A stretch of DNA of 64,000 bases. Source: an uncultured Actinomycetes bacterium. Lineage in GTDB: Bacteria > Actinomycetota > Thermoleophilia > Gaiellales > Gaiellaceae. Under the pieces are notes generated by a model, which saw only the letters and a program-made list of their open reading frames with translations, was not told the origin of the DNA and ran no database searches. Positions 1 to 64,000 of this stretch are shown piece by piece. The stretch lies in NCBI GenBank assembly GCA_963836345.1, contig CAWIJA010000007.1, positions 43,092-107,091 on the forward strand, given 5' to 3'. The first letter of the stretch is position 1. Each line of letters begins with the position of its first letter. Position numbers and translations under genes: made by a program.

Positions 1-1199
1 GAGAAGTCGATGTCCATGTCCGGGAGGTCCTTGCGCGCCGGGTTGAGGAACCGCTCGAAGAGGAGCCCGTACCGGATCGGATCGACGTCGGTGATCTCGA
101 GGCAGTACGCGGCGAGCGAGCCGGCCGCCGACCCCCGGCCCGGACCGACCTGGACGTCGTGCGTCTTCGCGAAGTGGACGAAGTCCCAGACGATCAGGAA
201 GTAGTCGGCGAACCCCATCTCGCGGATCGTCTTGAGCTCGAACTGGAGCCGCTCGCGCAACTCGGGCGTGACGCTCTCGTACCGGCGCGTGAGGCCCGCC
301 TCGCAGAGCTCGGCGAGGTACTCGAACGCGTCGCGGTCCTCAGGGGTCGGAAACTTGGGCAGCAGGATCCGCCCGAGGTCGAGCTCGACGTTGCAGCGCT
401 CCGCGATCTCGAGCGTGCGACGCAGCGCCTCGGGATACGGCGCGAAGTCGACGGCCATCTCCTCGGGCGTCTTGAAGTAGAACTGGTCGGTGTCGAAGCG
501 CCAGTGGTTCGGGTTCTTCAGCGAGTCCCCCGACTGGATGCAGAGGAGCGCTTCGTGTGCGCGCGCGTCCTCGTGCAGGAGGTAGTGGACGTCACCGGTT
601 GCGACAAGCGGTAGCCCCGTCGCCTCGGCGAGCTTCGCGAGCTGGGGGTTGATGCGCTGCTGCGTCTCGAGCCCGGCGTTCTGGACCTCGACGTAGGTGG
701 AGTCGCGCCCGAAGATCTGGACGAGGCGGTCGAGGTCGGCGGCGGCGTCCTGGGGACGGTTCTCCTCGAGCGCCTTCGAGACCCGGCCCGACAGGCACCC
801 GGACAGGACGACCAGCCCGGCGGCGTGCCGCTCGAGCAGGCTCCAGTCGACCCTGGGCTTGTAGTAGTAGCCCTCCAGGTAGCCGAGCGACGAGAGCTTG
901 ATCAGGTTCGCGTAGCCCTCGTTCGACTCGGCGAGCACGGTCAGGTGGGCGTAGCCCTTCTCCTGCCGCCGACGATCGTCCGCGACGTAGAGCTCACACC
1001 CGATGACCGGCTTGATTCCTTGATGCCGCGCCTCTCGGTAGAGCTCCACCGCCCCCGCGAGCGAGCCGTGGTCGGTGAGCGTGACCGCCGGCATCTCGAG
1101 CTCGGCGGCTCGGGTTGCGAGCGCCGGGATTCGGCAGGCGCCGTCGAGGATCGAGTACTCGGAGTGGACGTGCAGGTGGACAAAAGGCGCCTCGGACAC
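1..1199 (-). CDS. dnaE: DNA polymerase III alpha subunit, N-terminal part (PHP domain onward); the gene's 3' part lies beyond the window start
   Basis: Own translation of the minus strand from GTG at 1199: [54 protein letters not shown]...[36 protein letters not shown]. Absent from the ORF track because it runs off the window edge. Confidence 0.85.
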
Positions 1200-1250
1200 C
1201 GGAGGGCCATCGTACAACCCGTCCAAGATGGCGCCCCGGCGGACTCCGGG

Positions 1251-1892
1251 TCAGCCGTCGCGAAGAGCGGTGACGTCCCAGAAGGCGAGCTCGTGACGGC
1301 TGGACTCGAGAAAGACCTTCCGCATCCGCCCCCGATCCGCCGTCTCGGAGAGCTCGTCGCAAACCTCGCGACACCACGCGGCCAGCGCCTGGAACTCGGG
1401 CCCCGCGTACATGCCGACCCAGCGCGCGTACAGCTCGGGATCCGGCCGCGGGAGCGCGGCGGCGAGCTCCGCGTAGCCCCACATGCAGGGCAGAAGCGCC
1501 GCGACGAGCTCCGCGAAGTCGCCGAGGGCGGCGACCCGCAAGAGGAAATCGGCGTATGCGCGGGTGACCGGCGCCGGTTGCTCCGCCTCGAGCTCCGCCG
1601 CGGAGATCCCCCACTCGTCCGCGTACGCGCGATGCAGATCCATCTCGGCACCGAGAGTCTCGGCGGCGAGCTCGGCGAACCGCCGCTGAAGCTCGAGCCT
1701 GGGTGCCCGTGCGGACGCGAGCGCGAGCAGGCGGCCGTACTCGACGAGAAACAGATAGTCCTGCCGGACATACGCCCGGAAGGCGTCCGGATCGAGCGTC
1801 CCGTCGCCGATCCCGCGTACGAACGGGTGGGCGTGCTGCGCTGCCCAGATAGGCTCGGCTTCGGCGCGAAGCTCGTCGCTAAACCGCGGCAT
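1251..1892 (-). CDS. tenA: TenA/thiaminase II family protein (aminopyrimidine aminohydrolase-like)
   Basis: 213-aa ORF with HPFVRGIGDGTL, YVRQDYLFLVEY and LLPCMWGY (Cys typical of the TenA_C class). Confidence 0.7.
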   Translation of the reverse strand: MPRFSDELRAEAEPIWAAQHAHPFVRGIGDGTLDPDAFRAYVRQDYLFLVEYGRLLALASARAPRLELQRRFAELAAETLGAEMDLHRAYADEWGISAAELEAEQPAPVTRAYADFLLRVAALGDFAELVAALLPCMWGYAELAAALPRPDPELYARWVGMYAGPEFQALAAWCREVCDELSETADRGRMRKVFLESSRHELAFWDVTALRDG

Positions 1893-2523
1893 CGAGCGTG
1901 TCCCAGAAGAGCAGCTCGTAGGCCTGGAGGAGACGCGCCGACCGGCGCACGCGGTCCGCCGGCTCGCCTGCCTCGAGCCCCTGCTCGGCTACCGCCAGCG
2001 CTCGGCGGCCGAAGTCCGGCGCCGGACTGGCGAAGAACTCGAAGAACGCCACGTCGTAGCGGCCGCCGAGGGCGCTGGCGATGCGCCTGCACGCGTCCCC
2101 CCATGCGTCGAGATTGACGAGGAACGCGAGCGCGACATCCGCCCGGCCGCCGTTCAGGGCGAGCCAGGCGACAAAGGCCGGATAGGCCTGACAACCGGGC
2201 TTCGGTTCGTACCCCTCTGCTCGCTCACCGACCGATGCTGCGAACCCGTCGAGCAGCGAGAGCGCCTTGCTCTCGCCTTCCGCGAGCTCCCGAAAGAAGG
2301 TGCCGCCGGGCGGTTCGGGGAAACGGGCGCCGAGGTGCTCGAAGCTGCGGCGGTCGCTCGCGATGATCGACGACTGTTCCACGCAGAACGCCTGCATGGC
2401 CGTACCGGCAATCCTGCCGTCCTCGACGGCGGCGATGAAGGGATGCTCCCGAACCCGCCGCTCCACCGCGTCGAGCTCCGGGCGCAGCCGATCGAGGAGC
2501 GCCCTGGCACGCGTCGGCTCCAT
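1879..2523 (-). CDS. TenA/PqqC-like haem-oxygenase-fold protein (second, divergent copy)
   Basis: Start moved to ATG 2523 (MEPTRARALLDRLRPELDAVERRVREHPFIAAVEDGRI...). The upstream part of track ORF 1879..2928 is Arg-rich junk. Overlaps the tenA start by 14 nt and lacks the TenA_C cysteine. Confidence 0.5.
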   Translation of the reverse strand: MEPTRARALLDRLRPELDAVERRVREHPFIAAVEDGRIAGTAMQAFCVEQSSIIASDRRSFEHLGARFPEPPGGTFFRELAEGESKALSLLDGFAASVGERAEGYEPKPGCQAYPAFVAWLALNGGRADVALAFLVNLDAWGDACRRIASALGGRYDVAFFEFFASPAPDFGRRALAVAEQGLEAGEPADRVRRSARLLQAYELLFWDTLDAAV

Positions 2524-2549
2524 CCCGCCGTTTCTAGCATGGAGCGAAC

Positions 2550-2984
2550 TCAGCGCGAGTAGCTGCCGACGAGCTTCGCGGTCTCGAGCACGTGCCCGTC
2601 GATCGCCTTGTCGAAGCTGAGGCGGCGATCGCTCGGCGCGAGGCCCGGCTCTGCGTCGAGCGCGTAGAGCGTGAAGACGTAGCGATGCGGCTTTCCCGGA
2701 GGTGGACATGGGCCGCGATAGCCGGGCGCACCGAAGTCGTTCCTGCCTTCCGCGGGCGCGGTCTCGCCCTCGGCGAGTCCGCCCGCCTCCGCCGGCAAGC
2801 CCCATGCGAGCCAGTGCGTGAACGGGTATCTCCCCGCGTCGGGGTCGTCGACGCACAGGGCCAGCGAGACCGCCCCGTCCGGCGGCGCCGTCCACTCGAG
2901 CGCCGGCGAGACGTCGTCGCCGTCGCACGAGTGGCGCTCCGGGATTCGCTCGCCGTCCCGGAACGCGCCGCTCTGCAGCTGCAC
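2550..2984 (-). CDS. YbhB/YbcL (PEBP, Raf-kinase-inhibitor-like) family protein
   Basis: GTG 2984 gives VQLQSGAFRDGERIPERHSCDGDDVSPALEW...DDPDA...FTHWLAWGL...GYRGPCPPPGKPHRYVFTLYALD. Confidence 0.8.
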   Translation of the reverse strand: MQLQSGAFRDGERIPERHSCDGDDVSPALEWTAPPDGAVSLALCVDDPDAGRYPFTHWLAWGLPAEAGGLAEGETAPAEGRNDFGAPGYRGPCPPPGKPHRYVFTLYALDAEPGLAPSDRRLSFDKAIDGHVLETAKLVGSYSR

Positions 2985-2985
2985 G

Positions 2986-3207
2986 CTAGGACGCTTCGCT
3001 CTCGCCGCCGTTGCCGCGCTTCTTGGCCTTGCGCCAGAAGAGCAGCGTCCCGGCGAGCGCCGCGATCCCGGCGGCGATCGCCGGCTTGTTCGGCTTCCCG
3101 CCCTCGACGGCCGGCACGGCACCCTTTGCCTTCTTCCGGGCCAGCCGCTTGCCGACGTTCCACGTCAGCCAGCCGAGCACTGCATTGCGCTTGTTCACGA
3201 TTCCCAT
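2986..3207 (-). CDS. small membrane protein (73 aa), unknown function
   Basis: ATG 3207 preceded by GGAAGGGGAG. Sequence MGIVNKRNAVLGWLTWNVGKRLARKKAKG...AIAAGIAALAGTLLFWRKAKKR has one hydrophobic segment. Its stop lies 1 nt before the PEBP start. Confidence 0.4.
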   Translation of the reverse strand: MGIVNKRNAVLGWLTWNVGKRLARKKAKGAVPAVEGGKPNKPAIAAGIAALAGTLLFWRKAKKRGNGGESEAS

Positions 3208-3221
3208 CGGTACTCCCCTTC

Positions 3222-4628
3222 CTATGCCTTGGCAGCCGCCCGTCGCCTCGGCGGCAGGTGAATCGGTCGCCCGAGCGCGACGAGGCCAGCCTCCTTGATC
3301 GCCTCCGACAGCGTCGGATGCGGAGCGATCCCGTCCGCAACCGTCTCGACCGTCGCCTCGGCGTCGAGGGCGACGACCCCGGCCTCGATCATGTCGGTCA
3401 CGTGCGGGCCGACCATGACGAGCCCGAGCAGCTCCCCGTACCGGGTCTCGTGGATCGACTTCACCCAGCCGACCGTCTCGTTCTGCATCACCGCCCGCGC
3501 GTTGGCGACCCACGGGAAGACGCCGACGGCGACGTCGTCGCCGTACTGCTCGCGTGCCTCCGCCTCGGTGAGCCCGACGGCGGCGACCTCGGGGTCGGTG
3601 TAGATCGGCCGGGGCACGCCGCGCGCGTCGACGACGGCGTCGTGGCCCATCGCGTTCTCGGCCGCGACCTCGCCCTCACGAAACGCCGTGTGCGCGAGCT
3701 GCCAGTAACCGGCACAGTCGCCCACCGCGTAGACGTGCGGAACCGTCGTGCGGCGATGCTCGTCGGCGGCGATTCCGGCGCGGCGATCGAACTGGACTCC
3801 GATCTCCTCCAGCCCGAGACCCTCGACGAGCGGCGCCCGACCGACCGAGACGAGCATCAGGTCGCACTCGACGGTCTCACCTTCCCCGTAGCGCACCGTC
3901 AGGGCGCCGTCCCGCTCCTCGACCTTCGTGCACTGCTTCTCCAGCTGGAGACCGATCCCGCGTTTCCCGAACTGCTTCGCGAGCTCCTTCGAGGCGTCCT
4001 CGTCCTCCATCGGGATCAGCCGCGGGAGCATCTCGACGATCGTCACCTCCGAGCCGAAGCGCCGGAAGATCGAGGCGAACTCGCAGCCGATGATGCCGCC
4101 CCCGAGGACGACGAGCCGGCGGGGCACCTGCTCCTGCGCGAGGAGCCCCGTGGAGTCGACGCAGAGCGACGAGTCGAGCCCCTCGATCGGCGGCCGCATC
4201 GGATAGGAGCCGGTGGCGACGATCGCCTGCTTGAAGGTCACGTCCTCCCCGCCCTCGACCGCGATCGTGTTCGCGTCCTTGAAGCGACCGGTTCCCTTCA
4301 CCCACTCGACCCCGTTCGCCTTGAAGAGTCCCGCGACGCCCTGGGTCATCTGCTTGACGACTGCCGCCTTCCACTCGTTTGCCGCGGCGAAGTCGAGCTG
4401 CGGCTCGCCGACCTTGACGCCGGCCTTCGCGAACGTCTCCGCTGCCTCCTTCAGGTAGGTCGCCGTCTGCACCCACGCCTTGGTCGGGATGCACCCGACC
4501 CGGAGGCACGTCCCTCCGAGCTCGGGCTCCTTCTCGATGCAAACCGCCTTCGCACCCAGCTGCGCGGCGCGGATCGCTGCGGTGTACCCCCCCGGACCGC
4601 CCCCGAGGACGGCGACGTCACAGTCCAT
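3222..4628 (-). CDS. lpdA: dihydrolipoyl dehydrogenase (E3)
   Basis: 468 aa: MDCDVAVLGGGPGGYTAAIRAAQLGAKAVCIEKEPELGGTCLRVGCIPTKAW (FAD motif plus redox CxxxxC) and a C-terminal HPTLSE dimerisation motif. Confidence 0.92.
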   Translation of the reverse strand: MDCDVAVLGGGPGGYTAAIRAAQLGAKAVCIEKEPELGGTCLRVGCIPTKAWVQTATYLKEAAETFAKAGVKVGEPQLDFAAANEWKAAVVKQMTQGVAGLFKANGVEWVKGTGRFKDANTIAVEGGEDVTFKQAIVATGSYPMRPPIEGLDSSLCVDSTGLLAQEQVPRRLVVLGGGIIGCEFASIFRRFGSEVTIVEMLPRLIPMEDEDASKELAKQFGKRGIGLQLEKQCTKVEERDGALTVRYGEGETVECDLMLVSVGRAPLVEGLGLEEIGVQFDRRAGIAADEHRRTTVPHVYAVGDCAGYWQLAHTAFREGEVAAENAMGHDAVVDARGVPRPIYTDPEVAAVGLTEAEAREQYGDDVAVGVFPWVANARAVMQNETVGWVKSIHETRYGELLGLVMVGPHVTDMIEAGVVALDAEATVETVADGIAPHPTLSEAIKEAGLVALGRPIHLPPRRRAAAKA

Positions 4629-4637
4629 TTCGCTCCT

Positions 4638-7600
4638 CTAGTTGCCTTCGGAGCCGATCCTAACGGGGGCGGGAAGGGCAACGTCGACCCGCTCCAGCCA
4701 CGGCGCCGCCTCGAGCCGCTCGAAGATCTCGCGCGACTCGCTCAGCAGCGGCTCGGCCTCCTCGGCGCGTCCCTGCCCGGCAAGCCATTCGCCGTGCTCG
4801 AGCTGGACGACGGCGAGGTCGAAGACGAGCTTGTGCTCCCGGAGAACGGCCTCGGCGGTCTTGAAGCCCTGCTCGACGGCGTCGTCCTCCCCGCGGAGTG
4901 CGGCGAGGCGGGCGCGAAACCGAACTGAATAGGCCCACAGGAACGGGGGACGCTTGCCCGGCGGGATGTCGTCGATCCGGTCGAGAAGCTCGTCGGCGAA
5001 GTCGAGACGACCCAATGCGAGAGCCGCCTCCAGGCCCTCGGCGAATGCGATCTTGATGTCGGGCCCCGAGCCCGAAGAGCTGGCTTGCGGCGAAGACGTC
5101 CTCACACGCAGCCAGAGCTTCCTCGAATCGGCCCTCGGCACGCAGCACGGCTGCACTCAGCGTCGCGTAGAGCGAGCGGTCCTGGACGTCGGCAGAGTCC
5201 TCGAAGCGGGCAATCAGTGAGAGGGCGCGGCGCGCCTCCGCAGTCTCTCCACGCGCGATCGGGATCTCGACGAGCGCGTTCATCATCGCGAGCGCCTGGA
5301 TCGCTTGATCCTCCGGCACCGAGGTCGCCAGCTCCAGCGACTCCGTCCATTGGCCGGTGCGCATCAAACACCAGCTCAGCTCGCCGAGCAGCCGCCATTC
5401 CATTAGCCGGTCTCCCGCCTTCCGAGCGAGAGCAAGGCCGCGGCGATGGAACTCGATCGCCTCGTCGTAGCGGTCACGACGGTCGAGCTGGTCGCCGAGG
5501 TTGTTGTAGGCACGCAGCGCGGCGAGGGTCAGGTCGTGCTCGAGCGCCAGCTCGAGCGCGTGCTTGACCAGCGCCAGCGACTGCTCCGAGCGACCGTTGA
5601 AGCTGGCGATCAGCCCCTGCGTGTTCAGCGCCTGCGAGAGAACCTCCGGCAACCACAAGGACTCCGCGATCTCGACAGCCGTCTCCACCCGGCGGGCTGC
5701 GAGCTCGACCTCGCCACGGAAGAAATGGAGCCGGCCCAGCTCCGCGGCGAGCACGGCGAGATCCTCGTCGGGCTCGTCGTCGGAAAGCACGGCAAATGCT
5801 CGTTCCATTCGCTCGAGCGCTTGCTCGAGGTGGCCGGCCCGCCATTCGACCTCACCGAGCCGGGCCGAAACACGCGCGGCCGGATGCGTCATGCCGGCCC
5901 CTTCGTAGAGCTCGAGGGCGCGCTCGAGGTGGCGCTGTGCCTGCTCGGCGCGCCCGGCAGACCATGCCGTCGCGCCAGCCCGCTCGCGCAACTTGGCCTC
6001 GTCGAGCGTGTCGTCGCTCAGCCCTGCCGCGCGCTCGAAGCAATGCTCCGCCTCCTCGTTCGCAGCCAGCGACGCCGCCCGCTCACCGGCGCGCGTGAGC
6101 ATCTCCTGCGCCCGCGCCTTGATTTCGGCGGCGTCGCCGCTTCGGGCGCCGCATCGAAGGCGTCGAGGTAGTGCGCGGCGATCGACCTCGACGATCTCTT
6201 GCTCGCCGGCGCCGAACGCTTCGACCAGATGCGCTGCTGCCGCAAGATGCCGCGCCTTGCGCTCCGCCTTAGCCAGTGTCTCGTAGGCAACCCGCTTGAG
6301 TAGGTCTTGAAGAAAGCTGTACTGGCCGCGCTCGGGCGAGCGAGGGTCGGCCTGAACCGAGAGGACTTCCTTACGAACAAGCGACGTCATGAGCGGTTCG
6401 AGCTCCGACTCCGTCAAGCCGGAGAGAGCCGCAAGACCAGTCTTCGTGAACGACTTGCCCAGCACCGAGGCGTCCTGGAGCAGCCGCCGTTCCTCGGCGA
6501 GGAGCCCGTCGAGGCGGGCGGCGACGAGCGCCTGCAGCGTCTCGGGCACGTCCAGCGCCTCGATCGGCCCCGTCGGCCGGTAGACGTCGCCCTCACGCGC
6601 GAGCAGGCCCCGATCGAGCAGCATCCGAACTGTCTCGACGGCGTAGAGCGGGACGCCTTCCGCCCGCGCGAGCATCTGTCCGCGCAGCCCGTCCGGCAGG
6701 CCCGGCACGAACCCGTCGAGCAGCTGCTCCATTGCCCGTGCGGAGAGCGGCTCGAGCGACAGTGTGGTCGCGTTGCGGCCGCCCGAGCCGAAGCCGGGAC
6801 GTCGCTCGGCCAACTCCGGCCGGGCGAGCGCGAGCACGAAGATCGGGTGGCTGCGCGACCATTCGAGCAGGTACTCGACGAAGTCGAGCAGTCCGGTGTC
6901 GGCCCACTGCAGGTCCTCGAAGACGAGCACCACCGGCCCTTCCTCCGCGAGGCGCTCGAAGAAGAGGCGCCACGCCGAGAAGAGATCCTCGCGGTCGGGA
7001 GCCGTCCGCTCGGCAAGCCCGAGCAGGTGGGCGAGGCGCGGCTCGAGCCAGCTCCGCTCCTCCGGGTCGGGTACGTGCTCCTCGATCGAGGCGCCGAGCT
7101 TCGCGAGCGCGGGCGCCGGCCCCTCCTCTTCGAGGATCCCGGCACGCATGCGCACCATCTCCGCGAGCGCCCAGTAGGCGACGCCGTCCCCGTAGGCGAG
7201 GCAGCGGCCGCGATGCCACCAGAAGTTGTCCGCGAGACCGTCGACGTACTTCTCGAACTCCCAGGCGATCCGCGACTTGCCGATGCCGGCGATCCCGACG
7301 ACGGAGACGAGCTGGGCCTTACCCTCCTCCGCGCTGGCGTGGAAAAGCTCCTTGACGAGACGGAGCTCGCGGTCGCGGCCGACGAAGGGAGGCTCGAGAC
7401 CGACGGACTTCTGGGCGCCACCCCGGGCCGCCGTGACGCGGAGCGCCCGATGGAGGACGATCGGCTCGGCCTTGCCTTTCAGATCCTGCTCGCCCGCCGA
7501 TTCGTAGGCGATCGCGGCTTCGGTCGCACGCCTCGTCGCCTCGCCGACGAGCACGGTCCCCGGATCGGCGGCCGCCTGGATCCGGGACGCCGTGTTGACC

Positions 7601-8145
7601 AGGTCGCCGGCGACCATTCCCTGGCCGGCCGCCCCCAGCGTGACCGCCGCCTCGCCTGTGAGCACACCTGCCCGCGCAGACAGATCCGAGTCGAGCTCGG
7701 GCACAGCTGCAACCAGATCGAGCGCCGTCCGTACCGCCCGCTCCGCGTCGTCCTCGTTCGCGATCGGCGCGCCCCAGACCGCCATCACGGCGTCGCCGAT
7801 GAACTTCTCGACCGTCCCGCCGTAGAGCGAGACCAGCCGCTGGCACGTCTCGAAGTAGCGGGAGAGCAACTCGCGCGTGTCCTCGGCATCGCGAGCCTCC
7901 GACGCTGACGTGAATCCGACCAGGTCGGCGAAGAGGACGGAGACGAGGCGGCGCTCGGCAGCGGGCGCGGCAGCTGCGAGTGGCTGCACGGGCCCCGTCT
8001 CGATCGCCGCGCCGCACTCGTCGCAGAACCTCGCCCCAGCAGGCACCGGGTGGCCGTTCGGACACACGTGCGCCAGCCCGGCGCCGCAGTTCAGGCAGAA
8101 CCTGGCCTCGGGTCGATTCTGGGAGCCGCAGCTCGGGCAGGTCAT
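4638..8145 (-). pseudogene. double zinc-ribbon / class III adenylate cyclase / AAA(STAND-like) NTPase / TPR protein, paralogue 1, reading frame interrupted
   Basis: ATG 8145 (MTCPSCGSQNRPEARFCLNCG...). Motifs FADLVGFT, KFIGDAVMAVWG, GDLVNTASRIQ and Walker A GIAGIGKS. The true C-terminus (DIKIAFAEGLEAALALG...REIFERLEAAPWLERV) is in another frame (track ORF 4638..5156), with the shift in the C4 run at 5064-5067. A second, compensated shift lies at 6138-6182. Confidence 0.7.
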
Positions 8146-11100
8146 GCGCTCACCTCGGCGCCGGTACGAACGTCCGCCGCGCGCTCGAGCCACGGCGTCG
8201 CCTCGAGGCGCTCGAAGATCTCGCGTGCCTCGACCAGGAGCGGCTCCGCTTCCAGGGCACGACCCTGCTCCGTGAGCCAGTCAGCATGCTCGAGCTGCGT
8301 CACCGCGAGGTAGAAGACCAGGGCAAGCTCCCGGAACAGTCCTGCCGCGCGCTTGAAGCGGCGGTCCGCGTCGGCAGAGTCACCCCGGCGGCCGGAGAGG
8401 TGCGCCCGGAAGCGCGAGACCTGCGCCTGGAAGAATTGAGAGGACGATCCTGGCGGCAGCGCCTCGACGGCGGACACCAGCTCCTCGACCTTGCCGAGGT
8501 CGTTCAGCTCGAGTGCGGCCTCGACCGCGGTCACGAACCCCTGCTTGCCGTACTCCTGGGTGGTTCCCATCGACTCGCGGCTTTCGAGGGCGAGCTCGGC
8601 GGCCTCGAGCGCCCGGGCGGCGTCTCCGGACATGAGCAGGAGGTTCGCGCGTCCGAGGTGGAACGAGTCTCGCTCCTGGACATCCGCGGACGACTCCATC
8701 GCGGCACACCGTTGAAGCAGGGTCTCGGCGTCGGCGGGATTTCCCCGGAACGAGCGCACCGTCGCCCCGAACGTGAGAATTCCGGGCCACGCCAGCCGGA
8801 TCTCCGTCCAGCGTTCCTCCGGAAGCTGGGCGATCATCGACTCGACCTCGTCCCAGGCGCCCAGCGAGAACAGCGGATACAGCTGGCCGAGGAACTGCCA
8901 CTCCCACCAGCGGGCACCGACGCGGCGTGCAAGGGCCAGGCCGTCGCGAACGGCCTTCGCCGCCTCTTCGTACCGGTCGACGTGGCAGAGCGTGTCTGCG
9001 AAGTTGTAGTAAGCGCGGAGCGCCGCAGACGGCTTCTCGTGCTCGAGCGCGAGGTCGCGGGCATACGGCAGCAGAGCCAGCGCCTCGTGGAGCCGCCCGC
9101 GCCCCGCGAGGATGATCGCTTTCGTGTTCAAGGCCTCCGACAGGATCTCGGGTGCGCCAAGGGCCTCGGCGAGCTCGAGCGCGGTCTCGACCCGCTCGAG
9201 CGCGAGCTGCGCCTCGCCGTGGAAGAAGAGGAACCGCCCCAGCTGCGCTGCGAGGGATGCGAGATCCTCGTCGGGCTCCTCCCGCGAGAGCACATCGAAC
9301 GCCTGCTTCATGTTCTCGATGCCCTGTTCGATCCGGCCTCTGTCGGTCCAGAGGATCTCGGCCAGCCGAGCGGAGACCCCGGCCGCCGGATGCGTGGCAC
9401 CCACCGCGTCGAAGAGCTCGATTGCCTGCTCGTAGTGGGCGGCCGCCTCATCCGCCCGCGCCCCGGTTCGCGCCATCGTCCCCGCCCGCTCGTGAAGCTC
9501 CGCCTGGACGAGCGCCTCGTCGGTGAGCTCCAGCGCGCGCTCGTAGGCGCGCTGGGCCTCGACGTTCGCGGCCAGCGACGCAGCGCGCTCGGCAGCGCGG
9601 ACGAGCATGCCCCGCGCAGTCGACCGGATCTCGTCGGCATCGGGATCGTCCGGCGCCGAGCGGTAGGCATCGAGATAGTGCGTGGCGACGACCTCGACGA
9701 TCTCGTCTTCCTCGGCGCTCCGCGTCGAGGACAGGAACTGCGCAGCGGCAAGGTGCTTCGCCTTCCGCTCCCGCTTCGACAGCGTCTCGTAGGCGACGTG
9801 CTTGACGATGTCCTGCAGGAACGAGTACTGGCCGCGCTCGGGCGACTGCGGGTCGGCCTGGATCGAGAGCACCTCCTTGCGGAGGAGCGAAGCGAGGAGC
9901 GGCTCGAGGTCTCCTTCGCCGAGTCCCGTGAGCGCACCCAGACCGTGCTTCGTGAACGTCTTCCCGAGCACCGATCCGTCCTGGACCAGTCGCCGCTCCT
10001 CCGGCGCCAACCCGTCGAGACGAGCGGCGACGAGCGCGTGGAGCGTCTCAGGAACCTCGAGCGTCTCGATCGCCCCGACCGGGCGAAAGACGTTTCCGTC
10101 CTGCACCAGCAGGCCGCGGTCGAGCAGCATGCGCACCGTCTCGACCGCGTACAGCGGCACCCCTTCGGCCCGATCGAGGATCTGCCTACGCAGGTCGTCC
10201 GGAAGCCCGGGCACGAGCCCGCTCAGCAGCTCCTCCATCGCCTGCGCGCGAGAGCGGCTCGAGATAGAGCGAGGTCACGGCACGCTTGCCGGCACCCCAG
10301 GTCGGATGCTTGTCGGCGAGCTCGGGACGGGCGAGCGTGAGCACGAAGATCGGGTGGCTCCGCGACCAGTCCAGCAGGAAGTCGAGGAAGTCGAGCAGGC
10401 CCGCATCCGCCCACTGCATGTCCTCGAACACGAGCACGACGGGGTCTCGCTCGGCCAGCCGCTCGAAGAGGATGCGCCAGGCCGAGAACAGGTTCTCCTG
10501 GTCGCCCGCAAGACCCTCCTCGAGCCCGAGCAGGTGGGCGAGGCGCGGCTCCACCCAGGCGCGCTCATCGGGGTCGGGCAGATGCTCGGCGAGTGCGACG
10601 TGGAGCTTCCCCAGAGCGGAGGGAGGCTCCTCGTCCTCGACGATCCCGCAGCGCATCCGCACCATCTCCGCCAGCGCCCAGTACGCGACCCCCTCGCCGT
10701 AGGAGAGGCACCTCCCCCGGTGCCACCAGGTCTCGCCGGCGAGCCCGTCGATGTACTTCTCGAACTCCCAGGACATCCGCGTCTTGCCGACGCCGGCGAT
10801 CCCGACCACCGAGACGAGCTGCGCCCTCCGCTCGTCGGCCGACGCGTGGAAGAGCTCCTTGACCATGCGCAGCTCGCGCTCGCGGCCCACGAACGGGGGC
10901 TCGAGGCCTGCCGAGCGGAGCACGCCGGCGCGTCCCGACATCACCCGCGACGCACGGAACAGCTGAACCGACTCGGCCTTGCCCTTGAGCTCGTGCTCGC
11001 CGGCAGGTTCGTAGGCGATCGCCGCCTCGGTCGCGCGCTTCGTCGCTTCGCCGACGAGCACGGTGCCCGGCTCCGCCTCAGCCTGGATCCGCGATGCCGT

Positions 11101-11646
11101 GTTGACGAGGTCGCCGGCGACCATGCCCTGGCCGTCCGCGCCGAGCGTTACAGCCGCCTCGCCCGTGAGGACTCCGGCTCGCGCCCGCAGGTCGGGGTCG
11201 AGCAAGGGAACCGTGGCGACGAGATCGAGAGCCGCCCGAACGGCTCGTTCCGCGTCGTCCTCGTTCGCCGCCGGAGCGCCCCACACGGCCATGACCGCGT
11301 CGCCGATGAACTTCTCGACCGTTCCGCCGTAGCGGTCGATCAGCTGCTTGCAGCGCTCGAAGTAGCCGGACAGGAGCTCCCTGACCTCCTCCGAGTCACG
11401 AGACTCCGACAGCGTCGTGAAGCCGACGAGATCGGCGAAGAGAACCGAGACGAGCCGGCGCTCCGAGATGGGAGCCACGGGCGGCGCATGGTTACCGCCG
11501 AGCTGCGCGCCGCACTCGCCGCAGAACTTCTGCCCGGGGGCGTTCTGGGTGCCACATGCAGAGCAGCGAAGAGAGAGCACGGCGCCGCACTCGCCGCAGA
11601 ACTTCTGCCCGGGCGGGTTCTGCTTCCCGCACGCGGGGCAGTTCAT
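8142..11646 (-). pseudogene. double zinc-ribbon / class III adenylate cyclase / AAA NTPase / TPR protein, paralogue 2, split by a 1-nt indel
   Basis: N-terminal part is track ORF 10186..11688, with the real ATG at 11646 (MNCPACGKQNPPGQKFCGECG...). C-terminal part is ORF 8142..10238. The junction ...SLYLEPLSRA / AMEELLSGLVPGLP aligns with the intact paralogue only after a frame change at about 10239-10250. The stop overlaps the paralogue 1 start (ATGA). Confidence 0.7.
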
Positions 11647-14600
11647 GCCAGAACCTCCGCCCCGATTCGCGCTACCCGTTCGAGCCACGGCGTCGCCTCG
11701 AGCCGCTCGAAGATCTCGCGTGCCTCAGCGAGCGGACGCTCTGCCGCCGGGCCGCCACCCAGAGCCTCGACGTGCTCGAGCAGGGTGACGGCGAGCCAGA
11801 ACGGAACGGCGAGCGCGCGGAAACGAGCCGCCGCAGCCGCCAGACCCGGCGCGTCGCCGGCAAGACGCGCGCGGAGGCGGAGAGCGTGGATCTCCAGGTA
11901 GGGCGGCCGCACCCCAGGCGTGAGGCCGTCGACGAAGGCCAGGAGCTCGTCGGCCCTCGCCGTGTCTCCGAGCGCGAGCGCAGCCTCGAGGGCATCGACG
12001 ACGCCGTGCTTGACCCCCTGGAAGGCAGGACCGAGGATCGCCGCGGTCTCGATCGTGGCCGCGCCGGCCTCGAGCGCCTCCTCGAGACGACCCTCGGCCC
12101 GCCGGAGCGCCGCCGTCACCGCCAGATGGGTGCTCCGGTCCTGGACGTCCGTGGAAGCCTCGAGCCGCGCGAACCGAGAGAAGAGCTGGCGGGCGTCGTC
12201 CAGCTCTCCCCGCTGGCAATGGATCTCGACCCCGGCCTGAAGGAGGCTGAGGACGACGCCCCCGGAGTTGAACTGCTCCTCGGTGAACTCGTTCTGGGTG
12301 GCGAGGACCTCGTCCCAGCGCCCGAGCATCAGCAGCGGGTAGCAGCGCTCCGCGAGCGTCGCCCACTCGTAGCGCCGGTTGCCGGTCCGGCGGTCGAACG
12401 TGAGCCCTTCGTCGAGATAGCCGAGGGCGTCCGCGTACCGGTCGAGCCGGAAACAACGGTCGGAGAGGATGAAGTAGCAGGTGCTGACATCCTCGGCGAG
12501 GTCGTGCTCCAGCGCGACCTCGAGCGAGTGCTTGAGCAGCGCGAAGGCCTCTTCGGAGCGGCGCCTGCTCGCGAGCACCGCCGACTTCGCCCGCAGGCCG
12601 ACCGATAGCGGCTTCGGCAGCCCCTGGGCCTCCGCGATCTCGAGCGCGAGCTCCGCACGTTCGGTTGCGCGCTCCAGGTCGCCGCTGAACCAGTACGTGC
12701 GCGACAGCTGCGCCGCGAGCAGCGCGAGATCCTCGTCCGGCTCATCCGTCGCGATCACGTCGAAGGCCCGCTCCATGCGTTCGAGCGCCTCGTCGCGGTG
12801 CGCCGTGAAGCTGAGCACATTCGCGAACCGGCCTGAGATGCGCGCGGCTGCATGCGTGTCGCCCTCGGCCTCGTAGATCGAGATCGAGCGCTCGAGCAGT
12901 TGGCGAGTCGCCTCCGGGTTTGCGGCCCGGCCGGCCATCTCACCCGCCCGTCCGAGCAGCTCCGCCTGCTCGAGCGGCTCGGCGGAAAGCTCTGCGCTCT
13001 GCTCGAAGTAGCGTTGCGCCTCCTCGGCCGCGCCGAGGGACGCGGCACGCTCGGCGGCACGCGTGAGCGCCGCACGCGCCTTCCCTTTGATCTCAGACCC
13101 GTCCGCGGCATCGGGATCAGCCTCGTAAGCGTCGAGGTAGTGGGACGCGACGACCTCGACGACCTCGTGCTCCCCCCACGCCTCCTGGAGATGAGAGGCG
13201 GCGGCGAGGTGCTTGACCTTTCGGTCGCGCTTCGCGAGCGTCTCGTACGCGACGCGACGAAGGAGATCCTGGAGGAACCCGTATTGACCGTGCTCGGGCG
13301 AGCGGGGGTCTGCCTGGACGCCGAAGAATTCCTTGCGCGTGAGCGAGACCAGGATCGGATCGAGCTCTTCCTCGGAGTGACCCGAGACCGCGGCGAGCGA
13401 CTGCTTCGTGAACGTCTTGCCGAGAACGGCGCCGTCCTGCAGAACGCGCCGCTCTTCCGGCGTCAAGCCGTCGAGGCGGGCGGCGATCAACGCGTGCAGC
13501 GTCTCCGGAACCTCGAGGGCCTCGACCGTGCCGGTCGGATGGTAGACCGCTCCCTCCTGCACCAGCGCACCTCGGTCGAGGAGCATGCGGACGGTCTCGA
13601 CGGCGTAGAGCGGGATACCCTCCGCGCGATCGAGAATCTGGCGGCGGAGCGCCTCCGGCAGTCCCGGGACGAGACCCCCGAGCAGCTCCTCCATCGCAGG
13701 TTCCGCCAGCGGTTCGAGATAGATGGACGTGAAATTCCTGCTCGAAGCTCCCCAGGTGGGCCGCCGTTCCTGGAGCTCGGGCCGCGCGAGGGTGACCACG
13801 AACAACGGCGAGCTCCGCGACCACTCGAGCAGGTAGTCGATGAAGTCGAGCAGCGAGGCATCCGCCCACTGCATGTCCTCGAACACCATCACCGTCGGGT
13901 ACACGTCGGCGAGACGCTCGAAGAACAGGCGCCAGGCGGCGAACAGGTCGTCTCGCTCGAAACGCGTGCTCTCCTCGAGACCGAGCAGATGGCGTAGCCG
14001 TGGCTCGACGAAGCCGCGCTCCTCCTCGTCCGTCACGTGCTGCTCGACGATTTCGGCGATCTTGGCGAGGGCCGAGGCGGGCTCCTCGTCCTCGGCGATC
14101 CTGGCTCGCATCCGCACCATGTCCGCCAGCGCCCAGTACGTGACGCCGTCGCCGTACGAGAGGCAACGGCCTCGGTGCCAGTACGTGATCTGGGCGATGC
14201 CGTCGAAGTACTTGTAGAACTCCCATGCCAGCCGCGACTTGCCGATGCCCGCGATCCCCATGATCGAGACCAGCTGCGGCTTCCGGTCGTCCGAGCACGC
14301 ATGGAAGAGGTCCTTGATGCGGCGAAGCTCGCCGTCACGGCCCACGAACGGTGCTTCGAGGCCTGTCGACTTCAATGCACCCCGCGCGCCCGAGACCACG
14401 CGCAGCGCTCGCCAGAGCGGAACCAGGCCGACCTTTCCCTTCAGCTCGTGCGAGCCCGCGTCGGCGTAGACGATCGTCTTGTCGGTGGCGCGCTTCGTCG
14501 CCTCGCCGACGAGCACCGAGCCGGGCTCTGCCAGGGACTGGATTCGGGAGGCCGTGTTGACCAGATCGCCGGCGACCATGCCTTGCCCTTCCGCGCCGAG

Positions 14601-15119
14601 CGTCACCGCAGCCTCGCCCGTGAGGACGCCGGCCCGGGCACGAAGCTCGGGAGCGCCGACTCCGTCTCCGAGGGCGGCGATCGCCGCGACGAGATCGAGC
14701 GCGGCTCGGACGGCGCGCTCGGAGTCGTCCTCCGTCGCAACCGGAGTTCCCCAGACCGCCATCACCGCGTCCCCGATGAACTTCTCGACCGTCCCGCCGT
14801 AGAGCTCGATCAGCCGACGGCACGTGTCGAAATAGCGGGTGAGGAGCTCGCGCGTGTCCTCGGCATCCTGGGTCTCGGACAGGCTGGTGAACCCGACCAG
14901 ATCGGCGAACAACACCGAGACAAGCTTTCGTTCTGCCGCCGGAGGCGGCGGCGCAGGTTCCGTCTCGCTCTCGAGAGGCGATCCGCACTCGCCACAGAAC
15001 TTGACGCCGGTCGTGTTCGGAGAGCCACAAGCCGGGCAGACGAGCGCGAGCGAGCCGCCGCATTCGCCGCAGTACTTCCGACTGTCGTCGTTGTCCGTTC
15101 CACACGCGGGGCAGCGCAT
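11643..15119 (-). CDS. double zinc-ribbon / class III adenylate cyclase / AAA NTPase / TPR protein, paralogue 3 (intact, 1158 aa)
   Basis: MRCPACGTDNDDSRKYCGECG...CPACGSPNTTGVKFCGECG; FADLVGFT, KFIGDAVMAVWG, GDLVNTASRIQ; Walker A GIAGIGKS; long TPR-like helical region; tail REIFERLEATPWLERV. The stop overlaps the paralogue 2 start (ATGA). Confidence 0.85.
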   Translation of the reverse strand: MRCPACGTDNDDSRKYCGECGGSLALVCPACGSPNTTGVKFCGECGSPLESETEPAPPPPAAERKLVSVLFADLVGFTSLSETQDAEDTRELLTRYFDTCRRLIELYGGTVEKFIGDAVMAVWGTPVATEDDSERAVRAALDLVAAIAALGDGVGAPELRARAGVLTGEAAVTLGAEGQGMVAGDLVNTASRIQSLAEPGSVLVGEATKRATDKTIVYADAGSHELKGKVGLVPLWRALRVVSGARGALKSTGLEAPFVGRDGELRRIKDLFHACSDDRKPQLVSIMGIAGIGKSRLAWEFYKYFDGIAQITYWHRGRCLSYGDGVTYWALADMVRMRARIAEDEEPASALAKIAEIVEQHVTDEEERGFVEPRLRHLLGLEESTRFERDDLFAAWRLFFERLADVYPTVMVFEDMQWADASLLDFIDYLLEWSRSSPLFVVTLARPELQERRPTWGASSRNFTSIYLEPLAEPAMEELLGGLVPGLPEALRRQILDRAEGIPLYAVETVRMLLDRGALVQEGAVYHPTGTVEALEVPETLHALIAARLDGLTPEERRVLQDGAVLGKTFTKQSLAAVSGHSEEELDPILVSLTRKEFFGVQADPRSPEHGQYGFLQDLLRRVAYETLAKRDRKVKHLAAASHLQEAWGEHEVVEVVASHYLDAYEADPDAADGSEIKGKARAALTRAAERAASLGAAEEAQRYFEQSAELSAEPLEQAELLGRAGEMAGRAANPEATRQLLERSISIYEAEGDTHAAARISGRFANVLSFTAHRDEALERMERAFDVIATDEPDEDLALLAAQLSRTYWFSGDLERATERAELALEIAEAQGLPKPLSVGLRAKSAVLASRRRSEEAFALLKHSLEVALEHDLAEDVSTCYFILSDRCFRLDRYADALGYLDEGLTFDRRTGNRRYEWATLAERCYPLLMLGRWDEVLATQNEFTEEQFNSGGVVLSLLQAGVEIHCQRGELDDARQLFSRFARLEASTDVQDRSTHLAVTAALRRAEGRLEEALEAGAATIETAAILGPAFQGVKHGVVDALEAALALGDTARADELLAFVDGLTPGVRPPYLEIHALRLRARLAGDAPGLAAAAARFRALAVPFWLAVTLLEHVEALGGGPAAERPLAEAREIFERLEATPWLERVARIGAEVLA

Positions 15120-15150
15120 CGGACCCGAAAGCGTAGAACCTGACGGAGAA

Positions 15151-15606
15151 CTAATAAAGCTCGGCGCGCATTACCCAGGCGCCGGCGCGGTCGCCGACCT
15201 TGGTGAAGCCATGCTTCTCGTACAGGTGGATCGCCGGATTGTCCGGCTCGACGCTGAGGCTGACGCGCCGGTATCCCTCCGCCCGGGCCTGGTCGAGCAG
15301 CTCGCCGAGCATCTCCTCGCCGAGGCCCTTCCCCCGCCGGCTCGGCACGACGGCGATCGTCAGCTCGGGCGTCTCCTCGTCCACGAACCCGTAGCCGGGC
15401 TCGTCCTGCGGGAAGGTCCGGTACCAGGCGGCGCCGACGGGCTGGAATTCGTCGATCGCGACCACCGCCGTGTCCCCGGGCCGGCCCCACCCGGCGACGT
15501 ACCGCTCGAGCGGCACGTCGGCTTCGTTCCCCCAGCGGGCGTAGTACGCGTGCCGAAGCATGTCCCGGAGAAAAGGCAGATCCTGGGCGCCCGCGCGGCG
15601 GATCAC
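15151..15606 (-). CDS. GNAT family N-acetyltransferase
   Basis: Start placed at GTG 15606 (GAGGG 8 nt upstream), which avoids overlap with the VOC gene. Contains the acetyl-CoA motif VVPSRRGKGLGEEML and LYEKHGF. Confidence 0.75.
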   Translation of the reverse strand: MIRRAGAQDLPFLRDMLRHAYYARWGNEADVPLERYVAGWGRPGDTAVVAIDEFQPVGAAWYRTFPQDEPGYGFVDEETPELTIAVVPSRRGKGLGEEMLGELLDQARAEGYRRVSLSVEPDNPAIHLYEKHGFTKVGDRAGAWVMRAELY

Positions 15607-15619
15607 ATCGGCACCCTCG

Positions 15620-15943
15620 CTAGATCTCCTCGGTGAGCTGGATCCGGTTTCCATCCGGATCGAACACGTCCAGGATCCGCACTTCCCCGTGCAGCTCGAC
15701 GATCACGCCGACCTCGATCCCCGCTGCGCGCAGCCGGTCGGCCTCCGCGCGCACGTCGGGCACGTTGATCGACGCGACACCTCCCTCGTCGCCGCTCGAC
15801 TCCCAGAGCGCAATCTCCATGTCCTCGCGTCGGAGCCGAATCCACCGGCCCTCGTCGTCGGAGAACGTCTCCTCGAAGCCGAGGACGCCCGTGTAGAACG
15901 CACGCGCGGCATCGAGGTCGCGGACGCGGTACCAGACGTTCAC
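15620..15943 (-). CDS. VOC/glyoxalase family protein
   Basis: 107 aa: MNVWYRVRDLDAARAFYTGVLGFEE...VFDPDGNRIQL. 4-nt overlap with the E2 stop. Confidence 0.75.
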   Translation of the reverse strand: MNVWYRVRDLDAARAFYTGVLGFEETFSDDEGRWIRLRREDMEIALWESSGDEGGVASINVPDVRAEADRLRAAGIEVGVIVELHGEVRILDVFDPDGNRIQLTEEI

Positions 15944-17142
15944 AAGCTGAGGCCGGGCTCCTCGAGCGACTGCTTCACGGTCTCCAGGAAGGCCGCCGCC
16001 GGCGCACCGTCGACCGCGCGATGGTCGAACGTCCCGACGAGCGTCGCCATCGGCCGCACCGCGACCTCGCCCTCGACCGGCACGACGCGGTCCTCGATCG
16101 CGCCGACGGCGAGGATCGCCGCCTGGGGCGGGTTGAGCACGGCGGTGAAGCGCTCGACGCTGTACATGCCGAGATTCGAGATCGTGAAGGTCCCGTCTTC
16201 CAGGTCTTCCTGACGCAGCTTCGCATCGCGAGCGCGCGTGACCACGTCCGCGCGGGCGGCGGCGATCTCGGCCAGCCGGAGCCGCTCCGCACCGCGGATC
16301 ACGGGAACGACCAGCCCCTGCGGTGCGGCGACCGCGATCCCGACGTTCGCCGTCGGGTAGCGGAGAATCGCGTCGTCCACGTACCGCGCGTTCACCTCGG
16401 CGTGCCTGATGAGGGCCGTGGCGCAGACCTTCGTCAGGACGTCTGTGACGGTGACGCGGACGTCCGGATCGCGCTCGCGCAGCCGCGAGACCAGCTCGTT
16501 CACCCGCGACATGTCGACGGAGACCTGGAGCTGGAAGACCGGTATCTGCCAGGCGTCCGCGAGCCGGCGGGCGATCGTCCGGCGGATGCTGGTCAGCTCG
16601 ACCCGCTCCACCTCGCCGGGCGGCGGCGCAAGAGCCGGTGCGGCAGGCGGCGGGGAAACGGCCGCGCGCTCGACGTCCTCGGCGACGATCCGCCCCTCGG
16701 GCCCCGTCCCGGCGAGCGCCGCGAGATCGATCCCCCGCTCGCGGGCGATACGCCGGGCAAGGGGAGAAGCCTTCACACGGCCGCCGTTCGTCTGCACAGA
16801 GCTGACGGCCCGCTGACTCGGTTGCGCTGGCCGGGACTCCTCCATCTGCTCAGGAGCAACTTCCCTCTCCCCGTCCGAGGCGGCGGCCTCGGACGGAATC
16901 TCCTCACCAGGCGCCCCGATCACCGCCACCGTCCTGCCGACCGGGACCTCGCCTTCCGAGATGACGATCCTCAGGAGCACGCCGGCGACGTCGGCCTCCA
17001 CCTCCTGTGTCACCTTGTCCGTGTCGAGCTCGTAGAGCGGCTCGCCCTTGTCGACCTGCTCCCCCTCGGACTTCAGCCAGCGGACGATCGTGCCCGACTC
17101 CATCCCCTGGCCGAGCCGCGGCAGGATCACCGCGCTAGCCAC
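15940..17142 (-). CDS. dihydrolipoamide acyltransferase (E2) of a 2-oxoacid dehydrogenase complex
   Basis: Lipoyl domain (LYELDTDKVTQEVEA), subunit-binding domain (ASPLARRIARERGIDL) and catalytic domain (FDHRAVDGAPAAAFL). Confidence 0.9.
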   Translation of the reverse strand: MASAVILPRLGQGMESGTIVRWLKSEGEQVDKGEPLYELDTDKVTQEVEADVAGVLLRIVISEGEVPVGRTVAVIGAPGEEIPSEAAASDGEREVAPEQMEESRPAQPSQRAVSSVQTNGGRVKASPLARRIARERGIDLAALAGTGPEGRIVAEDVERAAVSPPPAAPALAPPPGEVERVELTSIRRTIARRLADAWQIPVFQLQVSVDMSRVNELVSRLRERDPDVRVTVTDVLTKVCATALIRHAEVNARYVDDAILRYPTANVGIAVAAPQGLVVPVIRGAERLRLAEIAAARADVVTRARDAKLRQEDLEDGTFTISNLGMYSVERFTAVLNPPQAAILAVGAIEDRVVPVEGEVAVRPMATLVGTFDHRAVDGAPAAAFLETVKQSLEEPGLSL

Positions 17143-18115
17143 GGCCGACCGTCCTTTGAATCGCCTCGAGCACGTCGGCCTTGTGCGGGACGACGAAGTT
17201 CTCCATCACGGGAGCGAACGGCACAGGTGCGAACTTGGCGCCGACCCGCTCGATCGGGGCGTCGAGCCAGTCGAACGCCTGGTACTGGATCACGGCCGCA
17301 ACCTCGGCCCCGAAACCGGCGCGGACGACCGCCTCGTGCGCGACGACGCAGCGGTTCGTCTTCTTCACAGAGTCGACCAGCGCCTGCTCGTCGAGCGGCT
17401 GCAGCGTCCGAGGGTCGACGACCTCGACCGAGATGCCCTCCTGCTCGGCGTCGACGGCCGCCGCCAGTGCCTCGTGGACGAGACGGCCAGTCGCGATCAC
17501 GGTCACGTCGTCGCCTTCGCGGTGCACACGCGCCTGCCCGAGCGGGATCGGCTCCAGCTCCTCGGAGACCTCCTCCTTGATCGGGTACAGCGTCCGGTGC
17601 TCGAAGAACATCACCGTGTTGTCGTCGTAGATCGACGACCAGAGCAGGCCCCTGACATCGCTGGGCGTCGAGGCGAAGACGACCTTCAGGCCCGGCACGT
17701 GGACGAACCACGCCTCCAGCTGCTGCGCGTGCTGCGCGCCCGGCGACCAGCCGGCACCGCCCTGCGTTCGCACCGTCAGCGGGACCTTCAGCTGCCCGCC
17801 CGACATGTACCGGTGCTTCGCCGCCTGGTTGACGATCTGCTCCATCGCCAGCGTGGTGAAGTCCTCGTACATGATCTCGACGACGGGGCGCATCCCCTGC
17901 ATCGCCGCGCCGATCCCGGCGCCGACGATCGCCATCTCCGAGATCGGCGTGTTCCGGACCCGCTCCGGTCCGAACTCGGCGAGCATCCCCTGCGTGACCC
18001 CCATCGACCCGCCCATCTCGGCGATGTCCTCGCCCATGATGAAGACGTCGTCGTCTGCCCGCATCGCCCGGGACAGGGCGTCGCGGACGGCTTCTCTGTA
18101 GGTCAGCTCGGCCAC
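17135..18115 (-). CDS. 2-oxoacid (pyruvate/branched-chain/acetoin type) dehydrogenase E1 beta subunit
   Basis: 326 aa: FIMGEDIAEMGGSMGVTQGMLAEFGPERVRNTPISEMAIVGAGIGAAMQGMRPVVEIM. GTG start overlaps the E1alpha stop (TAGTG). Confidence 0.9.
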   Translation of the reverse strand: MAELTYREAVRDALSRAMRADDDVFIMGEDIAEMGGSMGVTQGMLAEFGPERVRNTPISEMAIVGAGIGAAMQGMRPVVEIMYEDFTTLAMEQIVNQAAKHRYMSGGQLKVPLTVRTQGGAGWSPGAQHAQQLEAWFVHVPGLKVVFASTPSDVRGLLWSSIYDDNTVMFFEHRTLYPIKEEVSEELEPIPLGQARVHREGDDVTVIATGRLVHEALAAAVDAEQEGISVEVVDPRTLQPLDEQALVDSVKKTNRCVVAHEAVVRAGFGAEVAAVIQYQAFDWLDAPIERVGAKFAPVPFAPVMENFVVPHKADVLEAIQRTVGRG

Positions 18116-19089
18116 TACGCGTACACGTTCTTGAGAGCGTCTTCGGGCTTCGGATCGGTGCCGGACTTGGCGAAGGCCACCGACGCGTCCGCGATCTCGC
18201 GCGCCTCCTGGTCGAGCGCGTCGAACTCGTCGTCCGAGAGGCCCAGGCGCTCGCGCAGCTTCACGATCGGATCCTGCGTCTCGCGGAGCTCCTGCTGCTC
18301 ACCCTTCGGCCGGTAGACCTGAGGGTCGCCGACGTAGTGGCCGACGAGACGGTAGGTCTCACAGACCAGGAAGACGGGGCCCTTTCCGCTCCGGGCATAG
18401 TCGAGAGCGCGCTTCGCGGCCCGATGGACGGCCTCGACGTCCTGCCCGTCGACCTTGGCCGAGTGCATTCCGAACGCGACGGCGCGCTTCTCCAAGTCTT
18501 GAATCGGCAGCTGGTGCGTCGCCGGAGTCGACTCCGCGTAGTGGTTGTTCTCGAGCACGTACACGGCGGGCACCTTCCAGAGCTGCGCGAGGTTCAGCGA
18601 CTCGTGGAACGTGCCGATGTTCGTCGCCCCGTCGCCGAAGAACGCGACCGCCACGCGAGGCTCGCTACGCAGCTTGAACGCCAGAGCGGCTCCCGTGATC
18701 GCGGGTAGCCCGCCGCCCACGACAGCGTTCGCCCCGAGGTTCCCGCGCTCGACGTCGTACAGGTGCATCGAGCCCCCGTAGCCGTGGGAGCACCCCTCGA
18801 GCTTTCCGTACAGCTCCGCCATCACCTCGTTGGGGTGGGTTCCGCGCGCGAGCGTATGGCCGTGCGCGCGGTGGGTGGACGCGAACACGTCGCCGTCCTC
18901 CATCGCGTGGCAGACGCCGACGGCGACCGCCTCCTGGCCGATCGCGACGTGCAGGAAGCCGGGCAGCTCGCCGGCGCGGAAGCGCTCCTCGACCTTCTCT
19001 TCGAAGTGCCGGATCAGCAGCATCTCCCGCAGGAACTCGCGCAGCCGCTCCTGCGAGAGCGTCCCCCGCTTGCTCTCGACCTTTGCCAC
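18115..19089 (-). CDS. 2-oxoacid dehydrogenase E1 alpha subunit (TPP-dependent)
   Basis: Start trimmed to GTG 19089 (VAKVESKRGTLSQERLREFLREMLLIRHFEEK...). TPP motif GDGATNIGTFHESLNLAQLWKVPAVYVLENN. The upstream 105 aa of the track ORF look non-coding. Confidence 0.85.
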   Translation of the reverse strand: MAKVESKRGTLSQERLREFLREMLLIRHFEEKVEERFRAGELPGFLHVAIGQEAVAVGVCHAMEDGDVFASTHRAHGHTLARGTHPNEVMAELYGKLEGCSHGYGGSMHLYDVERGNLGANAVVGGGLPAITGAALAFKLRSEPRVAVAFFGDGATNIGTFHESLNLAQLWKVPAVYVLENNHYAESTPATHQLPIQDLEKRAVAFGMHSAKVDGQDVEAVHRAAKRALDYARSGKGPVFLVCETYRLVGHYVGDPQVYRPKGEQQELRETQDPIVKLRERLGLSDDEFDALDQEAREIADASVAFAKSGTDPKPEDALKNVYA

Positions 19090-19113
19090 GGGCACCAGTC
19101 TATGCTCCGGCTG

Positions 19114-19748
19114 ATGAGCCTCGTCGCACAGTGGGAGCGCATCCAGACGAGCCTCCCGCAGGATTGGGCCGAGGCGCGCCTGGCCCTCCGAACGGGCGTG
19201 CACACCGGGCGGGTCGCGGCGCTCCTCGGGCCGCTTGGACCGGGCCGTGCGGGCGACGAGTTCCGCTTCCACGCTGCTCGCCGCGGGACAGGCCCCTCGC
19301 CGGCTGCAGTGAGCCGGAGTCTCTCCCGCCTCGACGACGGCGGGATCTCGGGCCACCTCCGGCTGCTCGGCACCGAAGCCGCCTCCGAGGAGAAGGCCAC
19401 AGGGCAAACGACGCTCGCCGAGGCGTGGGATGCAGCCGTATCGGAGCTTCCCCCGACTGGAGCGACGTCTTTGCGGAGATCGAGCTGACCTCGAGCGACC
19501 ATCTCGAACCCGGCGCGCTCGCCCTCGCGCCGCTCAACCCGGCACGCTACGGCGACAGCTCGGGCTTACGCTTCCGGTGCGCCCGCCTGTTCGGTTACGG
19601 CGCCTCGCCGGGCATGGTCCGGCGCTGCCTCGAGCGGCTGGACGAGCGTGACATCCCGGGAGCGATCAGCATCGTGCGCGCGCTCTCGGACACGAAGCCG
19701 GTCGCAACCCAGGGGCCGGTTTGGTACATCGGCGGCAAGGTCGTGTAG
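19114..19748 (+). pseudogene. hypothetical protein, apparently one gene split by a 1-nt indel in a C5 run
   Basis: Frame 1 gives MSLVAQWERIQTSLPQDWAEARLAL...AWDAAVSELP. Frame 0 continues PDWSDVFAEIELTSSDHLEPGALALAPLNPARY...VWYIGGKVV. The switch falls at CCCCC 19450-19454. Alternatively two small genes. Confidence 0.4.
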
Positions 19749-20017
19749 TGGCCGACCCGGCCTCGTGGCTCGTGATCGAGCAAGGCTGGAAGGCGATCGC
19801 GGCCGACGGCAGCGAGGTCGGAACCGTCGAGGAGGCGATCGGAGAGCCGGAGCTCGACATCTTCGCCGGCCTGACGATCGCGACACGGCTGCTCGGCAAA
19901 CCCGTCTACGTGCCCGCCGAGCGGGTGGCCGAGATCCGGGTGGGGACCGTCTCGCTGGACCTCTCCCCCGACGAGGTCGGCCGCCTCGAGCCGTACGAGC
20001 CCCCGCGGCGACCCTAG
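19748..20017 (+). CDS. PRC-barrel-like small protein (DUF2171-like)
   Basis: GTG 19748 overlaps the upstream stop (TAGTG). VADPASWLVIEQGWKAIAADGSEVGTVEEAIGEPELDIFAGLTIA...VYVPAERVAEI. Confidence 0.5.
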   Translation: MADPASWLVIEQGWKAIAADGSEVGTVEEAIGEPELDIFAGLTIATRLLGKPVYVPAERVAEIRVGTVSLDLSPDEVGRLEPYEPPRRP

Positions 20018-20061
20018 GGCGCCCGCGTTTCCTCGGTCGACGCTGCGGTAAGGTCCAGCCC

Positions 20062-20454
20062 GTGCCCGGGGTGAAGCTGAACGGGGTTGGCTGGGCGGCG
20101 AAAGAGGTCGTCGAGCGCGCCCGATCGATTGCGAAGCTCGAGGTCGAGCTCGCTCTGCTGGAGATCAAGCGCAAGGTCGTCCGGATCGCGGTCGGGATCG
20201 GGCTCGGCGCCGGTGCCGTCGTCTTCGCCGTGTTCGGCATCGGCTTCCTGCTGGCGGGTGCTGCTGCGGCGATCGCTCTCGCCCTGCCGGTGTGGGCTGC
20301 GCTTCTGATCGTCGGCGGCGCCTTGCTCGCGACCGCGGTCGTCCTCGTCGCGCTCGCGGTCGGATCCTTGCGACAGGGCACCCCGCCGGTCCCTGAGGAA
20401 GCGATCGAAGAGGCGCGACGGACAACCGAGGTGCTGAGGAGCAATGGGACCTAG
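20062..20454 (+). CDS. phage-holin-family (actinobacterial Holin-X-like) membrane protein
   Basis: Amphipathic N-terminus (ARSIAKLEVELALLEIKRK) followed by two long Gly/Ala-rich TM helices. Start GTG 20062 or 20071. Confidence 0.55.
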   Translation: MPGVKLNGVGWAAKEVVERARSIAKLEVELALLEIKRKVVRIAVGIGLGAGAVVFAVFGIGFLLAGAAAAIALALPVWAALLIVGGALLATAVVLVALAVGSLRQGTPPVPEEAIEEARRTTEVLRSNGT

Positions 20455-20683
20455 GCCTGCCGACGAGGTGAAACGCGAGATCGAGTCCGAGCGCGAGCAA
20501 CTCGGGAGCGCCGTGCGCACCCTGCGTTCGCAGGCCGGCGTGATGCGGCGGCGGTTGCCGCTGATCGCGGCCGGCGCGGCGGGCGCGGCGCTGGTTCTCC
20601 GGACGGCCCGCAGGCGCGTTTTTCGGCGCACCACGAAGGGGAAGGAAGACCGTGGACGTTTCTCCTTCCTCGACGGTCGCTGA
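20444..20683 (+). CDS. DUF3618-like small protein
   Basis: ADEVKREIESEREQLGSAVRTLRSQ followed by one TM segment. Usual partner of Holin-X-like genes. Confidence 0.5.
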   Translation: MGPRPADEVKREIESEREQLGSAVRTLRSQAGVMRRRLPLIAAGAAGAALVLRTARRRVFRRTTKGKEDRGRFSFLDGR

Positions 20684-21551
20684 AGAGCGCCGCGTCTCCT
20701 CACCTGTTCGACTTCCGCGCCGCGAGTGGCTCGACGTGCTCAAGCGCACCGGAAAGCGCTTCATCGCCGACGATTGCATGGGCCTCGCCCAGGAGGTGGC
20801 CTTCAGCTCGCTGCTGGCCTTCTTCCCGGCGGTGATTCTGATCATCGGGCTGCTCGGGGTGATCGGGCCGGGTGCCTACGACTCTCTCCACCACCTCCTC
20901 GGCACCGTCGCCCCCGGCGCTGTGCTGGACGCGATCGACGTCGCCAAGCAGAGCGCCCAGAACCGGGGCGGGTCTGCAGTCGCGCTGGCGGTCGGCACGA
21001 TCGGCGCACTCTGGGCCGCGAGCGGCGCCACGGGCTCGGTGATCAAGGCGGTGAACCGGGCGAACGAGCTACCGGAAGAGCGGCCCTTCTGGCGCGTGCG
21101 GCTGCTCGCGATCGGGCTCGTTCTCGCCACGGGGTTCGTTACCGCCGCGGTCTTCGTCCTGATCGTCTTCGGAGGCCCGCTCGGGGACGCGGTCGCGCGG
21201 AAGGCGCACCTCGGCAGCGGGTTCACGACGGTCTGGGATGCGCTCCGCTGGCCGATCGGCTTCGTCGGGATCCTCGTCTTCTTCGCGCTCGTCTACTACC
21301 TGGCACCCAGCCGGCGGCCCCCGGGCCTGCGCTGGATCTCCCCCGGGTCCTTGCTCGGCGCGCTGCTCTGGCTCGCGCTCTCGGGCCTGTTCGCGCTGTA
21401 CACGAGCTTCTCCGGTTCGTACGACAGGACGTACGGCTCGCTGGCGGGCGCGATCGTGCTGCTGCTCTGGCTCTACTACTCGGCGATTGCGCTCCTGCTC
21501 GGCGCCGAGCTGAACGCGGAGCTCGACCGGCGCGCGGCTAGACCGCTCTGA
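20652..21551 (+). CDS. YihY/BrkB family membrane protein
   Basis: RFIADDCMGLAQEVAFSSLLAFFPAVILIIGLLG..., polytopic, C-terminal LLLWLYYSAIALLLGAELNAEL. Confidence 0.8.
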   Translation: MDVSPSSTVAEERRVSSPVRLPRREWLDVLKRTGKRFIADDCMGLAQEVAFSSLLAFFPAVILIIGLLGVIGPGAYDSLHHLLGTVAPGAVLDAIDVAKQSAQNRGGSAVALAVGTIGALWAASGATGSVIKAVNRANELPEERPFWRVRLLAIGLVLATGFVTAAVFVLIVFGGPLGDAVARKAHLGSGFTTVWDALRWPIGFVGILVFFALVYYLAPSRRPPGLRWISPGSLLGALLWLALSGLFALYTSFSGSYDRTYGSLAGAIVLLLWLYYSAIALLLGAELNAELDRRAARPL

Positions 21552-22197
21552 ACGACCCGCGCAGGCTCGGCGTCGCGTCCGAGCGATAGGTGTAGAGCCC
21601 TCGCTTCAGCGTCAGCCGCCAGGTCACCGTGGACTTGCCGGGCCTGGACGTGGCGCGGTTCACACCGGGGCCGGCGAGGTGGAAGTTGTCCTTCGCCGAG
21701 CGGTCGCGGACGACCACCACGACCGGACCGGCGGCGAGGGTCTTCAGGCGCGCGCCTGCTCTGGTGACCGCGATGGTCGGCCCGGATCCGACCCGCGCCC
21801 CCAGCGAGATCGGCTTCGGCGCCGGCGTGGTCGTCGTGGTCGCCGGGGCCGTCCCGACGGTGAAGTCGCCTTTCATCGTCGTGGGGTGCGCGTCGCACTG
21901 GTAGTGGTACCGGCCGTTCACGAAGGTGACCGTCCAGACGAAGCTGCCCGTCTGCTCGATATCGGTTGCCTGGTCGACACCCGGCCCGGTGAGGTGGAAG
22001 TTGTGAATGGCGGCCTTGTCCTCGACCTGGATCGTGTACGTGCCCGGATCGAGGTGCGTGACCGCGTTTCCGGTCACGTCCGCGAGGCGAATCTGGAAGC
22101 CAGGGCCCACCGTCGCGACGAGCGTGGGGCTCTGCGCCCCGGCGTCACCCGCGAAGACGGCCAGTGCTGCGACTGCGGCGGCAAGCAGAGTGCGCAT
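21538..22197 (-). CDS. secreted two-domain cupredoxin-like protein
   Basis: Signal peptide MRTLLAAAVAALAVFAGDAGA. Domain 1 has HNFH...YHYQCDAHPTTMKG (His/Cys/His/Met type-1 Cu pattern). Domain 2 repeats the fold (NFHLAGPGVN...YTYRSDATPSLRG) without the ligands. Confidence 0.65.
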   Translation of the reverse strand: MRTLLAAAVAALAVFAGDAGAQSPTLVATVGPGFQIRLADVTGNAVTHLDPGTYTIQVEDKAAIHNFHLTGPGVDQATDIEQTGSFVWTVTFVNGRYHYQCDAHPTTMKGDFTVGTAPATTTTTPAPKPISLGARVGSGPTIAVTRAGARLKTLAAGPVVVVVRDRSAKDNFHLAGPGVNRATSRPGKSTVTWRLTLKRGLYTYRSDATPSLRGSFRAV

Positions 22198-22244
22198 CCG
22201 ACCGGGAGGTACGAGCCTTCCGACGGATCGGATTGCGTGGCGTC

Positions 22245-24536
22245 TCAGCCGGTGCGGAGCTCGGCTCCGAAATTCTCGTAGAGCGCCTCGACGATACGCG
22301 CGCGAAGCGTGGCCGCGTCGTCGTCGGTGAGCGTCCGCTCCGGTGACTGGAACACGACCCTGATGGCGAGCGACTTCCGGCCTTCGCCGACCTGGTCACC
22401 GCGGTAGACGTCGAAGACCTTCGCCTCGCGGAGGTCGGCACCCGCAGCCTCCTTGGCTGTCGCGACGAGCGCGGCTGCCGGAACGTCCTCGTCGACTACC
22501 ACGGCCAGGTCCTGACGCACCGGCGGGTACGTCAGCACGTCCTCGTATGTGATTGCGTCCGGAACGCGCGCGAAGAGCGTCGCGAGATCCAACTCGAACG
22601 CGCTCCAGCCCCGCAGCAGGCCCGGGTGGAGCTCCCCCACCCAGCCGGCCTCGATCCCCGCCGCCTTGCCGGGGTGGAGGAATGCCTCGGTCGTGCGCTC
22701 GAAGCGATCGGTGACGTGCAGTGCTGCAAGCAACGTCTCGACGATGCCCTTCGCCCGGAAGAACCGGTCGGACACGATCCCGGCGACGTGCCAGCGCTCC
22801 CCTGGGAGCTCGTCGGACGAGGGTAGGTACACCCGAGCGATCTCGAAGAGCGCGATCTCGAGCGCGCCCGCGTCGAGGTTCCGGCGCGCGGCCTCGACGA
22901 GGCTTGGCAGCAGCGCGGTGCGCAGGGCGGCGTGCTCGGTCGTCAGCGGTTCCGGGAGACGGAGCCCATCAGGGCTCATGTCCGCATGCACCAGGCTGGG
23001 CGTGTACGTCTCGGAGAGACCGCAGCCGAGCAGCACCTCCTCGACCTCCCTTCTGAGGCGCTGCTCGCGGCTCAATCGACCGAACAGCTCGCGCCGATCC
23101 GGCAGTGTGAACGGCACGCGGTCGAGCTCGAAGCGCGCGATCTCCTCGACGAGGTCGATCTCGCGCGTGACATCTCGAGAGCGCCAGCTCGGGACGACCA
23201 CCTGCCAGTCGTCGGCGACGGCGAACCCGAGCCGGTCGAGGATCTCTCGCTGCCGTTCGGGCGAGGTGATCACGCCGTTCATCGCGTCCGCGCGCTCCGG
23301 TCGGAACCTCACCACGGGCGGCGCTCGAAGCTCGGCGCGCACGTCCGCTGCGCCGGTCCAATGGCCGCCCGAGAGCTCGACGATCAGCTGCGTCGCCAAT
23401 CGGGCGGCCGGCCCTGCGAGATGCGGGTCGACGCCCTTCTCCCAACGGTTCGAGCCGTCCGTTCGCAGCCCGAGCCGCTCGGAGGTGCGCAGGATTCCGA
23501 CGGGCTCGAAGTTCGCCGCCTCGAGCAGCACCTCGGTCGTGTCGTCGCCGACCTCGCTGTCGATCCCGCCCATGATCGCCGCCAGCGCGACGGGGCGAGC
23601 GGCATCGGCGATCACTAGGTCAGTCGGCTGGAGTCGTCGGAGGTCGCCGTCGAGCGTCGTGATCTGCTCGCCGGCCGCGGCGCGGCGGACGACGATGCGC
23701 CCTTCCGAGAGCTTCGTTCGGTCGAAGGCGTGGAGCGGGCTGCCGAGCGCGTGCATGACGTAGTTCGTCACGTCGACTACGTTCGAGATCGGACGCAGCC
23801 CTGAGGCGACCAGTCGCGCCTTCAGCCAGGGCGGCGAAGGGCCGATCGCGACGTCGTGGAAGACACGGGCGATGTAGACCGGGCAGCCGGCGGTGTCCTC
23901 GACCCGGACGTCGACCGGTTCGTCCCCGGCCGGTGGCGGTTCCTCACCGGGCGGGGGCGCCAGGTCCAGCCGGAAGAGCGCTGCCACTTCACGGGCCAGC
24001 CCGTAGACGGAGAGCAAGTCGGGCCGGTTGCCGGTGACCTCGACCTCGAGCACGTCGTCGGCGACCGCGAACAGGTCGCCGAGCGGCGTCCCCGGCTCAG
24101 CCGGATCGGGGAGCACGAGGATCCCGGAGTGATCCTGGCCCAGATCCAGCTCCTTCTCCGAGAGGATCATCCCGTCCGAGACGGTCCCGCGCAGCTTCGC
24201 GCGCTCGAGCTTCGTCCCCCCGGGGAGGACGGCGCCGGGCAGAGCGACGGCAACGGTCGCGCCAGTGCCGAAGTTCCAGGCGCCGCAGACGATCTGGCGC
24301 GGTTCCTGCTCGCCGACGTCGACGTGACACAGCTGGAGCCGGTCGGCGTTCGGATGCTTCCCCGCCTCGACGACATATCCGACGCGGAAGTAGTCGAGGT
24401 TGCCGGCGACGTCCGGAGCCCCGCGATGCTCGATTCGCTCGACCTCGCACGCCGAGGTCGCAAGGCGTGTCGCGAGCTCGTCCAGCGGGACGTCGATCGC
24501 GACGTAGTCGCGTAACCAGGAAAGCGGGACACGCAT
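22245..24536 (-). CDS. pheT: phenylalanine--tRNA ligase beta subunit
   Basis: ATG 24536 (MRVPLSWLRDYVAIDVPLDELATRLATSACEVERIE...). The upstream 460 aa of track ORF 22245..25925 are an out-of-frame read across pheS. The start overlaps the pheS stop (TGATG). Confidence 0.92.
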   Translation of the reverse strand: MRVPLSWLRDYVAIDVPLDELATRLATSACEVERIEHRGAPDVAGNLDYFRVGYVVEAGKHPNADRLQLCHVDVGEQEPRQIVCGAWNFGTGATVAVALPGAVLPGGTKLERAKLRGTVSDGMILSEKELDLGQDHSGILVLPDPAEPGTPLGDLFAVADDVLEVEVTGNRPDLLSVYGLAREVAALFRLDLAPPPGEEPPPAGDEPVDVRVEDTAGCPVYIARVFHDVAIGPSPPWLKARLVASGLRPISNVVDVTNYVMHALGSPLHAFDRTKLSEGRIVVRRAAAGEQITTLDGDLRRLQPTDLVIADAARPVALAAIMGGIDSEVGDDTTEVLLEAANFEPVGILRTSERLGLRTDGSNRWEKGVDPHLAGPAARLATQLIVELSGGHWTGAADVRAELRAPPVVRFRPERADAMNGVITSPERQREILDRLGFAVADDWQVVVPSWRSRDVTREIDLVEEIARFELDRVPFTLPDRRELFGRLSREQRLRREVEEVLLGCGLSETYTPSLVHADMSPDGLRLPEPLTTEHAALRTALLPSLVEAARRNLDAGALEIALFEIARVYLPSSDELPGERWHVAGIVSDRFFRAKGIVETLLAALHVTDRFERTTEAFLHPGKAAGIEAGWVGELHPGLLRGWSAFELDLATLFARVPDAITYEDVLTYPPVRQDLAVVVDEDVPAAALVATAKEAAGADLREAKVFDVYRGDQVGEGRKSLAIRVVFQSPERTLTDDDAATLRARIVEALYENFGAELRTG

Positions 24537-25531
24537 CAGAACTGCGAGATCACGCGCAAGTCCGAGTCCCAGAGCAGGCGAACGTCCGGGACGCCGTGCC
24601 TGAGCTGTGCGATCCGTTCGAGGCCGAGCCCGAACGCGAAGCCGGACACCTCCTCGGGGTCGTAGCCGACGAACTCGAGCACGGCCGGGTCGACCATTCC
24701 GGAGCCGCCCATCTCGATCCACCCCGAGTGCTTGCAGATCTGGCATCCCTGCCCGTCGCACTGGAAGCAGGAGACGTCGGGCTCCAGCGACGGCTCCGTG
24801 AACGGGAAGTAATGCGTCCGGAAGCGCACACGGCGTTCTTCTCCGAGCAGCGCCCGCATCAGGTGGAGCAGCGTGCCCTTCAGGTCGCCGAGCGTGATCC
24901 CACGGTCGACGGCGAGCCCCTCGACCTGATGGAAGATCGGATAGTGGGTCGCGTCGATCGTGTCCCGCCGGTACACGCGACCGTGCGAGATCATGTACAC
25001 GGGCGGCTGCCGCGCCTCCATCACGCGGATCTGGGAGGGCGAGGTCTCGGTGCGGAGCAGCGTCTGCTCGTCGAGGAAGAGCGAGTTGTGGCGTGACCGG
25101 GCCGGGTGCCACGCTGGGAAGTTGAGCGCGTCGAAGTTGTAGTGCGTGGTCTCGACCTCGCGGCCGTCGACGACCTCGTACCCGAGCCCGAGGAAGACCG
25201 CCTCGACCTCGCGCCGGATCTGCGAGATCAGGTGACGGTGGCCACGCGGGACCTCCTCGCCCGGAAGGGTGACGTCGACGACCTCCTCGGTAAGCGCGCG
25301 GTCGAGGTCCGCCTGCTGGAGCACATCGCGACGCTCGGCGACGGCCTGCTCGATCCGCTCGCGGAGGGTGTTCAGCACGGCGCCGCTGTCGCGGTCGCGG
25401 ACCTCGCGAAGCGCCTGCTTCAGCTCGCTCTTCCGGCCGAGGTATCGCACGCGCGCATCGTCGAGCTCGACGAGCGTCGAAGCGCCCGAAATGGCGCTCA
25501 GAGCCTCGTTTTCGAGCTGCTCGGCGTCCAT
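24536..25531 (-). CDS. pheS: phenylalanine--tRNA ligase alpha subunit
   Basis: 331 aa: HPARSRHNSLFL, RTETSPSQIRVME, FTEPSLEPDV, GSGMVDP, FGLGLERIA. Confidence 0.92.
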   Translation of the reverse strand: MDAEQLENEALSAISGASTLVELDDARVRYLGRKSELKQALREVRDRDSGAVLNTLRERIEQAVAERRDVLQQADLDRALTEEVVDVTLPGEEVPRGHRHLISQIRREVEAVFLGLGYEVVDGREVETTHYNFDALNFPAWHPARSRHNSLFLDEQTLLRTETSPSQIRVMEARQPPVYMISHGRVYRRDTIDATHYPIFHQVEGLAVDRGITLGDLKGTLLHLMRALLGEERRVRFRTHYFPFTEPSLEPDVSCFQCDGQGCQICKHSGWIEMGGSGMVDPAVLEFVGYDPEEVSGFAFGLGLERIAQLRHGVPDVRLLWDSDLRVISQF

Positions 25532-25670
25532 TCGGCGACTGTATCATCGGCTTTCGCGCCGCCTTCGCCGGCACTCTGCCCGGATTCGCCGCCTGCCGGT
25601 ACCCCTGACCTCCTCCCCGCTGCGAGCATAGCGGTGATCCCGTCAGACGACTGCGACGGAACGGTGGCGA

Positions 25671-26435
25671 ATGCGTGACAACCGATCCCCAACCCGGAAA
25701 GCCGATGGTCCTCCGGTGAGTGCCTACGACCGGATCGCCGAGCTCTACGACCCGTGGAGCCGGAGCGTCACCGAGGACATCGGCTTCTACGTGGCCGAAG
25801 CGCGCAAGGCCGCAGGCGCTGGGCCTGCCCGCATGCCCGTCGTCGAGCTGGGCGTGGGCACGGGACGCATCGCCGTCCCGACTGCACAGGCAGGGGTGCC
25901 GGTGATCGGGGTCGACTCCTCCCAAGCGATGCTCGAGGTCTGCAGGGGCCGCGCCGAGGCCGAGGGCGCCGCTTCACTGCTGGACCTCAGGCTGGGCGAC
26001 TTCCGCGACCCCCCCGTGCCCGAGCGCGTCCTCCTGGTCACATGTCCCTTTCGCGCGTACCTGCACCTCGACTCGGACGCGGAGCGCCTGTCAGCGCTGC
26101 GACGTGCCCGGGAGCTCCTCCTGCCGGGTGGTCGTCTCGTGTTCGACGTGTTCGCACCGTCGCGAGATGACGTCGAGGAGACGAACGGGCGGTGGCTCGA
26201 GCGCGAGCCGGGAATCTGGGAGCGAGCCGACTGGGACGAGGCAGCGCGGCTGCTCGTGCTCCGGGTTCGCGGAGGCGAGACGGTCGCCACGATGACGCTG
26301 TCCTGGCTGTCCGCCGGCGAATGGGCTGCCCTGCTCGAACGGGCAGGCTTCGAGATCGAGGCGTGCTACGGCTGGTTCGACCGCCGGCCGTACGAGGGCG
26401 GCGAGGACTCGATCTGGCTCGCACGGCGCACGTGA
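25671..26435 (+). CDS. class I SAM-dependent methyltransferase
   Basis: VVELGVGTGRIAVPTAQAGVPVIGVDSSQAML (motif I plus the acidic post-I residue). Confidence 0.75.
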   Translation: MRDNRSPTRKADGPPVSAYDRIAELYDPWSRSVTEDIGFYVAEARKAAGAGPARMPVVELGVGTGRIAVPTAQAGVPVIGVDSSQAMLEVCRGRAEAEGAASLLDLRLGDFRDPPVPERVLLVTCPFRAYLHLDSDAERLSALRRARELLLPGGRLVFDVFAPSRDDVEETNGRWLEREPGIWERADWDEAARLLVLRVRGGETVATMTLSWLSAGEWAALLERAGFEIEACYGWFDRRPYEGGEDSIWLARRT

Positions 26436-26450
26436 CATAGGGTTCGCCTC

Positions 26451-27044
26451 GTGATCTGGGTCGTCGTCATCGTCGTCGCGATCGTCGTCCTGCTGCTGCT
26501 CGTGCTCGTCGGCATGTTCAACAAGCTCGTGCGGCTGCGGAACCGGTCGGAGAACGCGTGGGCGCAGGTCGACGTCCAGCTTCGGAAGCGGTACGACCTG
26601 ATCCCGAACCTCGTCGAGACCGTGAAGGGCTACGCCGCACACGAGCGTCAGACCTTCGAGGAGGTCACGCGTGCCCGGACGGCAGCGCAGCAGGCGCAGG
26701 GGGTGGCGCAGCAGGCGCAGGCCGAGAACATGCTCACGGCCGCGATCGGCCGGCTGTTCGCTGTCGCCGAGGCGTACCCGCAGCTGCGGGCGACCGAGAA
26801 CTTCCAGCAGCTCCAGGGGCAACTGTCCGACGTCGAGCAGCAGATCGCAATTGCACGTCAGGTCTACAACGACACGGTGCTCAGCTACGACAACGCGTTG
26901 GAGACCGTTCCGACGAACATCATCGCCGGGATGTTCAACTTCCGGCCGCGCGAGTACTTCCAGACCGAGGAAGCGACCCGCGAGGCGCCCCGCGTCCAGT
27001 TCACCGAGCCCCAGGCGACCCCGCCGCCGAGCCAGACCGGCTGA
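26451..27044 (+). CDS. lemA: LemA family protein
   Basis: N-terminal TM helix, then FNKLVRLRNRSENAWAQVDVQLRKRYDLIPNLVETVKGYAAHE. Confidence 0.85.
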   Translation: MIWVVVIVVAIVVLLLLVLVGMFNKLVRLRNRSENAWAQVDVQLRKRYDLIPNLVETVKGYAAHERQTFEEVTRARTAAQQAQGVAQQAQAENMLTAAIGRLFAVAEAYPQLRATENFQQLQGQLSDVEQQIAIARQVYNDTVLSYDNALETVPTNIIAGMFNFRPREYFQTEEATREAPRVQFTEPQATPPPSQTG

Positions 27045-28921
27045 TGCGTCGCAGATGGCTGTTCGTGGCGGCGACGCTCGTCGCGTTCGCGCTGCCCGCT
27101 GCGGCGAACGCGTACAGCCTGCCGAGCGCCGACGTGGCGGTCCGCGTCACCCCCGACGGGTCGCTCCTCGTCGCCGAGCGGATCACGATCGAAGGCGCAT
27201 TCCACGGTGCCTACAGAGACATCCCGCTCCGCAAGGGCGAGTCGATCGACCGGATCGCGGTCGGCGAGGGCGAGACGCGCTACACACGCGGAGGGAGCAC
27301 GAAGCTCGGCAGCATCGACACCCCGAACACCTTCAACTACGAGTCGACCGGCAACCGCGTCCGGATCGTGTGGCATTTCCAGGCCGCCGGGGAACCCCGG
27401 ACGTTCACCGTCTCCTACCGGTTTCGGGGCCTGACTGTCGTGTACGACGACGTCGCCGACGTCGACCTCAAGGTCTGGGGCCCGAACTGGGATTCGCCGC
27501 TCGCGAACCTGACCTCGGCGCTGACACTCCCGCGTCCGGCCTCGCTCGGCTCCTCCTACCGGGTGTACGGACACCCGGCCTGGGTCAACGGGGTCGTCAC
27601 GCGAACGGCGCGCGGGGCCACTCTCCGCGCGGTGAACGTGCCGAGCCATCAGTTCGTCGAGCTCCGAGTGGTCTTCCCTCGAGCCCTGCTCACGTCCACA
27701 GGCGGCGCGCAGACGCGGTCGGGACCGGGGCTCGCGCGCATCATCCGGGAGGAGGCCGACGACCAGTCCTCGTACCTCTCAGACAAGCGCAAGCTGGACG
27801 ACGCGAAGCATCACATCGGCCGGACGCTGCTCTACTTGCTTCTGCTCGGAGTCGGCCCCGCGCTCGCGGTCGTCCTCCTGGTGTGGCTCGCGTACGGGCG
27901 AGAGCGGCGAACCGGGTACGACCGCGAGTACGAGCAGGAGCCGCCGACCGACACGGAGCCCGCACTCGTGCCACCGCTGCTTCGCCAGGACCGAACCCCC
28001 GGCTCGCCCGAGTTCACCGCGACGCTGTTCGATCTCATCCGCCGCGGGCGGTACAAGTCCGCACCCGTCACCACCGAGCGCAGCACCTGGGGCGGCCTGC
28101 GCCACGAGCAGGTCGCGGACCTCCAGCTCACCGTCGGCGACACGTCGGTACAGCTCGCCCGCTTCGAGGAGCCGGTGGCCGACGTGATCGACTCCGCGCT
28201 CGACGCCGACGGCGAGCGGCTGAGCCAGCTGCGGGACAAGATCGAGGGCGATCGCACTCAGAACGCGAAGCGCTTCACCACCTTCAAGTCACGCGTCGGC
28301 ACTGCGATCCGCCAGCACCGGTGGTACACGGATGCCGGCGCGACGGCACTGGGGATCGCGCTCGCCGCCTTCGCGGCTGTCGCCGTGATCCTGCTGTGGA
28401 TCGGAATCGACGGGTGGCGCTCGGCCGCGCCACGCTGGGACGACGTCGTGCTCGTTGCGCTCGGCGGCTGTGCGATCGCGAATACCGCCCTGCTCGGCGT
28501 CGCGATCACCCGGGTCCGCCTCTGGCGCCGCCGGACGAAAGCGGGCGAGACGGAAGCCGAACGGTGGGAGGCGTTTCGCCGGTACTTGACCGACTTCCCG
28601 CGCCTGAAGGACGTGCCGCCTGCGACGCTCGAGCTCTGGGAGCGCTACCTCGTGTACGGGATCACCTTCGGGATCGCCGAGCGTGTGCTCCAGGGCGCGC
28701 ATCTGCACATGCCGCAGGAGCTACACGACCAGAGCACGATCTTCTGGATCAGTCCGACGGGCGACCTGGGCTCGGGGCCGAGCGCGCTCGCGATCGGCGA
28801 CCTCAGTTCCGGGTTCGGCTCCGCGCTGACGCCTCCGTCGTCGAGCTCCGGCGGGTTCGGCGGAGGCTTCTCAGGGGGCGGCGGGGGTGGCGGGGGCGGC
28901 GGGGGCGGCGGCGCCTGGTAG
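27044..28921 (+). CDS. DUF2207-like membrane protein with a poly-Gly C-terminal tail
   Basis: ATG 27044 overlaps the lemA stop (TGATG). Signal peptide MRRRWLFVAATLVAFALPAAANA, extracellular domain, 3-4 TM helices, tail SSSSGGFGGGFSGGGGGGGGGGGGGAW. LemA-DUF2207 is a recurrent gene pair. Confidence 0.7.
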   Translation: MRRRWLFVAATLVAFALPAAANAYSLPSADVAVRVTPDGSLLVAERITIEGAFHGAYRDIPLRKGESIDRIAVGEGETRYTRGGSTKLGSIDTPNTFNYESTGNRVRIVWHFQAAGEPRTFTVSYRFRGLTVVYDDVADVDLKVWGPNWDSPLANLTSALTLPRPASLGSSYRVYGHPAWVNGVVTRTARGATLRAVNVPSHQFVELRVVFPRALLTSTGGAQTRSGPGLARIIREEADDQSSYLSDKRKLDDAKHHIGRTLLYLLLLGVGPALAVVLLVWLAYGRERRTGYDREYEQEPPTDTEPALVPPLLRQDRTPGSPEFTATLFDLIRRGRYKSAPVTTERSTWGGLRHEQVADLQLTVGDTSVQLARFEEPVADVIDSALDADGERLSQLRDKIEGDRTQNAKRFTTFKSRVGTAIRQHRWYTDAGATALGIALAAFAAVAVILLWIGIDGWRSAAPRWDDVVLVALGGCAIANTALLGVAITRVRLWRRRTKAGETEAERWEAFRRYLTDFPRLKDVPPATLELWERYLVYGITFGIAERVLQGAHLHMPQELHDQSTIFWISPTGDLGSGPSALAIGDLSSGFGSALTPPSSSSGGFGGGFSGGGGGGGGGGGGGAW

Positions 28922-29605
28922 TAGGCCGCCCCTGCGACGGCTCATTTCGTAGAGGGCGATCGCCCCGGCGACAGCCACGTTCAGGGACTCGGCGGACTCC
29001 GCCACGGGAATCGAGGCGAGCGCGTCGCACGAGGCGATGATGTCGTCCGGGAGCCCGACGCGCTCGGCGCCGAGGACGAACACCGTCTCGTCACCAAGCT
29101 CGACGTCGGCGAGCGGCCGTCCGCCGTTCGCAACGAGTGCGACCCTGTTGCCCTCGGTCTCGTCGAATCGTCCGATCGGCACGCGGAAGATCGCGCCGGC
29201 GGATGCCCGTAGCGCCTTCGATCCGGTCGGGTCGGCGCACCCCGCCGAGAGGGCGACCGCCGCCCCGAAGGCGTCGGCCGTACGGATCAGCGTGCCGACG
29301 TTCCCCGGGTCTCCCACGTGCCACAGCGCGAGGACACTGCTGCGCCGCTCGTAGCCGGGCAGGTCTTCCTGCCGGAAGATCCCGATCACCCTCGGCGGGT
29401 GCGCAAGCGTCGACACCGACGCCAGCAACTCGGCGCCGACCGTCTCTCCGGCAACGAGGAGGTCGACCGGCTCGATGCCCTCGGACCGCGCCGCCTCGAC
29501 CAGGTCCTCCCCTTCGCAGACGAAGAGGCCGAGCTTCGCGCGCTGGCGACGACTCTGCAGCCGCCGAACGAGCTTCAAGCGCGAGTTCGACGCCGACGTG
29601 ATCAC
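28871..29605 (-). CDS. TrmH/SpoU family RNA 2'-O-methyltransferase
   Basis: NSRLKLVRRLQSRRQR...; GDPGNVGTLIRTADAFG; VLGAERVGLP; SLNVAVAGAIALYE. Typical position downstream of rplT. Confidence 0.75.
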   Translation of the reverse strand: MITSASNSRLKLVRRLQSRRQRAKLGLFVCEGEDLVEAARSEGIEPVDLLVAGETVGAELLASVSTLAHPPRVIGIFRQEDLPGYERRSSVLALWHVGDPGNVGTLIRTADAFGAAVALSAGCADPTGSKALRASAGAIFRVPIGRFDETEGNRVALVANGGRPLADVELGDETVFVLGAERVGLPDDIIASCDALASIPVAESAESLNVAVAGAIALYEMSRRRGGLLPGAAAPAAPATPAAP

Positions 29606-29642
29606 ATCCCCACTCTAGGACGTGGCCCGCCGCGGGAGCCGG

Positions 29643-30002
29643 CTAGCCCTGGAGCGCGGCTTTCGCCTGCTCGGCGATCACCCCGAAGGCGGCGGGGTCG
29701 CTCACGGCGAGGTCTGCGAGCACCTTGCGGTCGAGCTCGATCTCCGCTTTGCGGCAGCCGGCGACGAACTGGTTGTACGAGAGCCCGTGCTGCCTCGCCG
29801 CGGCGTTGATGCGGATGATCCAGAGGCTTCGCATCGTCCTCTTGCGGACCTTCCGGTCGCGATAGGCGTAGACGAGCGAATGGTCGACCTGCTCCTTGGC
29901 GTGGGTATAGGTCTTGGACTTGAGGCCCCAGTAGCCCTTCGCCTGCTCGAGGACCTTGCGCCGCTTCTTGCGCGCGTGGACTGACCGCTTGACGCGTGGC
30001 AT
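29643..30002 (-). CDS. rplT: 50S ribosomal protein L20
   Basis: [39 protein letters not shown]... Confidence 0.95.
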
Positions 30003-30011
30003 CTCGTTCTC

Positions 30012-30206
30012 CTAGATCCCGAGCTGCTTGCGGACGGACTTCTTGTCGCTACCCGCGAGCGGCGCGGGTCGGCGGAAGCTCCGCTTCCGCTTCGGCGACT
30101 TCTTCTCCAGCAGGTGGCTCTTCATCGCGCGGCGGCGCAGGAGCTTCCCGCCCGCCGTCACCTTGAACCGCTTCTTCGCTCCGCTGTGCGTCTTCTGTTT
30201 CGGCAT
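30012..30206 (-). CDS. rpmI: 50S ribosomal protein L35
   Basis: ATG 30206 with AGGAGA upstream. [37 protein letters not shown]. Confidence 0.9.
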
Positions 30207-30786
30207 CGCTGGATTCTCCTGAGGATTTCTGCAGCCCGGCGTTCTTCGTCGGGCCAAGGACCATCACCATGTTGCGCCCGTCGAGGAGCGGCGGCTGTTC
30301 GACCGCCCCGATCTCCTTCACGTCCTCCGCAAGCCGCATCAGCAGGTCACGCCCGCGTTCCGGATGGGACGTCTCGCGTCCGCGGAACATGATCGTCACC
30401 TTGACCTTCGCGCGCTGGTTGAGGAAGCGCTCGACGTGGCCCTTCTTGGTGTTGTAGTCGTGTACCTGGATCTTCGGTCTGAGCTTGATCTCCTTGACGT
30501 GGATCTGCGACTGGTGCTTCCGCGCCTGCTTGGCCTTCTGCTCCTGCTCGTAGCGGTACTTCGAGTAATCCATCACCTTCGCTACGGGCGGATCCGCCTG
30601 CGGCGCGATCTCGACGAGATCGAGACCCTTCGAGTACGCGTACTCGAGCGCCTCGGTGACCTGCTTGATCCCGACCTGCCCGCCGTTCTCGTCCACCAAC
30701 CTCACCCGCGGGACGCGAATCGCGTCGTTGATGCGGGTCTGGGGGACCGGGCGAACCGGAGGCTCCGGACTCCGCCGCGGTCTCAA
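30049..30786 (-). CDS. infC: translation initiation factor IF-3 (start and C-terminal end uncertain)
   Basis: [63 protein letters not shown]...[17 protein letters not shown]. The first possible start is TTG 30786, because an in-frame TAG lies at 30790-30792. The ORF has no stop until 30049, inside rpmI. Confidence 0.85.
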
Positions 30787-30820
30787 AGGCTATTCACCAA
30801 GCTCGCTTGCTCCTCCTTCT
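30783..30820 (-). promoter_or_regulatory. strong SD plus a 5-codon upstream ORF whose stop overlaps the infC TTG start
   Basis: Minus strand reads AGAAGGAGGAG-caagcgagc-TTG GTG AAT AGC CTT TGA, with the TGA overlapping TTG(30786) AGA CCG of infC (TTGA). Confidence 0.4.
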
Positions 30821-30833
30821 CGAACGACAAAGA

Positions 30834-30849
30834 CCGCTGCAAGCAGCGG
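30834..30849 (-). terminator. short GC hairpin followed by UCUUUGUCGUU between thrS and infC (weak terminator/attenuator candidate)
   Basis: CCGCTG-caag-CAGCGG, a 6-bp stem. On the minus strand it is followed by TCTTTGTCGTT. Confidence 0.3.
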
Positions 30850-30955
30850 CCCGATTTCTCACCAACAGACAATGCCTCGTCTGTCGACTCGGTTGAACCC
30901 CGCGCGGCCCCGAAGGCCGGGAGGTGAGGAACGGGTCGTCCCTGCTTGAGCAGAG

Positions 30956-32842
30956 TCACATCGTACCTAACTCTGCGAGCAGCTCGTCCAGGGACTTCGT
31001 CGACTGCTCGCCACCTCGCTCACGCACGGCGAGCGACTCGGGCGACTCACGGTCCCCGTAGACGATCACGTACGGGATCTTCTCGAGCTCGGAGTTGCGG
31101 ATCCGCTTGCCGACCGTCTCGTCCGAGTCGTCGACTTCGACGCGCACGCCGGCCTCCCTCAGCCGGCCGGCAAGGTCGGACACTGGGGCACGGTGGCTCT
31201 CGCCCACCGGCACGACGCGGACCTGCACGGGGGCGAGCCAGAGCGGCAGGTCGCCGGCGTAGTGCTCGAGCAGGATGCCGATGAACCGCTCGAGCGAGCC
31301 GAACAACGCGCGATGGATGACGAGCACCGGGTGCTCCACGTTGTCAGGCCCCATGTACTTGAGCCCGAACCGCGCCGGCATCTGCCGGTCGAGCTGGATC
31401 GTCCCGAGCTGCCATGACCGACCGAGGACGTCCTTCGCGTGGATGTCGATCTTGGGGCCGTAGAACGATCCCTCTCCCACGCCGAGGTCGTACTCCATCT
31501 GATTCCGCTCGAGCGCGGCCTGCAGCGCCGCCTCCGCGAAGTCCCACTCCACGTCGCTGCCGAGCTTGTCGTCCGGCCGGGTCGAGAACTCGGCCCGCGC
31601 CTCCAGCCCGAACAGGCCGTAGAGGTAGTCCAGGTAATCGATGCACGCGTCGAGCTCGTCCGGGATCTGCTCCTCCGTGCAGAAGATGTGCGCGTCGTCC
31701 TGGGTGACGTACCGGACCCGCGTCAGCCCGTGCAGCGCTCCGGCGAGCTCGTTGCGGTGGAGCGGCGCCGCCTCCGCGTACCGGAGGGGCAGCTCCCGGT
31801 ACGAGCGCAACTGGCTTCCGAAGAGCAACATATGCCCGGGGCAGTTCATCGGCTTGATTCCGTACACGTGCTCGTCGTCGAGCGGGATCAGGAACATGCT
31901 CTCCCGGAACTTCTCCCAATGGCCCGAGGTGACCCACAGCGCCTTGTCGTAGATGAGCGGGGTCTTCACCTCGAGGTAGCCGCGCTTGAGGTTCTCCCGC
32001 CTGCGGAGCGCCTCGAGCTCGTTGAACACGACCATCCCCTTCGGGTGCCAGAGCGGTGAGCCCGGCGAATGCTCGTCGAAGTGGAAGAGGTCGAGCTGCG
32101 CTCCGAGCCGCCGGTGGTCGCGGCGCTTCGCCTCCTCCAGCGCGGCCAGATGCGTGTCCAGGTCATCCTGGGTGTAGAAGGCGGTGCCGTAGACCCGCGT
32201 CAGCTGCGTGTTCCGCTCGTCACCTCGCCAGTAGGCGCCCGCGAGGCCGGTGAGCTTGATCGCCTTGATCGGCGCCGAGTCCTGGAGATGCGGACCTCTG
32301 CAGAGGTCGGTGAAGTCACCCTGCGTGTAGAGCGAGATGTCGCCCTCCGCGGTATCGACGAGCTCGACCTTGTACGGCTCGTGCTCGTCTGCGAAGCGCC
32401 GGCGGGCCTCCTCTCGCGAGATCTCCTTCCGCGTCCAGGCGCGTCCCTCCGCAAGCTCCCGGCGGATCTCGGCTTCGATGCGCTCCAGATCGCTTTCGTG
32501 GATCGGCTCGGGGAACTCGAAGTCGTAGTAGAAGCCGTTCTCGATCGGCGGGCCGATCGCGATCTTCACGCCCGGGTAGAGCCTCCGGACCGCCTCCGCG
32601 AGCAGGTGAGCGGTCGAGTGCCGCAACACGTAGAGCGCGGCCGGGTCGTTCCGATCGCGAGTGGTCAAGATCTGGATGTGCTCGCCGTCCTGGAGCGGCA
32701 GCCGAAGGTCGCGAAGGTCACCGTCCGAGCGGATGAGGACCGCATCTTTCGCCAGCTTCGGTCCGATCGCCCGCGCGGCGTCGAGCCCGGTGGCCCCCTC
32801 GGGGAGCTCGAGCTGGGAGTTGTCGGGCAGGACGACCTTCAC
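30956..32842 (-). CDS. thrS: threonine--tRNA ligase
   Basis: 628 aa with a TGS domain start (MKVVLPDNSQLELPEGATGLDAARAI), HSTAHLLAEAV, class II motifs and an anticodon-binding C-terminus. Confidence 0.95.
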   Translation of the reverse strand: MKVVLPDNSQLELPEGATGLDAARAIGPKLAKDAVLIRSDGDLRDLRLPLQDGEHIQILTTRDRNDPAALYVLRHSTAHLLAEAVRRLYPGVKIAIGPPIENGFYYDFEFPEPIHESDLERIEAEIRRELAEGRAWTRKEISREEARRRFADEHEPYKVELVDTAEGDISLYTQGDFTDLCRGPHLQDSAPIKAIKLTGLAGAYWRGDERNTQLTRVYGTAFYTQDDLDTHLAALEEAKRRDHRRLGAQLDLFHFDEHSPGSPLWHPKGMVVFNELEALRRRENLKRGYLEVKTPLIYDKALWVTSGHWEKFRESMFLIPLDDEHVYGIKPMNCPGHMLLFGSQLRSYRELPLRYAEAAPLHRNELAGALHGLTRVRYVTQDDAHIFCTEEQIPDELDACIDYLDYLYGLFGLEARAEFSTRPDDKLGSDVEWDFAEAALQAALERNQMEYDLGVGEGSFYGPKIDIHAKDVLGRSWQLGTIQLDRQMPARFGLKYMGPDNVEHPVLVIHRALFGSLERFIGILLEHYAGDLPLWLAPVQVRVVPVGESHRAPVSDLAGRLREAGVRVEVDDSDETVGKRIRNSELEKIPYVIVYGDRESPESLAVRERGGEQSTKSLDELLAELGTM

Positions 32843-32873
32843 TGCGACCAGGATACTTCGCGTTTCCCGGCGT

Positions 32874-33176
32874 CTACCGGCGCAGCGCGGCGCGCACGTC
32901 CGGACGGCCGAGCACCTCGACGAAGACGATCACGCCGTCGATCGTGTCGACGACGAGGTCTCCGACCGAGATCTGCTTCCCCCGTCGGAACCATCGTTTC
33001 AGCGGCCGGCCGGTGTAGAAGCTCCCGCAGCCTTCGACATCGCACCGGCAGACCGCGGAGATCCGGAGCGAGCCGACCTGCTCGGCGAGATCCGGCCGCC
33101 CTTTCCCCCGGAGCCCCTGCTCGAGCTCGGAAGCGACCGCCGGCAGCCTGTCGATGACCAGGGGCTCGTCGACCAT
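32874..33176 (-). CDS. hypothetical protein (100 aa)
   Basis: ATG 33176: MVDEPLVIDRLPAVASELEQGLRGKGRPDLAEQVG...CRCDVEGCGSFYTG... High GC3. No family recognised. Confidence 0.4.
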   Translation of the reverse strand: MVDEPLVIDRLPAVASELEQGLRGKGRPDLAEQVGSLRISAVCRCDVEGCGSFYTGRPLKRWFRRGKQISVGDLVVDTIDGVIVFVEVLGRPDVRAALRR

Positions 33177-33286
33177 CGGCGGAGTTGTAGCGCGCCTGCT
33201 ACGGTGCCCGGCGAACAAGAACGAGTACCGACGACGCGGTCCAGCGCCTTCTCTACCCGTTCGTGAGTGGTAAGGGAGGTGTTCAC

Positions 33287-33496
33287 ATGGCTACCGGTAC
33301 CGTCAAATGGTTCAACGCTGCGAAGGGGTACGGGTTCATCACGCCCGACGAGGGCGGCAAGGACCTGTTCGTCCATCACTCGCAGATCACCGGCGAGGGC
33401 TACAAGTCCCTCGACGAGGGCGCCCGGGTCGAGTTCGAGGCCCGCGAAGGGCAGAAAGGCCCCGAGGCGACCGGCGTCACGCCCGTCGCGAGCTAA
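33287..33496 (+). CDS. cspA: cold-shock protein (CspA family)
   Basis: [47 protein letters not shown] (RNP1/RNP2). Confidence 0.95.
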
Positions 33497-33506
33497 GACC
33501 GGCACC

Positions 33507-33533
33507 GTGTGCCTCGCATCTCGCGAGGCACAC
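33507..33533 (+). terminator. perfect 11-bp hairpin downstream of cspA (no U tract); also contains the only canonical in-frame start for infA
   Basis: GTGTGCCTCGC-atctc-GCGAGGCACAC. Confidence 0.45.
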
Positions 33534-33778
33534 GCCGTTCAAGAGAGGAGCACACCGTCCCGAGCAAGGAAGAGAAGATCGAGTTCGAAGGAGAGGTCGT
33601 CGAGGCCCTTCGCAGCGGCATGTTCCGGATCAAGCTCGACAACGACCACGAGACCCTCGGCTACACAGCCGGGAAGATGCGCCGATATCGGATCAGGATC
33701 CTGCCGGGCGATCGTGTCAAGGTCGAACTGTCGCCGTACGACCTGACCCGAGGACGAATCGTCTTCCGGTTCAGGTAG
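33509..33778 (+). CDS. infA: translation initiation factor IF-1 (start uncertain)
   Basis: [70 protein letters not shown] 33509 would add about 16 aa to the normal IF-1 N-terminus. Confidence 0.85.
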
Positions 33779-33841
33779 CGCGCGCGCACCGTTTGGCGCA
33801 GCGCCCCAGGGGTACCCCCTCGAGAACGAAAGGGGGGACCG

Positions 33842-34255
33842 ATGGGGAAGATCATTCGCGACGTCATGACGCCGAGCCCGCAGACGGTGCAGGCGGGCAG
33901 CCCGGCGACCGAGGCGGCGAAGCTGATGAAGGAGGCCCACGCAGGGATGATTCCTGTGGTCGAGAATGGCCGCCTGCTCGGGGCCGTGACCGACCGCGAC
34001 ATCGTTCTGCGGGTCGTCGCCGAGGGGAAGGACCCGATGTCGACGACCGCCGGGGACATTGCCTCGATCGACCTGATCACCGTCACGCCGGATCAGGATC
34101 TCGACGAGGCGATGAAGCTGATGGCACGCCACCAGATCCGGAGGCTGCCGGTTGTCGAGGACGGACGGCTGATCGGCGTCGTCGCACAGGCAGACGTCGC
34201 CCGCGCGGGCGACGAGCGCCAGGTCGGCGAGACGGTCGACCAGATCTCGAGGTAA
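33842..34255 (+). CDS. CBS-pair domain protein
   Basis: Two CBS motifs: DVMTPSPQTVQAGSPATEAAKLMKEAHAGMIPVVENGRLLGAVTDRDI and ...AMKLMARHQIRRLPVVEDGRLIGVVAQADV. Confidence 0.85.
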   Translation: MGKIIRDVMTPSPQTVQAGSPATEAAKLMKEAHAGMIPVVENGRLLGAVTDRDIVLRVVAEGKDPMSTTAGDIASIDLITVTPDQDLDEAMKLMARHQIRRLPVVEDGRLIGVVAQADVARAGDERQVGETVDQISR

Positions 34256-34391
34256 GGCCGCAGTTCAGCGTCGGCGGTTGTCCGGTGGCGCTTCGAGGAA
34301 GGGGGTCGTGTCGGGGCGGCATGACCGCTCAGAAGAAGGCCGCGGGCCGCAAGGGCGGCCGCGCGGCCGCCCGGAAGAGCTAGGAACGCGC

Positions 34392-34419
34392 CGGGGCCTT
34401 CGCCTGCGCGGAGGCCCCG
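34392..34419. terminator. 12-bp hairpin between convergent genes
   Basis: CGGGGCCTTCGC-ctgc-GCGGAGGCCCCG (one G-T wobble). Confidence 0.5.
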
Positions 34420-34423
34420 CGGC

Positions 34424-36946
34424 TCAGGTGGCGAGCGCGACGATCCACGTCAGCGTCCGCGTGCGTCCGTAGGCGTCGGTCGCGGTCAGCGTCACCGTGT
34501 AGCTTCCCGGCCCGAAGAGGAAGGGCCCGAGAGCGAGCCGCGCTGCGCGCCCGAGGAAGTGCTGGTTGACGAGAAGCTTCCCGCCCCGCTTGACGCGGAT
34601 ACGCATGTCCGAGATCTGGTTGGCCTTGGCGTGGAGGGTGACCGACCAGACGTCGCCGGTTCGCGTCACGCTCGGCGCCTCGCGGGTGAGGACGAACGGA
34701 GTAGCCGTCGCGGCGGCTCCGCAGCGGCCGAGACACGCGTTCCAGCGCAGCACGCGACCCGCAAGCCGGACCTCGAACCTGTAGAGGCCGGACTTGGCGA
34801 CCGGGAAGGGGCCGATCGTCGCCCGTCCCGCGGCGACGCGGAGCGAGAGGGACGACGCGACGCGTCCGGCTCGAAGCCCACGAACGCGGGCAATCCCGCC
34901 CTGGGTGGTCGCGAAGCGCAGGGTGACGCGGAAGCCGCCCGCCGCGCGCCTGACGACCGGCGAGCCGAGCGAGGTCAGCACCGCCTTCGGCGCCGGAGGT
35001 CCTGTGGCCGCGCCAGAGAACCTCGCGCCGACCGTCTCCGCGGCGCTCAGGGTCACGGTGCAGGTCCTCTTCGTGCCTGCGCAGGCCCCGCTCCAGCCGA
35101 GGAAGGACGAGCCGGCGAGCGGAGTCGCGGTCAGCGTCGCCTTGGCACCCGCCTTGAAGCTCTGCGTGCAGGTCTTCTGAGCGCCTGTCGACGAGCACGC
35201 GCCGGCGGAGGTCGAGACACTGCCGCGTCCGTTCACAGCCAGGGTGAGGGTGCCGGGCGCTCCGCCGCCGGTGAACGTCGCGGTGACGCTCTTCGCCGCG
35301 GACATGGTCACAGCGCACGTCCTCGCCGTCCCCGTGCACGCACCGCTCCAGCGGCTGAAGAGTGCGCCCGAGGCGGGAGCCGCGGTCAGCGTCACCGTCG
35401 ACCCCGCCGTCTGGCCCGCGCTGCACGTCGAGCCCCCGTTGCCACAGCTGATGCCGCCGCCCGTCACGCGACCGGCTCCCGTCACGGAGACCGAGAGCTG
35501 AAAGGTCGAGGTGCCGCCGGCGAAGGTCGCCGAGACGCTCCTCGCGCTCGTCATCGTCACGGTGCAGGTCGGCGCCGTCCCCGTGCACGCCGCTCCCCAC
35601 CCGCTGAAGGTCGCACCTGTCGAGGGCGTGGCGATCAGGGTGACCGAGGCGCCCGGCGATTGATTGCTGTTGCAGAGCGAGGCGGTGCTACCGCAGTTGA
35701 TTCCGCCCCCGGTGACGGTGCCGTTTCCCGTGACGACGACGCTGAGCGCGAAACCGGTGGTGCCCCCCGGGCCGCTGCCGCCGGTGAAGGTCGCCGTGAC
35801 CGTCTTGGCAGCGCTCATGAGGACCGTGCAGGTGGTCGCCGTTCCACCGCAGGCGCCGGTCCAGCCTGCGAAGATCGCGCCCGTCGTCGGGCTCGCGACG
35901 AGCGTCACGGTCGCGTTCAGCGCAAACGTCCCCGAGCAAACGGAGGCACCGTTGCCGCAGTTGATCGCACCGATCCCTCCCGTGACGCTGCCGTTGCCGG
36001 TGACGGTCACGGTCAAGGGGATGGCGAGCGTGAAGGTCGCCGTGACCGACCTGTCGACGTCCATCGTCAACGTGCAGGTGTTGCCGGTCCCCGAGCACGA
36101 GCTCGTTCCGGTCCAGCCCGTGAAGACGTAACCCTCCTTGGGGCTTGCCGTCAGGGTCACCGTCGTGCCGGGGGGGATCGGCTGCGTACACGTGGCCGGC
36201 CCTGCGCAGTCGATGCCTCCACCGTCCACGGTGCCGCTCCCGGCGACGGAGACGGTCAGGAGCTTGGCCGTATTCGTGCTCGACTTGGACCACGAGGCAC
36301 CGAGCGCCTTACTCTGGGATAGCTCCACCGTGCAGGCGTTTTGGGCGTCGCTGCAGGCCCCGCTCCAGCCGTTGAACACGAAACCGGGATCCGGCGTTTC
36401 GAGCACGGTCAGCGTCGAGCCGGTCAGGACCGTCCAGGAGCAGTCCGTTGCGTCGTCACTCGAGTTCGCGGTCGGGCCGGAACCGCAACTGATCTGTCCT
36501 CCGCCGGTTACGTCGCCGCCGCTGTCGAGAATTGTGTCGGCGTCCGTGTCGACGAGTGTGGCGCTGACGGACAACGTGCTTGTCGTCGTTCCCGGCCCGT
36601 TGAACCGAGCCGTCACTTCGTAGTCGGTCGCGCCACTGAGCTCACATGTGTCGCCCGAGCAGGCTCCTGCCCAGCTGTCGAAGTGCCAGTCGTTCGCTGA
36701 GTCCTTCCAGACGAGCCTGATCGTCCCCGCGCCGCTGGTAAAGGCAACGTGACAGGTCGTCTTCCCGTCGCCGCATTCGATCCCGGACGGGCCGACGCTC
36801 GACACCCGGCCCTTGCCGATCACCTGCACAGTGACGGTCGTGGTCGCGAGCGAGCGGCCGCCGGCGTCGCCCACGCCGAACGCGAGGACGGAAAGGAGAA
36901 TCAGCGGCGCGAGAATCCGTCTCACAGGAAAGGCTCTCCCCTGCAA
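34424..36946 (-). CDS. secreted protein with about 7 divergent InlB B-repeat domains plus a conserved C-terminal domain
   Basis: Signal peptide, then repeats of the form L(T/S)V.V.G.G.V.GGGI.CG...C......G..VTLTA.P..G..F.GW.GAC.G....CTVTM.....V.ATF. TTG 36946 or GTG 36925 start. Confidence 0.7.
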   Translation of the reverse strand: MQGRAFPVRRILAPLILLSVLAFGVGDAGGRSLATTTVTVQVIGKGRVSSVGPSGIECGDGKTTCHVAFTSGAGTIRLVWKDSANDWHFDSWAGACSGDTCELSGATDYEVTARFNGPGTTTSTLSVSATLVDTDADTILDSGGDVTGGGQISCGSGPTANSSDDATDCSWTVLTGSTLTVLETPDPGFVFNGWSGACSDAQNACTVELSQSKALGASWSKSSTNTAKLLTVSVAGSGTVDGGGIDCAGPATCTQPIPPGTTVTLTASPKEGYVFTGWTGTSSCSGTGNTCTLTMDVDRSVTATFTLAIPLTVTVTGNGSVTGGIGAINCGNGASVCSGTFALNATVTLVASPTTGAIFAGWTGACGGTATTCTVLMSAAKTVTATFTGGSGPGGTTGFALSVVVTGNGTVTGGGINCGSTASLCNSNQSPGASVTLIATPSTGATFSGWGAACTGTAPTCTVTMTSARSVSATFAGGTSTFQLSVSVTGAGRVTGGGISCGNGGSTCSAGQTAGSTVTLTAAPASGALFSRWSGACTGTARTCAVTMSAAKSVTATFTGGGAPGTLTLAVNGRGSVSTSAGACSSTGAQKTCTQSFKAGAKATLTATPLAGSSFLGWSGACAGTKRTCTVTLSAAETVGARFSGAATGPPAPKAVLTSLGSPVVRRAAGGFRVTLRFATTQGGIARVRGLRAGRVASSLSLRVAAGRATIGPFPVAKSGLYRFEVRLAGRVLRWNACLGRCGAAATATPFVLTREAPSVTRTGDVWSVTLHAKANQISDMRIRVKRGGKLLVNQHFLGRAARLALGPFLFGPGSYTVTLTATDAYGRTRTLTWIVALAT

Positions 36947-36988
36947 CGCTCGCGGAGCTTACGCATTACAACAGGCATTTGCTACGCA

Positions 36989-38951
36989 TCAGGGGAGGAC
37001 CGCGACCCACGCCAGCCCACGGACCCGGCCGAAGGCGTCGGTCGCGCGCAGCCGCAGCGTGTAGTTGCCCGGCGAGAGCAGGAACGGCCCGGCGCTCACG
37101 AGCCCTGACCGCGAGGCGAACCGCACATCGCGGGCAAGTCGCTTGCCGCGGTAGATACGGAGGCCGACACCGGCCGGCTGCGTCGAGCCGAAGTGGATGC
37201 TGACCGACCACAAGGCGCCCGCGTCGATCACGGTCGCCGCCCGGCGCTCGAGCGTGAAAGGCCCGGCGACCCGGCCGGCCGCCTCGCCGCAGCGGCCGAG
37301 GCAGGCATGCCAGCGAAGCGCACGTCCAGATTGGGTCAGCTCGAAGGCGTAGAAGCCCGCCTTGGCGAGCGGAAACGGGCCGACGGCGGCAAGGCCCGGC
37401 GCGGCGGCGAACGAGAAGGCGGTCTCCAGCCTTCCTGCACGCAGCGCCCGCACACGTACCGTTGCGCGCCGACTCGTTCGAAAGCGGAGCGTGACGGAGA
37501 AGCCGGTTCGCGTCCTGGTGACGACAGGACGACCACGGCTGCGTAAGCCCTCACCGGCTCCGGCGGATCCGGGGGTGGACGCGAACCGGGCCGAGACGGT
37601 CTTCGCCGTGTTCATCTCGACTGTGCACGTCGGGATCCCGCCGGTGCACGCGCCGCCCCAACCAGCGAACGACCAGCCTGCGGCGGGGACTGCCGTCAAC
37701 CCGACGCTCGAGCCCTGGGTTTGCGACGCGCTACAGCTGTTTGCTCCGTTTCCGCACCTGATGCCGCCGCCGCTGACGGTGCCCCGGCCGGCCACCGACA
37801 CGGTGAGTGGAACCTCAGTCGACGCGCCACCCGAGAACGTGGCGTTCACGGTCCGGGCGCTGGACATCGTCAGCGAGCACGTCGGGCTTGTTCCCGAGCA
37901 CGCCCCGCCCCAGCCCTCGAAGGCTCCGCCTTCGGCGGGTGTCGCGGTCAGGGTCACTGCCGATCCGGCCGGCTGGTTCTCCGAGCAGACCGAGCGCCCC
38001 GCGCCGCAGCTCACGCCGCCTCCGGTGACCGTTCCCTCGCCGGACACCGAGACGGTGAGCGGAAAGGTCGACGGGGCCACACCACCACCGCTGCCGGTGA
38101 ACGTCGCGGACACGGTCTGGTCGCTCGACATGGTCAACGTGCACGTCGTTGCCGAGCCCGCACAGGCGCCGCCCCAGCCGGTGAATCCGGCGCCGGAGCC
38201 GGGGGTTGCAGTCAGAATCACCGTCGAGTCGGTCGTCTCGTCGGCGCTGCACTGGGAACCGCCCGCCGACGTGCATGCGATGCCGCTGCCTGTGACCGTC
38301 CCGTTTCCGGCGACTGTCACCGTCAGCTTCTTCGTCGCCGCAGACTTCGCGAATGCCGCATTGACGGTCTGAGACGAGCTCATCGTCACCGTGCAGCTGA
38401 CCGTAGTTCCCGAGCAGGCTCCTCCCCAGCCGGTGAAGTCGTACCCGTCGTCGGGCTCCTCGACCAGCGTCAGCGTCGACCCGGTGTACACACTCGATGT
38501 GCAGTCGGTCTCGCCCGCGTCGCAGTCGATGTCGCCGCCGGTGATCTTCCCGCCGTCTGTGCCGCTGCCGGTGACGTGAACGGTCAGCGTGCTCGTGCCC
38601 GGCGACGTGCCGGGCGTGAACCCCGCCGTCACGTCGTGGTCACCGCCGTCGAGGGCGACCGTGCATTCGTTGTCGGTCGCGCCCGCGCAACCGGTCCAGG
38701 CGTCGAACGTCCATCCGCTTGTGTCGTTCGCGGTCAGCTCGACGGACCCGCTCGTCGCGCTGCTCGTGAAGTAACAGGTACGCCGCCCCGGAACCGCACG
38801 TAATCTGGCCCCCGTCGCTCGTGACCTGGCCGCCGCCGATCACCTGGACGGAAAGCGTCGTCGTGGCAAGGGTTCTCGCGCCTGCGCCTCCGACCCCGAG
38901 CGAGAGCGCCGCGAGGAGCACGAGAGCCCAGCTGGAAGGCGTCCCCCTCAT
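36989..38951 (-). pseudogene. paralogous secreted InlB-B-repeat protein (about 5 repeats), frame broken after the first half-repeat
   Basis: ATG 38951 gives MRGTPSSWALVLLAALSLGVGGAGARTLATTTLSVQVIGGGQVTSDGGQITCGSGAA, then junk. The frame of track ORF 36989..38632 continues upstream as CYFTSSATSGSVELTANDTSGWTFDAWTGCAGATDNECTVALDGGDHDVTAGF. 1-nt indel near 38778-38783. Confidence 0.6.
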
Positions 38952-38971
38952 GCCATCGGGCAGCTTACGAC

Positions 38972-39403
38972 TTAGAACGTGTACGAGCGCTGGCGGCTGA
39001 GGAAGAAGCCGTGCCCCGCCCTGTTCTTGCAGCGCAGACCGGTTGCCTGCGAGAGGCACGTGAAGGGTCCCTTCCTCCACGTCTTTCCGTACTGGAGAAC
39101 GGGAGCCCGCGGATCCCGCGCGGTGTCGCCCGCGCAGAACGGCCGTGCACGACCGGTCGCGCCGGACATCGAGTAGCCGTACCCCCAGTCGAGGTCGCAA
39201 TTCTTCGGCCGGCGCGGCAAGGGATGCAAGCCCCCACCGATGTCACAGCGTAGGTACGGCTTGTCCGTGGCAGCGAAGGGGGTCACGTAGACGCAGCCGA
39301 TGTTCTTGGACGGCGTCTGGAAGAACGACGTGCTGCCTGCCGCCGCTGCTGCAGCCACACCGGCGGCGACGATCAGAGCAACGCCGGCGAGGACGCGGTA
39401 CAC
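38972..39403 (-). CDS. secreted Cys-containing hypothetical protein
   Basis: GTG 39403: VYRVLAGVALIVAAGVAAAAAAG (signal/TM), then FFQTPSKNIGCVYV...YLRCDIGG...CDLDWGYGY...FCAGDT...FTCLSQATGLRCKN. Confidence 0.5.
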   Translation of the reverse strand: MYRVLAGVALIVAAGVAAAAAAGSTSFFQTPSKNIGCVYVTPFAATDKPYLRCDIGGGLHPLPRRPKNCDLDWGYGYSMSGATGRARPFCAGDTARDPRAPVLQYGKTWRKGPFTCLSQATGLRCKNRAGHGFFLSRQRSYTF

Positions 39404-39423
39404 GGCCCGAATCGTAGTTCGGA

Positions 39424-39900
39424 TCAGGTGACGAGGTAGGGAATCACGAAAGCGAGCGTCATCACTACTGCGACCACGACGGCGAGCCCGGTGTAGAGCA
39501 GCACGATCGAGCGCACGAGCGGAGGTTCGGCCCTCGGCCGGCTCCGCCGCCGGGCTCGTTCGGGCGAGCGGCGAACCGAGAGCGTCGCGCCGCTGGTCAG
39601 CCACGCTGCCTCGAGCCTGTCAGATCGCTCCCGAGCGTGGACGAGCCGCGGCGGATCCAGCTCGAGGACGCGGGCGTCGGGATCGACGACGACCCAGCGG
39701 CGCTCGGCGTCGACGGTCACGACGTCTGTCGCGAGCACGAGACCGCGCTGTCCTCCGTCGGCGCGGACGGCGAACCCGGCCGGCCGGCCGTCGTCCCCCA
39801 GCCAGAGCTCCTCCACCGAGCCGAGCCGAGCATCAGCGGTGACGACTCGGAAGCCGTCGCATCCGAGGAGCGCATCCGCGAGGGGCGGCGCAATCGTCAT
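39424..39900 (-). CDS. PRC-barrel-like protein with a C-terminal TM anchor
   Basis: ATG 39900: MTIAPPLADALLGCDGFRVVTADARLGSVEELWLGDDGRPAGFAVRA...; C-terminal IVLLYTGLAVVVAVVMTLAFVIPYLV. Confidence 0.5.
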   Translation of the reverse strand: MTIAPPLADALLGCDGFRVVTADARLGSVEELWLGDDGRPAGFAVRADGGQRGLVLATDVVTVDAERRWVVVDPDARVLELDPPRLVHARERSDRLEAAWLTSGATLSVRRSPERARRRSRPRAEPPLVRSIVLLYTGLAVVVAVVMTLAFVIPYLVT

Positions 39901-40111
39901 CGCATTCTGTTTCCCGATTGCCGCAGAGTCACTCCAGGGGGTGATCTCGGATCCCTCGACCGGATGATTTCCGGAGCCCCGAATCGGAAGCATCGTGATC
40001 GTTCACGCAACCTAAGCCGTCGAAATCTCTCGAAAGCTGCCGTTGAAGCCGCGCGGCGAGCGAGTCGATGGACACCCGAGTGACAGCGAATGCCGTTGTG
40101 GGGAGGCCGAG

Positions 40112-42526
40112 ATGATCCGACTGCTGATGTGTGACGACTCCGCCGAGGCGCGGACGTTGCTCCGGACGATGCTCGCCGGCGATCGTGAGATCGAGATCGT
40201 CGGGGAAGCAACCGACGGGAGCGAGGCGCTCGCGCTGGCGATCGATCTCTCGCCTGACGTCGTGCTCATGGACGTCGCGATGCCCGTCGTCGACGGTGTG
40301 GAGGCGACGCGACGGCTGAAGGAGCTCCTCCCCTCTACGCGAATCGTCGCACTGGCCGGCTCGGATGACCTCGAGGTCGCCGACGCGATGCTCGATGCCG
40401 GCGCCAGCGCCTACTGCGTCAAGGGAGCGCCGCTCTGGGAGCTCGAGCGTGCGCTGATGGGCGCAGAGGAGCCGCTCGTGCGCCTCGCGCACAGCCTGCC
40501 TCGCGCGTTTCCGGGCGGGGTCGGCCAGCTGCTTGCCCGTGAGCTCGTGGAGCTGACCGGCGCGCTCTGCACGGCGACGTATCTGAGCTCGGCCGAGACC
40601 GGCCTGTCGCTGGCCGGCCTGGCAGGTGCGCCGCCGCGCGACCGCCTCAGCAGCCCTCCGGGCGTCGTGCTGCGCGCCTTTGCCGAGGCGACGTCCGCGC
40701 CCGCGGACGCGCACGAGCTGGCCGAGCTCTACCGGCTCGGCATCCCCTGCGGCGAAGCGCTCGCCCTGCCGCTCGTCGGCGACGGCGTCCGGTTGGGAGC
40801 GCTGCTGGTCGCGATGCCCGCCAACGTCCAGCTCGAGCTCGACACGGAGCTGGTCGCCGCCGCCGCCGACATCGCAGCGGCCTCGCTGGCTCAGGAGCGC
40901 AAGCTCGCACTCACCTACGCCGAGGCCCGCCGCGACGCGCTCACCGGTCTGTTGAACCGCCGTGCGTTCGACGAGCATCTCGACGATCTCCTCGAGCGCG
41001 AGCAGATCGCGCTGATCATGCTCGACGTCGATCACTTCAAGCTCGTCAACGACACCGACGGCCACGCCGCGGGCGACGTCGTCCTGACCACGGTCGGGCG
41101 CGTCCTCCTGCGCACTGCTCGGGCGAACGAGCAGGTCTTCCGAATCGGTGGGGACGAGTTCGCGCTGGTGATTCTCGGCGATGCGAGCGACGCCGCGAGC
41201 GCAACCAAGCGCCTGCTCCACGCGGTTCGCGACCAGCGGCGCGGGCTGGCGCTACCCACCCTCTCGGCGGGCATCGCCGACGCCGCACCCGGGACGACGA
41301 CCAAGGAGGAGCTGGTCGCCCGAGCGGACGCGGCGCTCTACGCGGCCAAGGACGCGGGTCGCGACCGGCTCGTCATCGCTGATGAACAGACCGCTCGGCG
41401 GCCGGTCGAATCCCCTCCGCCCACGCCGGTATCGGAATCGGTGGTGCTTCCCGGGACGCGGGCGCTACGGCTGCTGCTGGTCGACGACGATCCCGGGCTG
41501 CTGATGCTGCTTCGAACGACGTTCGAGATCGTCGACATCCAGGTCGAGGAGGCCCGCAGCGCGGGTGAGGCCGAGTCCCGGATCGCGGCAGGGTCGCCCG
41601 ACGTGATCGTCCTCGACGTGGCAATGCCGGGCATGGACGGCCTCTCCTTCTGCCGGGCGCTGAAGGCGGCGCCGGCGACGAGGGAGATCCCGGTCGTCAT
41701 CCTGTCGGGCGCCGATACGGGCGAGGAAGAGGCGCGCGCCGCGGGAGCGGATTCGTTCCTGCGCAAGCCGTTCAGCCCGCTTGATCTGCTCGGCCTGGTC
41801 GAACAGCTCGCCGGCGGGCTGTTCGAGGGGCCGTTCCGGCTCATGGTCGACGAGCGCCCGGAGGAGCAGCTGCTTCTGTACGCCCGCGACCTGCGCCGCC
41901 TGCTGGAGCTCGAGCGCGGCCAGCGGCACCTGATCAAGACGGCGTACGAGGAGACGATCGGCGCATTTGCAGGGGCGCTCGCAGCGAAGGACTTCGGAAC
42001 GGGAGCGCACTCTCAGCGGGTTGTCCGCTACGCGAAGGAGCTGACACGAGCGGTGGAGCCGGCCCTGCTCGACGATCCGAGCCTCGAGCACGGGTTCCTG
42101 CTTCACGACGTGGGCAAGATCGGCGTCCCCGACTCGATCCTCCAGAAGACGTGCAACCTGACGCGCGACGAACGAATCGTCATGCGGTCGCACACCGTCC
42201 TCGGCTCCCAGCTGCTCTCGCAGGTCCCGCTGCTCCAGGGCGAAGGGCTTGGCGTGATTCGCTCGCACCACGAGCGCTGGGACGGGAGCGGCTATCCGGA
42301 CATGCTGACCGCCGAGGACATCCCGCTCGGAGCCCGCATCTTCGCGGTCGCCGACACCCTCGACGCGATCACGAGCGACCGGCCCTACCGCGACGCCGCC
42401 CCGTGGGAGACCGCGGTCGGCGAGATCTTCGCGCAGTCCAGGCACCAGTTCGATCCGAAGGTCGTCGATGCATTCGGGGCGATCGAACCCCGACTGCGCC
42501 GCCTGAGGCAGCGAATGGCCGCCTGA
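40112..42526 (+). CDS. REC-GAF(like)-GGDEF-REC-HD-GYP multidomain response regulator
   Basis: ATG 40112 after GGGGAGG. REC1: MCDDS...DVVLMDVAMPVVDG. GGDEF: RIGGDEFAL. REC2: LLLVDDD...DVIVLDVAMPGMDG...LRKPF. HD-GYP: LLHDVGKIGVP...HHERWDGSGYP. Confidence 0.85.
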   Translation: MIRLLMCDDSAEARTLLRTMLAGDREIEIVGEATDGSEALALAIDLSPDVVLMDVAMPVVDGVEATRRLKELLPSTRIVALAGSDDLEVADAMLDAGASAYCVKGAPLWELERALMGAEEPLVRLAHSLPRAFPGGVGQLLARELVELTGALCTATYLSSAETGLSLAGLAGAPPRDRLSSPPGVVLRAFAEATSAPADAHELAELYRLGIPCGEALALPLVGDGVRLGALLVAMPANVQLELDTELVAAAADIAAASLAQERKLALTYAEARRDALTGLLNRRAFDEHLDDLLEREQIALIMLDVDHFKLVNDTDGHAAGDVVLTTVGRVLLRTARANEQVFRIGGDEFALVILGDASDAASATKRLLHAVRDQRRGLALPTLSAGIADAAPGTTTKEELVARADAALYAAKDAGRDRLVIADEQTARRPVESPPPTPVSESVVLPGTRALRLLLVDDDPGLLMLLRTTFEIVDIQVEEARSAGEAESRIAAGSPDVIVLDVAMPGMDGLSFCRALKAAPATREIPVVILSGADTGEEEARAAGADSFLRKPFSPLDLLGLVEQLAGGLFEGPFRLMVDERPEEQLLLYARDLRRLLELERGQRHLIKTAYEETIGAFAGALAAKDFGTGAHSQRVVRYAKELTRAVEPALLDDPSLEHGFLLHDVGKIGVPDSILQKTCNLTRDERIVMRSHTVLGSQLLSQVPLLQGEGLGVIRSHHERWDGSGYPDMLTAEDIPLGARIFAVADTLDAITSDRPYRDAAPWETAVGEIFAQSRHQFDPKVVDAFGAIEPRLRRLRQRMAA

Positions 42527-43475
42527 CGGTTCTCCCCGGAGAGGCACCTAAGGACACAGCCGCTACGGGGCTGTTGGCCTCCAGACCGGCGACGAGTCGC
42601 TCGGGCGCGGCGTCCGGTCGCTTCCGAGACGGCCTTGTCGCCAGGGCGGAACCGAGCAGGACGAGCGCGAAGCCGAAGCCCATGCTGACGGTGAACGATT
42701 CGTCGAGGATGGTCACCCCGAGCAGCGCCGCGACCGCCGGGTTCACGTAGGTGATCACGGTCGCGCGGACGGGCCCGATCTCTCCGATCAGGGCGAAGAA
42801 GAGGATGAACGCAACCGCGGTGCAGACGATCGCGAGCCCCGCCACGGAGCCGAGCACGCGCCCCGACGGAACCCCGTCGGGAATGCTGAAGGCCGCGATC
42901 GGCGCGTAGACGAGCGCGCTGATCCCGAGCGAGACTGCGATCACGCCGAGCGCCGGCAGCCCGGCCAGGTAGCGCGCGAGCAGGATCGGCCCGACCGCAT
43001 ACCCGAGGACGACCAGGGCCAGCTCGACGAGCGCCGTTGCGCTCGCGCCGCCGAGGTCGAATCCGACGAGCACGGCAACGCCGGCCACCCCTACGAGGAG
43101 CCCGGTCGTGCTCGCGAAGCCGAGTCGCTCCCGGTCGCCGGTCGTCCGCGCGATTGCTGCGCCGACGAGCGGTACGGCGGCGATCATCAGAGCGGCGAGC
43201 GAGCTGGAGACGTGCGTCTCGGCGCTCGAGAGCAGAACCCAGGGGAGGGCGATCTCCACCGCCGCAAAGACCAGGAGCGCCGGCCACCGGCGGATGACTG
43301 GACCGAGCTCGCCCCGGCCGGCGGCGACGGGCACGAGCAGCAGCGCCGCGATCGAGGTGCGCGCGAAGACGAGCATCTCCGGGCTGAGCTCGCGGACAGC
43401 GACACGGATCAGGAGATACGGGATCCCCCAGATCAGGCACATGAGCCCGAACAGGACGAATCCGCGCCTCGTCAT
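42369..43475 (-). CDS. EamA/DMT family transporter (C-terminal end uncertain)
   Basis: 10-TM pattern: LMCLIWGIPYLLIRVAV..., ...YVNPAVAALLGVTILDE. The last ~90 aa are Arg/Pro-rich and overlap the convergent HD-GYP gene by 158 nt. Confidence 0.75.
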   Translation of the reverse strand: MTRRGFVLFGLMCLIWGIPYLLIRVAVRELSPEMLVFARTSIAALLLVPVAAGRGELGPVIRRWPALLVFAAVEIALPWVLLSSAETHVSSSLAALMIAAVPLVGAAIARTTGDRERLGFASTTGLLVGVAGVAVLVGFDLGGASATALVELALVVLGYAVGPILLARYLAGLPALGVIAVSLGISALVYAPIAAFSIPDGVPSGRVLGSVAGLAIVCTAVAFILFFALIGEIGPVRATVITYVNPAVAALLGVTILDESFTVSMGFGFALVLLGSALATRPSRKRPDAAPERLVAGLEANSPVAAVSLGASPGRTVRRPFAASGGAVGVRSPRMHRRPSDRTGAWTARRSRRPRSPTGRRRGRAGRS

Positions 43476-43602
43476 TCCCCCACGCTACAAGTGCGATGGA
43501 AGCAGCCGCCACAAGAGTTCCTTGTCGTCTCGATTAATCGCGGAAAGACCCGTAGGTGCGGCTGACTCCACCCCGGCAGTCTCGGCGGTTTACGATCGGC
43601 TC

Positions 43603-44019
43603 ATGGCGTTTCGCAAGGACGCGAAGGTCGAGCTGATCTCCAGAGTGCCACTGCTCGCCGGCTGCTCGAAGAGCGAGTTGGGCAGGATCGCCAGCCTCGC
43701 CGACCTGGTCGATTTCGCAGAAGGCGACAAGCTGATGCAGGAAGGCACCTCCGGAAGCGAGTTCTTCATCCTCGTCGAGGGCACTGCGCGGGTCACTCGG
43801 CGCGGCCGCAAGCTCGCCGATCTCGGAGCCGGAGGCTGGGTCGGGGAGATTGCGCTCATCTCGACGGTCCCTCGCACCGCCACGGTTGTCGCCACCTCCC
43901 CGTTGCAGACCCTCGTGCTGACGCGGAGGGGTTTCTCCGATCTCGTGCACCACGTGCCGGCGATCGGGATCAAGGTGCTCGCAGCGGTCGGCCAGCGTCT
44001 TGCCGACCAGACGGTTTAG
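43603..44019 (+). CDS. stand-alone cyclic-nucleotide-binding (CAP effector) domain protein
   Basis: 138 aa: LLAGCSKSELGRIASLADLVDFAEGDKLMQEGTSGSEFFILVEGTARV...GGWVGEIALISTVPRTATVVA. No DNA-binding or other output domain. Confidence 0.8.
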   Translation: MAFRKDAKVELISRVPLLAGCSKSELGRIASLADLVDFAEGDKLMQEGTSGSEFFILVEGTARVTRRGRKLADLGAGGWVGEIALISTVPRTATVVATSPLQTLVLTRRGFSDLVHHVPAIGIKVLAAVGQRLADQTV

Positions 44020-44048
44020 CCGGCTTCGCGCCGTCGCGTGACCGTTTC

Positions 44049-45191
44049 CTACGCCGGCAGCGAGCGGACGTCTACCGACTGTGATCGGTCGATCCAGAAC
44101 CTCCTCGCCCAGAGAGCGACATAGACGAGCGCGACGAGGACGGGCACTTCGATCAGCGGCCCGACGACACCTGCCAGCGCCTGCCCCGAGGTCGCGCCGA
44201 AGACGCCGACCGCGACGGCGATTGCGAGCTCGAAGTCGTTGCTGGCGACCGTGAACGAGAGGCTGGCCGTCTGCGCGTAGGGGAAGCCGAGCAGCCTCCC
44301 TGCGACGAAGCCGGCAACCCACATCAGCCCGAAGTAGACGAGCAGCGGAAGCGCGATACGCACGACGTCGAGCGGCTGGGAGGTGATGCGGTCTCCCTGA
44401 ATGGCGAAGAGAAGCACGATCGTGAAGAGCAGCCCGTAGAGGGTGATCGGCGCGATTCGGGGGATGAAGCGCTGCTCGAACCAGTCGCGACCACGGCTGC
44501 GCAGCCCGATCCGGCGGGTGAGGTAGCCCGCGGTGAGCGGAATCCCGAGGAAGATCAAGACGGTGCGCGCGACCTCCCAGATCCCGACCTCGAAGCCCTG
44601 TGTGTCGAGGCCGAGCCAGCCCGGCAGCACGGTCAGGTAGAAGTAGCCGAGGAGCGAGTACGCGACGACCTGGAAGAGGGCGTTGAAGACGACAAGGACG
44701 GCGGCGCGGTCGCGATCACCTTTGGCGATGTCGTTCCAGATCAACACCATGGCGATACAGCGAGCGAGCCCGACAATGATCACGCCGGTTCGGTAGGCAG
44801 GTTGGTGGGGCAGGAGCAGCCAGGCGAGCGTGAACATCAGAGCGGGCCCGACGATCCAGGAGAGAAACAGCGAGACCCCGAAGAAGCGCCGGTTCGAGAC
44901 ACCGTCGTGGCTCATTCGCCCGAGGTCCTCGTAGCGGACCTTCACGAGCACCGGGTACATCATCAGGAGCAGCCCCGCAGCGATCGGCAGGCTCACGGTC
45001 CCGACCTGTAGCCGCTCGAGACCGTCGTTCAGTCCAGGGACGAGCGCGCCGAGGCCGAGACCTGCCGCCATCGCGAGCGCGATCCACAACGGGAGGAACC
45101 GGTCGAGAGTCGAGAGCCTCGCGAGGACGGGGGCCTCGGCGATACGCACTTCCGGGGCGGTTGCAACGCGAGCGGCGTCAGTGGCAGCCAT
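44049..45191 (-). CDS. acr3: ACR3 family arsenite efflux transporter
   Basis: LSTLDRFLPLWIALAMAAGLGLG...LLLMMYPVLVKVRYEDLG...; 10 TM; adjacent to arsC/arsR. Confidence 0.85.
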   Translation of the reverse strand: MAATDAARVATAPEVRIAEAPVLARLSTLDRFLPLWIALAMAAGLGLGALVPGLNDGLERLQVGTVSLPIAAGLLLMMYPVLVKVRYEDLGRMSHDGVSNRRFFGVSLFLSWIVGPALMFTLAWLLLPHQPAYRTGVIIVGLARCIAMVLIWNDIAKGDRDRAAVLVVFNALFQVVAYSLLGYFYLTVLPGWLGLDTQGFEVGIWEVARTVLIFLGIPLTAGYLTRRIGLRSRGRDWFEQRFIPRIAPITLYGLLFTIVLLFAIQGDRITSQPLDVVRIALPLLVYFGLMWVAGFVAGRLLGFPYAQTASLSFTVASNDFELAIAVAVGVFGATSGQALAGVVGPLIEVPVLVALVYVALWARRFWIDRSQSVDVRSLPA

Positions 45192-45200
45192 GGACTGCCG

Positions 45201-45830
45201 TCACGTCGGGAGCAGCTCCCGGACCAGCTGCTGGACACGTGCATCGATCTCGTCGCGGATCCGTCGAACCGTCTCGAGGTCCTGACCAGCAGGGTCGTCG
45301 AGCTCCCAGTCCTCGTAGCGCTTCCCCGGGTAGATCGGGCACGCATCTCCGCACCCCATCGTGATCACGACGTCCGCGGCGCGAACGACCTCGTCCGTGA
45401 GCGGCTTCGGAAACTCCTCGCTCATGTCCACCCCGATCTCCTCCATCGCCTGCACGGCGGCGGGGTTGATCTCCTCGCCGGGCGCGCTGCCGGCCGAGCG
45501 AACGTGGACGCGTCCCTCGGATCGCAGCTTCACAAGGCCGGCCGCCATCTGGCTGCGACCGGCGTTGTGGACGCAAACGAACAGAACCTCAGGCTGTTCT
45601 TTCACGAGGGTTCCTTCTACCTGAGCGACCGCTTTCAATCGCTCGCGGGCAAAACGGTGGGCAAGGACGGGAACGTAGACGTTGATCTTCGCACCGCCAA
45701 GGAGGTCGAGCGATTCGGCGATGTACCGCTCGATCGTCTCCTCCGAGAACACACCCTTGAACTCGTCGGCGAGCCGTGCCGCCGCCTGGTGGACATGGTG
45801 CTGCGTGACGGGATCGAGCGCCTGGCTCAT
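45201..45830 (-). CDS. arsC: arsenate reductase, LMW-PTP type, with an ~85-aa N-terminal helical extension
   Basis: ATG 45830. P-loop VLFVCVHNAGRSQMA and downstream ITMGCGDACP. The N-terminal domain is HHVHQAAARLADEFKGVFSEETIERYIAES... Confidence 0.8.
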   Translation of the reverse strand: MSQALDPVTQHHVHQAAARLADEFKGVFSEETIERYIAESLDLLGGAKINVYVPVLAHRFARERLKAVAQVEGTLVKEQPEVLFVCVHNAGRSQMAAGLVKLRSEGRVHVRSAGSAPGEEINPAAVQAMEEIGVDMSEEFPKPLTDEVVRAADVVITMGCGDACPIYPGKRYEDWELDDPAGQDLETVRRIRDEIDARVQQLVRELLPT

Positions 45831-45842
45831 GTCTTCGCTCCT

Positions 45843-45866
45843 CGATATCGATCTCGATCGATATCG
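45843..45866. promoter_or_regulatory. candidate ArsR operator: 11-bp perfect inverted repeat in the arsC-arsR divergent intergenic region
   Basis: CGATATCGATC-tc-GATCGATATCG. A second dyad TGTCGC-a-GCGACA lies at 45871-45883, with further ATCGAT copies up to the arsR ATG. Confidence 0.5.
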
Positions 45867-45904
45867 GCAGTGTCGCAGCGACATCGATCTGTGTCAATAT
45901 CTCG

Positions 45905-46237
45905 ATGGTGAAGACACTCGCCACTCTGACTGCGACCTGCCCCCCGCTCCTCGCCGGTCCCTTGGCGGCCGGGGACGCCGAGAACCTCGCCCGCGCGCTC
46001 AAGGTGCTCGCCGACCCGGCGCGGCTGCGCCTCCTCAGCCTGATCCAGTCGCAGCCCGAGCAGGAGGCCTGCGTCTGCCACCTCACCGAGCCGCTCGGGC
46101 TCGGCCAGCCGACGGTCAGCCACCACCTGAAGGTGCTGCTCGACGCGGGGCTCGTACAGCGGGAGCAGCGAGGAAGCTGGGCGTACTTCCGTGTGGTCCC
46201 CGACCAGTTGGAAGCGCTGCGAGAGCTCCTCGGCTGA
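45905..46237 (+). CDS. arsR: ArsR/SmtB family metalloregulator
   Basis: LKVLADPARLRLLSLIQSQPEQEACVCHLTEPLGLGQPTVSHHLKVLLDAGLV (CVC metalloid site plus wHTH). Confidence 0.85.
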   Translation: MVKTLATLTATCPPLLAGPLAAGDAENLARALKVLADPARLRLLSLIQSQPEQEACVCHLTEPLGLGQPTVSHHLKVLLDAGLVQREQRGSWAYFRVVPDQLEALRELLG

Positions 46238-46272
46238 CAGTCGATGGGGCTTCACGCCGTTACGCTTCGAGC

Positions 46273-46935
46273 GTGAGCCAGCAGACGATTCCGCTCGTCT
46301 CGATCCGCCAACCCGAGCGGCTCGGAGCTGCCGAGCGAGACAAGCTCCAGCACCAGGCACGGTTGCTCGCCTGGGGCGGGATCGGCTGGCATTTCATCGA
46401 GTTCGGCATCGCGCTCGGGGCCGGGATCGCCGCCGGCTCCATCGCACTGATCGGTTTCGGCGCTGACAGCCTGATCGAGTCGTTCGCGGGCTTCGTCGTC
46501 GTCTGGCTCTTCACGGGTGCGCGCATCCATTCGTCGACGGCTGAACGTCGTGCCCAACGGGCGATCTCTGCAAGCTTCTTCGTGCTGGCGGCCTACGTAG
46601 TCGTGGAGTCGATCCGTACCCTGCTCGGCGGCGTGCACCCCGAGGTGAGCTGGATCGGAGTCGGACTCGCAGCATTCACCGCGCCGACGATGCCGCTACT
46701 CGCGCACGCGAAGCGCCGACTCGGAAACAAGCTGCATTCGTCCGCGACCGTGAAAGAGGGCGCACAGAACATGCTCTGCGCCTATCTCTCGGTCGCACTC
46801 CTCACCGGCCTGCTTCTGAACGCGCTCGCCGGTTGGTGGTGGGCAGACCCAATTGCTGCACTCGTGATCGCGATCGTCGCGGTGAAGGAAGGGCGGGAGA
46901 GCTGGCGCGGCGAAGGCTGCTGCGACGCCTGCTGA
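46273..46935 (+). CDS. cation-efflux (CDF transmembrane-domain-like) protein with a Cys-rich C-terminus
   Basis: GTG 46273. GSIALIGFGADSLIESFAGFVVVW..., 5-6 TM, C-terminal WRGEGCCDAC. Confidence 0.6.
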   Translation: MSQQTIPLVSIRQPERLGAAERDKLQHQARLLAWGGIGWHFIEFGIALGAGIAAGSIALIGFGADSLIESFAGFVVVWLFTGARIHSSTAERRAQRAISASFFVLAAYVVVESIRTLLGGVHPEVSWIGVGLAAFTAPTMPLLAHAKRRLGNKLHSSATVKEGAQNMLCAYLSVALLTGLLLNALAGWWWADPIAALVIAIVAVKEGRESWRGEGCCDAC

Positions 46936-46981
46936 CCGGCGAGCTCCGACCATCCGGTCGGCCGCGAGTCCGGCGGTGTTC

Positions 46982-47638
46982 CTAGACGTCCACGACCCAG
47001 AAGGCGACGACGCTGTACTGCAGGGCAACTGCTGCGACCACGAGCACATGAAAGATCTCGTGGTAGCCGAAGACCGTCGGTAAGGGATCGGGACGGCGCA
47101 GCGCATAGACGACGCCGCCGATCGTGTAACAGAGTCCGCCGAGAAGCAAGAGCGTCGTTCCGTCCCAGCCCACGCCTTTGATCAATTGCGGAAGGACGAT
47201 CACTGCGATCCAGCCGAGCGAGATCGCGATCACCGCGGCGAGCCACTTGGGCCCATCCACCCAGGCGAACTTGAGAATGATCGCGGCGGCCGCTCCGCCC
47301 CAAACTACGGCGAGGATGACGGTCCGCCACGTACCCTGCAAGACGAGCAGCCCGAACGGCGTGTAGGTCCCTGCGATCGCAAGGTAGACACCGGCATGGT
47401 CGATGCGCCGCGACCAGCGATAGCCCCTCTCGTTCCACGTCACTCGGTGATGCAGCGCACTGGCGCCGAACATCGCCGCGACAGCCGCTGCGAAGATCGC
47501 CGCCGCAAACTGGACCCGGCCTGGCGGCGCAGCCGCGACCAACAGGCTGCCGACGACCAGCGCGACGAAAAAGGCGCACAGGTGGAACACCCCTCGCAAG
47601 ATTGGCCGCGCGCGGCCTTCGAGTGAGTCAGCAGGCAT
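46982..47638 (-). CDS. hemolysin III (PAQR/YqfA) family membrane protein
   Basis: RGVFHLCAFFVAL...SALHHRV...RRIDHAGVYLAIAGTYTPF...FGYHEIFHVLVV. Confidence 0.85.
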   Translation of the reverse strand: MPADSLEGRARPILRGVFHLCAFFVALVVGSLLVAAAPPGRVQFAAAIFAAAVAAMFGASALHHRVTWNERGYRWSRRIDHAGVYLAIAGTYTPFGLLVLQGTWRTVILAVVWGGAAAAIILKFAWVDGPKWLAAVIAISLGWIAVIVLPQLIKGVGWDGTTLLLLGGLCYTIGGVVYALRRPDPLPTVFGYHEIFHVLVVAAVALQYSVVAFWVVDV

Positions 47639-47936
47639 CGACCGGCTTGCGTATACGCGGGACGATCGTGGTCCGGGTGGTTGCTTGCTCAGGTATGCGC
47701 TCGTTCCGCCTCTCCGCGAGCGTAGCAGTCCGTACGCCCTGCCTCGCCCCGGCGATCGGCGTTTCTAGGCCTCCGCGGATGGCTGCTACTGTGATCGGGC
47801 AGCGAGCCGCACGTCCTCCTCGTTGAGACCTCGACTCGACGGATCGGAAGGTGGACGGCGATGGCAGCAAGAAGCGAGCCGGGCCGGGGATTGCATTCGT
47901 GCACGTCCGGACCGGCCTGACGACCGAGGGAGGCCG

Positions 47937-48197
47937 ATGAGCTCAAAGAAGAAGCGACAGACACTGGAAAAGTTGCGCCGGGAGCAGACGGTGCGAAAAC
48001 GCCGGGAAGACAAGGCGCAGCGGAAAGCCGAGGCGCGAGCCGCCAAGGCCGACGCGACCATCGAGACGATTCCATCCGAGACCTCGCCCGTCGAGGCCGA
48101 AGATCCTCAGGATCAGCCGTTGCCTGCTACCGTGGACCCAACGAAGAACGGGTCCGGTCTGCGCGATGCGCCTTCCTTACGCGTTCACCAGCAGTAA
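47937..48197 (+). CDS. hypothetical Lys/Arg-rich small protein (86 aa), weak call
   Basis: GGGAGG 4 nt before the [40 protein letters not shown]... The 3' end runs into the csp SD region and GC3 falls there. Confidence 0.3.
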
Positions 48198-48210
48198 GGG
48201 AGGTGTTTTT

Positions 48211-48417
48211 ATGTCAAACGGAACCGTGAAATGGTTCAACGATTCGAAGGGGTACGGCTTCATCACCCCCGACGAAGGCTCGAAGGATCTCTTCGTGCAC
48301 CACTCCAACATCGCGGGTGACGGATTCAAGTCGCTCAGCGAGGGTGCGCGTGTCGAGTACGAGCAGCGCGAAGGCTCAAAGGGCCCTGAGGCGACGAACG
48401 TCGTTCCGGTGGCGTAG
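48211..48417 (+). CDS. cold-shock protein (CspA family), second copy
   Basis: [34 protein letters not shown]. Same GTAAGGGAGGTGTT SD context as cspA at 33270. Confidence 0.95.
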
Positions 48418-48429
48418 AGCCAACCGCTG

Positions 48430-48457
48430 GTAGCCCGGTTCGATGCAACCGGGCTAC
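48430..48457 (+). terminator. perfect 11-bp hairpin downstream of csp2
   Basis: GTAGCCCGGTT-cgatgc-AACCGGGCTAC, with no clear U tract. Confidence 0.5.
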
Positions 48458-48482
48458 ACCTTCATGCGAAGACGGGAGGCCG

Positions 48483-48695
48483 ATGGGGAGTCCGGAGCAG
48501 AGGAACTACGAGCAGATCGAGCGCCTCGAACGGCTCCTGACCGCCCTCCGCCGCGACCCGTCGACCGCTCGTGAGACGGAAGCGATTCGTGAGATCGGGC
48601 TCGAGATCGCGATCGCGATCCGCGAGGTCGGCGCGATGCTGACCAACGTCGGCTGGGAGCAGTCGTACGCGTCCGAGCGTACGTCCGACTCCTGA
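48483..48695 (+). CDS. hypothetical helical protein (70 aa)
   Basis: GGGAGG SD. MGSPEQRNYEQIERLERLLTALRRDPSTARETEAIREIGLEIAIAIREVG... Confidence 0.4.
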   Translation: MGSPEQRNYEQIERLERLLTALRRDPSTARETEAIREIGLEIAIAIREVGAMLTNVGWEQSYASERTSDS

Positions 48696-48710
48696 GGGCG
48701 GGAACAGACG

Positions 48711-48911
48711 ATGGAGTTGGGGACGGTGACCGCGATCAGCGCGGACGGTTTCGGCTTCATCGCACCGGACCAGCACAGGGGGGAGATCTGGATCCGGCCT
48801 CGCAGCCTGCACGGGGACACGCCCCTGCGCGAGGGGCAGCGCGTGGAGTACGTCCTCGCGGTCGGCTTGCTCGGAATCGAGGCGGCCAACGTGCGGCCGC
48901 TCGAAGCCTGA
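48711..48911 (+). CDS. divergent cold-shock-domain-like protein
   Basis: MELGTVTAISADGFGFIAPDQHRGEIWIRPRSL...LREGQRVEYVL. CSD spacing is kept, but RNP1 is DGFGFI and RNP2 is IWIRP instead of VFVHH. Confidence 0.5.
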   Translation: MELGTVTAISADGFGFIAPDQHRGEIWIRPRSLHGDTPLREGQRVEYVLAVGLLGIEAANVRPLEA

Positions 48912-48937
48912 ACGACATTTCGAGCGGCGAGCTTAGT

Positions 48938-49933
48938 TCAGGCCAAGATCGGTCTGACAGGAGCGTTTCGGGCTACAAAGCGAATCGCCAGCGATGCCAG
49001 CACACCGCAGATGGATGCGGCGACCGCACTCAGTACGAGCAGGAGCCCGGACGCCAGCGAGAAGTTGATCGCGATGTCCTTGCCCACGCCGAGCGCGAGC
49101 AGGACTCCCGCGGCTGCACCGGCATTCACGACGGCCCCGCCGGAGGTGATCGGAATCACAGAAGCCGCCGCACCGAGACAGATGACGGCGAGCGCGGCCT
49201 CAGGCGAGAACGGGAACCCCAGAGCGCTGAGAAGAGCAGCGCTGCCGAAGGCACGCGTCGACCAGCAGGCGAAGAGGTAGAACCACGCCACGATCGCGTC
49301 CTTGCGGCCACCAACCGCCGTGTGCCGGGCGACGTGCTCGCCGAGGGCGCGCAGTCGGCGGCTTCGACGCAGCGCGGGCAGACGCATCAGTCGCTCGCTG
49401 GCGACGAGCAGCGTGCAGCAGGCGATCCCGAACGCGACGACGACTAGCAACGGAGCGCGCAGGAGTGAGCTGCTCGTCGCCGACGCCGAAATCGACAACG
49501 GCAACATCGCGATCGCGTCGATCATCCCGAGCGAGATGATCGAGAGGACGATCGCGCCGATCCCGACCCGAATCCCTCCCAGCTTCTGCAGCATTCCCAC
49601 CTTGATGAGGTAGTCCAGGCGAAAGGGCAGGACGGCTCCACTCGCAGCGCCTGCGCCCACGGATGCGAGGCAACGACCCTGGTCGGGACATTCGTCCGGC
49701 GGAAAGAGCCTGTGCCAGCCTCGCGCGCGAAAGACAAGACTCGCGAGATAGGCAAGCGCAGCTGCTGCGACGAGTGCCGGCTCCGCATGATCGAGGGGCC
49801 AGCTCGAATGCGTGAGCCGTCGGGCAACGAGGATCGACGCGGCTACCGTCAGCAGCGCAAAAGCGGCTCCCACGATTAGACGGCGACGCCGATCACGCCC
49901 ATGACGAGGCGTGTCTCGAGCCAGACCGTTCAC
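48938..49933 (-). CDS. UPF0104 / LPG-synthase-TM (flippase-like) family membrane protein, copy A
   Basis: GTG 49933, 2 nt after the upstream stop. LASLVFRARGWHRLFPPDECPDQGRCLASVGAGAASGAVLPFRLDYLIKVGML..., 8 TM. About 80% identical to 56217..57299. Confidence 0.6.
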   Translation of the reverse strand: MNGLARDTPRHGRDRRRRLIVGAAFALLTVAASILVARRLTHSSWPLDHAEPALVAAAALAYLASLVFRARGWHRLFPPDECPDQGRCLASVGAGAASGAVLPFRLDYLIKVGMLQKLGGIRVGIGAIVLSIISLGMIDAIAMLPLSISASATSSSLLRAPLLVVVAFGIACCTLLVASERLMRLPALRRSRRLRALGEHVARHTAVGGRKDAIVAWFYLFACWSTRAFGSAALLSALGFPFSPEAALAVICLGAAASVIPITSGGAVVNAGAAAGVLLALGVGKDIAINFSLASGLLLVLSAVAASICGVLASLAIRFVARNAPVRPILA

Positions 49934-49934
49934 A

Positions 49935-50330
49935 TTACGCCGGGAGGAGCAGGCAGTGGTCGCCCTCGGTCTGCTCGACGACACCCGGAACCTGGGAGAA
50001 GACCGCCATCATGAACGCCGAGCAGCGACCCGGGTCCAGGACGTCCTGGCGACGGATGCGGCCAAGGCGCTCGAACGTCCCCCAGCACTCCCGAATGTCG
50101 TCGAGCGCTATCCACCGCGAGCTCGTCGTGGAGTCGAGCATCAGGCGGCGGCCGCGATGATAGCTCGTGATCTGGTTGGTCGCGCCAAGGATGCCGGGCA
50201 AGGCCTCGCCCGTATCCGCGAGCCGAGTGAGCACACCCTCGACGTCCTCCCAGCACGGGACACGGTGGCGCGATGGCGCTCCGGCGCCGGCAGAGAACTG
50301 CGGTTCCGAAACCTTGGACGGTGCACCCAT
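49935..50330 (-). CDS. hypothetical protein (131 aa)
   Basis: ATG 50330 after GAAGGGA. MGAPSKVSEPQFSAG...WIALDDIRECWGTFERLGRIRRQDVLDPGRCSAFMMAVFSQVPGV. Confidence 0.45.
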   Translation of the reverse strand: MGAPSKVSEPQFSAGAGAPSRHRVPCWEDVEGVLTRLADTGEALPGILGATNQITSYHRGRRLMLDSTTSSRWIALDDIRECWGTFERLGRIRRQDVLDPGRCSAFMMAVFSQVPGVVEQTEGDHCLLLPA

Positions 50331-50681
50331 TGCGATCCCTTCTCGGTGAGGTCGATTGGCTAGACGAGAGACCTCACGCGCTCCGCCGTCAGGCGAGCAA
50401 ACGAGAAGATGGGCACCTAAGGCAACCGCCTTGCACACATCAGAGTAGCGATCGTCGCCCGAAACCGCTTTGAGGCGCTGCGTTTGAGGCCAGGCGACGC
50501 AGGGACAACGGCTGAAGGGGCGCACCTTCGCCTACCCAGAAACCGTGGACGAGGGTCGCCCCTTCATGTTGTGCGCGCTCGTCTTCAACGGGCAAGCGAG
50601 GGCGAAAGTTACGATCGGAGACCCGACGGTCATTCTCGCTCCGGTGGGGCAGGCTCTCGCGCGACGAGCCGGAGCCCTTGA

Positions 50682-51590
50682 TCAGGACCGGTCCGGCGCG
50701 GGCGTCAGATCGTTCACACCGTGCGGCGATGCTGCCGAGCGAGCGGACGTGCCACGCAGGTCGAGACGCTGGCCGTGCTTTCGCTCGCCGAGGAAGACCG
50801 CGCCGATGACGACGGCGGCGAACGCGGCGATGCGAACGCCGCCGAGCCATCCGCGCGGGAGCGGCTCGGAGAAGATCGTCATGCCGGCGACGATCGGCAA
50901 CGCGTTCGTGAGCAGGGTGGCGATACCCGCGGTGGCAAGCGCACTTCCTCGCTGGAAGCCGGTCTGGAGGACGACCGAGCCGAGCGCATAACAGGCGACG
51001 AGTGCGGCCACGAACGCAAGGTGGCCCCCCTCCTCGACCGCGCCTTTCGTCGCGACGTCACCTGACGCGAAGAGGAGGCCGGTCGCCACGCCGTAGGCCG
51101 GGCCGCCGCCGATCCGCTCGGCGAGCACGTTGACGGCGACAAATGCGGTCAGCGCCGAGGCGGCGATCCAGAGGCCGACGCTGAGGTAGGTGGCACCCTT
51201 GCCCTCACCGTGGCCGCCGGCGAGCGACACACCGAGCAGGGCGAGCCCGCCGACTGCGATCCCGACTCCTCCCCGCTCGGCCCGCGAGAGCGGCACGCCC
51301 GTAACGCGCGCGACCATCAGCGCGAGGATCCCGATCCCGCCCGCCGCGGTGGCCTGGACGAGTGACAGCGGCGCCAGCGCGAGCGCCACGACGAACAGCA
51401 TCCATCCTGTCGCCTCGGTGCCGAAGCCGAGCAGCCAGCCGCGGCTGCCGAGCAGGAGCCGGAGCGCCTGGAGCGGCGTACGTATAGACAGCGGCGGCAG
51501 TCGCCGTACCGCTGTGTGCTCGATCAGGTAGCCGACGTTGAGCGCGCACGCGGACGCGAGCGTGGCGGCAAGCGCGAGCGCGATCTGCAC
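50682..51590 (-). CDS. polytopic membrane protein (about 9-10 TM; DMT/NIPA-like)
   Basis: GTG 51590 overlaps the upstream stop (TAGTG). Hydrophobic throughout. Family assignment is tentative. Confidence 0.45.
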   Translation of the reverse strand: MQIALALAATLASACALNVGYLIEHTAVRRLPPLSIRTPLQALRLLLGSRGWLLGFGTEATGWMLFVVALALAPLSLVQATAAGGIGILALMVARVTGVPLSRAERGGVGIAVGGLALLGVSLAGGHGEGKGATYLSVGLWIAASALTAFVAVNVLAERIGGGPAYGVATGLLFASGDVATKGAVEEGGHLAFVAALVACYALGSVVLQTGFQRGSALATAGIATLLTNALPIVAGMTIFSEPLPRGWLGGVRIAAFAAVVIGAVFLGERKHGQRLDLRGTSARSAASPHGVNDLTPAPDRS

Positions 51591-52375
51591 TAGTGCGCTC
51601 CACCGGCGGCGACGGCCGCCTCGTTTGCCGGCCGCTTGTTCAAGGCGCGAACGACGGCGGCACCGCGGACGACGAGGATCGAGCAGGGAGCATGATGAGC
51701 GACTCGCTCGCTCACGCTACCGAGAGCCGCGAGCCCGTGGAGGCTCCGGTTGCCCAGCACCACCAGATCGGCGCCCTCGGCTGCGGCGATGAGCACGTCG
51801 ACCGGGTGGCCGTGGTGCCGTTCGAGGTCATCCACCTCGTCGAGTACAGCAGAATCGACGCCCTTGCCTCGTTCGGCGGCGACGGGAAGAAGGTGTGCCC
51901 CCTCTCGCGCAGCCACCTCGCGAGCTACTGCGAGTGCGGCGGCGCCGACCGCGATGAAGGCGGCACGCAGCACCAGCGCTCCTACGACCCCCCACAGGAG
52001 CGCGCGATGACGGTACCCGGTCGGGACGGCGAAGTACGTGAAGATCACCGCCAGCACGAAGACGTTGTCGATCGAGAGGCTGCGCTCGACCACGTAGCCG
52101 GTCAGGCACTCGGTGGCAGCGCCGCCACCCCGCCACGCCCACACGACCCCCGCGAAGGCGATCGCCAGCGCGAGCCACACGGCCGTCCAGACAGCCGCCT
52201 CGCGCACGCGCACCGCTACTGCGCGGCGATGGAATACGAGCAGGTCGACCAGCAGCACTGCGAGCACCGCGGCGGCGAAGACGACCCAGACCCAAACGGC
52301 TGCCACGAACGTCCCTTCTTTCGTCGCTTGCCGAAGGTCTCTCCGAGCCTGTGAGGGCCGGCGCCCCGGACTCAA
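51590..52375 (-). CDS. chimeric ORF: N-terminal half of a TerC-family membrane protein fused to the C-terminal half of a universal stress protein
   Basis: TerC part: EAAVWTAVWLALAIAF...TGYVVERSLSIDNVFVLAVIFTYFAVP...LLWGVVGALVLRAAFI. USP part: VDVLIAAAEGADLVVLGNRSLHGLAALGSVSERVAHHAPCSILVVR. Start 52375 or GTG 52307. Confidence 0.55.
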   Translation of the reverse strand: MSPGRRPSQARRDLRQATKEGTFVAAVWVWVVFAAAVLAVLLVDLLVFHRRAVAVRVREAAVWTAVWLALAIAFAGVVWAWRGGGAATECLTGYVVERSLSIDNVFVLAVIFTYFAVPTGYRHRALLWGVVGALVLRAAFIAVGAAALAVAREVAAREGAHLLPVAAERGKGVDSAVLDEVDDLERHHGHPVDVLIAAAEGADLVVLGNRSLHGLAALGSVSERVAHHAPCSILVVRGAAVVRALNKRPANEAAVAAGGAH

Positions 52376-52536
52376 ACGAGCCGTGATGACGAGGCGCCTG
52401 GGGTGGATACTCCCCTTCGCGCCCTAGACGTTACGGCACTCGTCGATCGACAGATCGCGTGCTTGAACAGTGGTTTTCCGCAGGCGCATTCCGCGCCGAG
52501 CCGTGCGTTACGAGAACTCGAGCCGGGCTGTCGAGT

Positions 52537-53088
52537 TCACGCCCCTGCTTGGCTCCCCGCGATCGCGGCGACGCCTCCGGCATCCTCGGCCAGGCCGCGG
52601 ACCACGAAGGCCGTGAAGAGAAGCAGCCCCGGCTCGATCGGTTCGGAGTCGTCGACGATGATCTTGACGGGTCTTCGACCCCAGCCCTTGCCTTCGATGA
52701 CGGCGAGCTCCCGATCGCCGTCCGCGAGCGCGTATCGCTCGCGCCAGCTGCTGGCAGGCCGCAGCGCGAACTCGCTGCCGACCCACCGTAGGGTGCCCCC
52801 GCGACGCATGCCTCGCGACTCGAACTCCCCTACCGCTGCGCCCGCCGCGTCGGTGGCCTGGATACGCGCGTGCCAGAACCCTCGGCGAGCGAACCGCCAG
52901 CTTGTCCCGCCGGCCTCGGCAATCGCGCGTCGCGACGCAAAGCCGTCTAGGCGCAGCGTGCCGACAGCTCCGAGTGCGTAGAGGCGGCGGTCGCCCGGCG
53001 TGCGTGTGAGTTCGAGGTCGGCCCTCTGTTGGAGCAGCTCAATTCTCCTTTCCGTACGCAGTCTCGCTCCTGATCGGAGTCGAGACAT
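52537..53088 (-). CDS. hypothetical protein (183 aa)
   Basis: High-GC3 ORF. ...LYALGAVGTLRLDGFASRRAIAEAGGTSWRFARRGFW... with a hydrophobic C-terminus. No family recognised. Confidence 0.4.
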   Translation of the reverse strand: MSRLRSGARLRTERRIELLQQRADLELTRTPGDRRLYALGAVGTLRLDGFASRRAIAEAGGTSWRFARRGFWHARIQATDAAGAAVGEFESRGMRRGGTLRWVGSEFALRPASSWRERYALADGDRELAVIEGKGWGRRPVKIIVDDSEPIEPGLLLFTAFVVRGLAEDAGGVAAIAGSQAGA

Positions 53089-53220
53089 CTGCGTAACTGA
53101 CTACGCTGGGCACTCGGCTTCGTCCAAGACCGCGGCATGATCTTCATAAGGGGAAGTGTTCACCTGGCCCGCTTCGGCTTCCAGCCGCGGAGCTTGCAAC
53201 CCGGGCCGCCAGGCAGCAGA

Positions 53221-53952
53221 ATGCCTCGCATGCGACGACGTGCTGTCGTCGGCTTGACCCTCGCAGCGTGCTCGGTCGCTGCCGTGCTCTTCGGCGCCGT
53301 GGCGGGGAGGGCGCATCCTGCCGGCGGATCGTCGGCTGCGGCGCGGATCGACCCGAGCGTCGCCGCCGGAGCGCACGACTTCGTCCAGTTCGCGTGCGCG
53401 GCCTGCCATGGATCGCTCGGTCGCGGTGGGGTCTCGCCGTTCGTGCCCGCCCTCCGAGGCGTCGGCAAGTCGCTCACGGTTCAGGCATTGACCCGGATCA
53501 TCACCCACGGCCTGGGTGAGTCCACGAACCCGAAGCGGCCGTACATGCCGGTGTGGGGGCCGGTGATCTCGAAACGGCAGGTGGCCGATCTGGTCGCTTA
53601 CATCCGCGCCGGTCTTCCGCCGGTTCAGTACGCCACGCCCGTTCCGATTCCCGGCAACCAGGGCCCCGTGGTCGCGGGTATGGCCGCGTACGTGCACTAC
53701 GGCTGCATCAACTGCCACGGCCCCAACGGGCTCGGCGGGGTGCCGAACCCGCAGTCCCCCGACAAGGCGATCCCCCCTCTCTCGGGCCAGGACTTCCGCC
53801 AGGAGTTCAACACCGACGCGAAGATCCTCGCGATGATCCGCTCGGGCAGCGTGATCGGCAGACCGCCGATCACGAGCATGCCGCACTGGGGCGGGATCAT
53901 CCCTAACTGGCAGCTGAAGGCGCTCGTCGCCTACCTGAAGACGCTCAAGTAG
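53221..53952 (+). CDS. dihaem c-type cytochrome (secreted or membrane-anchored)
   Basis: ATG 53221: MPRMRRRAVVGLTLAACSVAAVLF (signal). Two CxxCH motifs: FACAACHGS and YGCINCHGP. Confidence 0.8.
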   Translation: MPRMRRRAVVGLTLAACSVAAVLFGAVAGRAHPAGGSSAAARIDPSVAAGAHDFVQFACAACHGSLGRGGVSPFVPALRGVGKSLTVQALTRIITHGLGESTNPKRPYMPVWGPVISKRQVADLVAYIRAGLPPVQYATPVPIPGNQGPVVAGMAAYVHYGCINCHGPNGLGGVPNPQSPDKAIPPLSGQDFRQEFNTDAKILAMIRSGSVIGRPPITSMPHWGGIIPNWQLKALVAYLKTLK

Positions 53953-53999
53953 CTCCCGACCCGTGGGCTACGCGGCGCTGCGGACGCCGGCCATCATCA

Positions 54000-54989
54000 T
54001 CAGTCCTTTCCATCGTCTCGCTTATCGACGGGCTGGGGGAAGTCGATGCTGACGGTCTCGTCCGCTCGTCGCTCCTCGACCTTTCCACGCTGTGTGAGCG
54101 CGCGCCTGTCCGCCTGTGTGGCCGGTTGCTCGATCAGGAAGGAGAAGCTGCGCGGCCAGAGCCTTCGGGTTGCGACGACGTTCCCCTCGGCGGCGAGCAG
54201 CGTGATGTGCGCGCCGAGGTAGATCCAGGAGAGCAGGCCGATGACAAGAGCGAAGGTGCCGTAGACGTTGCTCGCGTCCTTCAGCACGTGGCCGACGTAG
54301 TAACCCCCGAGCGTCTGCAGGATCTCGTAGAGGACGCCCGCGCCAATTGCCCCGCCGCGAAGCTGGCGCCAGGTCACCTCGCGCGCCGTGAGCACCCGGA
54401 AGCCGACCCAGAAGAGGCCGATGTTGAGCGCCGTCGAGAGCACGATCGAGCCGGCCTTCCAGCCGATCCCGAACCCCGCCCCGACCGTGGCAAGGCCGCC
54501 GAGGATCGTGGTCGCGAGGGCGCCGCCGCCGAGCAGGACCAGAAGGAGCAGCGCCCGAACTCGTGCGCGGATCGGATCCGGCCGCCGCTTGAAGGGGACG
54601 CCCCAGAGGTGGTTCATCGCGTTCTGGGATGCGAGGAAGACGCCCATGCCCGCCCAGAGCGCGGCGGCGATCCCGAGGCCGAGCGCGAGCGCGCTCCCGT
54701 GAAGCGAGCCTCGGCTCAGCTCGGGGCCAATCACTGGGAACTGTCCAAGGGCAGAGTCCACGATCGACTCGTAGAGATGGCTGTGCCCGCGGAGGACGAA
54801 GCCGAGCACGGTCGTCAGCACGAGCAGGAGCGGAAAGACCGCGAAGAAGGCGTAATAGGTGATCGTGGCCGCCAGGTAGACGCCCTGATCGTCGACGTAC
54901 TTCTGCAATACCGCGAGCGGGAAACCGAGCCCTCCGTGCCGCTGCTGGAAGCGATCGAACGCGCTGTATCGCTTCCCAAACCCGCTCAC
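54000..54989 (-). CDS. YihY/BrkB family membrane protein, second copy
   Basis: LAVLQKYVDDQGVYLAATITYYAFFAVFPLLLVLTTVLGF... Confidence 0.8.
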   Translation of the reverse strand: MSGFGKRYSAFDRFQQRHGGLGFPLAVLQKYVDDQGVYLAATITYYAFFAVFPLLLVLTTVLGFVLRGHSHLYESIVDSALGQFPVIGPELSRGSLHGSALALGLGIAAALWAGMGVFLASQNAMNHLWGVPFKRRPDPIRARVRALLLLVLLGGGALATTILGGLATVGAGFGIGWKAGSIVLSTALNIGLFWVGFRVLTAREVTWRQLRGGAIGAGVLYEILQTLGGYYVGHVLKDASNVYGTFALVIGLLSWIYLGAHITLLAAEGNVVATRRLWPRSFSFLIEQPATQADRRALTQRGKVEERRADETVSIDFPQPVDKRDDGKD

Positions 54990-55023
54990 GGCATCCTCCG
55001 GGGACGGGACGCCGGACCGGCGC

Positions 55024-55413
55024 TCAGCGGCGGGCGAGACGGCGGCCGCTCACCGTGGTCGGAGCGGTGTAGTTCATCTCGAAGTGGTGGTACAGCCTGG
55101 ACTCGTCAGCCTGAGAGAGCTCGTCGCCGTGCAGCTCGATGTTTGGCGCCGCCTTGACTGTGTCCGCGGACACCGCGACCTGCAGGTGGTCGGGCCCTGT
55201 CGTCACTCCAGCGAGTGGGACGAACGTGAGGTGGCGGCCGATGAAGCCTTCTTTCACCGTGGCGAACATGGGCTCGTCGGTCTCGACATCGACGTAGACG
55301 TCCTGGAGCTTGCCGATCTTCTCCCCCGCGCTGTCGATCAAGTCCTTGCCCTGCCACTCGGCTAGATTCGGCTGGGTCAACGATCTGCTCCCTTCCTCGC
55401 TTTCGGCGGACAT
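55024..55413 (-). CDS. PRC-barrel domain protein
   Basis: ATG 55413: MSAESEEGSRSLTQPNLAEWQGKDLIDSAGEKIGKLQDVYVDVETDEPMFATVKEGFIGRHLTFVPL. Confidence 0.6.
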   Translation of the reverse strand: MSAESEEGSRSLTQPNLAEWQGKDLIDSAGEKIGKLQDVYVDVETDEPMFATVKEGFIGRHLTFVPLAGVTTGPDHLQVAVSADTVKAAPNIELHGDELSQADESRLYHHFEMNYTAPTTVSGRRLARR

Positions 55414-55636
55414 ACGAACCGTCAACCTGCTCGAGGTGGGCGAATCGTAGCGCAGGCAAGGCAGATCGAAGGCACAGCGGTGCACGATTGCCGCTAGGCT
55501 GGATGTGCGCGTAGGCCTAGCGCGGAAGCCGGCGAGGCTCGCACGATTCCTTTCTGACTGTCAGACCTGGCCTGAGTGCAAGAGGGGAGCTCGTCCTGAG
55601 CTCGCCGACCCTGAGAGATGACAGTTGGGAGCAGAG

Positions 55637-55954
55637 ATGCATGCGACCGTGAGACGCTACGAAGGAATCGACCAGAGCAGCAAGGACGAGCTGACGCGCA
55701 AGGTCGGCGAGTCGTTGATGCCGAGGTTGAGCAAGCTGCCGGGCTTCAACGGCTATTACCTGATCGAGTCTGGGAACGGCGTGTTCACGTCCGTCGGCCT
55801 CTTCGACGACTCGACCCAGGCCGAAGAGTCGACGCGCGTCGCCTCCGGCTGGGTGGTCGACCAGAAGCTCGAGTCGATCCTTCCGAACCCGCCGAAGGTC
55901 ACGACCGGCGAGGTCATCGCGCACAGGGTCACGAACGGATCGGTTCGGGCGTAA
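55637..55954 (+). CDS. ABM-like (dimeric alpha/beta-barrel) small protein
   Basis: GGGAG 5 nt before ATG 55637. MHATVRRYEGIDQSSKDELTRKVGESLMPRLSKLPGFNGYYLIESGNGVFTSVGLFDD. Confidence 0.5.
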   Translation: MHATVRRYEGIDQSSKDELTRKVGESLMPRLSKLPGFNGYYLIESGNGVFTSVGLFDDSTQAEESTRVASGWVVDQKLESILPNPPKVTTGEVIAHRVTNGSVRA

Positions 55955-55982
55955 CAGCAGAACGCACCCTGCTCGAGAACGC

Positions 55983-56007
55983 AGAGGGCCCGCATCGCGG
56001 GCCCTCT
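55983..56007. terminator. 11-bp perfect hairpin between convergent genes
   Basis: AGAGGGCCCGC-atc-GCGGGCCCTCT. Confidence 0.55.
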
Positions 56008-56034
56008 CGCGTCTTCAGTCACCCTGCCGTCTTC

Positions 56035-56220
56035 CTATTCTGCGGCGCCTCCCTCACCTTCCCAGACCCGGAGCGCGTCGCTCTCCCCAGGTCGGGCGCG
56101 CTTCTCGGCAGCGAGGCTGTTTCTGTACGCCTCGTACGCCTTCAGCACTTGAAGGTCGTGCCGGCCTCTTCCCGGAAAGAAGCGGGCGGAGAACGCCTGC
56201 CAGTCGAGACGCGAGGTCAC
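56035..56220 (-). CDS. small protein (61 aa) ending in a WEGEGG motif
   Basis: GTG 56220 overlaps the stop of the upstream UPF0104 gene (GTGA). VTSRLDWQAFSARFFPGRGRHDLQVLKAYEAYRNSLAAEKRARPGESDALRVWEGEGGAAE. Confidence 0.45.
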   Translation of the reverse strand: MTSRLDWQAFSARFFPGRGRHDLQVLKAYEAYRNSLAAEKRARPGESDALRVWEGEGGAAE

Positions 56221-57299
56221 GGGCGCGCCTTCACCGTGGTGATCGGCACGAGCGCGACTTCTCCGCGCGAGAGGTTGTGGCGGGCCACTGCCCGGATCGC
56301 AAGCGAGGCGAGGACGCCCATGACGGCGGCGACGATCGCACTGGCCACGAGCAGGAGGCCTGACGCAAGCGAGAAGTTGATCGCGATGTCCTTGCCGACG
56401 CCGAGCGCAAGGAGGATGCCGGCGGTTGCGCCGGCGCCGACGACGGCGCCGCCGGAGGTGATCGGGATCACGCCGGCGGCGGCGGCGAGGCAGATCACGG
56501 CGAGCGCGGTTGCCGGCGAGAAGGAGAGCCCGAGCGCAGTGAGCAGCGCGGCGCTGCCGAAAGCACGCGTCGACCAGCAGGCGAACAGATAGAACCAGGC
56601 CACGGTTGCGTCGCGGCGCCCACGTCTCGTCGTGTGCCGGGCGACGTGCTCGCTGATCGTGCGCAAGCGACGGCTCCGGCGTAGCAGCGGCAGGCCGATC
56701 AGGCGTCCGCCGACGACCAGCAGGGTGCAGCAGGCGATGCCGAAGACGACGACGATCAGCAGCGGGCCGCGGAGGGCAGAGCCGCTCGTCGCCGTCGCCG
56801 AGATCGAGAGCGGCAGCATCGCGATTGCGTCGATCATCCCGAGCGACACGATCGATAGGACGATTGCCTCGAAGCCGATGCGAATGCCGCCGAGCTTGCG
56901 CAACATGCCGACCTTGATCAGGTAGTCGAGACGGAAAGGAAGCACCGCCCCGCTCGCCGCGGCGGCGCCGACCGAGGCGAGACACCGGGCTTGGTCAGGA
57001 CACTCGTCCGGTGGGAAGAGCCTGTGCCAGCCGCGAGCGCGAAAGAGGTAGCTGGCGAGGTAGGAGAGAGCAGCAACGGCGACCAGCGCAGGCTGGGCGT
57101 CAGCGAGCGGCCAGCTCTCCTGCGTCAATCGCCGGCCGACCAGCAACGCGGCGGCGACCGTGATCAACCCGAACGCCAGGCTCGCGACCAGCCGAGCCCG
57201 ATGACGCGGAGCGGTGCTCTTGACCGTGCTCGCCGGCGGTGAGCGCGGCCAGTCGGCCCCTCCCGCAGGAGGTACCGCGGAGATGACCCTCGTCGACAT
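56217..57299 (-). CDS. UPF0104 / LPG-synthase-TM (flippase-like) family membrane protein, copy B
   Basis: LASYLFRARGWHRLFPPDECPDQARCLASVGAAAASGAVLPFRLDYLIKVGML... The start overlaps the upstream stop (TGATG). Confidence 0.6.
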   Translation of the reverse strand: MSTRVISAVPPAGGADWPRSPPASTVKSTAPRHRARLVASLAFGLITVAAALLVGRRLTQESWPLADAQPALVAVAALSYLASYLFRARGWHRLFPPDECPDQARCLASVGAAAASGAVLPFRLDYLIKVGMLRKLGGIRIGFEAIVLSIVSLGMIDAIAMLPLSISATATSGSALRGPLLIVVVFGIACCTLLVVGGRLIGLPLLRRSRRLRTISEHVARHTTRRGRRDATVAWFYLFACWSTRAFGSAALLTALGLSFSPATALAVICLAAAAGVIPITSGGAVVGAGATAGILLALGVGKDIAINFSLASGLLLVASAIVAAVMGVLASLAIRAVARHNLSRGEVALVPITTVKARP

Positions 57300-57673
57300 C
57301 AGACTCGTGGTGCCCGCGTATGCCAGCGGAAGAGGGCGCTACTGACGATCCCGAGCAGCCAACCAAGGATCGCGGAGAAGAGGATGATCCAGACGAGCGA
57401 GGCGCTCGACGAGCCGACCACCCAGCTCAGCTTGACCTGACGCGTGTTCGCCACCACGAGCGCCACCAGGCAAACAAGCAGCGCGACCGTGAAGAACGCG
57501 TAGGCGTGGAAGCGAGTCCGCCGGGCCTTGCGACCGAAGCGCTCTCCGCGGGTCTCACCGGCCACGGGCGCCACAGAAGCATCAGTCGAGGTCTCGTCTG
57601 CCAGAGCGGGCTTTCCGTTCTGGGTCGGGTCGGGTGCGGGCAGGATCCTGGTTTCGGTCTGCTCCGTGGACAT
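57299..57673 (-). CDS. LapA-domain (DUF1049-like) membrane protein
   Basis: FHAYAFFTVALLVCLVALVVANTRQVKLSWVVGSSSASLVWIILFSAILGWLLGIV. Confidence 0.55.
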   Translation of the reverse strand: MSTEQTETRILPAPDPTQNGKPALADETSTDASVAPVAGETRGERFGRKARRTRFHAYAFFTVALLVCLVALVVANTRQVKLSWVVGSSSASLVWIILFSAILGWLLGIVSSALFRWHTRAPRV

Positions 57674-57693
57674 GGCCTCCCTTTCGTACTCGT

Positions 57694-57894
57694 TCAGAGA
57701 CTGCTACTTACGAGCATGGGCGGGCGCGTAACGTCGGTGACCGTGCTGGACTGAGCCGTGTTGCCAGAGATGCGGATCAGGTAGCTGCGGTCGCCGTAGA
57801 GCACCTTGGCGCAGGGAAGCCGAGCGGCTTCCAGCCAGCGCTCGACAAGCGAGAGAAGCTCCAGGACCCAACGCGACGCAGGTGCTTCGGTCAT
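57694..57894 (-). CDS. small protein (66 aa), short paralogue of 59709..60125
   Basis: ATG 57894 after GGGAG. MTEAPASRWVLELLSLVERWLEAARLPCAKVLYGDRSYLIRISG... Confidence 0.45.
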   Translation of the reverse strand: MTEAPASRWVLELLSLVERWLEAARLPCAKVLYGDRSYLIRISGNTAQSSTVTDVTRPPMLVSSSL

Positions 57895-58100
57895 CTCTTC
57901 TCCCGTGGTCAGAAGCCTTGGTCGCCGACCACGCTGGACGGGGCCGGCCGGGAACTGCTCCAACCCGCGTCGTCTGTGGGAGGACATCCGCCGGGCTACA
58001 CGGTTTGAGCCCGGCCATCACTCCGCAGCGCCGAGATGTACGACACCGCTATGTCAGACTTTAGCACCTTTCGCGGCCTCCAGCCCCCTTTCCAGGCGGG
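57730..58100 (-). repeat. copy 1 of the duplicated module (3' two-thirds of the small ORF plus ~200 nt of conserved upstream leader)
   Basis: By-eye alignment to 59750..60328. 35-nt core 57953-57987 versus 60180-60214, with one mismatch. Confidence 0.7.
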
Positions 58101-58752
58101 AGTAGAATCCGATATTCCTGCCGAGCCCATGCCAGAGAGTGATGTCCAGCACCTGCGCGTCCTGATCGCGAACGAGAAGCGCGACCGGCTCGAGTTACTC
58201 GCCCAGGTCGTGATCGGTCTCGGACACGACGTGATCGCCCGCGAGATCTACGTCAGGGAAGTCGGCGCGGTCACGGCCAGGGAGCACCCTGACGTCGCCC
58301 TGGTCGGGCTCGGGTCGAGCTCGGACCACGCGCTCGAACTGATCTCGGAGATTGTCCGTGAAGCCTCCTGCCCGGTGATCGCGATCCTCCATGCCGACGA
58401 TCCTGGTTACGTCCACGAGGCGGCCAAGCGCGGCGTGTTCGCCTATCTCATCGACGGCACCCCCGACGAGCTGCAAAGCGCAATCGACATCACGCTCCAG
58501 CGCTTCAGCGAGTACCAGAGCCTCCAGGGGGCGTTCGGGCGACGCGCCCTGATCGAGCAGGCGAAGGGGATCCTCATGGCCCGCCACTCGATCAGCGCCG
58601 ACCTCGCCTTCGAGCGCCTTCGCGACCATTCGCAACACGACGGCCGCAAACTGAGCGACGTCGCCGCCGCCGTCGTCGAGAGTCACCTCCTGCTTCTTCC
58701 TCCGGCGCCGCAGACACTCCCGCCCGACCCCGCCGATGCCGGCGTTTCTTAG
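58036..58752 (+). CDS. ANTAR-domain regulator with a degenerate (pseudo-)receiver domain; start uncertain (58036, 58051 or 58129)
   Basis: ANTAR: RALIEQAKGILMARHSISADLAFERLRDHSQHDGRKLSDVAAAVV. REC-like: LRVLIANEKRD...PDVALVGLG...PVIAILHAD...AYLIDGT. Confidence 0.8.
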   Translation: MYDTAMSDFSTFRGLQPPFQAGVESDIPAEPMPESDVQHLRVLIANEKRDRLELLAQVVIGLGHDVIAREIYVREVGAVTAREHPDVALVGLGSSSDHALELISEIVREASCPVIAILHADDPGYVHEAAKRGVFAYLIDGTPDELQSAIDITLQRFSEYQSLQGAFGRRALIEQAKGILMARHSISADLAFERLRDHSQHDGRKLSDVAAAVVESHLLLLPPAPQTLPPDPADAGVS

Positions 58753-58784
58753 CCGCCTGTTCGCGGTCGACCCGCTCCCCTGAT

Positions 58785-58818
58785 GGGCAAGGGCCGCGCT
58801 TGTGGGCGGCCCTTGCCC
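58785..58818. terminator. 13-bp perfect hairpin between convergent genes
   Basis: GGGCAAGGGCCGC-gcttgtgg-GCGGCCCTTGCCC. Confidence 0.6.
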
Positions 58819-58828
58819 GCTCGTGGTG

Positions 58829-59698
58829 TTAGCCGTTGAGGTTGACGTCCACCGAGAAGAGACGCCGGGTCGAGATCCCACCGAGGAGGTTCTCGCCTGA
58901 CTTTCGCGCCCGCACGAAGACCGCGACCAGTCCCTGCTTGGAGCTGACCGGGAACCCGGTCAGCATGCGGAAGTTGAGCTCCGCCCAGCCGTCCTGGCCG
59001 GTCGTCTGCTCGGGCGGGATCGACAGTTGGCCGAACGGGACGGCGGTCGCATAGACCAGCGCGCCCTGCACCGACCGGCCGCCGCATGCGGAGACGTGGT
59101 AGCGCACGATCAGCTGCTGTGTCCCACGGTTGACCACCGACGGGTTGGCCTGCTGCCCGTCGATCAACAGCCGTGCCGGCGGGCTCAGACCAGCGACCTG
59201 GACGGGGCCGGAGCCGGTCGGGCAACCCGTGGCCGCCGGGGGAGGCGCCGTAGGCGGCTTGTCAGCGGCGGCGATGACGGCGGTCGGCACCGAGGACGCG
59301 GTCGCGCTGCCGTCCGCGTTCTTCGCCTGCACCTTGAACCGGACCGTGTTCCCCACGTCGGTCGAGGTCAGCGTGTAGATCAGAGCGTGGGCGCCGCTGA
59401 TGTTCGCGCAACTGCCGCCGGTCTTGTCGCAGCGAGTCCAGAAGTAGTTGTAGTCGGTCGGCTGTTCACTCCACTTGCCCCTGACCGCGGTCAGCTTCTG
59501 GCCCTCCTGTGGCGTGCCGGTGATCGTCGGCGGCGACGTGTTGACGGGCTTGCCTGCTCCGGCCGCGGCGCCGGCGCCGGCGAAGACGGCCAGCGCGGAG
59601 ACGACGACGGCGGCGACGCCCGCCCCGAAGATCCCACCGAGGAACACCCAGCGTTTCCTCTGAGGGCGCACGATCGTCCTGCGTTGCTCTTGCAACAT
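58829..59698 (-). CDS. membrane-anchored/secreted protein with an Ig-like repeat domain
   Basis: ATG 59698, 7 nt after an AGGAG that overlaps the upstream stop. TM WVFLGGIFGAGVAAVVVSALAVF, then PPTITGTPQEGQKLTAVRGKWSEQPTDYNYFWTRCDKTGGSCANISGAHALIYTLTSTDVGNTVRFKV. Confidence 0.6.
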   Translation of the reverse strand: MLQEQRRTIVRPQRKRWVFLGGIFGAGVAAVVVSALAVFAGAGAAAGAGKPVNTSPPTITGTPQEGQKLTAVRGKWSEQPTDYNYFWTRCDKTGGSCANISGAHALIYTLTSTDVGNTVRFKVQAKNADGSATASSVPTAVIAAADKPPTAPPPAATGCPTGSGPVQVAGLSPPARLLIDGQQANPSVVNRGTQQLIVRYHVSACGGRSVQGALVYATAVPFGQLSIPPEQTTGQDGWAELNFRMLTGFPVSSKQGLVAVFVRARKSGENLLGGISTRRLFSVDVNLNG

Positions 59699-59708
59699 GG
59701 TTGTACTC

Positions 59709-60125
59709 CTAACGACTAGTCGGGACATCGGCGGAGAGCACCCCAGGCGGTTCGGTGACGTTCCCGAAATGACCGGTGGAGGTGCGGATCAGATAGCTAC
59801 GGCCGCCGTAGAGCACCTTTGCGCAGGGAAGTCGAGCGGCCTCGAGCCAACGTTCGACCAGCGAGAGAAGCTCCAGCACCCATCCTCCTCCCACCGGCGG
59901 CTGCAACCTGACAATCCAGCCAGAGCTGGACACGACCTCGGCCGGAAATAACGGCGCGGCGTACTCCAGGAGGAGGCTGGTGCAGTATGGGTCGTGGGCG
60001 ACGATCTCGACCGGTTGGGCGCTCTCGGGACTCCAGGCGGTCGACGTGCGCGGACGCGACCTGGGAGCGGGGCGCGGACGTCTCCGGCCACGCTTGCGAA
60101 CCGGCAATGCGGGTGCTTCGGTCAT
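59709..60125 (-). CDS. small protein (138 aa), long paralogue of 57694..57894
   Basis: ATG 60125 after GGAG. MTEAPALPVRKRGRRRPRPAPRS...VEIVAHDPYCTSLLLEYAAPLFPAEVVSSSGWIVRLQPPVGGGWVLELLSLVERWLEAARLPCAKVLYGGRSYLIRTS. Confidence 0.5.
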   Translation of the reverse strand: MTEAPALPVRKRGRRRPRPAPRSRPRTSTAWSPESAQPVEIVAHDPYCTSLLLEYAAPLFPAEVVSSSGWIVRLQPPVGGGWVLELLSLVERWLEAARLPCAKVLYGGRSYLIRTSTGHFGNVTEPPGVLSADVPTSR

Positions 60126-60328
60126 GTCGTCTCCGTGGTCGAGGCCTGAACGCCGACCATCTGACTGGGGTCGGCCGCCAACTGCTCCAACCCGCATCGT
60201 CTGTGGGAGGACATTTCGCCGGGCCACATGCCTTGGGACCCGGCGAGCACTCCGCAGCACCGATGTTTACGGCACCGCCAACACGAAGACTAGCATTCTC
60301 CGCCCTCGGGCCTTCCCCCTTCCGGGGC
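59750..60328 (-). repeat. copy 2 of the duplicated module
   Basis: See 57730..58100. Contains 216 extra nt inside the ORF. Confidence 0.7.
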
Positions 60329-60412
60329 ATTGGATGCTGGCGACCCGGCCACAGTCCCCGGGAGAGAAGCTGAGTTGATCACGCGCAGCATGCCGCGTCG
60401 GCACGTAGACGT

Positions 60413-60853
60413 CTAGGCGCTGCTCGACGTATTCAGGGCAACGGCGGAGCGAACGAGAGCCTTGAAAGCCTTCTCGTCGATCTCTTCTCCCTCGTGGATC
60501 ACGATGGCGCGCAAGGCGTTGCCTTCGAGGCTGGCGTTGAAGAGGCCTTCCGGGTCCTCGAGAAAAGCTCCCTTGGGGAAGGTCAGCCTCACGTGGTTCT
60601 TGTAGGACTCGCCGGTGCAGATGATCTTGTCGTGGTACCACACCGGAACCCCGGCGGGGTTCGTGGGCTTCCTCCACTTCACGTCCTCGACCACCTCGGG
60701 GTCGGCTTGCTTGATGAGAGTACGGAGCCGGGTGAGCGTCTCACCCCGCCAGTCGCCCAGCTCCCTGATCCTCGCGTCTATCAACTCAGACGGGGACCCG
60801 GGGTTCTGCGGAGCGCCCTTCTTCACGACATCCCTCTCTTCTGGGCGGCTCAA
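60413..60853 (-). CDS. DUF1801 (YdhG-like) domain protein
   Basis: ELIDARIRELGDWRGETLTRLRTLIKQADPEVVEDVKWRKP...YKNHVRLTFPKGAFLEDP. Confidence 0.65.
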   Translation of the reverse strand: MSRPEERDVVKKGAPQNPGSPSELIDARIRELGDWRGETLTRLRTLIKQADPEVVEDVKWRKPTNPAGVPVWYHDKIICTGESYKNHVRLTFPKGAFLEDPEGLFNASLEGNALRAIVIHEGEEIDEKAFKALVRSAVALNTSSSA

Positions 60854-61265
60854 CGCAGCTCCTGGATCCGGATCAGGTTGCCCGCGGGATCGCGGACGGC
60901 GCAGTCGCGAAGGCCGTACGGCTGCTCGGTCGGCTCCTGGACGACCTCGGCGTGGCGGGCCTCCAGCTGCTCGAAGGTGCCGTCGAGGTCGGCGGTGGCC
61001 AGGTTGATGCTGGCATAGGTCCCCTTGGCCATCATCTCGGCGATGGTGCGGCGCTCGTCGTCGGTGACACCGGGGGATGCGGCCGGCGGATACAGCACGA
61101 TTGACGTGCCGGGCTGGCCGGCGGGGCCGACGGTGATCCAGTGCATCCCGCCGTATTCGACGTCGTTGCGGACCTCGAAGCCGAGGGTGTCGCGATAGAA
61201 GGCGAGGGATGCGTCCGGGTCGTCGTGTGGGAGAAAGCTCGCGTGAATGGTGATTTCCATGGCAG

Positions 61266-61269
<4 letters not shown>
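60850..61269 (-). CDS. VOC/glyoxalase family protein
   Basis: ATG 61269 overlaps the AraC stop (ATGA). MTAMEITIHASFLPHDDPDASLAFYRDTLGFEV...VRDPAGNLIRIQE. Confidence 0.75.
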
Positions 61270-61760
<491 letters not shown>

Positions 61761-61870
61761 AGGCCGGCCGCTGTTTTCGATCTCAAATGGCGTGGTCGAC
61801 CCGCGCGACCGCAGCGGCTCGACTTGCCGGATTACCGAGCCGAGCCGCCGCGGTCAAGCGGCCTTTCTAG

Positions 61871-62062
61871 CTAGGCGTCATGAGGCCGAGCTCCCGGGAG
61901 CTCGCTCCAGTGTTCCGGGCGCTCGACGCGCCAGCGGTCTCGGAATGCCGCGTTTGCCTCCGCGCCCGAACTCGTGTCCTGCTCGACACTCGCGCCGTAG
62001 CGCAGTGCAACGTCCGAGCGCTTGTAGACGCGCCAGAACGTCAACCTCGCGTCGGAGCGCAT
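61871..62062 (-). CDS. hypothetical small protein (63 aa), weak call
   Basis: High GC3, AGGGG 6 nt before the ATG. MRSDARLTFWRVYKRSDVALRYGASVEQ... Confidence 0.3.
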   Translation of the reverse strand: MRSDARLTFWRVYKRSDVALRYGASVEQDTSSGAEANAAFRDRWRVERPEHWSELPGARPHDA

Positions 62063-62275
62063 CAGGCCCCTACACGAAGAAACCCGGGGGGCGGCCTGCC
62101 CGATTTTGTGCTAAACTGCACATTGGAAACACCGGGCCAGTCGCGCTGACGGCATCGCGCCGTCGAGCCGCCAGCTTCTTCTCCTCGATGCAACCGCGTC
62201 TCAGCCGTCGCGCTGAGCCAGCCGTTCGGAGGCTCGCCTCTGGGATGCTGCCTGCTTCGAAAGAAGGAGAACACC

Positions 62276-62758
62276 ATGACAACACTGGTTCGCTTTGATC
62301 CCGCTCGTGAGGTCAGTGCTCTGCAAGGTGAAATGGGCCGCTTCATGAACCTGCTGCTCGCCGGGGTACCCGGAAGCAGAGGCACAACGCAGGGCGTCTG
62401 GGCCCCGGCGATGGATGTGTGGGAGACGGACAACGAGATCGTGTACGCGTTCGATCTGCCCGGCATCCCGAAGGAAACGGTCTCGATCGAGTTTCAGAGC
62501 GGCGTTCTGACAGTCAGTGCCGAGCGTGAGCGCTCAGACGAAATCGAGAGCGATCGGCTGTACCGCTTCGAGCGCCGCTACGGGAGCTTCTCGCGGACGA
62601 TCGGGCTGCCGCAGGGTGTGGTCGAGGATCAGATCTCGGCTCGCTTCGAAGACGGTGTGCTCGAAGTCCACGTGAGCAAGCCCGAGGTGGAGAAGCCGCA
62701 TCAGATTCAGATCGGCAACGGCAAGGCCGCGATCGAAGGCAAGGCGACGAAGGCGTAA
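62276..62758 (+). CDS. Hsp20/alpha-crystallin family small heat-shock protein
   Basis: WAPAMDVWETDNEIVYAFDLPGIPKETVSIEFQSGVLTVSAER...FERRYGSFSRTIGLPQGV...ARFEDGVLEVHV. Confidence 0.9.
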   Translation: MTTLVRFDPAREVSALQGEMGRFMNLLLAGVPGSRGTTQGVWAPAMDVWETDNEIVYAFDLPGIPKETVSIEFQSGVLTVSAERERSDEIESDRLYRFERRYGSFSRTIGLPQGVVEDQISARFEDGVLEVHVSKPEVEKPHQIQIGNGKAAIEGKATKA

Positions 62759-62770
62759 CGCGCCCGCACA

Positions 62771-62816
62771 GGTAGACGAAAAGGGGCGGCGACTCAGCCG
62801 CCCCTTTTCGTCTACC
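62771..62816. terminator. bidirectional intrinsic terminator (20-bp perfect stem with A/T tracts)
   Basis: GGTAGACGAAAAGGGGCGGC-gactca-GCCGCCCCTTTTCGTCTACC, 13 nt after the hsp20 stop. Confidence 0.8.
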
Positions 62817-62907
62817 TGAACCGAAGGATCCGGGGCCGCCCGTGCGGGCGGCTTTGGGTCGGTCGTCGGCAGAGGCAGACGATGCCGCCCGCCGTAAGTG
62901 TGAGAGG

Positions 62908-63549
62908 ATGAACCGCCTCGCCGCGTTCGGCCGCTTCTGGTGCGACTTCGTCGTCGGCGACGACTGGGTCGCCGCAACCGGCATTGTCGTCGCGATCGGT
63001 GCGACCGCCGGCCTCGCCGCGAGCCACGTCGCCGCTTGGTGGGAGGGCATGCTCGACGAGTTCGAGCGCCGGACGGACTATCCCGCCCGGACGTACGTCG
63101 ATCCCGTCTACGGCGAGATCACCTGCCCGCCCCTGAAGCAGGAGATCGCCCGCACGCTCCGCCCCGAGAAGATCGACGGCACCCTGCGGACGGCATCCGC
63201 CGCGCGCGAAGGCGTCACGATCGGGATCGGGCTGCCGAGCATCGTCGAGGCGGAGACGGGCAGCGAGGGCGAGCCCTGCGTCCGCCCCGACGGTGGTGTG
63301 ATCTACGAGCCGCGGCTGTCACGGGGAGGAGCCTCCCCCGTCGCCGTCGACAACAGCCTCGACGGTCGGCTACCGCTGCCCGCGGCCGTGCGATTCAGGG
63401 CGTCGGGCCGCTTCGGACACGCGTTCACGATCGCGGCCGTGCAGACGGTCAAGGAGCCGACAACCGGAGGAACCTGGGTGAGCGCGATGCGGGTGAAGCT
63501 GACGTTCCAGCCGTGCCCCCGCCGCGGCCGCGACGTCACGCGCTGCTGA
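62908..63549 (+). CDS. hypothetical protein with an N-terminal TM helix
   Basis: GAGAGG before ATG 62908. MNRLAAFGRFWCDFVVGDDWVAATGIVVAIGATAGLAASHVAAWW... Confidence 0.45.
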   Translation: MNRLAAFGRFWCDFVVGDDWVAATGIVVAIGATAGLAASHVAAWWEGMLDEFERRTDYPARTYVDPVYGEITCPPLKQEIARTLRPEKIDGTLRTASAAREGVTIGIGLPSIVEAETGSEGEPCVRPDGGVIYEPRLSRGGASPVAVDNSLDGRLPLPAAVRFRASGRFGHAFTIAAVQTVKEPTTGGTWVSAMRVKLTFQPCPRRGRDVTRC

Positions 63550-63585
63550 AGGCGGCCGCGCCCCGCCGGACCTATGCCGGGTGCC

Positions 63586-64000
63586 TCAGCCGACGGTAGC
63601 GGGTGCATACCGCGGCCGCCCGGCGGGCCGGTAGACCTGGATCGTTACGCCCTTCGAGTCGGCTCGCGAGTCGACCAGGTCAAGCGCAATGTCCGAGCCG
63701 GCGTCGGGGAACAGCCGCGTGCCCTGCCCGAGGACCACGGGGACGATGAGCAGGTTGATCTCGTCGACCAGGTCGTGTTCGAGCAGCCATCGGATCAGGG
63801 CGCCGCTGCCATGCACCTGCAGCTCACCCCCCGGCTTCGCTTTCAGCTCGCCGATCGCCTCCGCGAGATCACCGGAGAGGACGGTCGTGTCCGCCCATTG
63901 CGGGTCGCTGAGCGTGGTCGATGCCACGTACTTGGGCCGCGCGTTCAAGGCAGCTGCGATCTGATGGTTGCCCGGATCTTCGACCGCGGCGCGAGCCCGC
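63586..64000 (-). CDS. dihydrofolate-reductase-like (RibD C-terminal domain) family protein; 5' end beyond the window
   Basis: ...VEDPGNHQIAAALNARPKYVASTTLSDPQW...ELQVHGSGALIRWLLEHDLVDEINLLIVPVVLGQGTRLFPD. The frame stays open to position 64000. Confidence 0.7.
   Translation of the reverse strand, partial: RARAAVEDPGNHQIAAALNARPKYVASTTLSDPQWADTTVLSGDLAEAIGELKAKPGGELQVHGSGALIRWLLEHDLVDEINLLIVPVVLGQGTRLFPDAGSDIALDLVDSRADSKGVTIQVYRPAGRPRYAPATVG

Follow-up and report, generated by a model that had tools for sequence, protein, structure and literature searches.

Proteins that combine a nucleotide cyclase with a STAND-type switch resemble several described systems in part. In Rv0386, Rv1358 and Rv2488c of M. 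tuberculosis, the N-terminal domain is a class III cyclase, behind which lie an AAA_16/STAND-type NTPase and helical/TPR repeats, and the proteins described here are likened to them by domain layout rather than by direct sequence comparison. STAND regulators of the MalT/AfsR/PH0952 type share the AAA_16 NTPase with Walker A and Walker B motifs and the MalT-like TPR sensor repeats behind it, but their output is a DNA-binding domain, whereas here it is a nucleotide cyclase. Stand-alone class III adenylyl/guanylyl cyclases of known structure, including Cya2, CyaB, CyaC and Rv1625c, have the same catalytic fold, and their two metal-binding Asp residues, Lys and transition-state Asn/Arg align with those of the present proteins.

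Three such genes, termed CYC1, CYC2 and CYC3, were found in the 64-kb stretch of DNA analysed here (the window), the source organism of which is a Gaiellaceae-type member of the Thermoleophilia. They are embedded between the E2-VOC-GNAT part of a 2-oxoacid dehydrogenase cluster and its lpd gene, co-directional and with tight or overlapping junctions. The gene order and coordinates given in the initial annotation hold, with everything from E1alpha to lpd on the minus strand (Table 1).

Table 1. Coordinates of the dehydrogenase cluster, the cyclase array and its frame changes in the window
Feature	Coordinates	Strand	Evidence or remark
E1a, PDH-type 2-oxoacid dehydrogenase E1 alpha	18115..19089	-	324 aa, GTG start
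E1b, E1 beta subunit	17135..18115	-	NCBIfam NF006667, 378 bits, above 321 cut-off
E2, dihydrolipoamide acyltransferase	15940..17142	-	best NCBIfam TIGR01349 PDH acetyltransferase, 325 bits, below cut-off
VOC/glyoxalase-fold protein, 107 aa	15620..15943	-	Pfam Glyoxalase 4.5e-13
Small GNAT acetyltransferase, 167 aa	15151..15654	-	Pfam Acetyltransf_1 7e-18
CYC1 (lineage A), DZR/class III cyclase/STAND (AAA_16)/TPR, 1158 aa	11643..15119	-	single intact ORF
CYC1 double zinc ribbon, residues 1-50	14970..15119	-	Pfam DZR 2e-10, Zn_Ribbon_1 twice
CYC1 class III cyclase domain, residues 62-236	14412..14936	-	Pfam PF00211, 71.7 bits vs 21.9 cut-off
CYC1 STAND NTPase core AAA_16, residues 257-442	13794..14351	-	Pfam AAA_16 2.6e-20
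CYC1 helical/TPR sensor region and conserved tail REIFERLEATPWLER	11646..13052	-	Pfam TPR_12
CYC1/CYC2 ATGA stop/start overlap	11643..11646	-	sequence; identical overlap in L184, L185
CYC2 (lineage C), broken full-length homologue	8142..11646	-	N-terminal ORF 486+14 aa, C-terminal ORF 698 aa
Extra G in CYC2, +1 frameshift	10249..10249	-	blastn vs same-species contigs L185, L186
CYC2/CYC3 ATGA stop/start overlap	8142..8145	-	sequence
CYC3 (lineage B), full-length homologue with three single-base indels	4638..8145	-	
CYC3 compensating indel pair	6135..6182	-	+A at 6182, -A at 6135
Extra C in CYC3, +1	5074..5074	-	comparison with same-species contig
Spacer AGGAGCGAA, CYC3 stop to lpd ATG	4629..4637	-	9 nt, AGGAG inside, Shine-Dalgarno-like
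lpd, dihydrolipoyl dehydrogenase (E3), 468 aa	3222..4628	-	NCBIfam TIGR01350, 509 bits vs 408.8 cut-off

Domains and active site of the cyclase-STAND proteins

The cyclase, NTPase and TPR domains proposed from motifs were recovered by Pfam searches in all three paralogues (DZR/Zn-ribbon, Guanylate_cyc, AAA_16 and TPR), with PF00211 scores of 71.7, 75.8 and 67.2 bits against a cut-off of 21.9 and AAA_16 scores of 74-80 bits against 32.6. Two CxxC...CxxC zinc ribbons had been described in each copy, which fails for CYC3, as its second ribbon is degenerate (CPNGH...CDEC). The AAA_16 match contains the expected Walker A box GxxGxGK[ST] (GIAGIGKS in CYC1) and a Walker B motif (VFEDMQWAD in CYC1), with K294 invariant and the FED motif conserved at E414 in 63 of 63 and at D415 in 62 of 63 sequences. 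The TPR-like region is confirmed by matches to Pfam TPR_12 and TPR_MalT, and its profile matches in the PDB include the MalT regulatory domain (1hz4), the PH0952 sensor (6mfv), AfsR (8k60) and LGN-type TPRs, these sequence and profile matches being confined to the TPR part.

PDB alignments to Cya2, CyaB and CyaC placed the catalytic residues of CYC1 at D73, K113, D117, M181, N188 and R192. The metal Asp residues are kept, as had been claimed, since D73 (FADLVGFT; 61/63) and D117 (KFIGD; 63/63) align with those of CyaB and CyaC, and the Asn/Arg of the NTASR motif, N188 and R192, is invariant in 63/63 sequences. The Lys/Asp pair previously read as ATP specificity was borne out for K113 but not for the Asp of GDLVN (D185), which aligns to a non-conserved position. 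The second base-specifying position, seven residues before the catalytic Asn, is occupied by Met181 (Met in 61/63 relatives), where the alignment has Thr1139 in CyaC and the corresponding Thr in CyaB. This position is Asp in canonical adenylyl cyclases, Thr in CyaB and CyaC and an aligned Gly in 2w01, and in comparison with the stand-alone enzymes a two-residue deletion precedes it here. The pair is Lys-Met instead of the canonical adenylyl cyclase pair of Lys with Asp (or Thr), so the product is not callable as cAMP; with neither Asp nor Thr at the second position, it is uncertain from the sequence which cyclic nucleotide would be made.

By analogy with STAND proteins, binding of a ligand or partner to the TPR region would release the NTPase switch, and the released protein may oligomerise. 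The N-terminal cyclase domains could then pair, as class III cyclases do to form their active site, and make the cyclic nucleotide.

Frame breaks, age and turnover of the array

The initial annotation described three genes of ~1160 aa without mention of frame disruption, and this description stands for CYC1 alone. CYC2 is split into two ORFs (10186-11688 and 8142-10238). In CYC3, the indel pair puts 17 residues out of frame before the frame is restored, while the extra C shifts the last ~140 residues so that the open frame runs to 4660 and not to 4638. All four frame-changing indels are missing from same-species contigs of two other samples, same-species here referring to metagenome contigs with 98-99% nucleotide identity to the window. 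Intact CYC2 is present in L185 and L186 as a 1167-aa protein, and intact CYC3 in L186 as a 1168-aa protein. Synonymous versus nonsynonymous codon differences from these contigs amount to 33/5 for CYC2 and 25/2 for CYC3, so purifying selection acted on CYC2 and CYC3 until very recently. The frame-disrupting single-base indels in these two copies would be very recent gains in this genome.

Another explanation is that the organism has three intact copies and that the four indels are errors introduced by consensus calling or polishing when this paralogous region was assembled. Two independent same-species contigs lacking all four and encoding full-length proteins agree with it, as do the substitution patterns, which carry no sign of relaxed constraint, and split essential genes do occur in four long-read MAGs of the clade. 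On the other hand, the four indels lie within ~7 kb, while the remaining ~48 kb of coding sequence has roughly none, and frame breaks were found neither in the other genes checked of the window nor in CYC1, GNAT or lpd. Long homopolymers are absent from all four sites, a paralogue DNA identity of 64-68% is too low for read mis-mapping, and the +1/-1 pair, whose members are 47 nt apart and together return the gene to frame, resembles selected compensation rather than random error. Assembly error deserves serious weight, although recent frame disruption is the likelier course of events.

The suggestion of a local amplification inside the operon found no support, the copies being old lineages. 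The paralogues of the window share 57-61% amino acid and 64-68% nucleotide identity with one another, whereas each is 79-87% identical to its orthologues in other species; CYC1, for instance, is 87% identical to an orthologue, and within the species it is 99% identical to its counterpart on contig L183. The gene-conversion scan proposed earlier found no tracts among the three copies, which also argues against recent amplification. The 10.5-kb array is a head-to-tail set of three anciently diverged paralogues of lineages A, C and B, within a very large family of signalling proteins that are cytoplasmic. This A-C-B order is reproduced in same-species contigs L183, L185 and L186, in contrast to an order beginning C-A in three near relatives (L165, L162 and L160), and directly before lpd L184 has a chimeric relic of a deletion, 172 aa long. 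Birth and death probably describe the evolution of the array, with copy numbers of 0-3, changes of order and deletion relics.

The dehydrogenase cluster and its GNAT-lpd slot

NCBIfam models identified PDH-type E1a, E1b and E2 and a lipoamide dehydrogenase, in agreement with the 2-oxoacid dehydrogenase operon first proposed; the label PDH-type follows the best models, and the substrate could be pyruvate or another 2-oxoacid. The best match of E1a, TIGR03182 PDH_E1_alph_y, reaches 347 bits and is below its cut-off of 394, and E1a is 72-92% identical to the first cluster gene in 80 Gaiellales loci. Gene calls for E2 on L184 contain lipoyl, E3-binding and catalytic domains. The genes for E1a, E1b, E2 and E3 form one co-directional cluster conserved in the 80 loci, with the clade-wide layout E1a-E1b-E2-VOC-GNAT-lpd. 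VOC (between E2 and lpd in 73/80) and GNAT (70/80) are likewise clade-wide members. The window genes checked, including dnaE, pheS/T, thrS, infC-rpmI-rplT, the PDH genes and lpd, gave full-length domain matches.

The junctions were also as first described. Both ATGA overlaps between paralogues were read in the sequence, the last copy ends 9 nt before the lpd ATG, and no gap from E1alpha to lpd exceeds 31 nt, the length of the GNAT-CYC1 gap. Terminator-like hairpins inside the stretch show no excess over chance (6 found versus 5.0 +/- 2.0 expected). The array is probably transcribed by operon read-through with ATGA coupling between copies, because cyclases in the slot invariably share the operon's direction and have short spacers or overlaps at their junctions. 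lpd would retain its own ribosome-binding site downstream of the array, and its independent expression is possible since an opposite-strand gene (SARP, in L008) parts it from E2 in some relatives.

A look at related species answered whether E2 and lpd belong together elsewhere. The cluster is contiguous without insert in 47/80 species loci, where lpd is the terminal gene of the same cluster and hence the cognate E3; a close relative, L034 (E1a 88% identical), is one without insert. One to three cyclase genes occupy the position between GNAT and lpd in 9/80 loci, always on the operon strand and with short spacers, and other cargo does so in 10/80, comprising Lon, a serine recombinase, SARP, MerR, GGDEF-EAL, a BBE oxidase and others. 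Judged from these comparisons, the GNAT-lpd junction is a variable cargo slot. The cyclase-STAND family as a whole gives at least 8000 matches at E<1e-30, and most members lie away from the dehydrogenase. PDH genes adjoin none of 79 further loci, which encode close family members (up to 71% identity), no recurrent neighbour gene was found among 40 family loci, and tandem arrays of 2-4 copies also occur elsewhere (five loci).

These distributions bear on the earlier proposal that cAMP signalling is wired to the dehydrogenase. In its fuller form, the proteins would sense a dehydrogenase-linked metabolite or protein state (pyruvate, acetyl-CoA, NADH or lipoyl state), the cyclic nucleotide would feed back on carbon metabolism, and the operon position would be functional. 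Reuse of the slot in several Gaiellales lineages, always in the same orientation and with tight spacing, speaks for such a circuit, as do the ATGA coupling and the 9-nt lpd junction, and the A-C-B arrangement is stable within the species. cAMP-dependent protein acetylation exists in mycobacteria, and the neighbouring GNAT recalls it. However, a Pfam search of this GNAT gave Acetyltransf_1 and nothing else, a cNMP-binding domain being absent, and the gene is older in the cluster than the cyclases. The window genes that were checked include no gene for a cNMP receptor. Most relatives' clusters, that of L034 among them, lack a cyclase, unrelated cargo fills the same slot elsewhere, equally close family members lie in many non-PDH contexts without a common neighbour, the specificity position is Met, and two of the three copies were dispensable enough to be frame-broken here. 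A dedicated circuit is unlikely on these grounds.

On balance, the array appears to be a tolerated passenger in a permissive, well-expressed slot, and its link to the dehydrogenase positional; passenger status, like co-transcription and the activation mechanism, is what we infer from the comparisons. Against a mere passenger, arrays recur in the same slot in at least nine species representatives and several metagenome contigs, each time oriented with the operon. Chance insertion predicts such recurrence poorly, so some selective benefit of the slot is possible, such as expression level or carbon-flux co-regulation. The context of the array is unusual yet lineage-conserved and dynamic.

Relation to conflict systems, TOMM fusions and mycobacterial cyclases

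The effector-STAND-repeat sensor layout is similar overall to that of antiviral Avs proteins, and in multicellular bacteria cNMP cyclases are noted to generate the signal of NTP-dependent conflict systems (PMC7159879). The family could be pictured as NLR-like conflict sensors, in which a variable TPR region recognises invader or competitor molecules, the cyclase is the effector or second-messenger generator, and rapid turnover, arrays and pseudogenes reflect an arms race. An N-terminal enzymatic domain, STAND NTPase and C-terminal repeat sensor fit the Avs/NLR type, the very large family shows tandem arrays, order changes, deletion relics and frame-broken copies, and the C-terminal third (helical/TPR) is the most divergent part among the paralogues (43-65% versus 65-83% nucleotide identity). 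The cyclase domain also matches Pycsar PycC models, weakly (best 6.5e-16). Yet within the species selection is strongly purifying and not diversifying, the neighbours are housekeeping genes and not defence islands, no cNMP-activated effector gene lies nearby, there is no recurrent partner, and the array flanks lack mobile-element hallmarks. The PADLOC library gave no STAND/Avs match and none outside the cyclase domain. A role as conflict sensors is improbable. Assignment to Pycsar was rejected, with only PycC cyclase-domain matches, GNAT and lpd as neighbours and no adjacent effector gene; assignment to Avs or antiviral STAND systems was rejected on the lack of a PADLOC STAND/Avs model match and the housekeeping context.

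As a long shot, the Met-type family may be a large repertoire of NLR-like intracellular receptors of soil Thermoleophilia, Chloroflexota and Dormibacterota that make a non-canonical cyclic nucleotide, with the lpd-adjacent copies kept because read-through links the dosage or signalling of the receptors to central carbon flux. If so, the arrangement would couple a sensor array functionally to the dehydrogenase and would not be a neutral insertion.

TOMM system kinase/cyclase fusions (TIGR03903) share the cyclase, NTPase and TPR parts, residues 81-832 matching model positions 302-1049 (E 4.7e-63). Membership was rejected at 213.5 bits against a cut-off of 705.75 and without an N-terminal Ser/Thr kinase, whose absence follows from the match beginning at model position 302; TOMM biosynthesis genes were not found nearby.

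With the array taken as a tolerated passenger, the comparison returns to the mycobacterial proteins. Rv0386, Rv1358 and Rv2488c end in a C-terminal LuxR-type HTH, which is absent here, whereas the N-terminal double zinc ribbon occurs only in the present proteins. The specificity pair of Rv0386 is Gln-Asn, in place of the Lys-Met found here. In Rv0386, too, the substrate-specifying residues are described as differing from the canonical Lys-Asp (Castro et al. 2005, cited in PMC3466318). Unlike the Rv proteins, those described here form tandem arrays inside a PDH-type cluster, and they are additional members of a known and very common soil-actinobacterial sensor family.

Layout of the cluster and the junction before lpd

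From E1 alpha to lpd the cluster is a minus-strand run without a break in both the ORF table and the translations, in agreement with the same-strand order and positions given by the initial annotation. The junctions had also been read correctly: ATGA overlaps were seen at 11646-11643 and 8145-8142, GNAT and CYC1, the first of the three cyclase paralogues, are separated by 31 nt, and TAG-AGGAGCGAA-ATG was read between the last copy and lpd. Terminator-like hairpins in the cluster are at chance level (6 versus 5.0 +/- 2.0 expected), consistent with the earlier view that no terminator interrupts it. The promoter and terminator scan yielded no signal above chance, including no sigma-70-like promoter, for which such a scan is a weak guide in a 70% GC actinobacterium, and neither Rfam nor tRNA scanning found anything in the window.

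Genes of the PDH-type cluster and indels of the window relative to same-species contigs
Feature	Position	Strand	Remarks
E1 alpha	19089-18115	minus	best NCBIfam match is a PDH model, below cut-off
E1 beta	18115-17135	minus	NCBIfam match above cut-off
E2	17142-15940	minus	best NCBIfam match is a PDH model, below cut-off
VOC protein	15943-15620	minus	107 aa
GNAT	15654-15151	minus	167 aa
CYC1	15119-11643	minus	single 1158-aa ORF
CYC2	11646-8142	minus	homologous stretch of about 3.5 kb
CYC3	8145-4638	minus	homologous stretch of about 3.5 kb
lpd	4628-3222	minus	NCBIfam 509 bits, cut-off 408.8
Indel +G	10249		CYC2
Indel +A	6182		CYC3
Indel -A	6135		CYC3
Indel +C	5074		CYC3

In total, 80 E2-anchored loci were compared, all species representatives from Gaiellaceae, Gaiellales or related Thermoleophilia, whose E2 identity does not exceed 72%. 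Their standard layout is E1a-E1b-E2-VOC-GNAT-lpd, which identifies lpd as the cognate E3 of the same complex, as initially proposed, and the junction before it as a cargo slot. VOC and GNAT lie between E2 and lpd in 73/80 and 70/80 loci (15151-15943 in the window), and it is not obvious what these conserved genes would do in a 2-oxoacid dehydrogenase complex.

The GNAT-lpd junction is contiguous in 47 of the 80 loci, carries one to three cyclase-STAND genes in nine and other inserts of 2-7 kb in ten, and is unscorable in 14. The slot holds one cyclase copy in L024, L035 and L036, at least one in L038 (contig end), two in L031, L039 and L042, three in L028 and fragments in L055, accompanied by a GGDEF-EAL gene in L024 and a BBE-type FAD oxidase in L042. 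Other contents include Lon protease (L043, L050, L056), a serine recombinase (L020), an opposite-strand SARP regulator with a PD40 protein (L008), a MerR regulator (L027) and a PEP-mutase-like protein (L064); no insert was found in the slot of the close relative L034, whose E1a is 88% identical. Judged from this synteny, the junction appears to behave as an insertion hot spot. The opposite-strand gene of L008 stands between lpd and E1/E2, so that no read-through from E1/E2 reaches lpd there.

The cyclase-STAND-TPR family extends far beyond this slot, with at least 8000 protein matches of the same Pfam architecture at E<1e-30, named in databases "class 3 adenylate cyclase/TPR repeat protein" or "adenylate/guanylate cyclase domain-containing protein". 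None of 79 further cyclase-anchored loci, which span Gaiellales, Solirubrobacterales, Chloroflexota and Dormibacterota and reach 71% identity to CYC1, has PDH genes within 6 kb, and clustering of the flanking ORFs of 40 of them disclosed no recurrent neighbour or partner gene. Among these non-PDH loci, L083, L091, L106, L117 and L118 carry two to four copies arranged head to tail. Forming ATGA-coupled tandem arrays is characteristic of the family at any location, and the array before lpd is one lineage-conserved case in a junction tolerating varied cargo.

The cAMP wiring to the dehydrogenase suggested by the initial annotation could draw on the recurrent use of the slot by cyclase genes, which there all share the operon's orientation and have short spacers, but the distribution data speak against it and a dedicated cyclic-nucleotide link is unlikely. 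The best-supported reading is that the arrays encode stand-alone signalling proteins, their genes probably carried by operon read-through. The triplet in the cluster was a real observation that had been over-read, its context being unusual but explained. Another cyclic-nucleotide signalling gene of the window, at 40016-42523 on the plus strand, encodes an 836-aa GGDEF, receiver and HD-GYP protein and is unlinked to the array.

Residues of the cyclase domain

Double zinc ribbon, Guanylate_cyc, AAA_16 and TPR were all detected by Pfam in each of the three paralogues, as anticipated from sequence inspection. Two CxxC...CxxC ribbons in every copy is a description that fails for CYC3, where the second ribbon reads CPNGH...CDEC. 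Alignment to the solved cyclases Cya2 (2w01), CyaB (3r5g) and CyaC (1wc0) placed D73 and D117 on the metal-binding Asp pair, K113 on the substrate Lys, and N188 and R192 on the transition-state Asn/Arg pair, bearing out the metal and Asn/Arg assignments made earlier. In a family alignment of 63 sequences K113, D117, N188 and R192 are invariant (63/63) and D73 is present in 61/63; the Walker A box GIAGIGKS, also recognised before, and a Walker B motif FEDxQWAD are conserved as well. The domain is accordingly predicted to be an active-type class III cyclase.

The second base-specifying position, which sits seven residues ahead of the Asn in Rv1625c (D365/N372), CyaC (T1139/N1146) and mammalian C2 (D1018/N1025), is occupied in this family by Met181; it aligns to a Thr in both CyaC and CyaB, and 61/63 relatives share the Met. 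The GDLVN Asp that had been taken as the ATP-specific partner of the Lys aligns with a non-conserved position, so ATP specificity cannot be assumed, and with it falls a premise of the cAMP proposal. By analogy with known STAND proteins and the dimeric cyclase active site, the STAND/TPR module would probably gate dimerisation, and hence activity, of the N-terminal cyclase.

Paralogue divergence and frame disruptions

CYC1, CYC2 and CYC3 share 57-61% protein and 64-68% DNA identity, with no 150-nt window above 83% and a longest identical run of 33 nt, which contradicts the proposed local amplification as a recent duplication and rules out gene conversion between the copies. At least three old lineages, A (CYC1), C (CYC2) and B (CYC3), separate in neighbour-joining trees, where they are intermixed with copies from non-PDH loci. 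Each copy is far closer to orthologues outside the window than to the other two; among the matches listed, the closest are P0002 (87%) and the L036 copy (79%) for CYC1, P0122 (85%) and the L160/L162/L165 copies (83-84%) for CYC2, and P0242 (82%) and the second L031 copy (81%) for CYC3. Array order is A-C-B in the window and its species, C-A-... in L165, L162 and L160, A-B in L031, B-A in L039 and C-B in L042. Directly before lpd in locus L184 (10801-11319), a 172-aa ORF fuses CYC2-like residues 28-81 to CYC3-like residues 1035-1168, the footprint of a ~6 kb deletion spanning two tandem paralogues.

With CYC1 as the tblastn query, frame changes were located near 10241-10249 in CYC2 and near 5057 in CYC3, and in CYC3 a compensating pair of indels puts the 17 residues between them out of frame. 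Contigs of the same species, from two other JGI samples, were recovered through homology searches only; exact-sequence look-ups with the window CYC1, lpd and CYC3 tail matched no record, and the best relatives in a metagenome scan with the CYC2 tail were 85% identical. These contigs have the same GNAT-CYC1-CYC2-CYC3-lpd order at 98.5% (L183, no gaps), 98.8% (L185, three gaps) and 97.9% (L186) nucleotide identity, and the four tabulated indels are the only frame-changing coding differences from the window. As the sister contigs encode intact CYC2 (P0121, 1167 aa) and CYC3 (P0241, 1168 aa), the intact triplet described initially holds for the species and not for the window, where CYC1 alone of the three is a single open frame. 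Synonymous and nonsynonymous codon differences from the sister contigs number 44 and 17 in CYC1, 33 and 5 in CYC2, and 25 and 2 in CYC3; being mostly synonymous, they indicate that purifying selection acted on CYC2 and CYC3 up to a very recent time.

The rest of the window was screened for frame breaks by a codon-usage log-odds frame scan together with Pfam, a plain GC3 frame plot having been dropped as too noisy, with the third position common to antisense frames. Full-length Pfam matches were obtained for the genes checked, among them dnaE, pheS, pheT, thrS, infC-rpmI-rplT, a SpoU methylase, BrkB-like genes and a GGDEF-REC-HD-GYP gene, and candidate breaks outside the array proved to be complete genes in their own right (infC-rpmI-rplT, AraC/VOC/DUF1801, CSD genes, TenA-like genes). 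The one exception among the genes checked is an ORF at 51593-52423 (minus) running from TerC positions 1-76 of 178 directly into Usp 71-141 of 141, so that a TerC membrane protein and a universal stress protein appear to have been joined by fusion or deletion.

The four indels in ~7 kb of CYC2 and CYC3, versus roughly none in ~48 kb of other coding sequence, together with their non-homopolymer contexts and the frame-restoring +1/-1 pair in CYC3, argue for real, very young mutations. A local consensus error of the assembly is a lesser but substantial possibility.

Several neighbouring observations concern gene integrity and strain variation. The long-read MAG loci L041, L055, L063 and L065 have split E1b, GNAT or lpd genes, probably through sequencing errors, a caution for calling pseudogenes in this clade. 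Seven proteins of 690-765 aa (P0126, P0130, P0165, P0168, P0208, P0210, P0234) comprise the TPR half only and are 64-77% identical to the CYC2 C-terminal ORF; some lie on contigs >100 kb, and they may be split or frame-broken family copies recurring in other genomes, or common long-read artefacts. Between lpd and dnaE (1272-3201) the window carries a PEBP gene and two TenA/THI-4-like genes, whereas the 98%-identical L186 (7626-9652) carries a 408-aa opposite-strand gene and a PEBP gene only ~84% identical, pointing to strain-level replacement adjoining the cluster. At 34427-38839 (minus), two large proteins of divergent InlB B-repeat (Flg_new_2) domains, with a native codon-usage signal much weaker than that of their neighbours, may be recently acquired surface proteins.

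The array has a birth-and-death history, plainly visible here on a small scale: gene order changes, a deletion has left a chimeric relic, and the frame disruptions, of which one is compensated, are very young.

Meaning of the slot and comparison with known systems

The central-metabolism cluster of an abundant uncultured soil lineage contains a tolerated cargo slot immediately ahead of its E3 gene, occupied according to species by a sensor-cyclase array, Lon protease, a regulator or a recombinase, which cautions against inferring function from operon position alone. Current understanding of cyclases and PDH is left as it is; of modest interest for follow-up are chiefly this slot and the conserved Met at the base-specifying position of a very large, uncharacterised class III cyclase subfamily.

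The architecture and turnover of the family, and nothing further, recall an NLR-like conflict role, an appealing comparison but a very unlikely reading; PADLOC gave no matches on the cyclase proteins except PycC to the cyclase domain. In the literature search, no published description was found of a cyclase array in a PDH-type cluster or of a Gaiellales cyclase. The proteins score far short of the cut-off of the TOMM kinase/cyclase model TIGR03903 and lack its kinase, and the NTPase-TPR profile matches the solved structures of the MalT regulatory domain, the PH0952 TPR sensor and AfsR through the TPR region. Among described proteins, the nearest relatives are Rv0386, Rv1358 and Rv2488c of mycobacteria, which have a cyclase-ATPase-TPR-LuxR architecture (PMC3466318).

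Follow-up and report, generated by a model that had tools for sequence, protein, structure and literature searches.

A structured leader RNA family in uncultured soil Gaiellales, predicted to act as a translational switch read by an adjacent ANTAR protein

The window analysed here, a 64,000-nt stretch of DNA from an uncultured Gaiellaceae bacterium, contains a single ANTAR gene with a leader on either side and no further leader; a small open reading frame follows each of the two. This arrangement raises the question of what the duplicated leader does and whether the ANTAR protein acts on it. The answer that we consider most likely, as a prediction from sequence, is that the leaders belong to a family of translational switches read by the adjacent ANTAR protein. 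For the whole model, in which the leader has its own promoter, two hairpins (P1 and P2), an anti-Shine-Dalgarno (anti-SD) switch and an ANTAR reader, we estimate a probability of roughly 0.55.

Both copies lie on the minus strand, as the preliminary description of the locus had stated, with the leaders at 57895-58055 (copy 1; covariance-model match of 134-144 bits) and 60126-60284 (copy 2; ~160 nt, 171-173 bits, E ~1e-35). From P1 to the ATG they are 81.5% identical (123/151 aligned positions), and 5' of the -10 box the identity falls to 44%. The indels between them measure 1, 1, 1, 2 and 1 nt, none of them a multiple of three, and the long open reading frames that cross the core do so in different frames (MSSHRR in copy 1, NVLPQT in copy 2), both as originally observed. 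A 34-nt core, TGTCCTCCCACAGACGAYGCGGGTTGGAGCAGTT, is matched in the window solely at 57953-57986 and 60180-60213, where shuffled sequences lead one to expect no match at all. The two leaders are non-coding. Their conservation, which had been placed at the RNA or DNA level, lies at the RNA level, as shown by covarying pairs, by an excess of G-U pairs that is specific to one strand and by conservation that does not depend on reading frame.

The small open reading frame is real, and the coding block shared by the two copies is under purifying selection: over 33 codons they differ by 10 synonymous and 1 non-synonymous codon changes. At the four-fold sites of this block 7/21 positions differ, a value above the leader's 18.5%, although with two copies alone this contrast is not significant; the cross-species data decide the conservation question. 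With filters off, no third, weaker leader was found in the window, including upstream of the UPF0104 paralog, PRC-barrel and HlyIII genes. Comparison with locus L003 shows that an ancestral single operon was split around the ANTAR gene and its leader duplicated, each half retaining a copy.

Covariance-model searches showed that the leader is not confined to the window and is conserved in relatives, with 119 copies at E<1e-3, from 28 loci of Gaiellales MAGs and some 70 contigs of soil metagenomes, and the core pattern returned at least 120 matching metagenome stretches. In Gaiellales MAGs the leader is conserved 5' of homologs of the small open reading frame, and across genomes it is always in sense orientation and terminates at an SD and ATG. 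A scan against Rfam 15 at E<=10 gave no match overlapping either leader, the chance miRNA and sRNA matches falling elsewhere in the region; searches of plasmid and phage records for the leader gave no match, and no description of the element was found in the literature searched. The leader is a previously undescribed structured family of ~165 nt, widespread in uncultured soil Gaiellales.

The structure was assessed in 115 distinct leaders, using for the pair counts an alignment fitted to the blocked (OFF) structure. Compensatory changes were found in 8/8 pairs of hairpin P1 and 9/9 pairs of hairpin P2, and changes on both sides in 5/5 pairs of the AUGUC:GACAU helix, which joins the anti-SD to the start-codon region; the CUCC:GGAG helix between anti-SD and SD was paired in 97.5% of cells. 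Covariation values as high as those observed occurred in 0/500 shuffles, and controls slid out of register paired in 22-54% of cells, versus 93-95% at the true register. Since G-U and U-G pairs (190) far outnumber A-C and C-A combinations (27), the structure belongs to the sense-strand RNA. Single-sequence folding gave weak z-scores (-1.4 and -1.0), which are uninformative at 65% GC. We are highly confident that the leader is a structured cis-regulatory RNA.

How the leader would act is suggested by the order of its parts, in which P1 and P2 precede a near-invariant switch region. In copy 2 (all on the minus strand) the covarying hairpins are P1 at 60255..60277 (CGGUGCCG / CGGUGCUG, with the 7-nt loop UAAACAU) and P2 at 60217..60245 (CGCCGGGUC / GGCCCGGCG), followed by the near-invariant segment A, the anti-SD (AUGUCCUCCC, 60205..60214), and by segment B (GCGGGUUGGAG, 60185..60195), which can pair with C or, leaving the SD free, with A. 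Next come C (GCCGACCC) and D (GGUCGGC) at 60152..60175, the C:D pairing alternating with B:C plus D:E, and segment E (CGACC) with the SD and GACAUG occupies 60123..60141, with the SD GGAG at 60131-60134 and the start codon, within GACAUG, at 60123-60125. The corresponding parts of copy 1, on the same strand, are P1 at 58026-58048, P2 at 57989-58016, the anti-SD at 57978-57987, B at 57958-57968, C at 57941-57948, D at 57924-57930, E at 57907-57911 and the SD at 57900-57904.

In the predicted blocked fold the anti-SD AUGUCCUCC would pair with GGAG..GACAUG, which comprises SD and start codon; the B:C and D:E hairpins would lie within the loop so closed, and translation would be prevented. In the open fold GGGUUGGA would hold the anti-SD (A:B), C:D would form and the SD would be free. 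The anti-SD is near-invariant and complementary to the SD and start codon, the helix that they form covaries, and RNAalifold on its own selects the SD-sequestering fold, so we regard sequestration of the SD by the leader as probable. The two folds are nearly equal in energy, differing by a mean of 0.4 kcal/mol across 100 leaders, and in each of the window copies the OFF fold has the advantage by ~4 kcal/mol; the observed A/G variation (AU 79, GU 23, GC 3) fits both C:D and the alternative pairing. Covariation cannot discriminate between the folds, as helices A:B, B:C, C:D and D:E of the core hardly vary, in part because the metagenome search pattern imposed this. The leader has ~30 near-invariant nucleotides and an invariant stretch, CACAGnCGAUGC. 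Segment B (UGCGGGU) could also pair with codons 4-6 (ACCCGCA) in ~55-75% of leaders, a pairing that is not established because its B side is invariant. The leader has no U-tract terminator, in line with a caveat raised earlier.

Transcription of the ~165-nt leader would start from an extended -10 promoter of its own, a TGnTAnnnT box whose position is conserved in 17/19 loci of the alignment (minus strand; TGcTAGTCT at 60287..60295 in copy 2, TGcTAAAGT at 58058..58066 in copy 1). The box predicts a 5' end ~6-8 nt beyond it, at ~60281 for copy 2 and near 58051 for copy 1. Copy 2 had been proposed as an internal leader of the AraC-VOC-DUF1801 transcript; this is not required, since it carries the conserved box as the other copies do. 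Scanning for the sigma-70 consensus gave no promoter, as the criteria used resemble E. coli too closely, and it was the alignment that revealed the box. The intergenic region of copy 1 holds two promoters, back to back.

The ANTAR gene is the sole one in the window (the sole tblastn match) and occupies 58129..58752 on the plus strand, its start being at 58129 and not at 58036 as first given. Its 207-aa product matches PF03861 (66.5 bits, E 1.7e-18; cut-off 27.3) and has 1S8N and 6WSH as best PDB relatives. The window protein and 103/103 ANTAR homologs have a Gly aligned to the phospho-acceptor D65 of Rv1626, so the receiver domain, like that of AmiR, is a pseudo-receiver. In 14/14 pattern-selected contigs that extend at least 1.5 kb on both sides, the leader has an ANTAR gene at a distance of 1.5 kb or less; the two are syntenic at 24/28 genome loci, and at the other four no ANTAR gene lies as near as ~6 kb to the leader. 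Three leaders stand directly 5' of the ANTAR gene itself. Usually the gene diverges from the leader, and so lies outside its control.

On this evidence we favour the adjacent ANTAR protein as the reader of the leader, again as a prediction. We infer that the pseudo-receiver protein may bind the leader and move the balance between the folds, and the direction of the regulation is likewise inferred. An ANTAR-read leader of this kind would be the translational counterpart to ANTAR antitermination.

Behind the leaders stand small proteins, of 138 aa in copy 2 (59709..60125, minus strand) and 66 aa in copy 1 (57694..57894, minus strand), the latter a truncated paralog that corresponds to the former minus residues ~7-81. 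The 138-aa protein has 325 homologs, and neither it nor the CxC protein found behind other leaders has a Pfam match. Modelling gives it an Arg-rich, disordered N-terminus (low pLDDT) and a ferredoxin/ACT-like core, with block-mean pLDDT of 85-94 over residues 39-114 of the AF2 model, for which Foldseek returned generic ferredoxin-fold, ACT and HMA matches alone (best E 7.6e-3) and no specific RNA-binding match. About 80/124 leaders lie 5' of a small protein of the MTEAPA or CxC family. Elsewhere the genes behind the leader are heterogeneous and mostly uncharacterised, and include those for a PRC-barrel protein, HlyIII, phosphoketolase and a membrane protein. Unrelated proteins downstream of leaders have their first codons in common.

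In the window, copy 1 is followed on the minus strand (56035..57673) by genes for a LapA-like protein (57299-57673), an LPG_synthase_TM/flippase-like protein (56217-57299) and a WEGEGG peptide (56035-56220), in an order that is syntenic in L003, L009, L010 and L023. In the copy 2 operon the second position is taken by a gene for an Ig-like secreted protein (58829..59698, minus strand), with synteny in L003 and L018. The earlier description of the overlaps holds, both for the genes (TGATG and GTGA) and for SD and stop codon (TAGGAG). Both groups had been called envelope operons; the envelope label is weakly founded because the LapA and Ig matches (the latter to IG_AIR9) fall under the Pfam cut-offs. 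The small proteins that come first behind the leader may be partners of the ANTAR protein, with a role like that of AmiC toward AmiR.

Known ANTAR-target RNAs are defined by two tandem stem-loops with a 2-25-nt linker, by hexanucleotide loops with A1 and G4 conserved in both hairpins, by a second hairpin that overlaps a terminator or the RBS/start site, and by specific binding of an ANTAR protein (PMC8164766). P1 and P2 are tandem hairpins with a linker of about 9-11 nt, but their loops are not hexanucleotides (7 nt in P1, ~9-13 nt in P2), and P2 ends ~75 nt 5' of the SD, which is masked by the separate anti-SD. The absence of canonical hexaloops, also anticipated as a caveat, holds across the family: dual A1/G4 loops occur in 1/98 leaders, against a shuffle mean of 3.2. 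Like the targets of EutV, AmiR, NasR and Rv1626/PdtaR, the new leader is a cis-acting 5' element beside an ANTAR gene, with tandem hairpins and mutually exclusive pairings; unlike them, it has no A1/G4 hexanucleotide loops and matches no Rfam model, and it is much larger than known ANTAR targets (~165 nt, five or six helices), with a dedicated anti-SD. Mycobacterial ANTAR targets are controlled at the ribosome-binding site and start codon and not at a terminator (PMC8164766, 10.1101/660928, PMC12591593), and the predicted control point of the new leader, the ribosome-binding site plus start codon, resembles that of the mycobacterial Rv1626/PdtaR targets.

The locus shares with AmiR/AmiC and NasT/NasS an ANTAR protein whose receiver-like N-domain lacks the phospho-acceptor Asp, and a conserved partner-like gene next to it; control of AmiR works by sequestration and not by phosphorylation (PMC12591593). 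Unlike those systems, it has no gene for a periplasmic-binding-protein-type sensor nearby and no terminator in the leader, and its neighbours, as putative partners, are proteins of ~120-140 aa, a ferredoxin/ACT-like one and a member of the CxC family. Tentatively, and short of an even chance, these features would define a new class of ANTAR riboregulators, with a non-hexaloop RNA, an anti-SD/SD switch, small-protein partners in place of AmiC/NasS and a multi-target Gaiellales regulon.

Other readings of the leader were weighed against the ANTAR-read switch. It could be a riboswitch in which P1/P2, together with the invariant core, detect an ion or small molecule; the ANTAR gene would be no more than a frequent neighbour or would belong to the regulon. 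The leader resembles SD-sequestering platforms in its conserved anti-SD on SD and AUG, its releasing helix and its two states near in energy, and as in metabolite riboswitches a structured, conserved element (long, covarying, with its ~30 near-invariant nucleotides) is coupled to an expression platform, here the predicted SD sequestration; the missing ANTAR hexaloops and the variety of genes behind the leader, including phosphoketolase and HlyIII, would also fit. Yet the gene context suggests no ligand, with no common metabolite evident among downstream genes that mostly encode small proteins of unknown function, and a riboswitch leaves unexplained the nearby ANTAR gene in every one of the 14 contigs. 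This strict co-location with the gene of an RNA-binding protein points to a protein as the effector, and we consider a riboswitch unlikely. Slightly less probable again is that the MTEAPA/CxC small proteins regulate their own synthesis through the leader, with the ANTAR protein acting elsewhere or as a cofactor. Some two-thirds of leaders precede one of these families, the first codons are common to unrelated downstream proteins, and in the model the Arg-rich N-terminus attached to the ferredoxin-like core could bind RNA hairpins; against this, some leaders front PRC-barrel, HlyIII, phosphoketolase or membrane-protein genes without a small protein, copy 1 pairs a truncated small protein with an intact leader, and Foldseek gave no match that points specifically to RNA binding.

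An RNA thermometer, or another factor-independent element masking the SD, would account for a structure closed by anti-SD:SD and for two folds near in energy. The leader is a poor fit to RNA thermometers, which are short and show little sequence conservation: ~30 of its bases are invariant, two covarying hairpins come on top, and its synteny with ANTAR is strict. We regard this reading as very improbable. We give least credence to conservation at the DNA level (a promoter, or an operator bound by a transcription factor), to a neutral remnant left by recent duplication and to the end of a mobile element. The back-to-back promoters of copy 1 would suit such a reading, and the window copies alone show no significant departure from neutral divergence, but it is contradicted by covariation, with compensatory changes in all 17/17 pairs of P1 and P2, by the strand-specific pair counts (G-U 190 vs A-C 27), and by the many genomes that keep the element in one orientation, ending at SD and ATG; the lack of plasmid or phage matches speaks against a mobile-element end.

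ANTAR regulators are widespread, and their RNA targets are currently sought by one signature, dual hexaloops with A1/G4. The subfamily described here is accompanied by a large, well-defined RNA in which this signature is missing; if binding is borne out, the recognition repertoire of ANTAR proteins would widen, and signature-based searches would be missing whole classes of targets. The Gaiellales are a major, abundant and uncultured order of soil actinobacteria with almost no genetics, and for them the analysis provides a covariance model, an SD-switch mechanism open to test and, as candidates for the signal input, two uncharacterised families of small proteins.

The duplicated module of leader and small open reading frame (ORF) put forward in the preliminary description was confirmed on the minus strand by reading positions 55500-62500 and aligning the two stretches. 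A 34-nt core, TGTCCTCCCACAGACGAYGCGGGTTGGAGCAGTT, occurs at 57953-57986 and again at 60180-60213, twice in 64 kb where none is expected by chance, and the leaders that contain it (57895-58055 for copy 1 and 60126-60284 for copy 2) are 81.5% identical over the stretch that begins with the first hairpin and ends at the ATG; 5' of the -10 box the copies are unalignable (44% identity). As had been claimed, the indels between the leaders (five were found, each of 1-2 nt) are not multiples of three, and the ORFs crossing the core read different frames in the two copies. The small ORFs, at 57694-57894 (-) in copy 1 and 59709-60125 (-) in copy 2, encode 66 and 138 aa, the former corresponding to the copy 2 protein minus residues ~7-81. 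Their common 33-codon block shows 10 synonymous differences against 1 non-synonymous, indicating real coding sequence, and 7 of its 21 four-fold sites differ. A covariance-model search (see below), with all filters off, revealed no third leader in the window.

The 138-aa protein had no Pfam or NCBIfam match, and its 325 homologs, where named, all belong to Gaiellaceae. We retrieved 28 genome loci encoding such homologs, from MAGs labelled Gaiellaceae, Gaiellales, Thermoleophilia or 'Actinomycetes', and in most of them the leader core lies directly 5' of the small ORF. R1, a covariance model built from the 19-sequence leader alignment A3, detected full-length leaders in nearly all loci, 2 or 3 per locus being common. 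Scanning metagenomes with the pattern GTCCTCCCN{9,12}GGGTTGGAGN{20,45}GGTCGGC yielded at least 120 matching stretches, and a second model, R2, run on the collected genome loci and metagenome contigs, gave 119 leader hits at E<1e-3. This search of relatives, proposed earlier as a check, showed the leader to be conserved well outside the window. The leaders had no match in Rfam 15 at E<=10 or in plasmid and phage records, and our literature search turned up no account of ANTAR in Gaiellales and none of RNA motifs in Thermoleophilia.

An extended -10 box, TGnTAnnnT, lies 5' of the aligned leader copies in 17 of the 19 aligned loci, the alignment placing it at 58058-58066 (-) for copy 1 and 60287-60295 (-) for copy 2; since it precedes each of them, separate promoters are likely for the two copies, the predicted 5' end lying a few bases upstream of P1. 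P1, the first element 3' of the box, has 8 bp and a 7-nt loop, UAAnCAU, and a linker of ~10 nt separates it from P2 (9-11 bp). There follow segment A, the anti-SD (AUGUCCUCCC), a conserved stretch (CACAGnCGAUGC), segments B (GGGUUGGAG), C (GCCGACCC), D (GGUCGGC) and E (CGACC) and, at the 3' end, the SD GGAG and then GACAUG, which includes the start codon.

Over 115 distinct leaders, compensatory changes were present in 8/8 pairs of P1, 9/9 pairs of P2 and 5/5 pairs of AUGUC:GACAU, the helix closing onto the start codon, and CUCC:GGAG was invariant, with 97.5% of cells paired. Paired cells amounted to 93-95%, versus 22-54% in slid controls, and none of 500 shuffles reached the observed pairing values. 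A DNA palindrome is disfavoured by the mismatches in P1 and P2, where 190 G-U and U-G against 27 A-C and C-A fit a sense-strand RNA; together with the compensatory changes, this excess supports the RNA side of the original proposal, which placed conservation at the RNA or DNA rather than the protein level. Divergent leaders mask the SD with other sequences, for example AUCCG:CGGAU in the related sequence L035 (403-518) and a contiguous GUCCUCCC:GGGAGGAC in L078. As judged from these sequence comparisons, we are dealing with a genuine 5' leader that is structured, conserved and absent from Rfam.

In 56 cases the first gene 3' of the leader belongs to the MTEAPA small-protein family; second in frequency (~25 cases) is a small family with a CxC..C motif, behind which an ANTAR gene often comes next. 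The latter family (LRCECxxPxCR...VVRAADRFFVVE; L009 4884-5044 (-), L029, L074, L093 and others) had no Pfam match. Other first genes encode a phosphoketolase, PRC-barrel proteins and HlyIII-type or other membrane proteins, and in 3 cases ANTAR itself. The AF2 model of the MTEAPA protein has an Arg-rich, disordered N-terminus and a confident beta-alpha-beta-beta-alpha-beta-beta core (residues 39-114), and its Foldseek matches were all generic (ferredoxin-fold, ACT and HMA). Unrelated leader-controlled proteins have their first codons in common (MTEAPALP, MTETPAS, MSTAPT), as seen at 60104-60125 and 57873-57894 (-) and in L088, L095 and L066. Segment B contains UGCGGGU, the complement of the ACCCGCA found at positions +12 to +18, where the differences between copies 1 and 2 preserve the pairing; it can form in only ~55-75% of leaders, the B side being invariant. 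In the window a PRC-barrel gene (55024-55485, -) and an HlyIII gene (46982-47638, -) are without a leader; homologs with one occur in other Gaiellales contigs (L095, L092, L063, L078).

In L003, the nearest locus found, small ORF-Ig-LapA-UPF0104-WEGEGG is headed by a single leader and runs divergently from ANTAR. The window has one half of this operon on either side of its ANTAR gene. Positions 60326-58785 align with leader-small ORF-Ig of L003, 58729-57872 with ANTAR-leader and 57675-56023 with LapA-UPF0104-WEGEGG, from which we infer that the operon was split, with a leader copy retained by both parts. This retention argues that the leader is needed 5' of both halves. The 61-aa ORF ending in WEGEGG (56035-56220, -) and the flippase-like gene are coupled through an overlap at GTGA, and the ORF keeps its synteny at many loci. 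A flippase-like LPG_synthase_TM paralog at 48938-49984 (-), with 79% protein identity to 56217-57299, has no leader upstream. Elsewhere in the window, 4683-15119 holds a tandem array of three paralogous units, each ~3.5 kb long and for the most part 67-80% identical to one another, and 35007-38437 nine repeat copies of ~250-nt period (63-78% identical) that look like a repeated domain within a large gene. At 62765-62822, directly 3' of an Hsp20-like gene (62276-62758), lies a 24-bp near-perfect hairpin, probably a terminator, which the Rfam scan reported as a chance miRNA match.

RNAalifold, as well as the single-sequence MFE of copy 2, gave a fold, OFF, made up of A:SD/AUG, B:C and D:E. From the same segments an alternative, ON, can form (A:B and C:D) that leaves the SD free. 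The A or G seen at the variable position of C is compatible with either fold, its partner being a U whether C pairs with B or with D. In 100 leaders folded under constraints, E(ON)-E(OFF) was 0.4 +/- 7.8 kcal/mol; OFF is more stable by about 4 kcal/mol in each of copies 1 and 2. No U-tract terminator is present at the leaders, bearing out an earlier caveat, and from this and the two folds, one of which frees the SD, we conclude that control would act on translation initiation. Most likely, the leader would sequester the SD and start codon and a factor acting in trans would switch the fold.

ANTAR-target RNAs have dual stem-loops with hexanucleotide loops carrying A1 and G4 and a 2-25-nt linker (PMC8164766). 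This signature, the lack of which had already been cautioned, was found in 1 of 98 leaders, more rarely than in shuffled sequences, which rules out an ANTAR-target RNA as currently defined and places the leader outside that family; it may still work like one. The sole ANTAR gene of the window (58129-58752, +), with a terminator-like GC hairpin and TTTCTT at its 3' end (58731-58744, +), is flanked by the window's only two leaders. By tblastn with the window proteins, an ANTAR gene adjoins the leader or small ORF in 24 of the 28 genome loci, its product being 80-94% identical to the window's; it is mostly divergent across the leader and in some loci directly 3' of the small ORF. ANTAR genes are present on 49 of the 79 metagenome contigs chosen by DNA pattern alone. 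Where a leader has 1.5 kb or more of sequence on each side (14 contigs), one always lies within 1.5 kb of it, and several contigs show one ANTAR gene between two leaders, as in the window.

Among solved structures, the window's ANTAR protein is most closely related to Rv1626 (1S8N) and to 6WSH, an entry that bears the title 'response regulator'. A Gly aligns with the phospho-acceptor D65 of Rv1626 in this protein and in 103 of 103 homologs, making it a pseudo-receiver, like AmiR, which also lacks the phospho-acceptor and is controlled through sequestration by AmiC (PMC12591593). As the putative trans factor that would switch the leader, the adjoining ANTAR protein is far ahead of any other candidate.
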